DNA from: Selaginella moellendorffii
Taxonomy: Eukaryota > Plantae > Lycopodiophyta
Direction of reading: 5' to 3'
NCBI RefSeq assembly: GCF_000143415.4
Contig: NW_003314342.1
Location: forward strand, 519,569 to 583,568
Length of the DNA: 64,000 nucleotides
The translations under genes were made by a program, and so were the position numbers. How positions within the stretch are numbered: position 1 is the first letter of the stretch; each line of letters starts with the position of its first letter. This document shows, piece by piece, positions 1 to 64,000 of this stretch. The notes below the pieces were generated by a model. The model did not search any database, was not told the DNA's origin, and worked only from the letters and a program-made list of their open reading frames with translations.

Positions 1-2675
1 TGGTGATGCCCTTCGGGCTATGCAATGCACCGGCAATATTTTCGGCATTGATGAACCACATCTTTGTACCCTATCTAGATCATTTTGTGGTCGTCTATAT
101 TGATGACATCCTGATCTATAGCGAAACGCTAGAGGAGCATGCCGAACACTTGACGAAGGTGTTTGAGAAACTAAGGGAACACCAGCTGTATGCTAAAGAG
201 AGCAAATGTGATTTTGTTTAACAAGAGGTAAAGTTTCTCAGGCATGTGGTGGGCAAGGATGGGCTCAAAGTGGACCCTGAGAATGTCTAAGCAATCCAAG
301 ATTGGGAGTGACCATCGAATGTACACGAGTTAAGGGCATTCTTGGGGCTATACAACTACTACCGAAAGTTTATCAAACACTATTCGAGAGTAGCCCTGCC
401 CTTAACGGACCAAACAGGAAAAGAGAAGATGATATGAACAGCGGAATGCAAGGCAGCATTTGTCTATCTCAAAGGGAAGTTGAGGAAGGCTCCCGTGTTG
501 GTGTTACCAGACTTTGGTAAGGACTTTGAGGTAGAAACGGATGCTTTAAACTTTGTGTTGGGTGCAGTTTTGAAGCAAAACAACCATCCAGTAGCGTTCT
601 TCTTGAAGAAGTTGGACAAGGCTCAATGGAAGTGGCCTGCCCACGAGAAAGAATTTTTGCGGTGGTCAAGGGGCTCAAGGAGTGGCGACACTACCTTGGG
701 AAACACTTCAATGTTTACACGGACAATGTGGCAACGAAACACTTCTTGTCACAGCCCGACCTGAGAGGGAAACAGAGTCGGTGGGCCAATGCTTTGGCCG
801 AGTTTGATTGCGAGATTCTATAGAAGCCTAGGAAGAGCAACATTGTGGCGGATGCACTAAGTCAAAAAGTGAGCTTGAAGTTGGCGATATGCAACGCAAC
901 AACAACCTTTTGGGATGATGTGTAGACAGCATATGAGAATGATGGTCTAGCACAAGAAGTGTTGCTGAGGAATCTGGAAGCACAAGAACCTCACTAGAGA
1001 GGTGAGTTGCCAACGAAAGAGAAAACAGGCTATGCAAAACACAATGGACTCATCTATTACAAGCAAACGAGGGTGTATATTCCAGAAGGGGAATTAAGGA
1101 AGGTAGCCTTAGAAAAGTGTCATGATGGACCTTTTGCGGGACACGGCAAAGTGCCCAAGACAATGGGCTTACTCAAAAGAAAGTACCATTGGCCAGATAT
1201 GGCTAAAGACGTCCAAGACTATGTAAAGACATGTCCAACATGTCAGCAGGTCAAGGCCGTAACTAAGGTTAGTGGGGGCTTGTTACAAAGCATCCCAATT
1301 TTAGATCATCCATAGAAATGTCTTACGATGGACTTCATCACGGGACTCCCTCTAAGTGAGGGGTTTGATGCGATATTCGTGGTGGTGGACCAATTTTCGA
1401 AGATGGCATATTTCATACCCACCACAACGGAAGTGGATGCGGAAGGTGTGGCAAAGCTATTCTTCGAACAAGTGATTTGAGTGCGGGGAAGGCCAGAAGA
1501 GATCATCTCAGATCGAGATAAGATCTTCATCAGCAGGTTCTAGAAAACTCTCTTGGAACAGTATCGCACCAAGTTGAAATTTAAAACAGCCTATCACCCA
1601 CAGACAGGTATTGGGTATTAAGTCAAGTTGGATGGCACTAACACTTCTTTACAGATGGACAAACGGAAAAGGTGAATAGGCAGCTGGAGGATTATTTGCA
1701 ATGCTATGTCTCCGGAGACTAGACTGATTGGGTAAGTCATTTGGGACTTGTGGATAACAACTCACCACACTCAAGTATCGGGGTGAGTCCATGGGAAGTC
1801 ATCAATGGGCGAGCTATTGAAGGTCCTGTTGAACTCAGCGTGGCCGAGTATCATGGAGAGTTATCTGCAGTGGAGGCATTCACGGCAGAAAGACTCAACA
1901 TTTGGAAGAGGAACCGTTGATTCGCACAATTGGTAATTGCGCTTGGTTGAAAAGCCAGTGGCAGCCGGAGAATGCCGCTGCAATGATCCGTGCAGCGACG
2001 CCTTGATCGCCTCCCGAGCGTGCGAAGATCGCTGTGCATTGTCGAGGTGAGCATTTTGGGGACAATGTGGATTTTCTGCTCAAGTGATGTGCATTTCTAG
2101 CTAGATCGCGCATTGGAATGTAGCTTAGCGATGAATTTCGGTGGAGATATGGATGTGTGCGTTGTGATCTAATGAGGGATTCTTTGGAACGGGCTCAACA
2201 AAGGCAAACCAAGTACGCGAACCAGAAGCACCGGGATAAAGAGTTCCAAGCTGGGGAGAAGGTGTGGCTGAACACCAAGAACCTTAGGCTACCAAGTGGG
2301 ATTAGCCGGAAGTTGACCCAAAGCTAAGATGCATGTATTCCTGAAAGTGAACTGATCTTGAGTTCCTTAAGCAAGTTTGCGGGGCCTTACGAGATTGAGG
2401 CACGAATCAGTAAAGTGGCTTACCGCCTCCGACTTCCTTAAGAGATAGAGAAGATGCACCCAATGTTCCATGTGAACCTTCTCATGCCATACTTTGAGGA
2501 TCTGCTTCGCAAGGACCAAGTGAGACCTTTATTTGAGGTTATCCAAGGGGAAGAGGAATATGAAGTGGAGGCCATCCTCAATGCGCGCAAGAGCAAGCGA
2601 CAAGGACATGAGGTGAGAGAGTTCCATATGAAGTGGAAAGGATTTCCACACTGCGAAGCAACATGGGAACCGGGG

Positions 2676-4379
2676 TGTAAGTGACTAAATTTTCCATTCT
2701 ACTTTAGTCATTTAACCACACTTCCGACCACTTGGAGGAGTCTCAATCATAAGTTCAATTCAAGACTTGGGACTTGCTAGCCCCGAGAATGGCATCCATG
2801 CCCCTCAACATTTGCACTTGGTCCAAGTGCTCCACGTGTCCGATCCCACGACCGACACTCAAAGGTACCACCGACATAGCAGCCTGTTACGCTAAGGCCA
2901 TGCCCAATCACCTTTGCCACACTGGTAGTCCAATACCACTTGCATCACAGTCTTGGCTCTCCAAGACTAGGTAAACCATCCGTGAGTGGTCATCTCAGAT
3001 CCACTCTTTAGCATCCTTAGGATGCCCACCGACAAAGGGAATAGCCTTCCCCAATATCCCTCTGTCAGTCCCCACTAAGTCCCTTTCTGCCCCTGGCCGT
3101 GTTTGCCGACACTGCCACTGGATCGAGGCCCACAGGCCCGACCACTAAGTCCCACGGTCCTCTGGGACTTCCTCACCACAGGACTGTGTCCTTGGTCACT
3201 ACCCCAGAGGACTGCTCCTCTTCCTTTCCACAGTCTAGGCCTTTGGGACAACATTTTGGAACACCGTGGCCTTATGCGAGCCACCTGGGTACTCTCCCCG
3301 CCTTCCGCCCTTGGGTGCTCTAGCCATGGGCTTAGAGCGAGGTTCCATTGAGCCACGACAAGTATCCAAGTAGGTAGTGCCACCCACACTTGGACTGGGA
3401 GCATCGGCCAGTCGATCTCCCGGGGGAACTAGAGCCGGCTCTTGAACACTTCACCAAGCTACCCCGCTTGTCGATCCGTGTTCACTCTAGTCTTGGACTT
3501 CCCAGTGGGCAGCTCATCACCCAACACTGGGTCCGGCCTTCCTGGGCCAAACTGGCCTTTCGTGGCCAAACTGGCTCCACTGCAGTCCTCCCCCTACTAT
3601 ACTTTTGGAGCTCACCAAACCCCCCAGGGTCTGGGAGACGAACGCTTTGGGCTTTCACCCTCTCAGACTCGAACTCGGACTCGGACTCGGACTCGGACTT
3701 GGACTCGGACTCAGACTCGGGCTCGGGCTCGGTCCCGGCCTCGGCCTCGGTCTTAGTCTCAATCCCGATCTCGGTCTCGGTCTCGGTCCCGGTCTTGGTC
3801 CCGGTCTCGGTCTCGACTTCGGACTCCATCTCGGGTCCATCTCGGACTCCATCTCGGACTCCATCTCGGGTCCATCTCGGACTCCATCTCGGGTCCATCT
3901 CGGACTCCATCTCGGACTCCATCTCGGGTCCATCTCGGGTCCATCTTGGGTCCATCTCGGACTCCATCTCGGGTCCATCTTGGACTCCATCTCGGGTCCA
4001 TCTCGGACTCCATCTCGGTCCATCTCAGACTCCATCTCGGACTCCATATCGGACTCCACGTCGGGTCCATCTCGGACTCCACTTCGGGTCCATCTCGGAC
4101 TCCATCTCGGACTCCACTTCGGGTCCATCTCGGACTCTATCTTGGACACTTCCACGTGTCATGTGTTGGTCCTTTTTGGGTCCCTTTTTGGAGCCTTGCT
4201 CATTGCTCGCTTCGTGCTCGCTCCTTGAGCACTTTGTTGGGAGTTCCACTCCCGATCTCGACCTTTCAAGTTGGAGCTTTTAGTCCAAACGTGTTACGCT
4301 CGTTTGGCTTTCGCTTCGGCCACTACCACGTGGCACCCTTCCGGCTCCACTTTGGGGCCTAAGGATTTTGTGTCTCACA
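2676..4379 (-). mobile_element. Solo LTR (1704 bp) inserted in the chromodomain, related to the LTR at 4867-6396 but in opposite orientation
   Basis: TG...CA termini; 5-bp TSD CGGGG at 2671-2675 and 4380-4384; removing it restores EATWEPGENLASAQDLVEEF. Its left end is the reverse complement of 6355-6396. Confidence 0.92.
3661..4145. repeat. Minisatellite inside solo LTR: CTCGGA hexamers then mixed CCATCTCGGACT / CCATCTCGGGT units
   Basis: Directly visible tandem units; they account for the overlapping low-complexity ORFs here. Confidence 0.95.
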
Positions 4380-4866
4380 CGGGGGAGAACCTAGCAAGTG
4401 CACAAGATCTAGTGGAGGAATTTTTGCAAGGTAGAACCCTATGTATTTATGCAAAGTTCAATTAAAAGCATCCATTTGTGAAGTTGAGCAATGGCATATG
4501 TTGAGACCCGAAGGCGCGCCGAAGGTAAGCTAATTAGCATGGGTTAGCTAAGTCGACCAAGCATAGAGAACTATGCCCGACTCCCCACGGGGATGTCGAA
4601 TCCGTAGACGTATTCTACGGAGGTTGGGTTCAAGTCCCAACCCCCTAATAAAGCAAAGCTGAGTTCAAGTCCCAACCCCATACTAGGGCGTGGTGGGGTG
4701 AGGGGTATAGGGACACTTATATTCCATTGTCATGGGCTTTTGGCCGAGGAGGCTAACTTAGGCACATTGCTAAGTGGGGGGATGCCCCGGAGACATGGTC
4801 AACAAGTCGTAGGATAAAAAGAGACATTTGATGTGGGCATTGAACTTCTTCTATGGGTGGTGGAGT

Positions 4867-6396
4867 TGTAAGGAACCAACTCCCCAATGTGTCGTAGGCT
4901 AAAGGATCCCTGAAAGCATGACCCAAATGACAAAGAGTTCATCAGATGGGACCAAGTCTGAGATCAAGTCCAAGACCAACTCTGAGACCGAGTTCGAGAT
5001 AGAGTCCGGGATCGAGTCCGAGGCCGACTTGGAGACCGAGTTCGAGACAGAGTCTGAGATTCGAGATCGGGTCCGAGACCAAGTCTAAGGTCAAGTCCGG
5101 AGTCGAGTCCGAGATCGAGTCCAAGATCGAGTCCGAGACCAAGTCCGAAGTTGGGTCCGAGATCAAGTCTGAGATCAAGTCCGAGACCGAGTCCAAGTAC
5201 TAATATAGGTCAAAGGGTGAAAGCCAAAAGCGTGTGTTTGCTGGGGGGGGGGGGGGGGGCTGCAAGGGGTTCCAAAAGTATAGTAGGGATAAAGAGGTCC
5301 ATGAACCAGTCTTGAAAGAACTCTCCGGTGGTGCTTCCAAACTGGCTTGAGGTTGAGATTGGGGCTGAGGGCCTTGGGTGGGAGTCGGCATGGACTCGGG
5401 TGGTGCTGAAGGGGCCACCCAAGGAAGTGCTCAAGAGCAGCTCCCACTCCCGAAAGGGAAATCGACTACGGTGCTTCCGGCTCATGTGGAGTGGTGCCCC
5501 ACTTAAGTACCTTATGGTTCATTGGTCCCCGCCCTTCCTAGGGGCTTAGGCCTCCCTTTCGGGGTGGAAGTGGGGGGGTAGAGGTATCCATACCGGGCTG
5601 TTAGGCCATGGTGTTTCACCCCGGTGTCCCGAACCAAGTGTTGCACCCAATGCTTGGGATTTAGAGGGTTCCATGATCAAGTCTTGTTGTACTAAGGGAT
5701 GTTAGGAACCTGGAAGCCTGGTGTGCTTGGCTTTTTGTGTCTGCGGGGAGTGTAGCCGAACCTTGAGTCCAGTCTAACCCGGGGAGGGGGATTATGAGAG
5801 ATTTGGGAATCCATGGATGGATGGCTAACGCTCCGTTGTTCGTGCAATGAGTAGCTGAAACCAATTAGAACCAAGTAGGAGTTGGTACAATAGGCGGGAA
5901 CCTTAGTGAGGGAACTTAGCAAAAATCCAAGGCAGTGTTGGTAGGATAGATGAGGTAAGCTAGCAAATTGGAAAGGAAAAATTTGTGACTTATAGTAGAG
6001 ACTAAATAACGGATATTGAAAAATTGTGTTTCCCATATTTTGGGGCATTCTAAGGATGTTGAGATGAGGTTATCGGATAACCACTTATAGATGGATGGCT
6101 CAATCTCAAAAAGATAGAACTGTGTTACAAATGGTCTTGGATTATCAATGAATCAAGGGTAAATAGATATAACCTTAGTGTAACAGGTTAAGATGTCAAT
6201 AGTTCCTTTGGATGTTAAAAGTGAAATTGGACATATGGAGCACTTATACTAAATGTGAAGCTAATGTGGTCTTGAGATCACATATAGGGAAAAGCAAGTA
6301 GAATAAAGACCTTTAGAGTTTATGAGTAAAATTCCTCCAAATGGTCATGGGTATGGTTAAGTGAGTAAAATAGAATGAAAAATTTAATCACTTATA
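4867..6396 (+). mobile_element. 3' LTR of the chromovirus (~1.5 kb, decayed)
   Basis: Starts TGTAAGG right after the PPT-like tract and ends CACTTATA (decayed CACTTACA). Shares blocks with the solo LTR and has a GAGTCCGAGATC-type array at ~4950-5195. Confidence 0.8.
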
Positions 6397-6800
6397 AGTT
6401 ATATGTTTAGGAATTTGACCTTATACCTTCATTCAGTGCCCAAAGCCTTGAACCTCGGGATCCACTCTATTGCCCTTGATGCATATGTCTAAAGGTTTGG
6501 TTCCACTCTGTGGTTATTCTATGGCAAATCACCATAGGGTATAGTGAAAACCATGTACATTACACTCATAACTTTTTCTTAGATTACACTGAAAGCAATG
6601 CAAATGTAAATTTAAGATTTAGTGAAGTTAAGTCCAAGAAAAGAGTTATTAGAGATGAAGGATCAAACACATAAATCATCTTTTCTCCTCTAAGAAACAC
6701 ATAACTTATCTTCTTTCTTACAGAAAATGATTTCTAATGAGGTGTGATTGTACATCATGCAATCAAAAGTCCTTATTTCAATGCATATAGGTTATGGCAA

Positions 6801-9800
6801 TTTTACAAGTGGTATGTTCTAAGGTGGATAACTTAAAACTCTTAACTAATTAAAAAAAAAGTGCATTCTTATTCTCCTTTTATATTTCCTTAGCATATAT
6901 GTTCATAGGTTAAGTTCTACTACATGGTTATGCTATAGTAAAGTATTATAAGATATTTAGTGTCATAATAGTTTGATTTTCATCTTCTCTCATCTCAAGT
7001 TTCTTTTGAAATAATCTTGTTCTATTTTTTTCATTTTATCTTGCTTAGTATGTATCATAACATAATTCTAAATGCTCCTTAGTGGCACAAAGATAACTTA
7101 ACCTATCTTTAAATTATATATTGACTATAGGAAATAGAAATACTATATTCAGAAATAGGATTCTTGATATCTAAAATAAATATCTTATATATATAATAAT
7201 TAAATAAATTTTTATTTTTATTTTGAAACAGAAATATATATATTATATATTAGATAAAATAAATAAAATATATTAATAAATAATTGATATTATATAAAAG
7301 TTGAATACAAATACATACATATAAAGCTTATAGAAAGGATAAAAGTATTTAAGTCGCCAAACTTAAAGTCCTTAAGAAACTGGAGCAAAATATTATTAAT
7401 TTATTTTATGCTTGAAGACTATTTATGGTATTTTTATTTTAAAGAAAAATTTAAAGTAAGAATTTCCAATATGACTTTAATCTCTTTATTAAATAATATT
7501 CAAAAAGACATTTTATATACTGGTAATATATACTTTTAAAATTTTATTATTGACACAATATATAAATTGAAATATAGTTTCATTAACTACTGCCTAGATA
7601 GAAAAAAGAGAACTCAAGAATTATGTTGTGGGTCTTTTTTATTATTCTTTTGAATATCAATTACACTTGTCAAAGATCTATATCATCAAATGATAAAAAT
7701 AATTTATATAATCTCAAAAATCAGACTACAGTTTATCATGATTTTAATATGAAATCATTCAATAAAACTAGAGATAATAAATTAGATGATTATGATTGGA
7801 AGCCTGATATGATTTCAGGTGTGAGAACATGTAATACATATGGAAATGCTATAGTATGGCGCTATAGCTATGATTTCAAAAGTAAAGATTTTGATCATAC
7901 ATTTTATCAAGAATGCCATTTTTATTTACATAAAACTTATTTTATTGGTGTAACATTTAATGGTGAGGGATTATTTGAAACAACAGGTTGGTATGGATGG
8001 CAAAATTGGGCTTTTACAGGACATTGGGAGAGAAGAAACACACAAACTGTGAAATTTCTTGCTGGATATTAAAATTATAACTCTAAATAAAGAATATATA
8101 ATACTTAACAATAAAAGTTCTTAAATGAATATTTGAATAATATTATAAATTATTTATGTAAAATACCATTTTTATTTTAAAATTGAATATGAATAAAAGA
8201 AAATTTAACTTTTACACTTCTACATAATTCTCTGTGGCAGCTAAAAATGTATTAAAAGACTAAAACACCCTTTTACCACTTCAAGAAGTAGAAAAAGGTA
8301 CCACTTCAGTACCTCTAATTATCTTACAACAAGGCACCTTAGGGATTACGCACCAATATGGTGATTAATATGGCTAAATTGTGTCAATAAGGGCTCTCCA
8401 CTTTCCAATTTACTTAAGTGAAGACAGATAAAGTCCATTACATATATTAAGGAGAAAAATTCAACTTATTAGTAACAAAAATGTTTCTTTCGCCAAACTC
8501 CAATTGGGCAGTGAGTGAGTTACAGCTCAAAGTTTTAGCTAGGAAAAGATATTAATAAGAAAACCTAATTATGAGCATCTACTTTGGTATATGGCATATT
8601 ACTGTTTTTTTAGTGTATATAAGACTAGTAATAAATCAGTAAACCAATCAAGCTACGGTGCTCAATAATTATTCTATTTGTATATGACTTCAATAGATAT
8701 AAACAAACACTAGTGCTAAATGCAAGGGCAGTCAAAATTGCTTCACTAATAATAGATGACTTCAAAATCCAGTAGCAAAAGATCATCAAGCCCTTGAACC
8801 CACTATCACATTCAGTGATGAAAATGTAGCTGATCTTAGTGCTTACTTGACTTTCAAGACAAATGCAAACTTGACTTAGCCATTTCCCAAGAGTTTTCCC
8901 TCAATGGTGACCATCATTCGTCACACCTCTATATCTATACGATATAACCTTTTTTGTCAACAAAACCGTGTCTTTCATACAGTGCCTTTGTCGGTCTACA
9001 ACCCAAAAGAGTAGATTAATATTATTTGATCAAATAGTAGATCAATCACTCTGAATGATTGTTTCGAGTATAACGAGTTGACTTCACTCTATGTATCGAA
9101 ATCGCTGCCTGCATATACGTTGAGGCTACCGCCATACGCCATGTAGGTGCTGAAAGCAAGACTAGGACATAAAGCATTCGAACAGACAGCCTGATTGTCG
9201 TTGAATCCTGATATCAAGATTAAAGATGGATCTTCAAATGATCCGTAGATCTTTTGCTTTAAAATTGCTCTTCTCTCTCCATCAGACTATAGCCAGGCTA
9301 TGGAGTTGCAAGAGACGCATAAAAACCATATAAAAAAGCGTACATATTGAGGCAGATGTTGCGTCCTGCGTGCATGGACAAAAGACCATAGAGAAGTACT
9401 TTTGCGTTCCAATTCAAATACTGCAAATGTTGAAATCAAAACTTGACTGGTTCCGTCTTGACAAACACTCCATTGATTCGGTGCAAGCGCGTGGACCTGA
9501 CCCAAAGGCTTGATCAACTGTGAGGATCTCACAATCACCGAGGACTTTGCGAGCAACATGGATGAACTTTTTTGTCTAATATGCCGTATGTGTAGTCGCC
9601 GTACCAGGACCAAGTTTCTTATGAAGAAACCGTAACATAGGTAATAAGGAGATTGACATAGAGCTAGAGGTTGCAAGCATCTCATTGTTGAATCAATCAG
9701 GATCAAGCAATCCAATCAATCAACATTTCAGCAGGTTGCAGCATAGCACCACCACCCAAGGCGCAACCAGTTTTGCAGAAAAAACTCTATATTCCAGCAA

Positions 9801-10640
9801 CTTACAAGCCAAAAGACAGGCATTGAATGCACAACCTCTAAAAGAAGTCCCTAGCCTTTAAATTCAATGCTCCCGGGAATATCCCCCACACGTTACGTAG
9901 GGCATATTCGTGACTTGAAGAGCCCTAAAAAATAAGTTTAAACAGAGCACGGGAAGTCGTGGGAAGCGGAAATTGATGACAAAAACTACCCATAATGCGA
10001 AGGATTGATTGATCACATCCCCTGGCTGCAGCGTTGCATTGTCGTTTCGATCGATCGATTGAATTCAATTGATTGTGAGGAGATGAAACGAAATGGAAAT
10101 GAATTTCATCCGGCTGGCGAGCGCGAGACTGGTGATCGACACGTCAGGTCGGGTGTTAGTTTTTTTCTTTTTTTCTTGTCTCGGTCTTGATTTAGATGTT
10201 CATGGAAGCATGAAGAGAATCAACTCTGTGCTTGATCAGCACGCTAATCGGCAAGAACAAGTCACAGATTCTCCAAAGTTTTCGACAATCCACGAACAAA
10301 TAAAATACGGACAAAAGAAATGTACGTGAATGTATTGTATGGTGTCAAGACTTTGCTATGTACAGCCTATGTTGTTGTAGTTCTTCTGGCAATCAATCAA
10401 CATCATCTGCGCTCTTGTTGCAAATTCGAAGTTTTCCTTCGCTTGATGCCTTGCTTGTGACTGTGAGCTGAATGATCCATTCACGAAGAAGCGAATCGAA
10501 ACGATATCAGTCTCATATCATAAGATCACATGTTGGACGGAGCAGAGAAATCACAGCCCAGAAGAACAGAGAAGAGGAGAGCTAAGAGAGCTGAGAGAAG
10601 AGATCACAATCATGATGAGAGGAATCAGAGATAAGGGAAT
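6801..10640 (+). repeat. Segmental duplication copy A (YvgO-like gene block plus CLE-downstream sequence)
   Basis: 6801-8360 matches 13602-15195 and, from ~7200, ~23370-24550. 8610-10640 closely matches ~26280-28315 (near-identical from ~8900). Confidence 0.9.
7623..8072 (+). CDS. Small secreted protein (149 aa) with YvgO-like C-terminal domain, intact copy
   Basis: Long ORF in very AT-rich DNA, hydrophobic N-terminus (MLWVFFIILLNI), AATAAA just after the stop, two paralogous copies in the window. C-terminal GEGLFETTGWYGWQNWAFTGHWERRNTQTVKF fits the G.F...G..GW.NWAF.G...R...TV.F pattern recalled for Bacillus YvgO. Confidence 0.75.
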   Translation: MLWVFFIILLNINYTCQRSISSNDKNNLYNLKNQTTVYHDFNMKSFNKTRDNKLDDYDWKPDMISGVRTCNTYGNAIVWRYSYDFKSKDFDHTFYQECHFYLHKTYFIGVTFNGEGLFETTGWYGWQNWAFTGHWERRNTQTVKFLAGY

Positions 10641-10644
10641 TTTG

Positions 10645-13597
10645 GTGCGATATTATTCCAGGAGGGTTCTTTAGAACTTACTAGTAAAGATCTTATCTCG
10701 ATCTGAGATGGTTTCTTTTGGCCTTCCCCGCACTCGAACCACTTGTTCAAAGAACAGTTTTGCCACACCTTCTGCATCTATTTCTGTTGTGGTGGGTATG
10801 AAATGTGCCATCTTCAAAACTCGGTCCACCACCACGAATATCGCATCAAACCCCTCACTTGGGGGGAGTCCCGTGATGAAGTCCATCGTAAGACATTTCC
10901 ACGGGCGATCTGGAATTGGGATGCTTTGTAACAAACCCCCACTAGCCTTAGTTACGGCTTTGACCTGGGACATGTCTTTATCTTGGATGTCCTTAGCCAT
11001 ATCTGGCCAGTGATACTTCCTTTTGAGTAAGCCTATCGTCTTAGACACTCCACCATGTCTCGCAAGAGGTCTGTCATGACACTCTTCTAAGGCTACCTTC
11101 TTTAGTTCCCCTTTTGGAACATACACCCTCGTTTGTTTATAATATATGAATTCATTTCATTTCGCATAGCATGTTTTCTCTTCTGTTGGCAACTCACCTC
11201 TCTGGTGAGCTTCTCGCGCCTCTTGGTTCCTCAACAACACTTCTTGTGCTAGACTATCGCTCTCATACGTTGTCCGCACATCGTCCCAAAAGGTTGCTGT
11301 CACGCTAAATATTGCCAACTTCAAGCTTGCTTTTTGACTTAGAGCATCTGCCACGATATTGCTCCTCCTAAGTTTATACAGAATCTCGCAATCAAACTCA
11401 ACCAAAGCGTTGGCCCACCAACCTTGTTTTCCTCTTAAGTCGGGTTGTGATAAGAAGTGTTTCATTGCCACATTATCAATGTAAACTTTGAAGTGCCTCC
11501 CAAGGTAGTGTCGCCACTCCTTGAGTGCCTTGACCACCGCAAATAATTCCTTCTCGTGGGTAGGCCACTTTCGTTAAGCCTTGTCCAACTTCTTCGAGAA
11601 GAATGCTACTGGATGGTTGTCTTGCTTCAAAACTGCACCCAACGCAAAGTCGAAAGCATCTGTTTCTACCTCAAAGTCCTTACCAAAGTTGGGTAGCGCC
11701 AACACGGGGGGTCTTCCTCAACTTCCCTTTGAGGTGGACAAATGCCGCCTCGCATTCCGTTGTCCATACCATTTTCTCTTTACCCGTTTAATTCGTTAAG
11801 AGCAAGGCTACTCTCGAATAGTGTTTGATAAACTTTCAGTAGTAGTTGTATAGCCCCAAGAACGCCTTCAACTCATGTACATTCGATGGTCACTCCCATT
11901 CCTGGATCACTTGGACCTTCTTAGGGTCCACCTTGAGCCCGTCCTTGCCCACCACATGCCCGAGAAACTTTACCTCTTGTTGAGCAACATCACATTTGCT
12001 CTCTTTAGCATATAGCTTGTGTTCCCTTAGTTTTTTAAACACCTTCGTCAAGTGTTCGGCATGCTCCTCTAGCATCTCACTATAAATCAAGATGTCATCA
12101 ATATAGATGACTACGAAGTGATCCAGATAGGGTACAAAAATATGGTTCATCAGCACCGAAAACGTTACCAGTGCATTGCACAGCCCAAAGGGCATCACCA
12201 AAAACTCGAAGCTTTCATACCTTGTTCGACAGGTTGTCTTCTCGACATCTTCCTCTGCTACCCTGATCTAGTAGTATCCTGATCTTAAGTCAATACTTGA
12301 GAAGTATTTTGCCTTTCCCAACTTATCGAACAAGTCTTCAATCTTTGGCAAAAGGTACTTGTTTTTCTTTGTATACTTGTTAAGCAACCAGTAGTCTATG
12401 CATATGCACATAGATCCATCTTTCTTTTTCACAAATAACATCGACGTTTTATACGGCAACTTGCTCAACCTAACATACCCTTTGTCTACCAATTCTTCTA
12501 GTTAGTGCTTGAGCTCTTCGAGTTCCTTTTCATTCAAACAATAAGGGGGACGAACCACCACCTTAGCACCCTCGACCAGCTCAATCTTGTGTTCTATCGG
12601 TAGTGCGGGGGGTAACCCCGCTAGTAGCTCCTTTGGCATGGTATCCTGGAATTGGTCCAACACCTACTGGATCACTAAAGGTACTTCTTCCGTTCCTGTC
12701 TTTTTGTCACTCTTCATCAAGAGTAAGCATAAAAATGTTGCCTTGATTCCTTTAGTGAGTTGTCCTCTCATGGACACCAGGTTTAAGCAGGAGTCTTTAA
12801 CCTTACATTGCCCTACTTTTAAATCCTAGGCCTCCACCCTAGATCGTTCTCCCCAGGCATTCACCAGTACCACAAAGGTCCTCCCTTGTCCATGTAGGGC
12901 TACTATGAACCACTTCGACTCTCACTTGTCGAAGTATCTCATCGGTGCTTTGGCTATTTTGAACAAACTCTATCGTCCTTGGTTCACCTAGCTGTTGCAC
13001 CGTTAGTCTGGCTTGCCGGACTATGTCTGCAACCACAAAATTATCCGAAGCACCCGTGTCAATAAGGATCTTAACAAAGTTACCTCTGAGCTTCCCTCGG
13101 AGGGTTAGTTGATGTTGCGAACGACTCTCTACCAAAGTTGCTAGTATAATGAGTAACTTTGAGCTAGGGACTGGATCACATACCTTAATTTGGACTTCAC
13201 CTGACTTAATGACCATATTGGCTCTAGCCTTCTTCGGGTAGGAACATTCTCTCGAAAAATGTCCTGCTTCACCGCAATTGTAGCATACGTTGTTTCCCAC
13301 GCTACTAGCAAACTTGACCTTCTTATCCATGGGTTTGTCTCTTTTTGCTTAACTCCCCCATGTACTTGCTCGCTGGCCATTGGATTTGCCTTTTTTGGAA
13401 CACAGAGGATTCATTCTTAAAGAAACTCTTCTTGAATTTCCCTTTGCTATATGTTCCCCTTGGTTTGGCCCTTTTGCTAAACATGGACCCTGACCCCGTC
13501 GTGTTCCCTTTTCGCAGGTTATCATTGACATGCACTTTGATAGTTGCATCTAACGCTTCATTGTAGTTGGTCGGGTTCCAACACATCATCTGGTTAT
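10645..13597 (-). mobile_element. Truncated Ty3/gypsy gag-pol, same family as 1-4866, no LTRs
   Basis: Zinc knuckle CYNCGEAGHFSREC, protease LIDTGAS, RT YIDDIL, RNase H, integrase N-terminal half; high similarity to 1-1560; multiple stops. Confidence 0.93.
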
Positions 13598-14175
13598 AGT
13601 GATTTTACAAGTGGTATGTTCTAAGGTGGATAACCCAAAACTCTTAACTGATTAAAAAAAAATGCATTCTTATTCATAGATAATTCCCTTAGCATATGTG
13701 TTCATGGGTTAAGTTCCACTCCATGGTTATGCTATGGTAAAGTATTATAAGATATTTGGTGTCATAATAGTTTGATTTACATCTTCTCTCATCTCAAATT
13801 TCTATTGAATTAATCTTGTTCTATTTTTCATTTTATCTTGCTTAATATGTATCATAATATAATTCTAGATGCTCTTTAGTGGCACAAAGATAACTTAACC
13901 TATTTTTAAATTATATATTGACTATAGGAAATAGAAATACTATATTCAGAAATAGGATTCTTGATATCTAAAATAAATAAATAAATATATATATATATAA
14001 AATTTAAATAAAATTTTGTTTTTATTTTAAAATAAAAATATTTAATAGATATTAGATAAAATAAGAAAAAAAATATATTAATAACTGATTCATATTATAT
14101 AAAAAGTGAAGATAATATAAGAGGAACAAATACATACATATAAAGCTTATAGAAAGGATAAAAGTATTAAGACAC

Positions 14176-14209
14176 TGTGAGTGCATGGAATATGGAACAG
14201 GCCCTCACA
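14176..14209. mobile_element. 34-bp TG...CA LTR remnant with ACAC TSD
   Basis: Absent from copies A and C; TGTGAG/CTCACA terminal inverted repeat; ACAC at 14172-14175 and 14210-14213; ends GGCCCTCACA like the LTR ending at 23336. Confidence 0.7.
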
Positions 14210-14478
14210 ACACCAAACTTAAAGTCCTTAAGAAACTGGAGTAAAACATTATTAATTTGTTTTATGCTTGAAGACTATTTATGGCATTTTTATTTTAAAG
14301 GAAAATTCAAAGTAAGAATTTCCAGTATGACTTTAAACTCTTTATTAATTAATATTCAGAAAGACATTTTATATAATGGTAACTTAGAATTTTAAAATTT
14401 TATTATTTACACAATATATAAATTGAAATATAGTTTTATTAACTACTACCTAGATAGAAAACAGAGAACTCAAGAATT

Positions 14479-14919
14479 ATGTTGTGGGTTTTTCTTATTA
14501 TTCTTTTGAATTAATTATACCTGTCAAATATCTCTATCATCAAATTAGAAAAATAATTTATATAATCTCCAAAATCAGACTACAGTTTATCATGATTTTA
14601 ATATGAAATCAGTCAATAAAACTAGAGATAATAAATTAGATGATTATGATTGGAAGCCTGATATGATTTCAAGTGTGAGAACATGTAATACATATGGAAA
14701 TGCTATAGTATGGTGTTATAGCTATGATTTCAAAAGGAAATATTTTGATCATACATTTTATCAAGAATGCCATTTTTATTTACACAAAACTTATTTTATT
14801 GGTGTAACATTTAATGGCGAGGGATTACAACAGGTTGGTATGGATGGCAAAATTGGGCTTTTACAGGAAATTGGGAGAGAAGAAACACACAAACTGTGAA
14901 ATTTCTTGCTGGATATTAA
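14479..14919 (+). pseudogene. YvgO-like paralog, pseudogene
   Basis: Collinear with 7623-8072; premature TAG at codon 24 and a 7-bp deletion (TTTGAAA) near 14827. Confidence 0.85.
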
Positions 14920-15438
14920 AGAACATTTAACTCTAAATAAAGAATATTTAATACTTAACAATAAAAGTTCTTAATATTATAAATTATTTATGTAAAATAC
15001 CATTTTTATTTAAAATTGAATATGAATAAAAGAAAATTTAGCTTTTACACATTACTATTTCTACATAATTTTCTGTGGCAGCTAAAAATGTATTAAAAGA
15101 CCAAAACAGCCTTTTACCACTTTAAGGAGAAGCACTAGAAAAAAGTACCACTTCAATACCTTTAATTATCTTACAACAAGGCACCTTGGGGATTACAAAT
15201 TTTCATATTACGCCTAAAAAGGTGTATCACTAATGTAAGTCTCTACTTTACTTAGAAGCATTAGTAGAGTGACCAAATGCCATCATCCCCAAGGGGGTAA
15301 ACCCACCCTCAGCTCAAGCTTCCTTCCTATGTTTGTTCCTGTAGTATGTACCTCTTTCTCTCCATGTATATATAGTACATATCACTCTTCAAATTTTTAC
15401 CAGTGTCATCTCTCCTAGTAATCAAATAATATTATACT

Positions 15439-15473
<35 letters not shown>

Positions 15474-16692
15474 ATACATATGAAGGAAAATTATTTTTTA
15501 GAAATGTTTTTAATCTAATAATATATATTAGTGTGACAATTAGAGCTTAAGTTTGCCTTTATTTTTTATGATTTAGCTATTATCAATGTATTTCTTATGT
15601 TACTTAATCGATAAAAAATATCATTACTTTTTCTTAAGGATTTTTGTTATGGTACCATAAAAGTTCATATGGTGATTAATATGGCTAATTGTATTAATAA
15701 GGGCTCTTCACTTTCCAATTTTACATATATTATGGAGAAAACTTCAACTTATTAGTAACAAAAATGTTTCTTTTGCCAAACTTCAATTGGGCAGTGAAAC
15801 AGCCTAGAGTGAGTTACAGCTCAAAGTTTTAGCTAGGAAAAGATATTAATAAGAAAACCTAATTATGAGCTAGCAAGCCATGACATCTTATATGGCATAT
15901 TACTATGTCCTAATATCAATCGCATCCTTGCATCTTGTGATGGCACTCCAATGGTAAGTTCCTTTGTCTTGGTGATGCTTTTTGCATAGAAACATTAGCT
16001 TGAGAGATTTGTCCAAACTCATGACATCAATTTTAAATTTAATTTTTGTGTGGCCAACACCTTGATAACATGGATGCTTGGAAGTATAGGGTATAAAAAG
16101 GCTCCATGCCAACAATTTGAGAACAGAAATTTCTCTAAATACTTCTCTTTTTTCTCTCCTCTTGGCATTGCTATGGATTCACTGCTTCGAGCAACAGCAA
16201 TCTAGTGATTTCTTTTATAGTGTAAAGTTTAGCCAGATATACTACTCATTATTTTTACTAGTCTTGAACTACAACTTTGCATCTTTTTATTCTTCATTAG
16301 TTCAGCAAGCCTGTCCTAAGTTTTCTGGCCCTTTCTTGTGTTAAAGGCTTTTCAGGCAGCAACTTTGGAGAGCTTATGAACTAGCTTGATTTAATCAGAC
16401 AAGCTGGCCATGCTATGAGCAATAATCTGTCTATGGTCAGGTTTTGTGAAATAGAGATATTGAATGCTTTGTGTTGGCAATTAGTACAATAAGTTCTTGA
16501 ACTAGACTACAAATATTAGTTACCCTTAAACTTCCTTTTGATAAAGACTACATAGCAGTTTATTAATAAGGAGCATCTTACAAAATTGTTAATATTATTA
16601 TTGTAAAACTGTTTTTCTAGTGTATATAAGACTAGTAATAAATCAGTAAATCAATCAAGCTATGGTGCTCAATAATTATTCTATTTGTATAT

Positions 16693-17785
16693 CCGACCAA
16701 ACAAGTCACCTTATGGAGCGCCAGTCCTCTTTATTATGAAAAAGGATGGAACCATAAGGATGTGTATTGATTATTAGGCACTCAACAAGATCACGGTCAA
16801 AAATAGTTATCTTTTGCATTGCATTATTTGTTTGACCAACTCTTAAAGGTTAAGTATTTTACACAACTTGATTTGTGGTCCAGGTATCATTAGATATAGG
16901 CAACAGATCAGAATGTGGAGAAAACAGTTTTTAAGACTTGGTACGGATCTTATGAGTTCCTTGTCATGTCGTTTGGGTTATGCAATGCTCTAGCAATATT
17001 AATCACAATGATGGATAGAATATTTAGAGATTATTTATACATATTTGTTCCCTTATATATTGACAATATTCTAGTCTTCAGTGAAATGTTGGAGGATCAT
17101 TTAAAACACTTAGAGCTGATATTTCAGAAGTTGCGTGAACACAAATTGTATGCTAAGGAAAGTAAATGTGCTTTTGGACAATTGCACATGAATTTTCTTG
17201 GGCATATATTGGTGGTGGCATAATTGAGGTGGACCCAAAGAGGGTGGAAGTGGTGAAGTTCTAGCAAGTCCCGACCACTATATCAGATGTTTGTTCTTTT
17301 CTCGGTTTGGCAAGATACTATCACAAGTTTGTCTGCAATTTTGCAAGAATTACTCTTCCATTGACTGAGTTAATGAAAAGTAATATATTGTTTCACTGGA
17401 CACTAGCTTGTCAACATGCTTTTGTATGGATGAAGGAGATCTTGACTATGGTTCCTATTCTCAAGATCCTAGACCTCAATAAACCCTTTTGAAGTGCATT
17501 ATGATGCATCTGGCTATGTTATAGATGTTGTGTTACAACAAAATTGTGATAATGCGATTGGTGTTATGCTAAGGCAACACAGTTGTCCCATTGCGTTTTA
17601 CTCCAAGAAATTGAATGAAACCTAACGAAGATGGCTAACGCACAAAAAAAAAATGTTTGTTATAGTGTTGGCATTAGAACATTGAAGACACTATTTGGGT
17701 GAACATACAAAGGTTTATACAGATAATAACACACTGAACTATTTTGCTATGCAGCCAAAGCTTATGTTGAAGCAGTGTCCTAGAG
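16693..17785 (+). mobile_element. Degenerate gypsy RT/RNase H fragment
   Basis: [28 protein letters not shown], RNase H DAS-like motif; many stops. Confidence 0.9.
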
Positions 17786-17786
17786 A

Positions 17787-18640
17787 TTAACTCCTGGTAC
17801 TAAGGGAGGCTAAAGCATGTTCCTTAAGGGATGGGGGGCAGGGGGCTATGAAGGGTTCCAAATGTATAGTAGGGATAGTGGTTGGAATGCATGTTTGACC
17901 ACTTGAAATATTAATTTGGTTCCCGCTAGGCTGTGTTGCTCTTTGTTTTGCATTCGATTTAAGTCTAAGCTTAAGCTCCACGCTGCTCTAGTCAGTGGAG
18001 TACCCTCCTCTTTGTGTTAGGCCACTGGTATACCAAAATCATGCTAGACACCATTTAACACCGTTTTGTATGCAAGTGCTGGATACGGGGAGCTGGTGCT
18101 TGTGGGATTGTATCAGACCCTCATTTTGTAGCACAACAGGCTTGGAGTTCATATCCAAATTTAAATGCACTACAAAGACGATGCAATTGTTGGAAGATAT
18201 TATCATAATTGTTGGCATGTCCGAATGCGTATTTGAAGATGTCTGGGAGAATACTCCAATCCCCAAGAGTGGCTACACTCAAACCATTGTACCACTGCAA
18301 TGCTATCCCTTAAAGACATATAGGAAACTCATGCAAACATCAAGCATTATCCCAAGAATGATATGTAGCAATCACCGTGAAGTGATCGAACCAATAGTAC
18401 ACATCAACCCTAGGATTCCCATGAAAGAACTCTGACCGAACGCGAGGATTAGCACCAAGAGCAGGAAGAGCTATAACACGTGCCGTGAATGCCGCCATCA
18501 ATTAAGTTTGGTTGTTCAATTGCAATCGCATAGCATCAAACAGTTGCACCAACTACTGCTCCAGAGTCAAAAGAGGAGGAGACTATTGCTCTGCCATAAA
18601 GATGAATGAAAAAGAAAGAGTAAAAGAAATGAAATAAAAA
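17787..18640. mobile_element. LTR fragment (~17790-17990) plus decayed duplicate of the gag 5' region of the element at 18640-23336
   Basis: GGGTTCCAAATGTATAGTAGGGAT block matches 5267-5290; 18175-18630 aligns with 22545-22990. Confidence 0.75.
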
Positions 18641-21600
18641 AAGCTCCTGATTCCTTTGTATGAAGTGTTTCAACTGCTGCACATGCATAATCTCTTGAGG
18701 ATCAGCCTGCTAAACGTCATGCCGAACCTCATAAACTTGTGGTCCAACTTGCCGCAACACCCGATATGGTCCTTTCCACTGTGCAAGGAGCCTCTTAGAT
18801 AAACCACGTACTGTAAGATGGGGAAAACAGACTAACACCAAATCATCCACTTTGTACTTTGCAGGTGGACGATGATGGGAGTTGTAGTGCCGTTGTTATC
18901 CCACTTGTACGCGGCCTAAGTGTTCAGCAGACTCCGGACAAGTGGAAGAATGCTTGTTAAATATTGATCCCATGATCTAGCATCCGCAACTCGTGGCAAT
19001 CGCGAAGGTAAACCCAGCTCCGTTGGTAATATTGGATCATAACCATATAGGAGATTATATGGTGAAGCACCAACAGAACTCTGCACCCCAATGACATATG
19101 CATACCGAAGAGACGGCAAATAACCATCCCAATCCGAATGCTGAAAGTTCACATACTTCGCAATCATCCCCTTGAACGTCCAAACGAGCCGTTCCACCAG
19201 ACCGTCTGATTGTGGATGATAAGCACTCGTGAAAGTGTGGCGAATCCCCAACCGAGACGTCAAAACATGAAATGCCTCAGCCATAAATGCAGGACCATTA
19301 TCTGAAAGAATTCGCTCTAGACAAGAATGCTAGAACACCACTCAATTGAGGAGGAAGTAGCCAACAGCAGTTGCAGAGGCACTAGCAAGAGCACTAACTT
19401 CCACCCAACGAGTCAAATAGTCAGAAGCAATAATAACATACTCATTGCCAGCAGTCGACCGTGAAAAAGGTCCCATAAGATCAAACGCCACCAACTCAAA
19501 CGGACGGGAAACTACAATTGACTCCAACCGTCCTTCCGCAGCCCGAGGGGGAGTATTACGAGCTTGGCACCAAATGCAGCTACGCACATACCGGATAATA
19601 TCACATCACACCTCCTGCCAATAGAAAAACCTGCGTAGCTTCTCGATTACACAACGATGTCCTATATGCCCACCTAGAACAGGAGAATCATGGTAGGTAT
19701 GGAGAAACCGTGGAATAAAGATAAAAGGCACCACCAACCGTAAATGATCATTAGGATCTATCCCCACAAGATAAAGAAGGCCATCTTCAAGACGATATTG
19801 AAAATGTAAATGCCGGAAAGGCAAGTCATCAGCAAGTGATGCAGGATTCTCAAACCCATCTTGAAGCCTTCGAATCCATGGCTCAATCTTTTGAGCCTCA
19901 CGAACCTCATCAAGTGAAGGTAGATCTTGCTCTGCACCTTGTGGACACTGAACATCAAGTACAACAACCGCCAACGGCATAGAATCCTCGTCTAGAAAAT
20001 CCATAGATGCTGGAACGACAGGCTCGTTAGAAACATTAGAAGAGAGTGAAGAAGGAAGAGGAGCTCGAGAAAGGGCATTAGCATCAGCCATAGAACTCCC
20101 TAGGCGGTGAACAACATCAAAATCATATATCTGAAGCTTCAAAGCCCACCGAGCAGTACGACCAACCAAGTTCTTCCGCTTTAATAACGAAGTAACAGCA
20201 GCATGGTCACCTTCAAGTAACGTCCAAGAACCATGTAGATATGCATGAAGTTTCTCGAAACCCCAGACTGCTGCTAAACACTCCTTCTCTGTCGTGGAGT
20301 AGTTCATCTCTGCTGGTTGTAATGTACGGTTTATATATGCAATGGGATGGCGCTGACCAGGCACACTCAAGCTCTCTTGCATTAACACACCTTCAAGACC
20401 AATGTCAGAAGCATCCACGCGCAAAATAAAAGGTCGAGTCTAGTCAGGATATGCTAAAATCAGAGGAGTTGTCAATAACTCTTTGAGATCCTTGAATGCC
20501 CGCTCACAATCCGGAGACCAGATGAAAGATAACGTTGATGACTTCAGCAACGCTCGCAATGGTGCAGTGCGATTAGAAAGATGATCCACAAAACGCCCGA
20601 GATACTGCACCTTGCCCAAGAAGCGCTGCACATCATTCACAAACTTCAAAGTAGGGAACTTTAGAACAGCCACAAGTTTGTCATGATCAACTTGCAAACC
20701 CTCACGAGAAATACGGTACCCAAGATAAATTGTGTCCTTGGATCCAAACACACACTTCGACTGCTTCAGCTTTAAACCAACATCGCGTAGCCGATCCAAC
20801 ACTTTACAAACATCACAAACGTGCTCTTCCTACGTCCCCTCTGAGTAGATCAAGACATCATCAATGAAGTCAGTAGTCACCTCCGGCATATCGCAAAGAA
20901 CCTCGTCCATCATCCGTTGAAAAGTTGCTGGAGCATTGTTCAAACCAAATGGCATCACCAAGAACTCATACAAACCAAATGGTGTACGAAAAACAATCTT
21001 AAAAATATCTTCTTCGGCCATCGGTACTTGCCAGTGCCCAGAAGCAAGATCTAGCTTGGTGAACCAACGACTTTGCCCCAGATGATCTAAGAGATCAGCA
21101 GTGTGAGGAAGAGGGTACACATCCGGGATCGTTACGTCGTTTAACGGACGATAGTCAATGCAGAAACAAATACTCCCATCAGGCTTCGTCACAAGATGAG
21201 GTTCACATGCCCAAGGACTCCGCGACTTCCGAATAACACCCTTCTCTAACATCTCCTTGACATTTGCATGTAAAATCTTGATCCCTTTGGTGACCGACAA
21301 CAAACAGGAACCTTGATTGGACGAGCATCCCCAGTTGGAATCGGATGACGTGTAGCAATCTTGGCTTCAGACGATAGGTCAAAGTCAAAGAGATCAGAAT
21401 ACTCCTTCATGAGCCGATCAACTGCTGCAACACAAAGATCGTCGGAAGGATCGAAAAAGGGAAGAGCAGAACAAGATGGAAACATAGGAGGAAATAGTGG
21501 GGAAACAAAAGTAATGGAAGCAAAGGTAGAAGTAGAGGGACGAAGAAGTACGGAAGTGAAAGGAATGGATGAAACATAAGAAAGTATAAGACAAGGGGGA

Positions 21601-23336
21601 GAAGCCTCGAAGTCACACTTGGCATGATTGCACTACAACCAATCCATACCAAGAATGAGGTCAAAAGCTTGACTCGACACCATCTGCAACGACTGTAACT
21701 CAAGCTCGAGATCGCCCACACGCACAACCAAGTCTGCCTCATCCCGTGCACATGCATGTGTATGGCCATTGTCATAAAGAATGAAAACTGGTTCCGCTGC
21801 ATGATGCAAGTGTAGATAACAACGTGTGGCAACAGGTCGAGCAATAGAAGATAAACTCGAACCTGTATCAACCAACACGGAGAGAATAATAGGAGACCTT
21901 TTGTTATAAAGACAAGCTTGGAAAGTAAACACTGAATGAACTGGTGCCGAGTGAACCCCTTGATGATACTCCAGAAAGAAAGATGAAAAGGTCACTGACT
22001 TATTCACGCAAGGTCCCTCCGTTACTCACGCAACTTCTCGTTTCCCGGATGCATCTCGGTGTCCAAACCTTCCACTGCAGCAGCACCAACGGGACGTTGC
22101 TGACGCCAAGGTCTCCACCCAGGAAATGGAGGTCGCCAATCCAAAAAACGCCGACAATGCCGACAACGCCGATAAGTATAACCAACTTCATCACATGCCC
22201 AACAGCGAATATCACGGCCACGACCACGTCCTCACCCTTGGCCTTGGACTTGAGCAGCAACAGCATCAACCTCCATGGGAACAGGACCATCACCCACAGG
22301 AAGTGGAGCTGAAGGACGTGCAGCGAGAAGTGGAAGAGGCGACATCTCATAACGTTGTGCCAAGCAAAGAGCATCGTCAAGGGTGGCAGGAGCAAGTGCA
22401 TATACAGTCCGACAAGATCTTGACGAAGTGCTGGCCACAACATTCCTAGCTTGATCCGCTCCGACATATTTGGCTCCGCACGAAGCAAAAGATTTCGGAA
22501 ACGAACACCAAATTGCATCACCAACTCAGATGGCCCTTGGCGAAGACGATGCAATTGTTGGAAAGCATCATCATAGTCATCGGCATGTCCAAAGGTGCGT
22601 TTGAAGACATCGGGAAGAACACTCCAATCCCCATAAGTGGCTGCTCCCAAACTGTTGTACCACTGCAATGCCTTGGAAACACGTGGGAAACTCACGCAAA
22701 CCTCGAGCATTATCCCAAGAATGATATGTGGCAATCACCGTAAAGTGATCGAACCAATGGTACACATCATCCCCAGGATTCTCGCGAAAGAACTCCGGCC
22801 GAACACGAGGATTGGCACCAAGAGCAGGAGGAGTTGTACCATGTGCTGTGAACGCCGCCATCAATTGAATTTGGTTGTTCAATTGCAAGCACATAGCATC
22901 AAACAATTGTACTAATTGTTGCTCCAGAGTCAAAGGAGGAGATTACTGATCTGCCATAAAGACGAATGAAAAAGAAAGAGCAAAAGAAGAGAAATGACAA
23001 AAAGCTAGAAGGAAATGATAGATCTAGACAATGCAAAAAGTTAGATCTAAACCAAAATCCTGAAAAGAAAGAACAAAATAAAGGAAATGGAAAAAGCTAG
23101 ATTTAGACAATGCAAAAGCTAGATCTAAATTGAAATCCCAAATCCAAGCACTCCCTAGGGACAATCAAAGGTGCCCCTCATCTCCACTAATATGAAATGT
23201 GCATATCAATTAACCCAAAAACCCTAGTTTATATATAGGAGCGAGTGGTCCAGATTGAAACTAATCCAACGGCTACAAAAATCCCACTACACTAATCTTA
23301 GTATATGGCATTGTAGCCATACACTTGGCCCTCACA
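18640..23336 (-). mobile_element. Non-chromovirus Ty3/gypsy element: short 5' LTR, PBS, gag, protease, RT, RNase H, integrase; 3' end lost
   Basis: Retrotransposon gag with PVPMEVD, protease LVDTGSS, RT FIDDVL, RNase H VDASD, integrase AYHPQSDGLVER and GPY. No chromodomain seen. LTR 23193-23336 with a TATATA on the minus strand. Confidence 0.92.
23174..23189 (-). promoter_or_regulatory. Primer binding site resembling the complement of the tRNA-Ala 3' end
   Basis: Minus strand TAGTGGAGATGAGGGG, 3 nt after the LTR end, versus TGGTGGAGATGCGGGG recalled for plant tRNA-Ala. Confidence 0.65.
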
Positions 23337-23369
23337 CACACACACACACACACACACAGATATATATAT

Positions 23370-26300
23370 ATATATTCTGAAATATTATTTTAAATAAGAA
23401 AATATTAAATTTTTTATTAGGAAAATTTAAAATAAATAAAATATATTAATAAGTAATTTATATTATATAAAAATAGAGGATAATATAAGAGGTAAAAATA
23501 CATGCATATAAAGCTCATAGGAAGGATAAAAGTATTTAAGTCACCAAGCTTAAAGTCCTTAAGAAACTGGAGAAAACATTATTAATTTTTTTTATCTTCT
23601 ATCCTTGAAGACTATTTATTGTATTTTTATTTTTAAAAAAAGAATTTCCAGTATGACTTTGAACTTTTTATCAATTAATATTCAGAAAGAAAATGTATAT
23701 ACTGGTAAATTAGACCTTTGAAATTTTATTATTTACACAATATATAAATTGAAATATAGTTTTATTAACTACTACCTAGATAGAGAAAAAGAGAACTCAA
23801 GAATGATGTTGTGGGTCTTTTTTATTATTCTTTTAAATATTCATTATACTTGTCAAATATCTCTATCATCAAATGAGAAAAATAATTTATATAATCTCAA
23901 AAATAAGACTACAGTTTATCATGATTTTAATATGAAAAAATTCAATAAAACTAGTGATAATAAGTTAGATGATTATGATTGGAAGCCTGATATGATTTCA
24001 AGAGTGAGAACAGTAATACATATGGAAATGCTATAGTATGGCGTTCTATACATCATTTCAAAAGTAAATATTTTGATCATACATTTTATCAAGAATGCCA
24101 TTTTTATTTACATCAAACTTATTTTATTGGTGTAACATTTAATGGCAAGGGATTATTTGAAACAACAGGTTGGTATGGATGGCAAAATTGGGCTTTTACA
24201 GGACATTGGGAGAGAATAAATACAGAAACTGTAATATTTCTTACTGGATATTAAAAGAACATTAACACTAAAAAAATAAGAAATATTATAACTTAGAAAT
24301 AAAAGCTCTTTTATGCATATTTGATTTAATAATATTAAAAATTATTTATGTTAAATACCTTTTTATTTAAAAATTTAATATGAATAAAAGAAAATTTAAC
24401 TTTTACACTCGTTACTCTTTCTACATAATTTTCTGTGGCATCTAAATATTAAAAGACTGAAACACCCTTTTACCACTTTAAGGAGAAGCACTAGAAAAAG
24501 TAACACTTCAATACCCCTAATTATGTTACAACAAAGGCACCCTTAGGGATTAGAGATTTTGATACTACGCCTTGTATCACTAATGTAAGTACTTAGAAGC
24601 ATTGGTAAACTCACCCTCAAGTCAAGCTTCCTTTCTGCATTTGTTCCTGTAGTGTGTACCTCTCTCTCTCTCTATGTATATATAGTACATAACTCTTCAA
24701 ATTTTTACATGTCATCTCTCCTAGTAATCAAATAATATTAAACTTATATATATATATATATATATCCTTTTTATATAATAAGAGCTTAAGTTTGCCAGTA
24801 TTTTTTGATGAATTAGAAATTACCAATGTGATATTCTTATTTCTTATGTTACTTAATAAATGCAAAATATCTTTTACTTTTTTTTTAATTATTTTGTTTA
24901 TGGTACCTGATATAATGATTTTGAGATAGTTCATATGGTGATTAATATTTCTAAATTGTGTTACTAAGGGCTCTCCACCTTTCCAATTTAAGTGAAGATA
25001 GATAAAGTGCATTCCATATATTAAGGACATATTTTTCAATATATTTTGTAAATTTGAGCTGTAACTCACTCTAGGTTGTTTTACTGCCCAATTGGAGTTT
25101 GGCAAAAGAAACATTGTTGTTAATAATAAGTTGAAGTTTTCTTAGCTAGGAAAAGATATTAATAAGAAAACCTAATTATGAGCTAGCAAGCCAAGACATA
25201 TACTTTGGTATATGGCATATTACTATGTCCTTAATCTATTTCTGTGGGCATCCTTGCATCTTGTGATGGCACTCCAATGGTAAGTTGGTAATGCTTTTTG
25301 CATAGAAAAACATTAGCTTGAGAGATTTAAAGACTGGGACATGACATCAATTTTATTTGATTTTTGTGTGGCCAACACCCTGATAACATGGTTGCTTGGA
25401 AGTATAGCATAAGAAGACTCCATGCCAACAATTTGAGAACAGAAATTTCTCTAGATTAAATGCTACTTCTCTTTTTTCTCTCCTCTTGGCATTGCTATGG
25501 ATTAGCTGCTTCGAGCAACAGCAATCTAGTGATTTTTTTATAGAGTAAGGTTTAACCAGATATACTAAGAATATTCTCAAACTTGGCATTGGATAAATTT
25601 TAGACATGAATACTCTAGAAAAAATTATTAGAAATTAATGTGGTATATTAAAGTTCTGAGAGACTGTATATTGATTAAAATAGTTTTTAGTTTCTGTTAA
25701 GAAAATCAGGTGGGCTTTAAGAATATTTCTTATTTTGTGCTTTCCTATTTTATTATTGTTCTACTAATGATAGGATTTATTTTACTAACCATAATTTTTA
25801 AAAATCTTAACTACCATATATATCTTACCCTGGGAATTAAAATATAAAGATAACAAAACATCTTACGACCAAGTGCGGTTTTCATTATTTTTACTAGTCT
25901 TGCAAACTTTGCATCTTTCATTAGGTCAGCAAGCCTGTCCTAAGTTTTCTGGCCCTTTCTTGTGTTAAAGGCTTTTTAGGCAGCAACTTTGGAGAGCTTA
26001 TGAACTAGCTTTTAATCAGACAAGCTGGCCAAGCTGGCCAAGCCATGGGCAATACTCTGTCTATCGTCAGGCTTTGTGAAATACAGATATTGAATGCTTT
26101 ATGTTGGTATAGTATGCCTTGGCTTTGCAATTAATACAATAAGTTCTTGAACTAGACTACAAATATTAGTCATCCTTAAACTTCCTTTTGATGTAGACTA
26201 CATAGTCCTACTTAGCAGTTGAGATCACAAATAAGGAGCATCTTACAAAATTGTTAATATTATTATTGTAAAACTGTTTTTCTAGTGTAATATAAGATAA

Positions 26301-28315
26301 TTAGTAGATCAGTAAACCAATCAAGCTACTGTGCTCAATAATTATTCTATTTGTATATGACTTTAATAGATAAACAAACAAATGAAAGGGCAGTCAAAAT
26401 TGCTTCTATAATAAAACTGATAATACATGACTTCAAAATCCTAGTAGCAAAGAAGCCCTTGAACCCACCATTGATGAAAATGTAGCTGATCTTAGTGCTT
26501 ACTTGACTTTCAAGACAGATGCAAACTTGACTTAGCCATCGAGAGTTTTCCCTCAATGGTGACCATCATTCGTCACACCTCTATATCTATACGATACAAC
26601 CTTTTTGTCAACAAAACCGTGTCTTTTATACAGTGCCTTTGTCGGTCTACAACCAAAAGAGTAGATTAATATTATTTGATCAAATAGTAGAAGCAGTAGA
26701 TCAATCACTCTGAATGATTGTTTCGTGTATAACGAGTTGACTTCACTCTATGTATCGAAATCGCTGCCTGCATGTATACGTTGAGGTTACCGCCATACGC
26801 CATGTAGGTGCTGAAAGCAAGACTAGGACATAAAGCATTCGAACAGACAGCCTGATTGTCGTTGAATCCTGATATCAAGATTAAAGATGGATCTTCAAAT
26901 GATCCGTAGATCTTTTGCTTTTAAATTGCTCTTCTCTCCCCATCAGACTATAGCTAGGCTAAGGAGTTGCAAGAGACGCATAAAAACCATATAAAAAAGC
27001 ATACATATTGAGGCAGATGTTGCGTCCTGCGTGCATGGACAAAAGACCATAGAGAAGGGCGTACTTTTGCGTTCCAATTCAAATACTGCAAATGTTGAAA
27101 TCAAAATTTGACTGGTTCCGTCTTGACGAACACTCCATTGATTCGGTGCAAGCGCGTGGACCTGACCCAAAGGCTTGATCGACTGTGAGGATCTCACAAT
27201 CACCGATGACTTTGCGAGCAACATGGATGAACTTTTTTGTCTAATATGCCGTATGTGTAGTCGCCGTACCGGGACCAAGTTTCTTATGAAGAAACCGTAA
27301 CATAGGTAATAAGGAGATTGACATAGAGCTAGAGGTTGCAGGCAGCTCATTGTTGAATCAATCAGGATCAAGCAATCCAATCAATCAACATTTCAGCAGG
27401 TTGCAGCATAGCACCACCACCCAAGGCGCAACCAGTTTTGCAGAAAAAACTCTATATTCCAGCAACTTACAAGCCAAAAGACAGGCATTGAATGCACAAC
27501 CTCTAAAAGAAGTCCCTAGCCTTTAAATTCAATGCTCCCGGGAATATCCCCCACACGTTACGTAGGGCATATTCGTGACTTGAAGAGCCCTAAAAAATAA
27601 GTTTAAACAGAGCACGGGAAGTCGCGGGAAGCGGAAATTGATGACAAAAACCACCCATAACGCGAAGGATTGATTGATCACATCCCCTGGCTGCAGCGTT
27701 GCATTGTCGTTTCGATCGATCGATTGAATTCAATTGATTGTGAGGAGATGAAACGAAATGGAAATGAATTTCATCCGGCTGGCGAGCGCGAGACTGGCGA
27801 TCGACACGTCGGGTCGGGTGTTAGTTTTTTTCTTTCTTTCTTGTCTCGGTCTTGATTAAGATGTTCATGGAAGCATGAAGAGAATCAACTCTGTGCTTGA
27901 TCAGCACGCTAATCGGCAAGAACAAGTCACAGATTCTCCAAAGTTTTCGACAATCCGCGAACAAATAAAATACGGACAAAAGAAATGTACGTGAATGTAT
28001 TGTATGGTGTCAAGACTTTGCTATGTACAGCCTACGTTGTTGTAGTTCTTCTGGCAATCAATCAACATCATCTACGCTCTTGTCGCAAATTCGAAGTTTT
28101 CCTTCGCTTGATGCCTTGCTTGCGACTGTGAGCTGAGTGATCCATCCACGGAGAAGCGAATCGAAACGATATCAGTCTCATATCATAAGATCGCGTGCTG
28201 GACGGAGAGGAGAAATCACAGCCCAGAAGAACAGAGGAGAGGAGAGCTGAGAGAGCTGGGAGAAGAGATCACGATCATGATGAGAGGAATCAGAGATAAG
28301 GGATGGAAATTTTTT
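23370..28315 (+). repeat. Segmental duplication copy C, contiguous with the CLE locus
   Basis: Contains the blocks found in both copy A and copy B. Confidence 0.88.
23803..24254 (+). pseudogene. YvgO-like paralog with a single 1-bp frameshift
   Basis: Collinear with 7623-8072; ACA-GT at ~24011 versus ACATGT in copy A; the rest reads through to ...NWAFTGHWERINTETVIFLTGY*. Confidence 0.8.
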
Positions 28316-28891
28316 CCCTCGCTCTCTCTCTTTCTCTCGATTAAATGCCTGTGCTGCTGTTGCAGCTGCCGTTCTCACGTCGCGATCAATCAACGAATGT
28401 GATATCAGAGATGGCTCCCCTTCGATTTCTTTCTTTCTTTCTTTTTTTTTTTTTCTTTTTTGGCTCCTCTGGAGAGCACAAGAAGCTCAAAACCCTGCCC
28501 TGCCCTGTTCCTGCCGCTCAGATTGTGTGTGGCTGCCTCTTCCCAAAACAGCTCCCTTTCTCACTTTGACCGATGTTCTCTTTCAAATTTGCGAAGCTCT
28601 GGATCAATCCCAGCCTTGATTGGCTGATTTGATTGACACTGGGATGGAGTGAATGATTCGATTGAGCCCCATTATCCTCAATTCCAGGCCGCCTTGAAGA
28701 TCTCTCCAGAAAATTCCCCTGTTGTTCCACTACTCCCTCTCAGAAACCACCAAACCAAGAAACAAAAAAAGCGAAAATGGATGAATCAATCCCCTCCCAG
28801 CCTCGATCTGGACAATTCGCCTCACTCTATTCCCACATTCCTAGCCTTTCCCCAAGGATCAAGCAAAAAATCTGTGACTCTATCGCGCTTT

Positions 28892-29221
28892 TCATCTATT
28901 GTGGAGAGGATTTGGACCTGTGGGAACGAGCCTCTTGTTGGACGTGAAGGAGCTGTCCGAGGGAGGGCTACACTCCGCGCCTATGCTGCCCTGATCGCAA
29001 TCCTCAGCTGGACGATTCGAATCGGGGCTCTGTGCCGGCGGCAGCGCCACTTCCAAGAGATCCATCCGACTTTGGTGGTGGCTCTGGAGGAGATTGGAAG
29101 AAGATGGCAACAATCTTGGAGCTTCTCGCGCGTGGCTGCTGCGACTCGAGAGGAGAAGAACGAATAGAGTGACGAGGAGGAGGAGGAAGCTCCTCCTCCA
29201 GTGGAGCAGGACGAGGATCAT
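28892..29221 (-). CDS. CLE: CLE (CLAVATA3/ESR-related) peptide precursor
   Basis: Signal peptide, variable region, C-terminal CLE dodecapeptide RLVPTGPNPLHN followed by R and stop. Confidence 0.95.
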   Translation of the reverse strand: MILVLLHWRRSFLLLLVTLFVLLLSSRSSHAREAPRLLPSSSNLLQSHHQSRMDLLEVALPPAQSPDSNRPAEDCDQGSIGAECSPPSDSSFTSNKRLVPTGPNPLHNR

Positions 29222-31367
29222 ACTGTTGTCGTTAATGGTCTTTTTTGTTGCGTTGCGGCGAGGGGATGCGATGCGATGCTCTGCTCCACGGCTGATCTGG
29301 GCTGTCGGCTGGCTGCTGAGATTTCCAAATCCAGATCTGTCGGCTGGGACGACGTGGGCGCTGCTCGATTTGGAGAATTGGGGTGGAAATTCTCGAGCTC
29401 CGCGTCGAAAGAAGGTAGCCTAGAGATCTCGAGAGCCGCAATTGCAAAGAGAGAAAAGAAGTGGAAAGTATAGAGAATGGCCCTCTAGGAGGAGGAGAAG
29501 AGGAGAGCTCTCTCTCTCTCTCTCTCGCTCTCTATCTCTCTCTTTCTCTCGACAAGAGAGGAGGAGGAAGAGATTGCTTACAAGGTCACCAAAGCAGCCA
29601 TCGCTGTTGTGGGTGCGCAGTGGACCAAAGGATGCAATGCAAGTAAGCAAGAACAGCACACGCAGCTAGCGCTGAGCATCACATCCAAAAGAAAAAACGC
29701 ACTCCTGCCGCGACTGCTGCTACTGCTACTGCCGCTGCTGCTGTTTCCTCTGCCACTGCTGTTCCTCGGCGAGACCATGACCACCATTCCCAGAGATTAT
29801 AAACAAAACAAGCCCACGCCCGCAGCTTCCACCCCTCCCCCTCCCTCTCGACTTTTCCTTTTCAAAGTCAGACCGAACGAGAGAGATCGATCGATCGAGC
29901 CGGATATGTACAAAAGCGCGAGAGGGAAAGAAGATTTGGTGGATGGACGACTCCAAGTGTTATATCCCCGGACAAAACACGAATCGCTCGCTCGCGCGCT
30001 CGCTCGCTTTTGATTCCTGCGCTGGCTCGTTTTGTCTCCCTGCTGAAAATCTCTCCCCCCCCTTTTCTTCCCTGGCTTTTCCTTGCAGAGCACTTCTCCC
30101 TCTCGCTACAAAGGTTTATATTTTAAAAACCCGTGATTATCAGCCACGGAAACCGCGATTCCGTACGAGCCCCCGCGGAGAGATTAAAAAGTATTGCCTT
30201 TTTTGATCGTGGATGGCTGACGGAACCCGTCTAGCAAACCGCAAACACTAAGCACGACCTCCATAAATGCAAAGACTTCCAAATACACGAATCGGTAAGA
30301 ATTTCTCACGCTTACTCCATTTTAACATAATCTAACCAGACTTTTCTTCCACGACACTTACAACTGTTTCCACGATGGATATTCTTTGCGAGTTACTCAA
30401 GCCCGTGAGTAAACAATGCCACGTTAGAAATACCACCCCATACCTGTGATTCTCTGTGAACATATAGTAATTAGCAGTCGTATGTATCTCATAGACGTAC
30501 ACGGGGCTAGAATAGAACCCTAATAATAATGCCTTAATGATCCACAGGAGAGCACAACAACAGTGACACCCACGCCGTAAGAGAATGTGCCAAAGTAAAA
30601 GTACATATCAGTTTACTTCACCCCCCTGGCATGGTCCCGTGAAAGCTCATAGAAAGTCGAACCTCCTCCTAGAGTTTCTAGCCTGAAATCCTGTGAGGAA
30701 AATTCAGGAGAAATGGTTAAAAAAATGGTAAGGAGAAATGGCTAGAGATACGAACCTGTACGTGAAATCTTCACGTAAATCACCCTTGAGTCGTCAAAGC
30801 CTGAGCAAAACAATAAGAATAAGAGATGAGACGAGACGAGGCGAGAGCGAGCGAAAGACTCGCGATCGCTCGCTCGCCCGCTCGAAAAAGAGTTAGAAAA
30901 CGAGTAAAAAACGAGTACCATTTCGTCTGGAAAGATGCTGGTCTGGCCGGCTGCAGCCTCTAGCCGGCATTAGGCAGCTGAGAGGGGTGATTGTTCTAAA
31001 AGGGAGCCTGATAGTTTAGAGCGGAGTACCTCATAGACGTATATGTTAATAATGGGACTGGCTCACTGGAGTGGACTGGAGCGCGTTAATAAGCTGGAGA
31101 GCCCCTGGAATGCGCAGAATTTAGGGGACACAAGTTGCTGCCATGTTTGTAGCCTCTCTAGAAACTAGGGACACCCTCGCAAAAGATACTACTATATGCT
31201 ACACTCACCTCACCTCACTCACAAAGGAAAAAGCTTAAAAAAAGAGGGACGTTCACGTACCTCGCAGATGAGCAAGCACGTTGCACGTTGCCAAGAGTAC
31301 GCCTCAAGTTATCGCGTGTGTGTGATGTTCTTTGCTTCGTCGTAGCGGTAGCGAAAAAGAGAGCTTT

Positions 31368-33779
31368 TTATGGCTGGGCCAGTTCTGCTTCCACCAGTTC
31401 CAAGCACCGGGATCTTGTCATCTGTAATGCGTCGACGTGAAGGGCGATCTCTGGATCATCCGGAGGAATTGCAGAGATGGCTGCACGCAATGGCTCCAGC
31501 CACTGAGACTTAGCCTTTACGAGCTCCGCTCTCGAGAGTATCCCCGTATAGTTTGTTCCTCCTGTTCCAAGGTCGAAACGAGTTAAAACTTTTGACATGA
31601 TGGTTCTTCCGAGAGCTCTAGTCTAGTGCTCTACCTGATTTCTCTCTCAGCAATAGGAAGCGGTACAAGTTCAGGGCACCAACAACCTGCAGTATTAATT
31701 ATTGTACATTAGTCAACAATCTGGATTCACGGGCCAGCTTACCGCATCCAAGTTCTGCGGCAAGTTTGGCGGGGCACCCTCCTTGGGACGGAGAACTTTT
31801 TCCACGAGTTCTAGAACTCTCTCGCTTACGAATGGATTGAGCTCACGACCTTCAGATCGCCACGCACTGTCTACCTCATCCTTCGCAAAAGTCAGCAGCA
31901 GCGAAACCTGGAAGAGCGACGCGGGAGGCAATCAGAAAATCAAAAGAACAAAACAGTTGTTTTACCACTGCGGAATGACATCCATCGCCGACAAGAGAAA
32001 CCAAGCACAGGAACCTAGCATCAGCACTTGTCCTCCTCAAAACCTGCACATTGACCATTTTAAGCATAAAAATACAAAAAGAGAGGCTTGCAAACAACTC
32101 ACCTTCAGCAGAACGTCATAGGCTGAGTTTCTCAACGATGGGTAAGGAGAACGAATCACCACGTCGTGAAGAATCTGAAACAACAATCATAGAATCATCA
32201 ACTTGGATTAAACAAGTGAACCTTCAAAAGCGAGCATATCTTCGTGGCTGTTGTCACATGATCGTCCTCCGTGAAGCATGCGTCCCCCTTGACAGCCAGT
32301 ACCGACTGTATAAATTTCAGGCCTTTCTCTGCAAGTTTCCATGAACCATTTCTCTCGAGCACAAAACCGAACAGCCATGTTGATACATCCAAAGCTTCCA
32401 GTGGGGTACAGAGCGGCTCAGTTTTGTCCTTTAATAAAAGTGACGCTGCACCTCTACTTGTTAGTTAAAACATACGCAAGCACGCACAAAGAATGGGCTA
32501 AAAAATAGATACAGACCTGCCAGTGCCGCCCCACAATCTGCTTCTGAATCGTATAAAAGATGAGCGTCTGCGTCAAGGAAAGATTCAAGTTACTATTATA
32601 GACATAATTGTTTTGCTTTTTATTACCTTCCTTGTGTTGCACAGCCGTGTATGATGAAATCACGCTTCTATCCAGCAACTTAGGCACCGTAAGGCCGCAG
32701 GACTTCAAGATTTCAAGAAGCTGCGAGACTGAGTTTGAAGTGTCTGAAGTGTCAGCTGACACTACGGCCGTCTGAATGAGATGAAAAGTTAGAAAAGAGC
32801 GAAAAGGAGCCTTGGACAAAAGTACCATAAGAACAAGCGCGAAGTAAGAAAGAATTCCGCGAAGCATTTCCTTCTGATCGTCTGCCTATGCATGAAAAGA
32901 AACACGTTAAGACGTTAAAGAGAATAAGTGTACACCACCTTTTCGACAGCAAACATTTCTTGCAAAACTTGGCATAGCTGCAGAAGCTTGTGAAGAATCT
33001 GGAGCCGCAGAACTTCATCGTCGTCGAGATACTGAGAGACAACAGCAACAGGTAAAAGAACATCGACAGTTTCGTTGGCAAACTCTGCTCGGCGCCTCTG
33101 AATCCGTGGAAGAACTAAAAGAAAACATTTAGCGAAATCTCTAAGAAATAAGTCACAGCGTACCAGACGATAATCCCTCCAACAGGAGAAGGCAAAGGTC
33201 TAAAGCCTCAAGCTTGATGGAGATATGGAGAGCCTACAAGGTTACGCATGAAGATGCTGGATTCACAACGAAAAGGTAGATTACCTCCAGGAGAGTAGCG
33301 AGAATTTCTCGGGGAGAGCACGACTCCGCCAAGAGCACAATGAGATCCAGAGAAACCTCTCGACAAGCCTCTGAAACTCTAGCATAATTCAAGATCGCAC
33401 CAGGCAAATCCCATCCCACAGCCTCGAGAAGCATCTAAAGCAAACGAGAAAAATGACGAGTCCAAAATGATAGAAACGATCGATCACTTACTCGACCTTT
33501 CTCCGTGCTAGGATCGAGCATCGCCTTGACATCAAGCAACAGCCGCTGACACACGCCTTCCCACTCACCAGTGGACTCCTGCGCACCATCCAAAACCGCG
33601 GACTCAAGAACACGCTTGAAATCCCCGATCGCATCGTCTTCGTACTGCGACAATCGAGGAAAAGAAAAAGCAAAAAATCCAGAGATTTCAGCGCTACTCC
33701 ATCGCCATCGCCGACAGCGACTCGTTCTTACCTGACAGCACCGATCGCCGGCCTCCCGGAGCCGCTCCACCAAAGCCAT
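31368..33779 (-). CDS. ALF4: ABERRANT LATERAL ROOT FORMATION 4 / glomulin-family protein, multi-exon
   Basis: Exons encode VGWDLP, CSPREILATLLE, LNLYRFLL and TNYTGILS...WLEPLR, separated by short GT-AG introns. Confidence 0.85.
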
Positions 33780-33923
33780 GGTTGCCGAAAACCCTATCCC
33801 TTGGCCAAGCGTTTTAAACATAAATCCTGGGCGCGTTTCTCATTCCCTCCAGTATATAAAGGCCTCCCTTTATAGATTTCTCCATAGCCTCTAGAACAAG
33901 AACTAGAAAGAGCGCTTGGATCG

Positions 33924-34463
33924 ATGGAACCCTCCCACATTGTCTTCTTTCTTTCCTTCTTCTTCGCGGGATCACTCCTGGCAGTGGAAATCACTGCTCG
34001 CGAGGAATCTCTCGTTCACTTGCCGGATAACTTCAACAGGGATCGAACGATCGAGTTCTACCAGCACATCATCCGCGCAAATGGATCAACCTCCACTCTC
34101 AGCGAGACTCCCATCGGTGGCGGCACTCCGGGACGATTTGGCTACGCGGTCGTGTTTGATCACAAGTTGACGCAAGGGAGTGACTACTTCTCCAAGGAAG
34201 TTGGGAGGGTCCGTGGAGCCGCCGTGGTTTCTTCGCTGGATGGATCCCAAGCTCACGAAACTTTCACGGTGAGCTTGGCCGGGAGGAATGGTGCTTTGAG
34301 CTGCGCTGGAAGTTTTGAGCTTCGTCAACCCGTGACGAGAGTTCCAATTGTGGGTGGAACTGGAGAGTTTTACCGTATGGAGGGAGTTTATACGTCTCAA
34401 GTTGTTCATACCAGCGGAGCCAATGTTATTGCTCGTGTCCAGCTGACAATCCGTCGCGACTAA
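33924..34463 (+). CDS. DIR: Dirigent-like protein
   Basis: Signal peptide; FYQH, FG..VVFDHKLTQG, GRVRG, PIVGGTGEF motifs; TATATAAA at ~33853. Confidence 0.92.
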   Translation: MEPSHIVFFLSFFFAGSLLAVEITAREESLVHLPDNFNRDRTIEFYQHIIRANGSTSTLSETPIGGGTPGRFGYAVVFDHKLTQGSDYFSKEVGRVRGAAVVSSLDGSQAHETFTVSLAGRNGALSCAGSFELRQPVTRVPIVGGTGEFYRMEGVYTSQVVHTSGANVIARVQLTIRRD

Positions 34464-34514
34464 GAAATAAAATTGATCTTCGAGCTTCGCATTCGCATTT
34501 GCTTGATTGGTTTT

Positions 34515-35293
34515 TTATGAAGTTCTTGGTGCCAGCCCAGGAAACCTTTCAAACAACCACGTAACAGCCCCTATTGCTTTCTGCGAGATCACGCTGATTG
34601 GTATACCATACTTCTGAGATATCATTCTTTACCAGAGCGAAACTGTTGATTTTAAACGCCGGCTCCACAATATCCCTCCCATAGCTGCAAGGTTCTTCCG
34701 AAATTCACACACTGCTGTGTCAACACGGTGATATCACTTACACAATCTTGTAATCTCCAGAGACATCTTCACAGCGATAGAAGCTGCACCCCTTGCTAAA
34801 CGGGAAAATATTCCCTCTCCAATCTGTTTAGAACAGCAAAACGTTCATAGTTCCTACATGCATCCCAAGATGAAATGGTTTGTATAGTCACCCAAATGCC
34901 AAGTTACTCCAACGCTCAAGTTGCCATCACTGATCTCGTCTATCACAAAACTCACCTCGGGACCAACGGAACTGGTAAATGTCTCGAACAATTCGATGAT
35001 AGCCTGCTTGCTCACATTGAAGAGACAATTCATCAAACCATTTGGAAGGAAAAGTTCTAGCAGAGCACCTTTCTACCAACGAATGGCTTGGAGAACACAA
35101 GATCTTCGTAGACACAGTCGCTAGCAATCAAATCACCGGCGATTTCTAGCTGCCTGTGATTGATCGCGCTGTAAAACTGTCTAACAGTGTCTTTGGCAGC
35201 GCCCAGCCGCCCGCAATGTAGAGAGCTCCTGCTATACCGTATCGATCTGCGAATGCAGCTGGACAGAGGAGCAATTGCCACGCCCCAATCCAT
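34515..35293 (-). CDS. NTF2/SnoaL-like domain protein, probably plastid-targeted, about 5 exons
   Basis: VRQFYSAIN...DCVYEDLVFSKPFVGRK, VGVTWHL, FPFSKGCSFY, YGRDIVEP across short introns. Confidence 0.85.
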
Positions 35294-35650
35294 GGATCCT
35301 CTTTTTTGCAACTTATCCTTAAAGATTTATGGTTAATAAACTATTTACAGTCATAATTTACTTTAAATCAACTGCACTTAGAAGTGTTCCATTTACTAAT
35401 AGATATTGGTTTTCGATCATTGCCAATTTTTTATTATTATTAAATTGCCATTAATGCTTGCAAATCAATATATATATTCCTTACAAATTACCTTTAATAT
35501 GTCTTCATAAAGACTATTCATTTTAAGATTTCTACATAGAAGACCATCACAATTCTATATAAAGTTTAAATTAATATAGAAAAGCAAGCTTAACATTAAA
35601 AATAAATTGCTGCGCGTTGCGTTGCAGCAACGCTTGGTTTGCTTTTGTTT

Positions 35651-38600
35651 TTAAATATTTTTTATTATGATATATAATTTGTTATGATCTGTCCAATATG
35701 CAGGTGCTATTCCTGCTTTTGTATATATTATATCTTTTATCCATATATGATCTATTAATTTATTATTACGTGTATTGTGTTTTATTATTTGTATATATCC
35801 TTCTTTCTCCATTATTGTTTGAAGTGGTTTTACTTCTTCTATTTGGTAGTCAATATTAAAATCTCCTGTAATTATTACTGGTTTTTTATTATCTATTTTC
35901 TGTATATATTTTTGTAGTTGTTTTATGAATATATGTATATTTGTTCCAGGTTTTCTATGTAAATTTATTATCTGTAATTGTTTTTTATTTTTTTCTAGTG
36001 ATACATATGACATTGCCATTGTTTCTGTTTTTAAATGTTCTACTATTTCTGATTTGTAGTCATTTGTATGCAATATTGCTATATGTGGGGGTTGTTCATG
36101 TATATATGATTTATATTTATTAAAATATAAATCCTCATGTTTTTGTGTTCTTACTTCTTGCATACATATTATATCTGATGTTAATAATTGTGAATCACTC
36201 TTTATATCTTCGTGATGTGCAGTAATAGATCTTGTATTTAGAACTTGTATAATTGTTTGGTTAGCTGTTTTTTCTTCTTGTAAATCTATTAGATCAATTT
36301 GCCATGGTGCTTCTGTTGTCATTCTTATTATTTCTTTAGCTGCATCTTTATTGATTTTAATATGTTTATGTTCAATTGGTCTATATAAATGTATCCCTTT
36401 TAATGTTTGTGCTCTTGATAATGCAATATATGCTTGTCCTGGATATTTTGTTTTATATGGGTCATATCCTAATTGCATAACTGTTGATCCTTGTGCTCTA
36501 TGTATTGTTCTTCCTGCGCACGGTTGTACTGGAAATTGGGTTCTACTTATAACATAGTTTTTATTTTTAGTAATATTTATTGTTCTTGTTATTTTTTTTA
36601 TTGGTGTCCAGTTTTTTTCATTATTTTGCTTTATTGTTATGTTTTCTTTAGCTCTTGTTTTTTCACCTGTTTTTATATTTGGGTATTCTATCCACATTAT
36701 TTGTTCTTCTTCAATCTGGGTTACATCTTGTAATACTCCATCTGCTCCATTTACTAATCCATCTTCTGTTGCTATATTTTGTGTTATTTCAATTGCCATT
36801 TTCTTTTTCAAATGTAATATTTTATGTAGTCCTTGTGTTTTTCTTGTGTCATCTGGCAGCGAAAAATGTGTAGGACAGGAATTTCCATGTTTGTCTTGTG
36901 CTTCTATAATTATATCTTTACCTTGTATGTGTTGTATTATTTTTTCATTATGTTCTCTTACTTGTTCATTAGTTGCAAATATAGAATAGTATTCTGTGTT
37001 ATATGTATCTGTAATGACTTGTTTATTTATATATTCTAGCTCTTTATCTGTTTGTTCTCCTATTTTTATTTTATTTAAAGCTTTTATAAAGATTATATCA
37101 TCTTTTTGCCTCATTATTTCAGTAAGTTCATAGATTTTAAAATTATTTTTCCATGGGTGGTGTATGGAGACATCATTTTCAGGTCTATATGTTTTTGTTG
37201 AATAAATTGGTGTTTCAAATGTAGGATTTAATTGATAGAAATCACCTGTAAATATACAATCCATCCCACCAAAGTCTATTCCATATGTTGTTTTGAAGCT
37301 TTCACATCTTCTATTTATATCTTGTAGCATTTCTATACTTACCATTGATATTTCATCTATTACTAAACATTTTATTGTTGAAAACTTTCTTTTATATTTA
37401 TCTAATGTGTCATTTGTTAATATTGTTTGACATTGTTTTGATGCTTCTGGTCGAAATGCAAAAGCTGAATGTATTGTTGAACCATTTATATTACAAGATG
37501 CTTTTCCTGTAGGTGCTGTTATTAATATTGTTTGTCCTGGTTCATTATTTATATCTTGGTTTGTTTTATAATATCGTTTGAGTGTTTCTATAAGTGTATT
37601 TAAAAGCATTGATTTTCCAATTCCTGCTCCTCCTGTTAAAAATAAGCACAATTGTTTGTTAGGTTGTTTTATTTTTTTCAATATGAAGTCATCATGTATT
37701 ATTCTTTGCTTTTTATTAAGNNNNNNNNNNNNNNNNNNNNNNNNNNNNNNNNNNNNNNNNNNNNNNNNNNNNNNNNNNNNNNNNNNNNNNNNNNNNNNNN
37801 NNNNNNNNNNNNNNNNNNNNNNNNNNNNNNNNNNNNNNNNNNNNNNNNNNNNNNNNNNNNNNNNNNNNNNNNNNNNNNNNNNNNNNNNNNNNNNNNNNNN
37901 NNNNNNNNNNNNNNNNNNNNNNNNNNNNNNNNNNNNNNNNNNNNNNNNNNNNNNNNNNNNNNNNNNNNNNNNNNNNNNNNNNNNNNNNNNNNNNNNNNNN
38001 NNNNNNNNNNNNNNNNNNNNNNNNNNNNNNNNNNNNNNNNNNNNNNNNNNNNNNNNNNNNNNNNNNNNNNNNNNNNNNNNNNNNNNNNNNNNNNNNNNNN
38101 NNNNNNNNNNNNNNNNNNNNNNNNNNNNNNNNNNNNNNNNNNNNNNNNNNNNNNNNNNNNNNNNNNNNNNNNNNNNNNNNNNNNNNNNNNNNNNNNNNNN
38201 NNNNNNNNNNNNNNNNNNNNNNNNNNNNNNNNNNNNNNNNNNNNNNNNNNNNNNNNNNNNNNNNNNNNNNNNNNNNNNNNNNNNNNNNNNTCATTTATTT
38301 GTTCCATATTTGCTTCATATGCATTCATGTATGTTGTGTACATTTCTTTAAGATCTTCTTCTTTTCTAAATTTTTTATGTAAGATTAATCTTTCAAATGC
38401 CCACTTTTCTGAATCTTTTTCTTTACTAAAGTTTATATATCTAATTATATTGTTTTTTTTATGTTTTCGTGTTGTTACTTCTTTTTCAAATATATATTCA
38501 GTTGTTATCTCTACTAATGTTAAATCTTCTAATTTTTCTGGTCTTTGCATGTATTTTTCAATTAGTCCAGGTACTGTTATGTCTGTTTCGTCTTCTTGCA

Positions 38601-41369
38601 TTTTTGCAAGGTCTTGTTTCATTTTTAAACGCTTTGTTCGTTGTTCTTGTGGTTTAGTATCAATGAACTTTACAGTTCTAGACATATGATGAAATGGGAT
38701 TGACAATATTAAAAAAAGTGCTTGTTGAATTGGCATTTCCCTACCACGTATGAAGCTATTTTCTAATAACCGAACTCTATTAAATGCATCTGTTCCTTCT
38801 TCTTGGCATTTTTTAAATACAGTTGATAATGTCTTTGTTATTTCTGTTTCAATACATGCAATGTATGATAAACAATATAATGCTGCTGCATATGGATCAA
38901 GAATAATTTGTATATCTACATTTGATTGCCACAGATTTGATAATTTGTTATTAAAAGTATTTGTGTTTATGTCTTTTGGTTTTCGTTTATAAAAAATTTT
39001 TGTATTTGTTATTGTCGATCTTATTGTAGCTTTATATTGCTCATATGTTATTCCTATTATTTTTAAATATTCATCAAACTCTAAATCTTTTAGATCTATA
39101 GTTTTATCTTCTAGTATTGTTTTTATTTTTTTTAAAATTATTGTATATGAATCCTTTTCATGTTTTGTAATGTCTTTTATAGGCTCTAAGATTTTTGTTT
39201 GTGGCATTGGAGGAATTGGGTAATTAAATCTACAATTTATATTTTTATATTTTTTACATGTTTTTCTATGTTTATGAGTTTGAACATCGTTTATATTATC
39301 TGGTAGTTTTTCTGAATCAGTACATATAATTTCATTAGCATATTCTTTTATTTGTTCTAATGTTTGTGGTGGATTTTCTAACCATATTAGTGCATGTTCA
39401 TGTGGTGTACCACGTTGTTGAAATTGTGTTACAAATATATAGTCTTTTACTTTCCTTCCAAATATGTGATAATTGGACATTAATATTTTTCTAAATGCTG
39501 ATGTTTTATGTGCATAATATCGTATTGTGCTGATTGGATCAGCTCTTAGTATTTTATATATTTTCTCTTTTTCATTTAAATTTTCTATCTCTTGTTTTTG
39601 TAATATATCTGTATTTAAATGTTTTAAAGCATTTATTAATGGTTCCCAATGTCTTTCTGAACAACTAAGAGTTAAAAATAGTGTTGGTGGTCCTAATTGT
39701 CTTATCATGGCAAATGCATCTTTTTTTAGTGCTTCTAAATTATCTGGTGATGTTCTTAGATTTTTTAAATCTCTAAACCCTATGTTTGAATTTAATATTT
39801 TATCCATATTTCCATTTACAAGCACATCTTTTGATGTGATTTTTCTTCCTTCATAAGTAAATTTTCTTAATCTAAAACCTGCATTTTGATTAACAAATTT
39901 GATTTCAGTTTTTACTGCTGCTGTAAATATATGTTCAATATGTCGTGCAAATTTTCTATCCTCATTCATTAATTCCCATTGGATTATTTCTTGATATGTA
40001 AATTTATTTTTTATGTCTAATGGTCTTGGTTTTCCACCAAATAGTTTTGGATATGCCATTTCTTCAGCATTTTCATCTACAAATAATCCTAATGGGTGTT
40101 GTCCTTGACTAGGTGCTATAACTAAAACTTTATTTGTAAAATTATCTATTTGATTTGCATTCTGTCAAGCCTATGACCATCAGTATCTGTTGGTGATATC
40201 TCACTATACAGGTTGTCTATAAGATTTACACTTTCATCATCTTCATTTAATTCTTGTTGTAATTCGTTTTCTAATATTATTTGTGCGTTATTATCTATAT
40301 TATCTAAATTTTGTGCTTGTTGAAACCAGTTTTCATCTATATTAATTTTATTTTTCTTATATAGTTTGNNNNNNNNNNNNNNNNNNNNNNNNNNNNNNNN
40401 NNNNNNNNNNNNNNNNNNNNNNNNNNNNNNNNNNNNNNNNNNNNNNNNNNNNNNNNNNNNNNNNNNNNATTGTTTTATACTATTATAAATATAATGTGGT
40501 CTGGCTATTCCATATTTATAATAATATTTATCAGTTAATCTTCGTTTCAGCTGAATTGTTATTGTTTGTGTTTCTTCAAATGTTCTTGGTAGTTTATTAA
40601 TTATTGGTTTAATATTAGTTGGGACATTTATTATTCCTCCTTTTATGTGCTGCTGACATTGAGGTTGATTTAGTATTGTTATATTTGCAAATAAAATATG
40701 TAGAGCTATCATTTTCTCTTCAATATCATTTAGTTGTTCTGTATATTGATCAATTTGATTCAATCTTATTTTTTCTGGACTTTTATATTTTTCTTTATTT
40801 GTCATACATTGATTGCATGCATATTCTTGTTTTTTATTATATTTAAACCAAAGTCTTTTACATATTTTACATGGATGTATCGGTATATCCTGTATAGCTT
40901 CATTATACATTTGTAATGCTTTCATACTTTTTGGATTGTTTATGTCATATTCATTTTCTTGTTGTTCTTTCTCTTTTATTGTTTTTTTTTCTTTACTTTT
41001 AATATAATATACTCTTCTTTTAAGTTTTTCATCTGATATAGTACTCCCTGTTCTTTGTCGAAAAATATTTATTTTTTCATTTGTTTGTTTTTGTGAGTTC
41101 CAAGTTTCCATAAGTATTTTGTCTTCTTCTGTTGTATATTGGTTTTGTAAAGTACTTTCTTCATGTTTTTCTTTGGATATATTAATAGTTTTTATTTGCT
41201 CATTTTTATTCTTTCTTGATAAATAATAGTATCTAGAAACAATTTGTTTCTCAGTTAAATCAATATTATGGTTGAATTTTAGTTCTTTTGTTTTTTTTTT
41301 TGCAGATCCTTGAATTGATAACAATTTTGCATCTAGAAGTTCTGTCCATTCAAATTTTCTCTTTGTCAT
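35651..41369 (-). CDS. Rep/PIF1 helicase/AP endonuclease polyprotein, with a frame break at ~40150-40190 and two N gaps
   Basis: Rep motifs PTLFLTLS, FQQRGTPHEH, YCLSY; helicase GGAGIGKS, DEISM, GDFYQL, RQKDD, TIHRAQG; EEP/APE motifs NTRS, ICMQE, GDFN, IDHIW, TDH. Confidence 0.93.
37721..38290. other. Assembly gap (570 N); second gap at 40369-40468 (100 N)
   Basis: N runs. Confidence 1.
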
Positions 41370-41877
41370 AATTTTGCCCTTTATACTTAAATGCCCTTAT
41401 TGCCCTTGATGTCCTTACACCCACTAGATAGGTGGGTGCATCCAAATTAGTTTTTTCTATGATTGTTTAGCTGATCAAGATTGTTTAAAGAGATTCAACA
41501 ATCAAACCGAATGGACTATTTTTAGCCTACTTTCAGCAAGTATTAATTCTCTATCTTTCAATCAACAGCTTTGTGAAGGCTGATAATTGATAATCTAGAC
41601 CAGCAGAAACAATCAAAGACTTTTTACTTACTTCTCAATGTTATTCTGTTGAAAGCCATTTATGCCCTAAAGCTATATTAAGTCTTTATTTAAATGGGCC
41701 TAAAATGGGCTTATGAGAGAAATGTGAGCACAAGTACCAGACTCATGCATTCTTAGGTAATTGACTGCCTGCTCAATTGTATTGTTTTTAGATCTCTTTT
41801 GGGTTTAACGCCACTACCTCGCATGGATTCTTGGGTCTTGCCCAAGAATCCATGTGAAATGATTTTGATTGGACGTG

Positions 41878-42505
41878 CGAGGGTTGGCTGTGGAAAACCC
41901 TCACACGTCCAATGACAAGTCCCTGAAAAGTCAATGGACTCAAAGATGGTTTGAAGTAGTTTGTAACTTTCTTTCTCGTAGGACATTTTTTTATATACCT
42001 TGATGCAGGTTCTACTTGAAATGATTTTTTTTTCTCACTGTCAATAGAGCATCTTCAGGCTCTACTGACAGTGACAGCCCTGGAGGAGGTAGCCAAGTCC
42101 AAAGAAAGTTATTCAAAATGTCAAGTGAGATATCTTCGACTAGGCAGGATGATTCCACAAACAAGTAACATTGTTGTCACTATGGAGACTGGTATCTAGC
42201 ATGATGTTTTCAGTTTACAAGGTTGGGTGTGGAAAACCCTCGCACATCCAATGACAAGTCCCTGAAAAGTCGATGGACTTAAAGATGGTTTGAAGTAGTT
42301 TGTAACTTTCTTTCTCGTTAGGACATTTTTTTTATATACCTTGATGCAAGTTCTACTTGAAATGATTTCTTTTTTTCACTGTCAGTAGAGCATCTTCAGG
42401 CTCTACTGACAGTGACAGCTCTGGACAAGGTAGCCAAGTCCAAAGAAAGTTATTCAAAATGTCAAGTGAGATGTCTTGATGTAGATTCTACTTGAAATGA
42501 TTTCT
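41878..42505. repeat. Tandem duplication (~340-bp period) inside the Helentron
   Basis: Block beginning TGTGGAAAACCCTC...CCAATGACAAGTCCCTGAAAAG occurs at ~41890 and ~42228 and stays collinear for ~250 bp. Confidence 0.9.
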
Positions 42506-42866
42506 TTTGAGCTACTATAGGGTGAAGGAGAGCTCAACATTGCCAGAGATGGATATCGAGGGCCAAGAACCAAAACAAACCTTTGATGTATGTGTGCCTT
42601 CCCATTTAACTTTCTTCTAAGCTGTTTTGTTTTTCTTTTGTAAGTTATCCAGTAGGATCCAGTAAGAGCACGGTCATTCTCACATATTAGTTTTCTAATT
42701 GAATGTGCAATGCAATTAGCAACAATCTTGTGAGTCGTTGCCATGGGATTTCTAGTTTGTGTGCTTTGAAATCTAGAAATTGTTAAGAGAAGCATTGCAA
42801 GATTTCATGAATAGATATTTGTATTATAGAGAAAGCAATTGAAAAATAGACAAGAGACAATTGTAT

Positions 42867-44392
42867 CTATTTCTGGTTGTTGGCAATTTCCATAGCTAAA
42901 TTGTTTGGTGTCTCAAAATGGACAATAATATTTGCCTCATTCAATAGAAAGAATCCTGTTGGTTTTGAAAATAGATAAATAACAATCTTTTCTGGGGACT
43001 CCATAGCAAACTTGACCATAGACCCTTCATCCAAATTATAAATTTTATCCACCATTTTATCACGCACTGTAACTCTATATTCCATCATGTCATTTGATAT
43101 AATAGAACCAATTATTGTAGCTGATTTACGAGGGATGGAATGCCCTTTACATTTTGCGCAAACAACAAAACCATCTTCTCTCTGCTCTAACATTGTGAAA
43201 GAGCAAAATGAGCAAAGACTTTCAGCTTGAGTGAGACTCTGTCGGTTGTCAGGGATGAAATATCCACTAATCTGTATAATTGGAAGTTAGAGTTGAAAGT
43301 AGATGTAAATAATTTACATTACCTTGTCTTTAGAAGTGAGACCACGGTGTGTTTTATAAACTTCATTGAGCCTCTGAATTTCGTTTGAATCAACTAGTGG
43401 CAAAAATAAAGTACTTCCAAGTGTTGCTAAATCACCTGATGCACTCATGCTTTTCATAATATTAAAAAATAAAAAATTTGGCATATATCCAGCATATAAA
43501 TCTGCTACAATATGATGATATTGCTCTTCATGCTCCAGATGCATATAGAGCTGTGAAAATATCTTATAAATAGAAAATTAAATAGAAAAAAACATTACCA
43601 TAGTTACATCCAAAGGATTATCAGAAGAAGCAATCTTTATTTTAGGAAAAACACCAGTGTTGATTACAACAGCATGTATAGCTTGTGGATAAACTCTAGT
43701 AGCCATTAAAGATGATATAGAAGCTCCTTTAGTTGGCTGTAATCTTAATTTAACATCAAAATCATCTATAATTTGAATGATAGAAGAATCTGTAATATAA
43801 AGAACTTTTTCTGAAGTTCCATGGTGGTAAACTGGGTTTTTCTGTCGTTCAACCCATCTGCAGTGAGAGAATTATAATCTTGTTAATTTTTTTAAAAAAA
43901 ATTACAAACCTTGTAAGTGAGAAACATTTATCAACCATAAATTTATTATATAATCGTGCACACATGGATGAATCACCATATACAGTTAAAGTTTGCAAGC
44001 CATGCATATCTGTACAATCCATTATATAAGTTAAGTATTTTGCACTTCGCAGAGTGTTCTTTGCAAGATGAACTTTATAAGTTCCATACCTAGGCAAAAA
44101 GCAAATCAAAACTACAGAAAAAAAACGATTTCAAAACCATACGTAGATAAAACCTTCAGCTCAAGAATTTTGGTTGAATTTGCTTTTTCAAAGACAAGTG
44201 ATGCAATAGTGGCTTTTAGGATGGTCAACTTTGTCCTCTTTGCTTGTGAAACTACAAAACCAAAGAGAAATAAATCAAGAAATACTAAGGAATAAAGAGA
44301 AAAACCAAACCTTCATAAGAATTTGATTCTGTAGACAAATCCTCAGCTGGTGACGACTGAACAATATCCATAGCACAATCCAAATCTGACAT
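42867..44392 (-). CDS. RPA70-like ssDNA-binding protein carried by the Helentron, multi-exon
   Basis: Spliced exons give an OB-fold-like segment (MDCTDMHGLQTLTVYG..LYNKFMVDKCFSL) and a C-terminal C4 zinc finger CSFC..CAKC followed by ..YRVTVRDKMVDKI, as in RPA70 DBD-C. Confidence 0.7.
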
Positions 44393-45044
44393 ATCTATGT
44401 GATTGATTAAATAGAATTATCTCTAGTTAATTTATACTAGTAAAAAAATCCAAAAATAAACTAGACTTCACTTTGAAGAATCAAAAACATAAAAGAATAA
44501 AACTTTGAGCTAAAAATTAAAATCCGTCAACTTTTCCAAACTTAGGGTTACGGTAGACAATAAACCAATTCGGCAGCTTCTGAACCTTTTCAACCTTTTC
44601 GTGCACTGACTCTCCTCATTTGTAAACATCCTTGCCAGATACTTCTCATCATCAACCAAGCTGAAGCTAGAAGCAACTTGACTGTACTCCTCAGCTGCTA
44701 CAATCTCCCTCTATCGGTCGCTTTAGAAAAGAGGAATGAATAGGAATAGAAAGATTGTCCTCCACTGATCTTTGTTTTCTACCCACTGCCCACTCACATA
44801 ATAGGGAGCCATACAGAGGAAGATCTAAGCTCCATCCATAGATGCATTCCAGGTTGATTGATTGATTCTGGGCAATCAATCAGTACCACCATAGTGGGTT
44901 TCTGATCCTGGATTGTGGCTCTCAGCTCAAACCTCCAGGGAGAGCCAATTCTCAATCAATTCACTAGTCCAAATATGATTTTCTTGATGCTTCCTAGGGA
45001 CAAGAGCAATCCATTGGAGCCAGTGGACAATGCAGCGGCCGGGA

Positions 45045-45215
45045 ACAACGATAGCATCATGATTGATCTCGAGGGGGCACTACTCAAATCCCTGAGCTGG
45101 TTTCAATGCTTCATGCTTGTCACAATTGAGGCTGGGAGGCCTCTATGAGTGCTCCTCCTATTTTTCATTCTACCCTTTATGTGGATCACTGGCTGCTTCG
45201 TCCATCTTGGCTCTA
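45045..45215 (+). pseudogene. GPAT: Captured fragment of a GPAT (sn-2 glycerol-3-phosphate acyltransferase) N-terminal HAD-like region
   Basis: IDLEGALLKSLSWFQCFMLVTIEAGRPL*VLLLFFILPFMW matches the plant GPAT pattern DLDGTLL.S.S.FPYFMLVA.EAG..LR.L.LL..P; stop at 45146-45148. Confidence 0.75.
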
Positions 45216-48062
45216 AATTCTCTGCTTCATGGCAGATCCTGGATTGAGGGCCTTGGCAGTGGAACTTTGAGAGCTCCCTTGTAATTGCCATTATGGACAT
45301 GGAGCCTAACCAATGCACTATACATTATACAGTTTCTTTGGCTCATGCTCCAAAAACCACGTATGCTCATGATGATACAAAGTGGTTAGAAAAGTTTATA
45401 AATTATAAACATGTTTATAAATTATAAATATGAAATTAATCTAAATGAATAACCACCATTGGATGATAGAATATCCAAGAATATTCAAGCATATTCTAAG
45501 TATATTTATTACCATCTCAGTCCTCCTACAGGTTTGCTTAAGCAAACCAATAAAACTTATAAGTTTGACATTCTTTACTTAATGGAAAACCAGAATAAAA
45601 ATTAATGAACTTAAATTGAAATCAATGCCTCTCCAAATTTATAAATGATTTGCCAAAGTGAATTTAGGTTTGTGATATTTTATAATTATTTAGTATATTA
45701 TTATTATTTCTTTGTTTAACACTTAGTGTGCAATAATGTATACTAGATTTTTTTGTTTATTGTTAAAATAAATAAAATGAAAACTTATTAAACACAATAA
45801 AAACAATTTATTTCTACAATAATTTACTTCAATCACATAAAATCCTTAACATGGGGAGAAACATATGAATCCATTCATCTCACTCAAATGCTTTGAAATC
45901 TCTTGCATCTATTGTTTAGATCCATAATCTATAAAGAAAGTTAAAGATTATTCTCAAACCTGGCAAGGAGTGTTAAGCCAAACACTCCATCCCCCACTAT
46001 CTTTCTGAAACTCACGTAGTGAGATAGCGAAGAAATTACAATGCTAAAAAGCTAACACATCTAACTAAGTAACTAGGCAAATTGTGATTCTACCTTGCAT
46101 GTTCATCAATAAATTGTTTCTTTTTATATCCTTTTAATGAATTTATCATTGTTAATTATTTTTTAGATTGTTCAGGAAGAAGAAGGAAATACCAAATTTT
46201 TATGATCATTTCTTTATTACCTTGATAATATTAAAATAACAGCTATAGTGAAATAGTAATATTAAGATCAAGTTAAAATAGTGATTTTGGAGTTACTATA
46301 AACTAAGCATATATAGTAATTTCAATAATTGATTATTAACTTTATTTTTATATCATTTAATAGATTATATGAAAACTTACCAACAATATTCAATATATAA
46401 ACATTCAAGTATTATGTATTTGGGATTGGATATAAAAATTAAAATCTAAACTATTTATATTAATTATATAATACCTTCATATTATATTATGTTACACCCT
46501 ATCACTCTAGCTTCAGTTATCCTATTGCTCATGTATTTTGTAGTAAAAATCAAGTTTAAATAAAGATCATACATATCTTTCTCAGTAAATTTAGCAATAA
46601 ATAATAGTCTTTTTTTATTAAAAAAAACTATATTTTAAATCACTAACTGTTTATAAATGTAGAACTGTATTTCATTTACTTGTACTTAATGAGATTAGAT
46701 TTAATTTTTAAAAATTATATAAGAACATCATCTTACTTATGGAGGATGAGTATTCAATTTACTGAGAGCAGCTTGGACATAATGTTTTTATAATTTAAAA
46801 TTATAACTTATTTTTAGGTTATTAAAGCAATGATTATGTAATTGCGCATGCTTGCATTATATATTTACACATGTGTGGATTTATTTTTTTTATTTGTATA
46901 TAAAAGTACTATGTATGCAATCATATTTCAATTGCTATATAAGTAATCAAAATGTGATTATGTGCATAATATTTTTGTCAATAGGGTATGGCATGTTAGA
47001 TTGCTATTGCTATGCAAAACTAATGCCACATTATCTCAAATAATATAACGTAATTATAAAGTTAATAAAGTTTTATTTTATCTCTTTTTTATGTTGTTGA
47101 GCACAACTTTGTGATCTCTTGATTGTGATCATCTCTCTCCTCCTTTCCATACACTATATTCACCTCTCATTACTTTATTTTTTGTGACTTAAAAGCATAT
47201 TTCAATTATAACACACCCTAATGTAAGCACTATGCTTTGATTGCTTTTGCACTTGCAAAGCAAGTGCCTCTAATTTTTTGTAGCTTGTATGTAGTATAAC
47301 ACAATAATCTAGGTAACAATGAATTGATACAGAGGTGAGTGCAATCAAGTAAAGTATAAAAGAGAGCATAAAGTTATTTTTTGGGTGCTTGGGTGTTGAA
47401 TATGAAGGTTTTTCAACAAGTGGGTCATATTATAATTGTGGTTTTATCAATTTTTAGCATTTGTATTTTTTTGGTATTATAATGGTTTGTTATGCATAAG
47501 TATGTTGCAAAATAATAGTGTAAACTTTTTTTTCTTGGATTTTTTCTTCTTAGCTTGATTTTTGTAGTTGTTATAGCAATTGTGTTAGTGGAGCATTATA
47601 ACGTAACATTTATATATAAGTAAACGATAAATTTATGCTCATTTCTTTTTAATGCATTAATTGATTTTTTTCAATATTTGTTTTCATTCTAGATTATTTC
47701 TATGGCCAAGAAATTTAGATTTTTGCACCAATATAAATAACACACATATAATATATAGTTATACTGTAGCAATTTGCTAACTTGCTAAGCTTAAAAGTTT
47801 ATATTATATTGTTGATATAACCACAAGAGTGCCCCAAACATATAGTGATGGTAACTTTAGCTTGTGAAATTCAAAAATCATTCAAAATCTAGCTCACACT
47901 GAAGAACATCACACTCCCAAACCGTAATTCAAAAGTCTAAACTCTACTAACATATTATAAAATCCAATGTAAATAAAAATTTATGCAACACAAAAAATTA
48001 CATATATGCCACTAACTTAGACTTTGCCATGCAGTCCATGTGTAAGAAAAAAGTTGTGTTCA

Positions 48063-48151
48063 AAATAAAAATACATATGTGTTTGAATTATTGTAACATA
48101 TGAGTCACACATATATGTTACAATAATTCAAACACATATGTATTTTTATTT
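48063..48151. repeat. Perfect 39-bp inverted repeat with 11-nt loop
   Basis: 48063-48101 is the exact reverse complement of 48113-48151. Confidence 0.95.
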
Positions 48152-49388
48152 CATATATTTTATAAGCTTCTACAAATTTTTGCCAGACCACCTGAGAAGT
48201 ATACCTTCCCTAAATTTTTTGCCAGGTCACCTGGGAAGTGTTCCCCCAAAAAATACCATCACAAATTGCTTGCCATAGGTTATAAAACTTAAAATGATAT
48301 AATGTATCATATAAGATTATTAAATAAATAACTATAAAAACCATAAATAAGAAACTTTAATAGTCTAATATTTTAAGCTTTGTTTTAGCAGATTTTGTAA
48401 CAAGCATAAATGTATATAAACTTCCATAAACTTAAATCAAATTGATAATTTTGAAACAAACAAGACACATTTGAATCAGAAACTCCATGAGAAATACAAG
48501 GAGATTTTGATGAGAGCATTGCCTTCCCCAATAGCTACACAATGGACAATTCTAGTGGCATCAACTGGCTCAGTTCTCTTCAGCTGCTTTGAATGCTAAT
48601 CGATATGTTATCACAAGTTAACTGTGTTTTAGGCTATTACCCAGTTTTACTGCCGGCAGGGGTTCTTCTTGAGCAGAAGATAAAGATCATGCTGGCGAGA
48701 TTTAGATATTCCAACTTTCTGGATGATGCCTGGAGTAGAATTTACGCATGGAAAAAGAGAAAAAGAACAAATGGAATGTGCGGCATGGTTGGAGTCTTTC
48801 GCATTTCATGAAAACGACATCCCGCAAACCTTGACACACATTTTTAAGAGCGTCTCCCACTACCAAAGTGGAGAAGGGAATTTTTCCTAGACACCTCTAA
48901 ACCATGCAGCACAAGAAGAGCCAAGAGAATCCACGTCTGTATAAACTCGTATTCATTCTATTCTTTTGGCGTTTTAGATCTTGTTTTCAAGTTTAGAACG
49001 ACCACCTTTCCGGTGCCTCAATTCCATGATCTTTCATTGTTCTATTCTTTTTGTGCGTGTGTTGTAAAGCTGCAAGGAAAAGTCGATGCAAGGACGAAGT
49101 GATTTCTCTCTAGCTTTGTTTCTTGCTTTTGTTCTTGAAGGGACCGCTTTGCCTAGCTAGGATCTCTAATGGAACCAAGAACAAAAAGAAATGTGAGAGA
49201 AAGAGAGAAGGAAATAAAAAAGTTTAGCATATAGTAATAGACCTATGGCGAAAGCACCATCAAATCTTGCGTGATTTTAATCGACCGATAAATATTTCTA
49301 CCCCCAAAACAGTGAAACACTTGTGCCTTCCAAGCCACTCGCGGAAAAAGAAACAAGCAAAAAGGGAGAAAACAGAGGAATTTCGAGA

Positions 49389-50835
49389 ATGGAGAATGCC
49401 TTTGCAGTGATGGCGATTCTTGCGTCAGTCTTCTGGAGCACAGCGGTCTCCAAGTTCTACATCGAATCGTGCTCGGGCGAGGACAAGTGTAAATCGCTGC
49501 TGGGCTATCGAATTGTCGCCGACACGAGGATCTCAAACGTGGTGGCCATGTTTGGAGTCACCACCGATGAAATCCTGGGATCAAACAACTACGAGGTCGC
49601 GATTCCAGAGCCCGACGACGTGATCATCCAGGCGCAGGAGCTCCTCCGGATCCCAGTCTCGTGCGCTTGCTCCAATGGCATCCGGCGCACCGATTCCATC
49701 GTCTACTCTGTCCGCCAGGAAGGCGAGACGCTCTTCTCGATCTCCAATGAAGTCTTCGGAGGGATGGTCACTCCCTTGCAAATCTTCCAGGCCAACAGCA
49801 ACGATCCAGCCGGGGATTTGAGCGAGAGGGGGCTGAATTCCAGCACGGAGGTTGCGATTGGGAAGAGATTGATGATCCCCTTCCCCTGCGCTTGCAACGC
49901 GGGGAATTTCAAGGGGATCCCCGCGATGTTCGTGTCTTACATGGTCCAGAGAGGGGAATCCACGTTTGAGATCGCGAGCTTGTTTGATTCCAGCGTTTCC
50001 AGCGTCGTGGAGCTCAATGGGATGCAAAAGGGATCATCCCTCGCGGCTGGAGACGTGCTCGAAGTTCCAATCCCAGGCAAGTTTTTTGAGAATTCAATGA
50101 CCTCTCATCTTCCAAAAAAAACATGGAAAATCCAGCCTGTGAGTCATCCTTTGATTCGAGAGCTGTGGACTATGGATTGATGGTTCCAAACGGGACTTAT
50201 ACCATCACTGCCGATCGATGCGTCCAGTGTTCTTGCAACTATCCAAGGTAAAACCCATGATGAGATCTTGGATCATGGAAAGATCATCTATGTTTTTCCA
50301 GGCTAGATTGCACTCCTGCTCCATCCAGCTCCGGATGTCCATGCCCAGCTCCTCGCTGTGCCGGGAGCAATCTCAAAATTGGTGAATTCACCACCAAAGC
50401 TTCGCTCCAAGGCTGTCAAGTTACGTCTTGCTCGTACAATGGTTTCCACGACTCGGTCATCTTCGTTGGGTATATAAACCGTTCCTCTTTAAACATAGAT
50501 CTATAAACCTTGTAACTCTTCCATTTGCTCTTTCTTTCTCAGCTTGGAAAGCACGAATCAATCAACATGTCCTGGTAAGTTTCATGGTTTCGAGATCGTT
50601 GATAATCCTTTTTTTTTCTCTGGCAGTTTCATCACCACCTCCAACATACAGGCAGTACATGCCCGCCTTGACACCTGATTCATCGCCCATCATAGAACCG
50701 CAGAACATTATTTCGAACCAAGTCACGCCGATCAATGCTGGAACAGCTCAACAATCCTCTTCTTCGTTTTCCTCGTTTCATCACATCGAGAAGCTTTTGC
50801 TAGTACTCACATCTCTCACACTACTACTACTCTAG
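49389..50835 (+). CDS. LYM: LysM-domain GPI-anchored protein (LYM/CEBiP family), multi-exon
   Basis: Signal peptide; IESC..CKSLLGY, IPVSCAC, IPFPCAC, SYMVQRGE LysM motifs; VPNGTYTITADRCVQCSC; hydrophobic GPI-signal C-terminus. Confidence 0.92.
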
Positions 50836-51151
50836 ATCCAGGTGCATATACATAGTCTCCTTTAAGAAAAGAAGCTTCTTTGTGTATATGTATATACTCA
50901 AAAGCTTCTTCTTTGGTAGAAAAGAAAGAAGAGCCTTTTTTTTCTATAGTTTTGAATCTACTTTTGTATCTCACATTCGAGGACGTAGCTCTAGCAATAA
51001 TGCAGGGTCATGGGACCTTGTGGTTGATTACAAATCCAACAAAAGGCGAGAACAACGCACTTGTTTGATCATAGTTTGCCGAGAAAGGCAAGCTTTTCCG
51101 TGGTGTTCTTTTGCCAACTTTGCAGCTTTCAAGGCACGAAACAAGTTTTAG

Positions 51152-52822
51152 TCAAGACGCAAAGATTAGATCGGCCAATCCCACGAACGCTGCCGAGTTA
51201 CTTGGATCGACCCCTTGCAAGAGCTGCGTGGCTGCTTGCCTTCCACAACTTGTATCAAAGTGGAGCCTCGACGCACCAAGGAGAGTTCCCAGCTCCGCGG
51301 CATTTGGAACGAACGAGAAACTCTCCACCATTTGCTGTGCTTGGTTGATCTTCCCGGCCCGGCCAAGTATGTCAATCACACAACAAAGCTGCTCTCTCGA
51401 CGGCTCTATTTCAAAGTCATCTCGCATCGACACAAACAGGTTCCAGCCTTCCTGGAGGAGTCCAATGTGGCTACACGCCGAGAGAACTGTTCTAACACAG
51501 CCCTTCTCGGGCTCCACTCCTTCCAAAACCATGAGCTTGAAGAGCTTGATAGAATCTTGGATATGGCCAAACTGTGCAAACGCAGCTATTATAGAGCTCC
51601 AGGCAATTTGGTCTCTCTCCTCCGGCATTGTGTAGAACAAGCTGGCTACCTCGCGCAGATGCCCGTTTTGGGCATATGACGAGAGCATAGAGCTCCATGC
51701 AACCACGTCCTTTTGAGGCATGCCAACAAAGACTAACTTAGCTTCTTCAAGGAGATCCTTTCTAACGTATGCTAGCATTAGAGCATTCCATGACAGAATG
51801 TTATGCTCTCTTGTTTTGACAAACACGTCCACTGCTTCTTCCAAATAGCCATGCCGGGCATAGAGATCCAGCATTGCGGTGGATGAAACTACGTTGTGCT
51901 CGGGCATCATATCAAACAAAGTCTTTGCTCGATCAAGGCTGTGGTGTGATCCTGTCATCAGGCTCGTGTATGAAGTCACGTCTCTCACCGGCATTTCTTC
52001 AAACAATCTCTCTGCCTCGTCGATATGCCCATTTCGGGCATAGGCTTGAAGAGCTGCGTTCCAAGTCACGAGGTCTCTCTCCGCCATCTCTTCAAATATC
52101 TCTTTTGCTTCTAACACTTTTCCAGCTTGACCATAGGCCGAAACCATCGTATTCCAAGTCACCACAGTTCTCACACTCATCCTGTCAAACAAATCTCTAG
52201 CTTTTTCTACGTATCCATTGATTGTGTATGACGAGAGCATCGCATTCCACGAGAAAACGTTTGAATCTGGCAAAGCACGAAAGATTCTTTCAGATTCGTC
52301 AATATGCCCAGACCGGGCATATGCAAGCATCATCGCGATTCCAGCTACAGAGTTTAGCTTCGGCATCCTTTTCAGAATATCGCTTCCTTCCATCAGAAAC
52401 CCTTCCTGAGCGTAAGCCGCCACCATTGCATTCCATGAAACTTCGGTGGGTTTTGATATTCTGTCAAAAACCCTCTTCGCTTTGTAGACATGCCCAGCTT
52501 GGGCATATGCTGTGATCATGATGTTAAACGATGCAACGTTTGGATTTGGGATTTTCTCAAAAACACTCTCTGCTTGATCCAAATTCCCATTCCTTGCGCA
52601 ATCCATTATGATTTTGTTCCACGAAACCACGCTGGGTTTTGAGACCTTTCGAGAGCTCTCCATCGTTTCACCCAATTGCCCGCCTTGGCAAAGTGAGCTC
52701 TCCGATTCCTTCCCGGGAAATTCCAAAATGCTCCCATTCCACTGCGTGGGCGATCCATCCGGTGCAAGGAAATCGCTGGGCTTGCGATAAATCCCACCAG
52801 ACGAAAGAGCTCTCTCCACCAT
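51152..52822 (-). CDS. PLS-class PPR protein rich in 31-aa S/SS motifs, E domain, no DYW
   Basis: Tandem VVSWN..AYA..G repeats; VLSACSHIG, DILGRAG and LLGASR E-domain motifs. Confidence 0.93.
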   Translation of the reverse strand: MVERALSSGGIYRKPSDFLAPDGSPTQWNGSILEFPGKESESSLCQGGQLGETMESSRKVSKPSVVSWNKIIMDCARNGNLDQAESVFEKIPNPNVASFNIMITAYAQAGHVYKAKRVFDRISKPTEVSWNAMVAAYAQEGFLMEGSDILKRMPKLNSVAGIAMMLAYARSGHIDESERIFRALPDSNVFSWNAMLSSYTINGYVEKARDLFDRMSVRTVVTWNTMVSAYGQAGKVLEAKEIFEEMAERDLVTWNAALQAYARNGHIDEAERLFEEMPVRDVTSYTSLMTGSHHSLDRAKTLFDMMPEHNVVSSTAMLDLYARHGYLEEAVDVFVKTREHNILSWNALMLAYVRKDLLEEAKLVFVGMPQKDVVAWSSMLSSYAQNGHLREVASLFYTMPEERDQIAWSSIIAAFAQFGHIQDSIKLFKLMVLEGVEPEKGCVRTVLSACSHIGLLQEGWNLFVSMRDDFEIEPSREQLCCVIDILGRAGKINQAQQMVESFSFVPNAAELGTLLGASRLHFDTSCGRQAATQLLQGVDPSNSAAFVGLADLIFAS

Positions 52823-52877
52823 CGCGGTCGTGGATCATCTTATCTTCTCCGGATTTCCCCTAAAAACAGAGCATGCC

Positions 52878-53621
52878 ATGGCGACTCTGTTCCACTCCCA
52901 CATTCCCACTCCAAGATCGCGAATTCTCAGGCGCAGGAGGCGCATTCTCTGTGAACTGGAAGAGCAGCAGCAGCAGCAATCCCCAAAGAAGCAAGATCCA
53001 GGCACCAAAATCCAGCTCGATTCCTCCACAGACTGGATCGCTTCGTCGCTGACAAGAAGATTTGGACTGGGGGCAGGCCTGGGATACGTGGGCTTCCTCG
53101 CATTCGGTGTAATCTCCGAGCAGATCAAAACGAGAACCGAGGTCGCCCTCGAGGAGCAAGGCTCCAGGTCAGAAATCCTCGCTTAGATTCGTCCTTTCGC
53201 TTAGATCTTGCGAGGTTCTTGCAGGGAAATCCAAGATGGAAAGGAGACCGTGCTTCCGAATGGAGTGAGGTTCACAGACCTGGTAATCGGAGGAGGGGCT
53301 TCTCCCAAGCGCGGGGATTTGGTGGTCGTGGATCTTGTGGGGAGAGTGACAAGCACTGGAGAGAAATTCGTTGACACGATCGGGAACAAGAGGCCACTGG
53401 TGTTCGTGTATGGCGCGAAGCCATACTCTGGTGGGATGTGCGATGGATTGGAGTTTGCGCTGGCATCGATGAACGCCGGTGGCGAGAGGAGGGTGATCGT
53501 GCCTCCTGCGCTAGGGTTTGGCGAACGAGGGGAAGATTTTGGAGCTCAAGGAAGAGTGGATCCAGACCAAGAGCTTGAATTCGTTGTCCAGCTTAGAAAG
53601 GTATCGATCTCACCCACATAG
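52878..53621 (+). CDS. FKBP17: Chloroplast FKBP-type PPIase (FKBP17-like), one intron
   Basis: Transit peptide; TDWIASSLTRRFGLGAGL; FKBP domain GGERRVIVPPALGFG; intron ~53168-53224. Confidence 0.9.
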
Positions 53622-53647
53622 ATCCTCGCAGGAACTCTAGAGAATGG

Positions 53648-56347
53648 ATGTTTCCATTCAACCGGAAGGGCATCTTGCTTTCTACTGGAAGGCTCATTCG
53701 CAGCGTGAATTTGCAAGCGAGCAACACATCCCTGGAGCAATCCATTCTTTCCCTGATCGCCCAAGAGCAGCAGCAAGCTCCTGATCCAGCAGAGTGCGCG
53801 CGATTGATCATCGCCTGCAAGAACGCCAAAGCCCACGAGCAAGGAAAATTCATCCATGGCTTCCTCGCACGGCACGGCCTCCTCCATCGCAATCCTATCC
53901 TCGCGGAGCTCCTGCTCGAGATGTACATTCGCTGTGGCAGCCTGGATGACGCCACCCAGACCTTCGATTCCATGCCGGAGAGAGATCTCAAGTCCTGGTC
54001 CAGGATGATCACCGCAAATGCCCAGAGTGGGAACTACACGCAGGCATTTGCGCTCTTCCAGAAACTCCACGTCCACGGTGTTCTTCCCAACCAGATCGCG
54101 CTGGTTGCCACCCTCAACTCCTGCCTCGCCGACCACCAGGTGAGATCCGTTCACGAGTGCGCTCGAGAGATCCACTGCGAGCACGAGAAGATCGTCGCGA
54201 CTGCGCTGCTCAACGCCTATGGCAAATGCGGCGACCTGAAGAGCGCTGGAGCGATCTTCCGCGGGATGGAGGAGCGAGACTTGATCTCCTGGACCGCGCT
54301 GATCACCGGATACGCCCAGTTTGGCCACTCCCGCCAAGCTCTGGACCTCTACCGGGAGATGCTCATGGACGGAGTCTCGCCGAGCAGGATCACTTTCCTC
54401 TCGCTCTTGAGCGCTTGCACGAAGCTGGGAAGCTTGCGAGAGGCCAGCCTCGTCCACGATCACATCCGGCAGAGTGGCAACCAGCAGGGGCTCTCGATCC
54501 AGAACGGGGTCGTGTGTATGTATCACCGCTGCGGCAGTGTCGAGAATGCCAAGCTGGTGTTCGATGCGATGCCTCGGCGAGACGTGATCTCGTGGACGTC
54601 GATGATCGCGGCCTATGCCCAGAGTGGTAGCTGTGACGATGCGATCAGGCTGTACAGGAGAATGGAGCTGGAAGGCGAGAAGCCAAACAAGGTGACGTTC
54701 CTCGCGGCTATGGAAGCTTGTGCGAAGTCTTTGGCTCCGGAAGAAGAAGCCGACGCTCTTCACAGGTGCGTGATCGAGAGCGGGCTGGAAACCGACGTTG
54801 TGGTGGCCACTGCACTCGTCAACATGTATGGAAAGTCTGCCAGAACGCTCGGAAGAGCTCAAGAGATCTTCGATGGAGTAGAGAAGCGGGACAACGTCGT
54901 GTGGAACGCACTGATTGCGGCCTACGCGCAGCACGGCTGCCGCGACCGCGCGCTGGATCTCCTGGAGCAAATGCAGCGCCAGAGTTTCTTTCCGGACAAG
55001 CCGGCCTTTGTGTCCGTCCTGAGCGCGCTCACTGGCTCGTCCTCGCTCGCGCTGGGACGTTCCATCCACGCCGCCATCGCCGACAAAGGCTTCGAGTCGG
55101 ACAGCATCGTCCGGAACGCGCTGATGAACATGTATGGCAAGTGTGGCTGCGCCGAGGACGCGCTCCGGCTGTTCGAGGCCTCGCCGAGGCTCCAAAACGT
55201 GATCTCCTGGAACACCGTAATAGCCGTGCACGCGCAGAACGGCGAGCACCAGCGATCCATGGTTCTCTTCCATCGAATGCAGCTCGCAGGAGTTTCAGCC
55301 GATCGAGCCACCTTGCTCACAGTTCTCTACGCATGCACGAATCCAGCAGCTCTTAGAACCGGGAGGCTTGTCCGCGAGGTCGCCACCCAGCGCGGCTACC
55401 ACCACGAAGTCAAGTTCCAGACCGCGCTCGTTCTCATGCACGCCAAGTGCGAAACTCTCGACGCCGCGGTGGAGGTGTTCGAGAGCATGCACCACCGAGA
55501 CACCCCCTCCTGGAACGCCATGGTCGCAGCGTATGGCTACCACGGTAACTGCGACCTCGCGCGGAGAACCTTCGACGACACCCCTGACAAGAACCTCGCG
55601 TCCTGGAACTCGATCATCGCAGCGTGTTCTCTCAACGGCCGCTGGAAAGAAAGCTTCAAGCTCTTGCAGCAAATGCAAGTTGATGGCGCCGTCCCGGACA
55701 CTGTCACGCTAGTCACAGTTCTCAGCTCCTGCGCTGCTGGAAGCGCCATCGCCAAAGGACGAGCCGTGCATAGATTCGCGGCCGAGAACGGGCTCATGTC
55801 CGACGTTGCGGTGGCGAACGGCGTCGTGGACTTTTACGGGAAGTGTGGATGCCTGCTCGAAGCTCGCGCGGTGCTGGACGAGATGGCCAAGCTCGACGAG
55901 GTGACATGGAACTCGCTGCTTGCCGGATATGCCCAGCACGGATATGGCGTGGAAACGCTCGAGGCCTTCACCGAGATGCAGCACCGGGGCTACTCCGCCA
56001 ACCGAATCACGTTCATGAGCGTCTTGCATGCATGCAGTCACGTCGGGCTCGTGGCCGAGGGCTGCAAGTATTTCAGCAGCATGATCGGCGACTATGGCTT
56101 CCAGCCGATTGAGGAGCACTGCGGCTGCATGATTGATCTGCTGGGACGAGCTGGGCACTTGAGTGAAGCCAAGACGCTGCTTGCGAGAATGCCGTTTAAG
56201 CCCAACCTGATTGCCTGGATGTCCCTGCTTGGCTCTTGCAAGGTTCATGGGAATCTAGAGCTGGGAAGGGACGCAGCGCTCAAAGTTTTGGAGTTCGACC
56301 CCGAGAATGCTGCGGCTCATATGCTTCTGTCCGAAATCGTCACCTAG
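53648..56347 (+). CDS. PLS-class PPR protein (899 aa) with E domain, no DYW
   Basis: P-L-S triplets; ACSHVG, DLLGRAG, WMSLLGSC motifs. Confidence 0.95.
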   Translation: MFPFNRKGILLSTGRLIRSVNLQASNTSLEQSILSLIAQEQQQAPDPAECARLIIACKNAKAHEQGKFIHGFLARHGLLHRNPILAELLLEMYIRCGSLDDATQTFDSMPERDLKSWSRMITANAQSGNYTQAFALFQKLHVHGVLPNQIALVATLNSCLADHQVRSVHECAREIHCEHEKIVATALLNAYGKCGDLKSAGAIFRGMEERDLISWTALITGYAQFGHSRQALDLYREMLMDGVSPSRITFLSLLSACTKLGSLREASLVHDHIRQSGNQQGLSIQNGVVCMYHRCGSVENAKLVFDAMPRRDVISWTSMIAAYAQSGSCDDAIRLYRRMELEGEKPNKVTFLAAMEACAKSLAPEEEADALHRCVIESGLETDVVVATALVNMYGKSARTLGRAQEIFDGVEKRDNVVWNALIAAYAQHGCRDRALDLLEQMQRQSFFPDKPAFVSVLSALTGSSSLALGRSIHAAIADKGFESDSIVRNALMNMYGKCGCAEDALRLFEASPRLQNVISWNTVIAVHAQNGEHQRSMVLFHRMQLAGVSADRATLLTVLYACTNPAALRTGRLVREVATQRGYHHEVKFQTALVLMHAKCETLDAAVEVFESMHHRDTPSWNAMVAAYGYHGNCDLARRTFDDTPDKNLASWNSIIAACSLNGRWKESFKLLQQMQVDGAVPDTVTLVTVLSSCAAGSAIAKGRAVHRFAAENGLMSDVAVANGVVDFYGKCGCLLEARAVLDEMAKLDEVTWNSLLAGYAQHGYGVETLEAFTEMQHRGYSANRITFMSVLHACSHVGLVAEGCKYFSSMIGDYGFQPIEEHCGCMIDLLGRAGHLSEAKTLLARMPFKPNLIAWMSLLGSCKVHGNLELGRDAALKVLEFDPENAAAHMLLSEIVT

Positions 56348-56864
56348 ATAGCTCGGTTCCTCTGGAATTCAGTGGGAGGAGCTCTACAGGCAAGCGTATC
56401 AATGAAAGATGATCCTGGCTGGCGGATGTTCCTCAGTTGGAGCATGGCTAAACAGCTCAAGTTTTTGAGATTCCTACAAATGCCAAGAACAAGAATTCTA
56501 TGATCAGCAAATGCCCAGAAGGAGGACTTTTCACAAGAACAGGTTTTTGAGATCCCACCGCAAATGCCCAGAAGGAGAACAGTTTGGGAATCTTGCAGAA
56601 AAAACCGGTAAAGTTTTTGAGTGTACTTTGTGACTGCTGGGATTCGAGCCCAGGTCTCCACGGCCACAACGTGGAATTCTCACCACTAAACTACAGCCAC
56701 ATTCAGTCACTAAGACATATATTTAACTTGATAATCTTAATTTATTATTTATAAGAAAAAACTCACACTTATTTCATAATAATTAACTAAGTAATTTTAT
56801 CAAAAAGATTCTCATAAGTGACATAACCCCATTTTTAGGGTTCCAAGAACAGAGGAAGAAGGGA

Positions 56865-58450
56865 ATGCTGGGGAAGAGATGGGTGATGCTGGTAGCTGGG
56901 CTGTGGATCCAATTCACCGCTGGTTCCCCCTACGTCTTCGGCCTCTACTCCGAATCCCTCAAGCGCGCGCTCGGCTACACGCAAACCCAGCTCGACACCA
57001 TCGCCTTCTTCAAGGGAATCGGCGCCAACGTTGGCATCCATGCCGGATTGCTCTACCTGCTTGTCCCGCCCTGGGCGATCCTGGCAATTGGATCGCTCCT
57101 CAACCTCGTCGGCTATCTGTCCATCTGGCTCGCCGCCGCTGGAAAGCTCGGGCGCGTGGATTTCTGGCAAGTCTGCGTGTTCATGCTCCTCGCCGCCAAT
57201 GCGCAAACCTTTCTCAACACCGCGGTGGTGGTCACCTCGGTGGCGAATTTCCCGAGCAGCCGAGGCACAGTGGTCGGCCTCATGAAGGTAAAGATCGTTT
57301 CTTCCAAGAACTTTTGGAAACTTGACGAGATCTTTGTTTCCTCCAGGGTGGCCTGGGATTGAGTGGCGCGGTTCTTACGCTGATCTTTAGAACACTCCGT
57401 ACAAGAGATCAAGTCTCGTACACTCTCTTCGCGGCTCTAGTCCCATCTCTGGCCTCTCTCTTGCTCATGTTTCTCATCCGGCCACTGCCAGTAGCAATCG
57501 ATCGATTCGAAACGACCAACTTACACAAGATCTCCGGGATCATCGTGGCTATCGCGTTTCTCCTCGTCCCAATCTCGATAGCTTCTCCAAACCAAGCGCT
57601 AGCGATGGACTTCTCAGCTCTCCTCATTCTCCTCCTCCTCGCATCGCCCCTCCTCGTTGCATTGCGAGCCGAGCTCACGGCCGAGGAAGACCACTCCACC
57701 CAAGAGCAAGCCAGGCTCTTGGAACCCGAGGATCCGCCAAGATCATCCCGCAAGCCTGACTTGCAACTCGGCCAGGAATTCACGCTCGCCCAGGCGCTAT
57801 CATCGCTGGAGTTTTGGCTGCTCTTCGTCGCGGCGTTCTGTGGCATGGGAACCGGGCTCACCACCATCGACAACGTCAACCAGCTCGGCCTCTCGCTTGG
57901 CCACTCCAAGCGCGACATCTCGATCGTTGTCTCGCTCATGAGCGTCTGGAACTTCCTGGGCCGGTTTCTAGCTGGACTGATCTCGGACAAGTTCCTCCAC
58001 TCGCAGGGCTTCCCACGGCCGGCTTTCATCGCCATCGCTCTGGGAGCACAGTCTCTGGGCCATCTCGTCGTCGCCATGGCTCTTCCGGGAGCTCTCTACG
58101 TTGGAACTCTGGCGATTCTTCTCGGCTATGGCGCGCACTGGTCTCTCATGCCCGCCACCGTCTCGGAGATCTTCGGGCTGGGACGATTTGGAGCGCTCTT
58201 CAACACGCTCACGGTGGCCAGCCCGCTGGGATCTTACGTCTTCTCGGTCCAAGTTGCGGGTTCTTTCTACGATAGGGAGGCCCGAGAGCAAGGATCTTCC
58301 AGCTGCTATGGTTCTCACTGCTTCATGGCCACCTTTCTCATTCTCGCTGGAGTTTGCGTCTTTGGGTGCCTGACCACGCTGGTGATGGTCGCGACGACGA
58401 GAGAGTTTTATAAAACCCAAGCCTTCGAGAACTCGAGAGAAAGAATATAG
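56865..58450 (+). CDS. Nodulin-like / NFD4-like MFS transporter, one intron
   Basis: WIQFTAGSPYVFGLYS, NFPSSRGTVVGLMK|GGLGLSGA, GTGLTTIDN, SEIFGL, CYGSHCF. Confidence 0.93.
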
Positions 58451-58662
58451 CTATATAAAAAGCATCATCGATCGATCAAGAGTCAGTTTTTGGACGAAAA
58501 CTTAGCTCGACAATCGCGCTCCCACATCTAAAAGCTATGAAAAAATAGAGATACCTGAGAGGTTCCCGAGCAAATCAATCGTGACAGTTAATAACAGCAA
58601 ACCGGAAAAATAACTTACACAAGAGAGGGACTCGCCTCCTCCCTTCTCACTCCTCCATCGTC

Positions 58663-60280
58663 TCATCTGTTCGTCGTCGTTTGAGGATTACTCGCAGCTC
58701 CATTCGCTCGCCCTTCTTCATCTCTACCGCCAACGCCGGCAGCCAGAGCCATAATATCCGGAGTGATCTCCCAGCTTCCACTCTTCCGTCCCCAGCTAGA
58801 TCTTCTCGGGTGTAGTGCGCTGCTGCCGGCCACTGCTGGAGCAGGAGCAGGAGGAGCTCGCGAGAATGTCCCGTTCTTGATATCCAGACCGATGTCACCA
58901 CCATTGCTCACTCTTCCCGGATCATCGGACGAAACTTCGCCGCCGCTGTTGCTGGTTGGAAGAGCTACTCGCTCTGGCCATGCCGGCTTCACCCCTCCTT
59001 CCAAATCCGAGCCAGCAGACTTTAGAGACGTCGCCGTGGGAGTAACCGCCATTTGCTGTCTCGCTCCTTGTCCCTGTCCTGAGCTTTCCGTCGTTACTTT
59101 ACCCCGAAAGTGGTTCTTGGAGGGAGCAATCTTGGAAAAGAAGATCTCGCGGAAGTTGTCTACCACGCCTAGATTGTAAGGATTGACTTTATTGTCGTAG
59201 CGGTAGCGGAAGTTCTCGTAAGTCGTCTGCACGAGTCACAGCGCACAACCCGAGATCAAAGTACTGTACGAAGAAAACCTTTAAAGATCTTTTTCTTCTC
59301 TCTTTCATACCTGGTTTGTACCGATGAGGTAAAGGTGGAAGAGCGTGAGGCCCCCCACAAACCACACGGCGACGAACGTGTAAGCCATGAGAGCAATGGA
59401 CGCGGGCGACTTTCTCATGGCTTTCCACGCCGAGCTCTGGTGGTCGTCCATGACAAACTTGATCTCCAGCGCACACATCGCAAAAACATACACACACATC
59501 AGCGTGGCCGACGAGACGAACATGAAGAAGAATCTGTAGTTCCTCTGCGAAGAAAAAAAAAAAAAGAGGAACAAGTTAGCAAAGAACAAAAGAAGAGAAG
59601 AAGCTTACTTGTCCAATGCACTGGCCAACCCAGGGGCAGTGGTGATCAAAGCGCTCCACGCAATTGTTGCAGATGGAACAGTGAGAACACCGGGGAGGCC
59701 GATAGAGCATGCACGTATCACAATACTTTATTTTCACCGCAACCCCGTTAACTATGACATCTTTCGTCCTAGCGGGTCGACGGGGCGTCCAATCCTCCGC
59801 GTCTTCCTCTGGCTCTGGAGGGTGAGCGTTCCTGGGGATAATCCCCGGATCCCTTCCAGAGGTCAGGAGAAGCAACACCAAAATCTACAGCGGAACCACC
59901 ACCAAACGTAAGTTCATCCAAGAAGGCCAAAAGAAGCCATCCATAGGGAGAAGAAAAAAAAACCAAAGAACTCACATAGGCTGTGTAGACGACCATCACG
60001 ACCATGATTGCGATCCCACCATTGTTGCTAAATCTATCGAGCAGGTCCCTGGCGACGAAGACGCAAAAGATCACCGCGGGGCCGATGAGGAGAAACAGCG
60101 TGACGAGCAGCGATCTCACATCTGGTCCAAAAATTAGGCGCCCGTGGAACAAGAATTTCTGGCAGCAAGCCAAGCCAAGAAAGAGAGCCCATCAGTACCT
60201 CAGATCGATCGAAGAGAAGGGAAAGAACGCGAAATTACTACATTGCTGCCTTGCCAGCTCTGATAAACGCGCTCCTCCAT
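58663..60280 (-). CDS. PAT: DHHC protein S-acyltransferase, multi-exon
   Basis: [10 protein letters not shown]|[62 protein letters not shown]. Confidence 0.95.
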
Positions 60281-60939
60281 CACTGATCCCCCCAGATCCT
60301 TCTCATTCTTCGCAAAAGAGACCTAAATCCTGCGAGAATTCCAGCACAAACCCCGATCGCGCGAATTCGCCGAATTGCCGTGGAGAGATCCCGAGCCGGG
60401 AGGAGAGCTACCTAGTCTAGCAGCAGCATCAGCAGCAGCAGCCGCGAGAGGCATCGTCGGTGGTGGCGTCGTCATCCATGGCAGCGCTGCGCAATGGTCA
60501 AAACCCTAGAGGAAGAACGCTTGGCCATTTCCATGCCATTGCCACTACCTAGTGAGAAGCTGCCCATTTAGCTTGTGTGGTTTTTCTTTGAATGCGCCGC
60601 GTGCGGCGGCCCCCTTGCCGCATGCGGCAAAGCAGCGACGTCGTGGGCCACGTCCGCCGCAAAGGTTTCCAACCCGCCCACGATTCGAACGCCCCACCGG
60701 TTTTAACTTCACCCCAGATTTTTCCACTCGATTGATCGCAACGTCTTCACACCAAAGAAGAACGCAAAGATCTTCCTTCTTTGCGATCGATCGAGCAAGC
60801 ATAGAGCAAGTGAGAATGGGTTGATCGAAACAATCTATATCTATTTGCATCAATCGAGCGAGCAAATTTGCAACACGAAGAGCAAGATTTACAGAACCAA
60901 GGTGACCGTTTTGCCTGTGATATTTTCGATCATCTCTTC

Positions 60940-61465
60940 TCAGCTGGAGCTCTCCAATCTTCTCGAGAATCTACACACAGCACAGTGAGATCGATCGAAG
61001 AGAAAGAATTTAAAAAAATGGATGGCGATCGAATCGAAATTTGGACTCACTCTTCGAAGCACCACATCGCGACTTGGGTGCTCTTGTAGCACACATACCA
61101 CATCGCGATCAATACGACCAATCCTTAGAATCAGTCAAAGGAAAGAACAAAGAGAGGGATTTTTTTTTTCGCGAGAACGAGACGATCGAAAGGATACTGA
61201 CAAGGAGCCTCTCCCACCAATCCATCATGTAAGGCGCCATTGTAACGTCGAAAAGGAACAGCATTCGCTTGATCCATGCTCGAAAACCAAGATTTCGCTT
61301 GGGTCGATTGCGCTGCTGAGAGAAATTGATCCATTGATTCAATGGACTGGGAGAGAGAACCACAGCATTGCAAGGTGGAGACCATACCACTCCAGAGTAG
61401 CGATCTTCGTAGTGCTCCACGCCGCCATTTGCTGTAGCACGCGCTTCTCGTCGCCCTCCCGACAT
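60940..61465 (-). CDS. ssSPT: Small subunit of serine palmitoyltransferase (ssSPT); terminal exons uncertain
   Basis: WIKRMLFLFDVTMAPYMMDWWERLL..LVVLIAMWYVCY parallels plant ssSPT WVQRKIYLYNVTFGLYMLDWWERYLF..MWFVLYN; alternative stop at 61047. Confidence 0.85.
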
Positions 61466-61557
61466 GCTCTCCGTATCAACCCTAACAGAATATCCTTTCC
61501 CAGCTAAAAGGTATATCCTTTGACTTGTATATTCGTACAAGATTCCCCCTTCGTTTT

Positions 61558-64000
<2,443 letters not shown>

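Follow-up and report, generated by a model that had tools for sequence, protein, structure and literature searches.

Results

An intact open reading frame in AT-rich DNA

The window, i.e., the whole stretch of 64,000 nucleotides of Selaginella moellendorffii that was analysed, carries at 7623..8072 on the forward strand an intact, continuous and intronless open reading frame (ORF) of 149 codons plus TAA, starting with ATG, which is called copy A here. The window was mapped to the scaffold, which placed copy A at GL377646.1:527191-527640. The features of copy A are as follows.

6790..8603, no strand assigned: AT-rich duplicated unit of copy A, defined by self-alignment, with contig ends and loose ends at 6790 and 8601
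7559..7566, forward strand: candidate TATA box TATATAAA, 57-64 nt upstream of the ATG, inside a block shared without change by all three copies
7623..8072, forward strand: CDS of copy A, a YvgO-like gene, supported by the ORF, shuffles, scaffold mapping and protein-collection search
7623..7670, forward strand: predicted signal peptide, about residues 1-16, with the hydrophobic core LWVFFIILL (Kyte-Doolittle 3.0-3.3) and an approximate cleavage site
7671..7790, forward strand: Asn/Asp/Lys-rich low-complexity linker, residues 17-56, from composition and low pLDDT
7791..8069, forward strand: YvgO-like (DUF7888-related) alpha+beta domain, residues 57-149, from hhalign, the structure model, fold matches and invariant residues

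The original prediction of a 149-aa intronless AT-rich ORF proved exact, and the ORF is real beyond chance since it is longer than every ATG-initiated ORF found when the AT-rich island 6790-8603 was shuffled 2,000 times, the longest one having a mean of 49 aa and a maximum of 127 aa. The GC content of the CDS was 28 % (GC1/GC2 32-34 %, GC3 19 %) and that of the upstream flank 21 %, whereas the GC3 of the host genes nearby (dirigent, LysM kinase and two PPR genes) was 52-75 %, as had been anticipated from the composition of the GC-rich neighbours. The exact product of copy A was absent from a collection of 15 billion proteins, and thus copy A appears to be an unannotated gene. The sequencing runs containing the copy A stretch were DNA-type or untyped contig sets only, and the contigs came from two studies. 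The sequence TATATAAA may serve as a TATA box, but such matches are common in DNA of 21 % GC.

The three parts of the protein foreseen from the sequence, namely a signal peptide, an Asn-rich linker and a Trp/Gly-rich C-terminal domain, could be recognized by hydrophobicity and residue counts. Residues 1-10 are strongly hydrophobic (Kyte-Doolittle 3.0-3.3), which suggests a secretion signal, and signal-type N-termini are also present in the fern, lycophyte and bacterial homologues. The linker contains 8 Asn, 5 Asp and 5 Lys among its 40 residues, with N-x-S/T sequons at N33 and N47; it could not be aligned between family members, and the pLDDT of the structure model was below 50 across residues 9-57. 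The 93-aa domain contains 6 Trp, 9 Gly, 9 Tyr and 9 Phe, and was predicted to fold into a helix and then eight strands (model pLDDT 86, pTM 0.78), with GWYGWQNWAFTGHW as its C-terminal motif. Nine residues (N75, F112, G122, G125, N128, W129, G133, V143 and F145) are invariant in the plant and bacterial rows of the alignment, and all of them are kept in copy A.

A local array of three copies

The suggestion that the gene belongs to a multiple family was confirmed, because the same window contains two paralogues of copy A, both of which are broken.

14479..14919, forward strand: copy B, pseudogene, which has lost 2 bp at codon 11 and 7 bp at about codons 117-119 and has TAG in place of codon 24
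23806..24254, forward strand: copy C, pseudogene, frameshifted by the loss of 1 bp at about codon 70
13592..15904, no strand assigned: AT-rich duplicated unit of copy B, defined by self-alignment
23385..25224, no strand assigned: AT-rich duplicated unit of copy C, defined by self-alignment, the 5' end being cut by an LTR retrotransposon

The conserved ATG frame of copy B stops after 11 codons owing to the 2-bp deletion. In the self-alignment, 6790-8349 corresponded to 13592-15196 (87 %), 7218-8348 to 23385-24552 (85 %) and 8356-8603 to 15667-15904. Between the copies, the upstream flanks are 91-92 % identical as compared to 93-96 % for the CDS. The array is interleaved with Ty3-type LTR retrotransposons, the 890-kb scaffold also carries dirigent, LysM kinase, PPR and nodulin-like genes, and an AT-rich Helitron-type element with a GC3 of 12-14 % lies at 35.6-41.4 kb of the window. 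The ratio of non-synonymous to synonymous substitutions was 5:4 on the copy A branch and 16:4 on the copy C branch, with a neutral expectation of about 4.6:1. The lower ratio on the copy A branch is a hint of selection, nine substitutions being too few to prove constraint, and by our own estimate a neutral copy of the age of copy A would stay open roughly half the time. Our results show a three-copy local array in birth-and-death turnover with copies B and C as pseudogenes, so that the family, which had been pictured as amplifying, has indeed reached three local copies, but two of the three have already been lost.

Homology to YvgO

The hhalign comparison of the plant profile with 12 YvgO sequences gave a probability of 95.9 % (E 5.8e-9, 83 columns), and that with 45 non-redundant YvgO sequences gave 96.6 % (E 5e-10, 86 columns) and covered residues 57-149. 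BLASTP aligned the protein with the YvgO of B. atrophaeus at 35 % identity over 75 aa (E 7e-6). With an HMM of YvgO, all eight plant proteins scored 17-32 bits, including 23 bits for the window protein, and 1,608 shuffled or reversed control sequences scored at most 9 bits. The same HMM picked only the three copies (E 3e-6 to 5e-5) among the 1,197 six-frame ORFs of the window, the next best being at E 1.2. The WINWAFRGW-type motif, on which the relationship had originally been proposed, does exist, its back-translated pattern matching 56 loci of Bacillus, Streptomyces and their relatives.

For the structural comparison, a model built from a plant-only alignment had as its top ESM Atlas match an actinobacterial 'putative stress protein' cluster (92 % DUF7888) with a TM score of 0.54 over 103 aa at 3.2 A. 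The domain model (pLDDT 86) matched best to 'Stress response protein YvgO' (TM 0.73, 87 aa, 2.2 A), a value that is partly built in because the alignment behind this model contained YvgO sequences. The predicted models thus indicate that the copy A domain has the fold of YvgO. Comparison with the PDB by sequence, by Foldseek and by a wide VIA-align search matched no solved fold, the best Z of 4.0-4.2 (monooxygenase effector proteins) being below the meaningful level.

Several other searches were negative. The Pfam and NCBIfam scans of the ORF and the Pfam scans of the eight plant members assigned no family; PF25411, with a gathering threshold of 27 bits, was not matched at E<=10 by the window protein or at E<=1 by the eight plant members. 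The local PF25411 model was the narrow version.1, in which the YvgO of B. atrophaeus itself scores only 12.5 bits, and the precomputed PF25411.3 covers YvgO. The word-indexed search with the single copy A protein found no match, and the ESM Atlas feature searches gave no usable match for the whole protein and only uninformative low-recognition matches for the domain. Copy A falls short of the threshold of Pfam itself and is therefore a divergent relative. Taken together, three tests (profile alignment, HMM specificity and predicted fold) support that the copy A protein is a genuine distant homologue of bacterial YvgO, and in this respect the original prediction held: the profile match was significant, and DUF7888/YvgO clusters stood at the top of the fold search.

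Relatives in plants

The exhaustive phmmer search against 1.84e9 representatives retrieved two proteins only, XP_024534696 of S. moellendorffii (E 7e-14) and KAH7404834 of Ceratopteris (E 1.5e-6), and the profile search added two Adiantum proteins and one JGI protein. The name 'S-protein homolog' given by UniRef to the Adiantum homologue is backed by no Pfam match, and PF05938 (plant self-incompatibility protein S1) was not matched at E<=1 by any of the eight plant members. Among the annotated proteins covered by these searches, to which copy A itself does not belong, no plant relative was found outside ferns and lycophytes, seed plants included, and the remark that the family is unfamiliar from seed plants agrees with this. 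The plant profile found no relative in bacterial and archaeal genomes and JGI metagenomes. With a mixed profile of plant proteins and YvgO, bacterial YvgO dominated (the top match, P0010, was an actinobacterial two-domain YvgO), and neither intermediates nor fungal members were among the matches listed.

In the unrooted tree, which was made from 45 bacterial rows and the plants, the latter form one clade (100/100) with a split between ferns and lycophytes (98/98), nested in no bacterial group. The branch between this clade and the 45 bacterial rows is the longest of all. Copy A lies inside this clade, in the lycophyte subclade (98/98), and is 15-25 % identical to bacterial YvgO over the domain. 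The monophyly of the plants, the fern/lycophyte split and the long branch away from bacteria indicate that the family is old in plants, and these sequence comparisons suggest that the copy A family predates the fern/lycophyte split or, at least, did not come from a recent transfer.

Discussion

Based on these results, copy A is probably an intact, unannotated member of a very divergent branch of YvgO/DUF7888 that is specific to ferns and lycophytes, located in a birth-and-death array of the nuclear genome of S. moellendorffii; its most likely role, by analogy, would be that of an apoplastic antifungal or defence protein. The ORF, the paralogues, the homology to YvgO, the similarity of fold, the membership of the plant clade and the genomic integration were observed; secretion, glycosylation, expression and antifungal activity are what we infer on top of them. 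The 149-aa precursor would enter the secretory pathway by its hydrophobic N-terminus, with removal of the signal peptide, and the Asn-rich linker would form a flexible and possibly N-glycosylated spacer. The compact domain of about 93 aa, with one helix, eight strands and conserved Trp/Gly-rich C-terminal strands, would then act outside the cell, most likely by binding a component of the fungal surface as an apoplastic defence protein comparable to YvgO of Bacillus thuringiensis. The YvgO of B. thuringiensis SF361 has been described as an antifungal protein whose mode of action is unknown (PMC8703302, PMC9755354), and YvgO belongs to the SigB regulon (PMC7824861). A single bacterial protein is known to be antifungal. 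For copy A, a secreted antifungal or defence function is proposed by analogy, and overall the remote-homology assignment to YvgO is solid while function and expression are putative.

It is also conceivable that copy A is a relic which has simply not been broken yet, i.e., that the AT-rich intronless subfamily is decaying and untranscribed, and that only the GC-normal, intron-bearing XP_024534696 type works. We consider this unlikely on balance, although there are points in its favour: two of the three local copies are pseudogenes, no RNA run is among those containing the stretch, no gene call yields the copy A product, the flanks have been kept almost as well as the CDS, and the composition is like that of the surrounding AT-rich transposon DNA. 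Copy A, however, has diverged by 65 % from the GC-normal paralogue and still has all the family-invariant residues, which calls for purifying selection over a long time in the copy A lineage, and the ratio of non-synonymous to synonymous substitutions is lower on the copy A branch than on the pseudogene branches. The CDS, moreover, is richer in GC than the upstream flank. The idea that copy A is encoded by, or is the cargo of, an AT-rich mobile element, and owes its copy number to transposition instead of host duplication, is improbable. Down to word size 7, the unit and the Helitron-type element share no sequence similarity, and the search for terminal inverted repeats, target-site duplications and hairpin ends was negative. 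Contigs cover the unit at a depth about 100 times lower than the true high-copy repeat next to it (6268-6803). The downstream sequence common to the units is in the same order, which fits a segmental or tandem duplication that retrotransposons broke up later. What speaks for an element is the sharp boundary of the AT-rich units, with homology starting at the same point in copies A and B (6790/13592), together with the similar codon composition of the Helitron-type element; transposon cargo is nevertheless unsupported.

Convergence or chance, in which a short Trp/Gly-rich motif would make an unrelated orphan family of plants resemble YvgO, is improbable as well. YvgO was picked for the comparison on account of that motif, the single-sequence phmmer search reached no YvgO among 1.84e9 proteins, and DUF7888 of Pfam was not matched, but the profile alignment spans the entire domain (83-86 columns) and extends beyond the motif to the N-terminal helix and the 'NVMV / GNAIVW' strand. 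The architecture of signal peptide, linker and one C-terminal domain is alike as well, the unbiased shape search with the plant-only model put a DUF7888 cluster on top, and the shuffled controls stayed at or below 9 bits as compared to 17-32 bits. A recent bacterial origin, either by horizontal transfer or by contamination of the assembly, is hardly credible and in effect refuted by genomic context and phylogeny, and with it the claim of horizontal acquisition in any recent sense did not survive. The nearest relatives of copy A are proteins of S. moellendorffii, Ceratopteris and Adiantum, the S. moellendorffii paralogue having a spliceosomal intron and host-like GC, and the monophyletic plants sit on a very long branch at only 15-25 % domain identity to any YvgO. 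It is true that the family is best known from Bacillus and Streptomyces and that copy A is intronless with a composition unlike host genes, but its GC of 28 % fits the coding DNA of neither genus. Three diverged copies lie among plant LTR retrotransposons on an 890-kb scaffold with plant genes, and copy A has a putative eukaryotic-type signal peptide and no bacterial neighbours.

An ancient transfer of a YvgO-type gene from microbe to plant may have taken place. In a more speculative and distinctly doubtful scenario, a YvgO-type antifungal gene passed from a soil bacterium or fungus to the ancestor of vascular plants, or to ferns and lycophytes separately, and has survived only in seed-free vascular plants as overlooked apoplastic defence proteins, the AT-rich, intronless and fast-turnover subfamily of Selaginella having been missed by annotation. 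If the fern-and-lycophyte protein is made and is antifungal, these plants would share with Bacillus and Streptomyces a small secreted defence family that is absent from seed plants. New antifungal proteins might then be sought in this family, which might also represent a further instance of ancient gene flow from microbes to plants. The locus also illustrates that short intronless genes in AT-rich and transposon-rich DNA escape the standard annotation of S. moellendorffii. Since no structure of the YvgO/DUF7888 fold has been solved, it would be worth determining that of any member that can be expressed.

Comparison with known systems

The bacterial YvgO or 'stress protein' family (PF25411, DUF7888), found for example in B. 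subtilis and B. thuringiensis SF361, consists like copy A of small proteins of 110-180 aa with an N-terminal signal peptide, a variable linker and a single C-terminal domain of about 95 aa. The two are colinear over the whole domain, with an invariant Asn in the first strand and the pattern G-x-x-G-W-x-N-W-A-F-x-G-x-aromatic-x-R ... V-x-F, and the same helix-plus-eight-strand fold is predicted for both. Apart from its low identity and its score under the gathering threshold of Pfam, copy A differs in lacking an additional amphipathic stretch (VDVLGI...), located in front of the domain in the bacterial proteins, in having a lycophyte-specific Cys pair (C70/C98), and in its apparently eukaryotic signal peptide and Asn-rich linker with potential glycosylation sequons. 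It is also a nuclear plant gene with intron-bearing paralogues. The bacterial gene is SigB-dependent. Related proteins had been expected in fungi, and this stands at the level of predicted fold: 'hypothetical protein' clusters of Basidiomycota (about 172 aa, ESM Atlas, cluster summaries only) have the same predicted fold (TM 0.70, 86 of 97 residues, 2.4 A).

The fern proteins of Ceratopteris richardii (KP509_15G045600), Adiantum capillus-veneris (GOP47_0001366) and A. nelumboides (L7F22_006840), of 153-168 aa, share the domain, signal peptide and linker with copy A, but are 27-33 % identical to it and do not have the Cys pair of the lycophytes. With its length of 1.9 kb, the Ceratopteris gene must contain introns. 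Closest is the 'uncharacterized protein' of 111 aa encoded by LOC112347667/LOC112351200 (XP_024534696, XP_024544383) of the same species and plant clade (98/98), whose domain is 35 % identical to that of copy A with the Cys pair and the FxGEGxFxTTGWYG block conserved. This paralogue has a host-like GC3 of 59 % and a 43-bp GT-AG intron after the signal peptide, lacks the Asn-rich linker and has housekeeping genes as neighbours (DNA polymerase alpha, bVLRF1), whereas copy A, with its GC3 of 19 %, is intronless, unannotated and located in transposon-rich DNA.

Coding capacity of the YvgO-like reading frame

Copy A, the YvgO-like reading frame of the window, is a 149-codon ORF on the + strand running from ATG to TAA, and it lies in an island of 21 % GC within flanking genic DNA of 45-60 % GC. 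When the island (6790-8603) was shuffled 2,000 times, the longest ATG-ORF had a mean of 49 aa and a maximum of 127 aa; chance and composition therefore do not account for the frame. The N-terminus of the encoded protein is strongly hydrophobic (LWVFFIILL, Kyte-Doolittle 3.0-3.3). A linker of 40 residues follows, in which there are 8 Asn, 5 Asp and 5 Lys as well as two sequons, N33 and N47, and the C-terminal part of 93 residues is rich in Trp, Gly, Tyr and Phe (6, 9, 9 and 9 residues). The CDS has a GC content of 28 % and a GC3 of 19 %, as against GC3 of 52-75 % in the neighbouring dirigent, LysM-kinase and PPR genes. The original prediction had described the ORF, its three parts and its AT-rich composition, and that description was borne out in full. 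The exact protein was absent from about 15 billion collected protein sequences, and copy A is therefore in no gene call. The features of the window are as follows.

6790-8603: AT-rich unit A
7623-8072, + strand: copy A
10.6-13.3 kb and 18-23 kb: Ty3-type LTR retrotransposon genes
13592-15904: AT-rich unit B
14479-14919: copy B, a broken paralogue; 2 bp are missing from the signal-peptide region, so that only 11 codons of the conserved ATG frame precede a stop; also a TAG at the codon 24 position and a 7-bp deletion within the C-terminal domain
23385-25224: AT-rich unit C
23806-24254: copy C, a broken paralogue with a single 1-bp deletion near codon 70
33924-34463: dirigent-like gene
35651-41369, - strand: Helitron-type element
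49323-50180: LysM-domain receptor kinase exon
51-56 kb: two PPR genes
57 kb: nodulin-like transporter

Homology to YvgO

The window protein, encoded by copy A, is a divergent relative of YvgO, the bacterial "stress protein" family of Pfam PF25411 (DUF7888); we use this wording because it scored below Pfam's own threshold in the PF25411 scan, and by that rule it is not a member. The YvgO motif given in the original prediction served only as a probe, and its back-translated form (WINWAFRGW) retrieved 56 loci in Bacillus, Streptomyces, Amycolatopsis, Crossiella and Shimazuella, with ORFs of 150-180 aa that carry a signal peptide and are labelled 'stress response protein YvgO' or 'stress protein', PF25411 (DUF7888), in the protein collection. 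Profile-profile comparison of 8 plant with 12 YvgO proteins gave 95.9 % probability (E 5.8e-9, 83 columns), and with 45 YvgO proteins, non-redundant at 80 % identity, 96.6 % (E 5e-10) over 86 columns, which take in the domain from its N-terminal helix through its final strand. An HMM built from YvgO alone scored all plant proteins at 17-32 bits and 1,608 shuffled or reversed controls at 9 bits or less, and among 1,197 six-frame ORFs of the window it picked only copies A, B and C. Between the window protein and YvgO of B. atrophaeus, BLASTP showed 35 % identity over 75 residues (E 7e-6), and N75, F112, G122, G125, N128, W129, G133, V143 and F145 were invariant in the joint alignment.

Structure prediction agreed with this homology. 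An AlphaFold model made from plant sequences alone (domain pLDDT 70-89) found its best ESM Atlas shape match in an actinobacterial 'putative stress protein' cluster, 92 % DUF7888 (TM 0.54, 103 residues, 3.2 A). A domain model from a deeper alignment (pLDDT 86, pTM 0.78) gave TM 0.73 and 2.2 A against a Bacillota 'Stress response protein YvgO' cluster and TM 0.70 against two Basidiomycota clusters; its alignment included YvgO, and the plant-only model is therefore the independent fold result. These two Atlas clusters, of hypothetical proteins of about 172 aa that are mostly from Basidiomycota and without Pfam annotation, share the predicted YvgO-like fold; fungal members of the fold family appear to exist. 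Among solved structures none is similar to the fold (best Z 4.0-4.2), so structure adds no further functional clue. A metagenome contig of actinobacterial context (L058, 8001-8906) encodes a 301-aa protein with two tandem YvgO/DUF7888 domains, which is a duplicated architecture inside the bacterial family.

Plant relatives and origin

An exhaustive phmmer search of 1.84 billion representatives returned exactly two matches to the window protein, S. moellendorffii XP_024534696 (E 7e-14, 35 % identity) and Ceratopteris richardii KAH7404834 (E 1.5e-6); a profile search brought in three more, two from Adiantum and one from a short JGI contig. No relatives were found in seed plants, bryophytes or algae by these searches, which see annotated proteins only, in line with the original prediction for seed plants. 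The Pfam scan found no domain in any plant member. One of them, A. capillus-veneris GOP47_0001366, is named 'S-protein homolog' in UniRef, and the name looks unfounded because the protein matched neither the plant self-incompatibility S1 family nor any other Pfam family.

The annotated S. moellendorffii gene lies among an LRR/beta-CASP gene, a bVLRF1 gene and DNA polymerase alpha, has a host-like GC3 of 59 % and contains a 43-bp GT-AG intron just 3' of the signal peptide, excision of which gives the exact protein. It has a syntenic second haplotype copy (L001 10001-10379 on GL377588.1 against L067 10001-10380 on GL377623.1) with 7 CDS differences, 6 non-synonymous, all in the mature domain, and 1 synonymous; the genes alongside are 98.7-99.1 % identical. 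These differences hint at relaxed or diversifying selection, in numbers too small to test.

The original prediction had put the gene forward as a candidate for horizontal acquisition. Its AT-richness is not evidence of foreign origin, because the Helitron-type element of this window has intact ORFs that are equally AT-rich (GC 25-27 %, GC3 12-14 %); AT-rich compartments with open reading frames exist in this genome, and the YvgO-like genes are not its only intact AT-rich coding DNA. That element has long open frames with a PIF1-like helicase, an endonuclease/exonuclease/phosphatase domain, Helitron_like_N and DUF6570, and an assembly gap (N run, 37721-38290) lies inside its region. In an unrooted maximum-likelihood domain tree of 7 plant and 45 bacterial rows, the plants grouped together (100/100), set apart by a very long branch and divided into ferns and lycophytes (98/98), and the window protein paired with the annotated S. 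moellendorffii gene. Since the plant branch is nested in neither Bacillota nor Actinomycetota, and family genes of Selaginella and Ceratopteris have introns, recent transfer is excluded; plants have carried the family at least from around the time when ferns and lycophytes diverged, or else each lineage gained it in the very distant past. Ancient transfer would fit the lack of relatives found in seed plants, bryophytes and algae and the presence of the fold in bacteria and Basidiomycota, but the case is weakened by searches of annotated proteins only and by an unrooted tree without fungal sequences. Acquisition as such is unproven, and the family is in any case old in plants.

Genomic placement of the array

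Two intronless genes of the window, for an 899-aa PPR and a 179-aa dirigent protein, match the 890-kb scaffold GL377646.1 of the Selaginella moellendorffii assembly GCA_000143415.2 letter for letter, and their offsets put the window at 519569-583568 and copy A at 527191-527640 of that scaffold. The stretch is present in contigs of public runs from two studies: one run covers 7424-7933 with zero differences, other runs carry variants at 92-95 %, which must be paralogues or alleles, and 7933-8112 occurs at about 98 % in a run labelled as a second organism. All of the aligned runs are contig sets, and the run search gave no RNA run containing the stretch. Because of the scaffold matches, the plant gene and transposon neighbours and these contigs, contamination or misassembly is not a serious option. 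The dirigent-like gene and the LysM-domain exon lie at most 42 kb from the array; defence-type genes thus abound in the neighbourhood, a pattern that could be either meaningful or incidental. The 5' boundary of unit A (6790) is abutted by a very high-copy repeat (6268-6803), whose contig word depth in one run reaches about 25,000, versus about 140-200 over the adjacent unit. A GC-rich (about 60 %), internally repetitive stretch at 3640-4190 has overlapping long ORFs on both strands (297 aa) and matched no Pfam family.

Duplication and decay

Scans of the window by tblastn and HMM found copies B and C and no others. The three AT-rich units share 85-87 % identity, and downstream of each the common sequence keeps one order; local segmental or tandem duplication is therefore the picture of how the array arose, and LTR retrotransposons have since entered between the units. 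On the three-copy tree the non-synonymous to synonymous changes were 5:4 for A, 6:3 plus a stop for B and 16:4 for C, the neutral expectation being 4.6:1. Copy A looks more constrained than copy C, although nine changes prove nothing and a neutral copy of its age would often still be open. Copies B and C are datable pseudogenes. The gene had been predicted to be amplifying; its copies are indeed multiple, but birth and death fits better with two of them broken.

A 2-kb element without Pfam match follows all three units (8601-10638, 26273-28303, also 16608-16692). Its two long copies are 94.5 % identical versus 85 % for the gene-bearing parts, which suggests gene conversion, a younger insertion or quicker decay of the AT-rich part.

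Possible function

Secretion, glycosylation, expression and activity of the copy A product are all putative. Its conserved aromatic-rich C-terminal strands would, by analogy, probably bind a fungal surface component. The best reading is of a small apoplastic protein with a putative defence role, from the signal-type N-terminus common to all plant members and from analogy with bacterial YvgO: yvgO of B. subtilis belongs to the SigB general-stress regulon (PMC7824861), and YvgO of B. thuringiensis SF361, its mode of action listed as unknown, is a secreted proteinaceous antifungal (PMC8703302, PMC9755354).

Follow-up and report, generated by a model that had tools for sequence, protein, structure and literature searches.

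A probable Helentron-type rolling-circle transposon with a fused endonuclease domain in Selaginella moellendorffii

Results

Transposase domains and motifs

Between the dirigent, LysM-RLK and PPR genes of the spikemoss Selaginella moellendorffii, the minus strand of the analysed window (a stretch of 64 kb) carries a transposase coding region that is divided over three stop-free pieces, 41369-40146, 40164-38291 and 37720-35654. The first piece (40146-41369), which contains assembly gap 2, forms the N-terminal part of the transposase and includes a DUF6570 region (Pfam E-value 4.5e-7, 30.8 bits with a cut-off of 24.3) that is common to 101 of the 150 best Rep relatives. The second piece (38291-40164) encodes a Rep domain of the HUH-Y2 type (Helitron_like_N, E-value 1.8e-21), in which the histidines H255/H257 and the tyrosines Y430/Y434 are kept. 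Two residues that are 98% conserved in the relatives are replaced in the spikemoss copy (E247Q and K437C); the Rep of this family may be impaired by these changes, or may simply be divergent. The third piece starts with a Pif1-like helicase (36311-37720), which retains every motif residue (PIF1, E-value 1.2e-24 for the piece 37720-35654), and continues into a C-terminal EEP (AP-endonuclease-like) domain at 35654-36310, followed by the stop codon at 35651-35653. The EEP domain scores under the Pfam cut-off and retains all invariant residues of the family; its AlphaFold model (pLDDT 91) matches Tdp2, the LINE-1 ORF2p endonuclease (TM 0.70-0.73) and the TRAS1 endonuclease. The nuclease shares the frame of the helicase; the C-terminal endonuclease fusion of the preliminary description is confirmed, as is its RGTPH motif in place of the RGLPH of Helitrons, which reads RGTPHEHAL in the Rep piece.

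Among 1.84 billion representative sequences the best 150 relatives of the Rep are 27-37% identical to it, the nearest named ones being from molluscs, a hemichordate and a beetle. At the site of the RGTPH motif the sequence is RGSPH in the relatives and RGLPH in Helraiser. The same C-terminal nuclease is present in 72 of the 79 relatives among these 150 that have a complete helicase. A search of 15 billion proteins revealed none of the spikemoss family, the best match being 37% identical. At three loci of the relatives (L002-L004) neither end repeats nor an RPA neighbour could be detected; one of these loci contains an OTU-like ORF.

Element ends

The proposed 3′ end comprises an 11-mer subterminal inverted repeat (35634-35644, minus strand), located 6 bp past the transposase stop codon, a GC-rich hairpin with a 7-bp stem (35606-35633), which is followed by TTTATTTTT, and a T-rich tail (35598-35605). 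The exact inverted partner of the 11-mer, TTGGTTTGCTT on the minus strand, lies at 45540-45550 and is preceded by the proposed 5′ terminal letters TTTTA (45551-45555); most of this 5′ repeat is contained in a perfect 18-nt palindrome (45531-45548). These two are the only exact occurrences of the 11-mer in the window. An inverted 11-mer match alone is found in 26% of Markov shuffles, whereas the match together with a perfect palindrome of at least 16 nt at the site occurs in about 1 of 3000. The folding energy of the 3′ hairpin is unexceptional (z −0.01). T-runs are present at both proposed ends, and a TC 5′ end and a CTRR 3′ end are absent from them. In all these respects (the repeat pair with its palindrome, the hairpin with its T-run, the position of the stop codon and the lack of TC...CTRR termini) the end structure given in the preliminary description was recovered.

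In contigs of other copies the flanks diverge from about 35604 (heterogeneous loose ends, agreement 0.6). A 5′ boundary near 45555 is proposed from structure only. The flanks of the element were not found as part of another repeat within the window, and therefore no local empty site is available. Two metagenome hits to the 20-nt 5′ palindrome are on unrelated contigs and are ascribed to chance.

Candidate upstream accessory gene and internal repeats

Upstream of the transposase, stop-free segments on the minus strand (42870-44392) outline a candidate intron-containing accessory gene, which is 85% identical at the amino acid level to SELMODRAFT_428853. In its last exon a C-x2-C-x13-C-x2-C pattern precedes β-strands. 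The preliminary description assigned this gene to the RPA70-like proteins, an identity that was not confirmed and for which the four-cysteine pattern and a weak atlas lead are the only hints. Pfam and NCBIfam searches with each exon yielded no match to the RPA OB-fold domains (Rep_fac-A_C, REPA_OB_2), and searches of the PDB, both by sequence and with a two-sequence profile, were likewise negative. A single-sequence AlphaFold model (pLDDT 50) retrieved only generic β-folds with Foldseek and VIA-align, and nothing was found with phmmer against 270 Helentron proteins or with tblastn against the loci of the relatives. A language-model atlas provided one weak lead, to Rep_fac-A_C (score 0.90), and noise for a second exon. 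The gene is part of the element: in paralog L001 the window segments 43680-42502 and 38670-37503 are fused, at 92-94% identity, and the accessory region thus travels with the Rep-helicase. The encoded protein is putative and may bind single-stranded DNA.

The remainder of the 5′ region includes a 19-bp unit repeated 2.1 times (45394-45432) with a second perfect 18-nt palindrome (45403-45420), a minus-strand segment of host-like composition (44520-45360, 40-45% GC) without recognisable coding sequence or RNA, and a unit of ∼340 bp that is present twice (41882-42477, 94% alike) and bears 40-nt palindromes. Neither Rfam families nor tRNAs were detected in 35000-49000.

Assembly gaps and frame break

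Of the two assembly gaps that the preliminary description proposed to close, one could be resolved. Contigs of three DNA runs have 12 letters in place of 40367-40468, which reduces gap 2 (40369-40468) to about 10 nt; across it the ORF reads on in frame for 377 amino acids without a stop. Gap 1 (37721-38290) is not bridged by any contig of these runs. Its counterpart in the decayed paralog L001 (L001:11889-12160) measures 272 nt, holds stops and is out of frame by one. With the gap sizes corrected, the length of the element is ∼9.6 kb (9.57 kb).

The frame break that separates the N-terminal part from the Rep, indicated previously at about 40170, is real in the assembly and located at 40146-40167. 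It is absent from a subfamily that is 90% alike, which has 19 letters instead of 21 at this position and reads through. Because of the frame break the spikemoss copy, as judged from the assembled sequence, is probably unable to make a full transposase. Both ends are kept, and sister copies could therefore still mobilise it. To call the element structurally complete, or possibly near-autonomous, as was done before, is an overstatement in view of the frame break, the unbridged gap 1 and the E247Q and K437C replacements.

Other copies and base composition

One sample, sequenced in three DNA runs (2024), provides 468, 794 and 1695 contigs that match the element. The copies range from 90 to 100% alike, about a third of the matching contigs being at least 99% alike, and internal-deletion derivatives are evident from deletion joints. 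The depth on the flanks of the element is near zero. No RNA run contains the sequence. The family is a recently active, many-copy one, in agreement with the young lineage that had been suggested. A paralogous fragment is located in scaffold GL377673.1 of S. moellendorffii. No further copies are present within the 64-kb window, and a final homology search for other copies found none.

The Rep-helicase region has a GC content of 25%, in surroundings of 45-50%. C>T and G>A differences occur at 84-98 places and the reverse changes at 49-63, although G and C together make up just a quarter of the bases. The low GC content most likely reflects the long residence of a silenced repeat under strong C-to-T mutation pressure, and does not suggest a foreign source; evidently a resident repeat of 25% GC can retain long open frames within a genome of 45-50% GC.

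Discussion

Classification and rival explanations

Canonical Helitrons (HLE1) have a 5′ TC, a 3′ CTRR with a hairpin ∼11 nt upstream, and an A|T target. Helentrons (HLE2) insert between two T residues, and the target is not duplicated. The minus-strand segment 35598-45555 is, with high probability, a copy of a Helentron-type (HLE2) rolling-circle transposon of a family resident in S. moellendorffii. The assignment to HLE2 rather than to the canonical Helitrons, already made in the preliminary description, is supported by the order of the domains, by the presence of the DUF6570 marker and of a fused endonuclease, by the structure of the ends and by the Rep similarity scores. Canonical Helitrons with RPA genes are abundant in plants, and one of these might have picked up an endonuclease domain. 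Such an origin is very improbable given the presence of DUF6570, the lack of TC/CTRR ends, the RGTPH motif (RGSPH in the relatives, RGLPH in Helraiser), and a Rep that scores 344 bits with the best endonuclease-bearing relatives and 30.9 bits with Helraiser.

Two further explanations concern the extent and the origin of the element. The Helentron might consist of a core only, made up of the 3′ end and the Rep-helicase. Its true 5′ end would then be near 41400-41800 and adjoin an unrelated upstream block (a gene, captured or of the host, or a different repeat), the palindrome at 45531-45548 being coincidental. The step in GC content, from 25% in the Rep-helicase to 30-42% upstream, would fit such a junction, as would the high frequency of the 11-mer match in shuffled sequences and the restriction of the contig evidence for copies to the 3′ half of the element. 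However, the fusion of upstream and Rep-helicase sequence in L001 and the rarity of an 11-mer match combined with a palindrome are opposed to it, and we consider a composite of this kind unlikely. Contamination, or recent horizontal transfer from an animal or protist with AT-rich DNA, is less likely still. The low GC content within a GC-richer neighbourhood, the assembly gaps inside the element and the animal affiliation of its closest named relatives could be taken to indicate a foreign source, but these relatives are merely 27-37% identical, hundreds of diverged copies are present in the independent 2024 DNA runs, a decayed fragment in another scaffold is flanked by GC-normal sequence, and the mutation spectrum fits AT drift within the genome. 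A resident Helentron that includes the accessory region thus remains the preferred interpretation.

Comparison with known elements

An RPA ORF was reported for mite Helentrons in 2014, when the Drosophila DINE-1 repeats were tied to the same group (PMC4067079); RPA homologs in Drosophila Helentrons are mentioned, with reference to the mite work, in PMC4683698. The Helentrons that Thomas, Vadnagara & Pritham (2014, PMC4067079) described from the mite Metaseiulus occidentalis share with the spikemoss copy a single Rep/helicase/AP-endonuclease ORF and palindromic subterminal inverted repeats, which lie a few nt inside the 5′ end and tens of nt inside the 3′ end. [quoted passage not shown] Unlike the mite elements, which have repeats of 12-15 nt and an intronless RPA ORF with clear CDD hits, the spikemoss copy has repeats of 11 nt and a candidate accessory gene with introns; moreover, its host is a lycophyte, and at the protein level it is only ∼30-36% identical to the elements of animals.

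According to the HELIANO survey of 404 genomes (Li et al. 2024, PMC11417382), HLE2 elements occur in 13 land-plant species; the earlier view that land plants have seldom yielded descriptions of them is out of date. The same survey characterizes HLE2 by the DUF6570 marker and by short inverted repeats, the right one of which is followed by a 3′ stem-loop, limits the RPA domain to subgroup a and reports the endonuclease (Exo_endo_phos) as enriched in subgroup b. HelenSM92 of Sphagnum, as presented there, resembles the spikemoss copy in its land-plant HLE2 structure, DUF6570 and short terminal inverted repeats, but contains a GIY-YIG domain. With canonical Helitrons such as Helraiser (PDB entry 7LCC) the element has in common the HUH-Y2 Rep, the Pif1-like helicase and the rolling-circle logic; it differs in its Rep sequence (just 31 bits) and in the RGLPH motif of Helraiser, and from HLE1 in general, which has TC/CTRR ends and an A|T target and lacks DUF6570 and the endonuclease.

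Proposed mechanism and implications

If the element moves in the way that is assumed for Helitrons and Helentrons, its HUH-Y2 Rep would nick one strand at the 5′ end, after which the Pif1-like helicase would peel off this strand in the 5′ to 3′ direction. The 3′ inverted repeat and hairpin would act as the stop signal, and a single-stranded or circular intermediate would then insert into T-rich DNA, where the target nick may possibly be made by the fused EEP nuclease.

Elements of this kind have long been known in animals and have been reported from land plants since 2024; the spikemoss copy is therefore a good example and not a new kind, and it leaves the knowledge of rolling-circle transposons unchanged. 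No description of a lycophyte Helentron was found in the searchable literature, and the present analysis puts a well-documented one on record, covering its domains, the two proposed ends, the abundance of copies and the derivatives with deletions. It is conceivable, albeit rather doubtful, that the family is still active in the lycophyte via intact sister copies, and that the intron-bearing accessory gene encodes a highly diverged protein that binds single strands and was acquired separately from the RPA genes found in animal Helentrons and in plant Helitrons. If so, the spikemoss family would make Helentron transposition tractable in a plant model.

Coding Part of the Transposase

The coding part of the element (35598-45555) lies on the minus strand and consists of three stop-free pieces, 41369-40146, 40164-38291 and 37720-35654. 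The first contains a DUF6570 domain (E 4.5e-7, 30.8 bits at a cut-off of 24.3), the second a Helitron_like_N domain (E 1.8e-21) and the third a PIF1-type helicase (E 1.2e-24) and, C-terminal to it and in frame with it, an EEP nuclease. Because the nuclease scores under the Pfam cut-off it was tested separately. A homologous C-terminal domain occurs in 72 of the 79 closest Rep relatives with a complete helicase, and the nuclease contains all residues that are invariant in a 46-sequence alignment (N33, E60, G157, D158, N160 and D195), together with the nearly invariant H217. Its structure model (pLDDT 91) matches Tdp2, the LINE-1 ORF2p endonuclease (TM 0.70-0.73) and the TRAS1 endonuclease. The fusion of a Rep-helicase to a C-terminal AP endonuclease, as proposed in the preliminary description, is borne out, and so is the RGTPH motif, which is read within the HUH motif RGTPHEHAL. 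Both histidines and both tyrosines of Rep are retained, and in the helicase, positions with a conservation of 90% or more among relatives are either unchanged or conservatively substituted. At two Rep positions with 98% conservation across 142 relatives this copy has a replacement, E247Q (39424-39426) and K437C (38854-38856).

A search of 1.84 billion representatives gave best Rep matches of 27-37% identity, scoring up to 344 bits; no Selaginella protein is among the best matches listed, and the family is therefore unannotated. The relatives with names are from molluscs, a hemichordate and a beetle. The N-terminal region is common to 101 of the 150 best Rep relatives, and the nuclease is present in nearly all complete ones. 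Whereas this element has RGTPH, 90% of the Rep relatives have RGSPH; the canonical Helitron Helraiser has RGLPH and, compared by score, reaches only 30.9 bits against the element's Rep. An OTU-like ORF beside a Rep/helicase/endonuclease gene has been described for animal Helentrons. Such an ORF is also observed directly upstream of the Rep/helicase/endonuclease gene of a distant eukaryotic relative (L004:7794-9545, the P0132 locus on a 1-Mb contig).

Element Ends and Copies

On the minus strand the stop codon (35651-35653) is followed, after 6 bp, by the 3′ copy of an 11-nt subterminal inverted repeat (35644-35634), a GC-rich hairpin with a 7-bp stem (35633-35606) and then TTTATTTTT. The inverted partner of the repeat (45540-45550) is preceded by TTTTA and lies within a perfect 18-nt palindrome. 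All these features were read where they had initially been placed, and neither end has a TC or CTRR terminus, again as described. The exact 11-mer occurs only twice in the 64 kb, at the two proposed ends. In simulations the chance of an inverted 11-mer alone is 26%, and that of the 11-mer together with a palindrome at the site 1/3000; the folding energy of the hairpin is unremarkable. The layout matches the canonical description of the ends of HLE2, the Helentron class (PMC11417382, PMC4067079).

Contigs from four sequencing runs were matched to positions 35300-41299. Three runs of one sample gave 468, 794 and 1695 matching contigs, about a third of which are at least 99% alike, while 200 bp of flank has next to no contig matches. 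Loose ends of heterogeneous sequence (agreement 0.6) start at 35604; other copies therefore stop within a few bases of the 3′ boundary originally placed at 35598. Some contigs contain internal-deletion joints (38314 to 38916, 38532 to 41157 and 36231 to 39537), as expected for non-autonomous derivatives. The element sequence is absent from the RNA runs searched. In run X7, labelled as a different organism, 23 family contigs of low depth were observed on 35666-41297, four being 99% alike or more; they may stem from a second accession or a close relative, or from plant DNA present in a mixed sample.

Assembly Gaps and Frame Break

The preliminary description had called for closure of the two assembly gaps, and this succeeded for one of them. 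The contigs that span gap 2 (40369-40468) come from three DNA runs on a single sample and link 40366 to 40469 via 12 letters, so that the gap is about 10 nt instead of 100; the N-terminal ORF crosses it stop-free and has 377 residues. Gap 1 (37721-38290) is bridged by none of the contigs matched to the element. By our reading of the contigs, the loose ends on either side stay in open frame for 4-10 codons. A paralogous fragment, L001, has 272 nt at this position, decayed by several stops, one of which differs from the loose-end consensus by a C-to-T change; the segment is also off frame by one nucleotide, at a (GATT)3 run. Judged by this decayed segment, the piece missing at gap 1 in the present copy would amount to about 90 coding-like codons. 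With both gap sizes corrected, the element is about 9.57 kb long.

The frame break suspected near 40170 was found on re-examination: the N-terminal frame stops at a TAG (40146-40148) and the Rep frame opens at 40167. The break may be mutational or may stem from the assembly. In place of the 21 letters of the window at 40161-40181, a subfamily about 90% alike carries 19, and its N-terminal part reads through into Rep. The ancestral protein was therefore a single ORF of roughly 1,780 residues, similar to the proteins of the relatives (1,639-1,836 residues).

Upstream Region

The stop-free segments between 44392 and 42870 resemble, by our reading, exons with GT/AG borders. This accessory region belongs to the element, since L001 joins 43680-42502 to 38670-37503 at 92-94% identity. 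The preliminary description takes it for a separate spliced RPA70-like gene. In searches run exon by exon, with the exons unjoined, RPA70 identity found no support from Pfam, NCBIfam or PDB sequence and profile searches, nor from a low-confidence structure model and its fold searches. The sole RPA lead comes from a language model, which scored one exon at 0.90 to a Rep_fac-A_C cluster; the same search with a second exon gave noise. In the last exon, predicted beta strands come after a C-x2-C-x13-C-x2-C pattern.

The interval from the accessory gene to the transposase contains two copies, 94% alike, of a unit of about 340 bp (41882-42136 and 42221-42477); each carries a 40-nt palindrome, and the two have 23-nt inverted repeats in common. 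The unit may be a small repeat nested in the element, or an incipient tandem array carried by the Helentron. Positions 42704 and 42679 of the window are separated by only 25 nt, and about 700 nt (L001:10635-11331) lie between the corresponding points of L001, either an insertion in L001 or a deletion in the window copy. An 840-bp stretch between the accessory gene and the 5′ end has host-like composition, and no recognisable content was found in it.

Published Helentrons

A 2014 study described mite Helentrons that have such a protein and such ends and, as a second ORF, RPA (PMC4067079); PMC4683698 cites this study for RPA homologs in Drosophila Helentrons. HLE2 elements from 13 land-plant species were reported in 2024 (PMC11417382). 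Our literature search returned no searchable paper pairing Helentron or Helitron2 with Selaginella, and for Selaginella with Helitron nothing on the subject was among the matches listed.

Genomic Setting and Composition

The window is plant nuclear DNA. The element is flanked by ORFs for a dirigent protein (33924-34463), a LysM receptor-like protein (49323-50180), PPR proteins (51152-56347) and a nodulin-like transporter. One element exon is 85% identical to SELMODRAFT_428853 of Selaginella moellendorffii, and the 2.7-kb paralogous fragment L001 is contained in scaffold GL377673.1 (GCA_000143415.2).

The transposase part is AT-rich (24-29% GC) in a neighbourhood of 45-55% GC. More AT-rich islands (21-34% GC) are observed amid GC-normal genes at 6000-9000, 14000-17000, 23000-26000 and 45556-49000; within the window, no sequence is common to these islands and the element. 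To the right of the element, within AT-rich DNA, 89 nt (48063-48151) are 92% self-complementary, forming a long hairpin. Differences among the copies, with the direction of change scored relative to this copy and not to an ancestor, are mostly C>T and G>A, though only one base in four is G or C. We infer from this excess an AT-ward mutation pressure on a resident repeat, which is likely to be the cause of the odd composition of the element; the other AT-rich islands of the window are possibly old repeats that have decayed and are subject to this AT drift as well.
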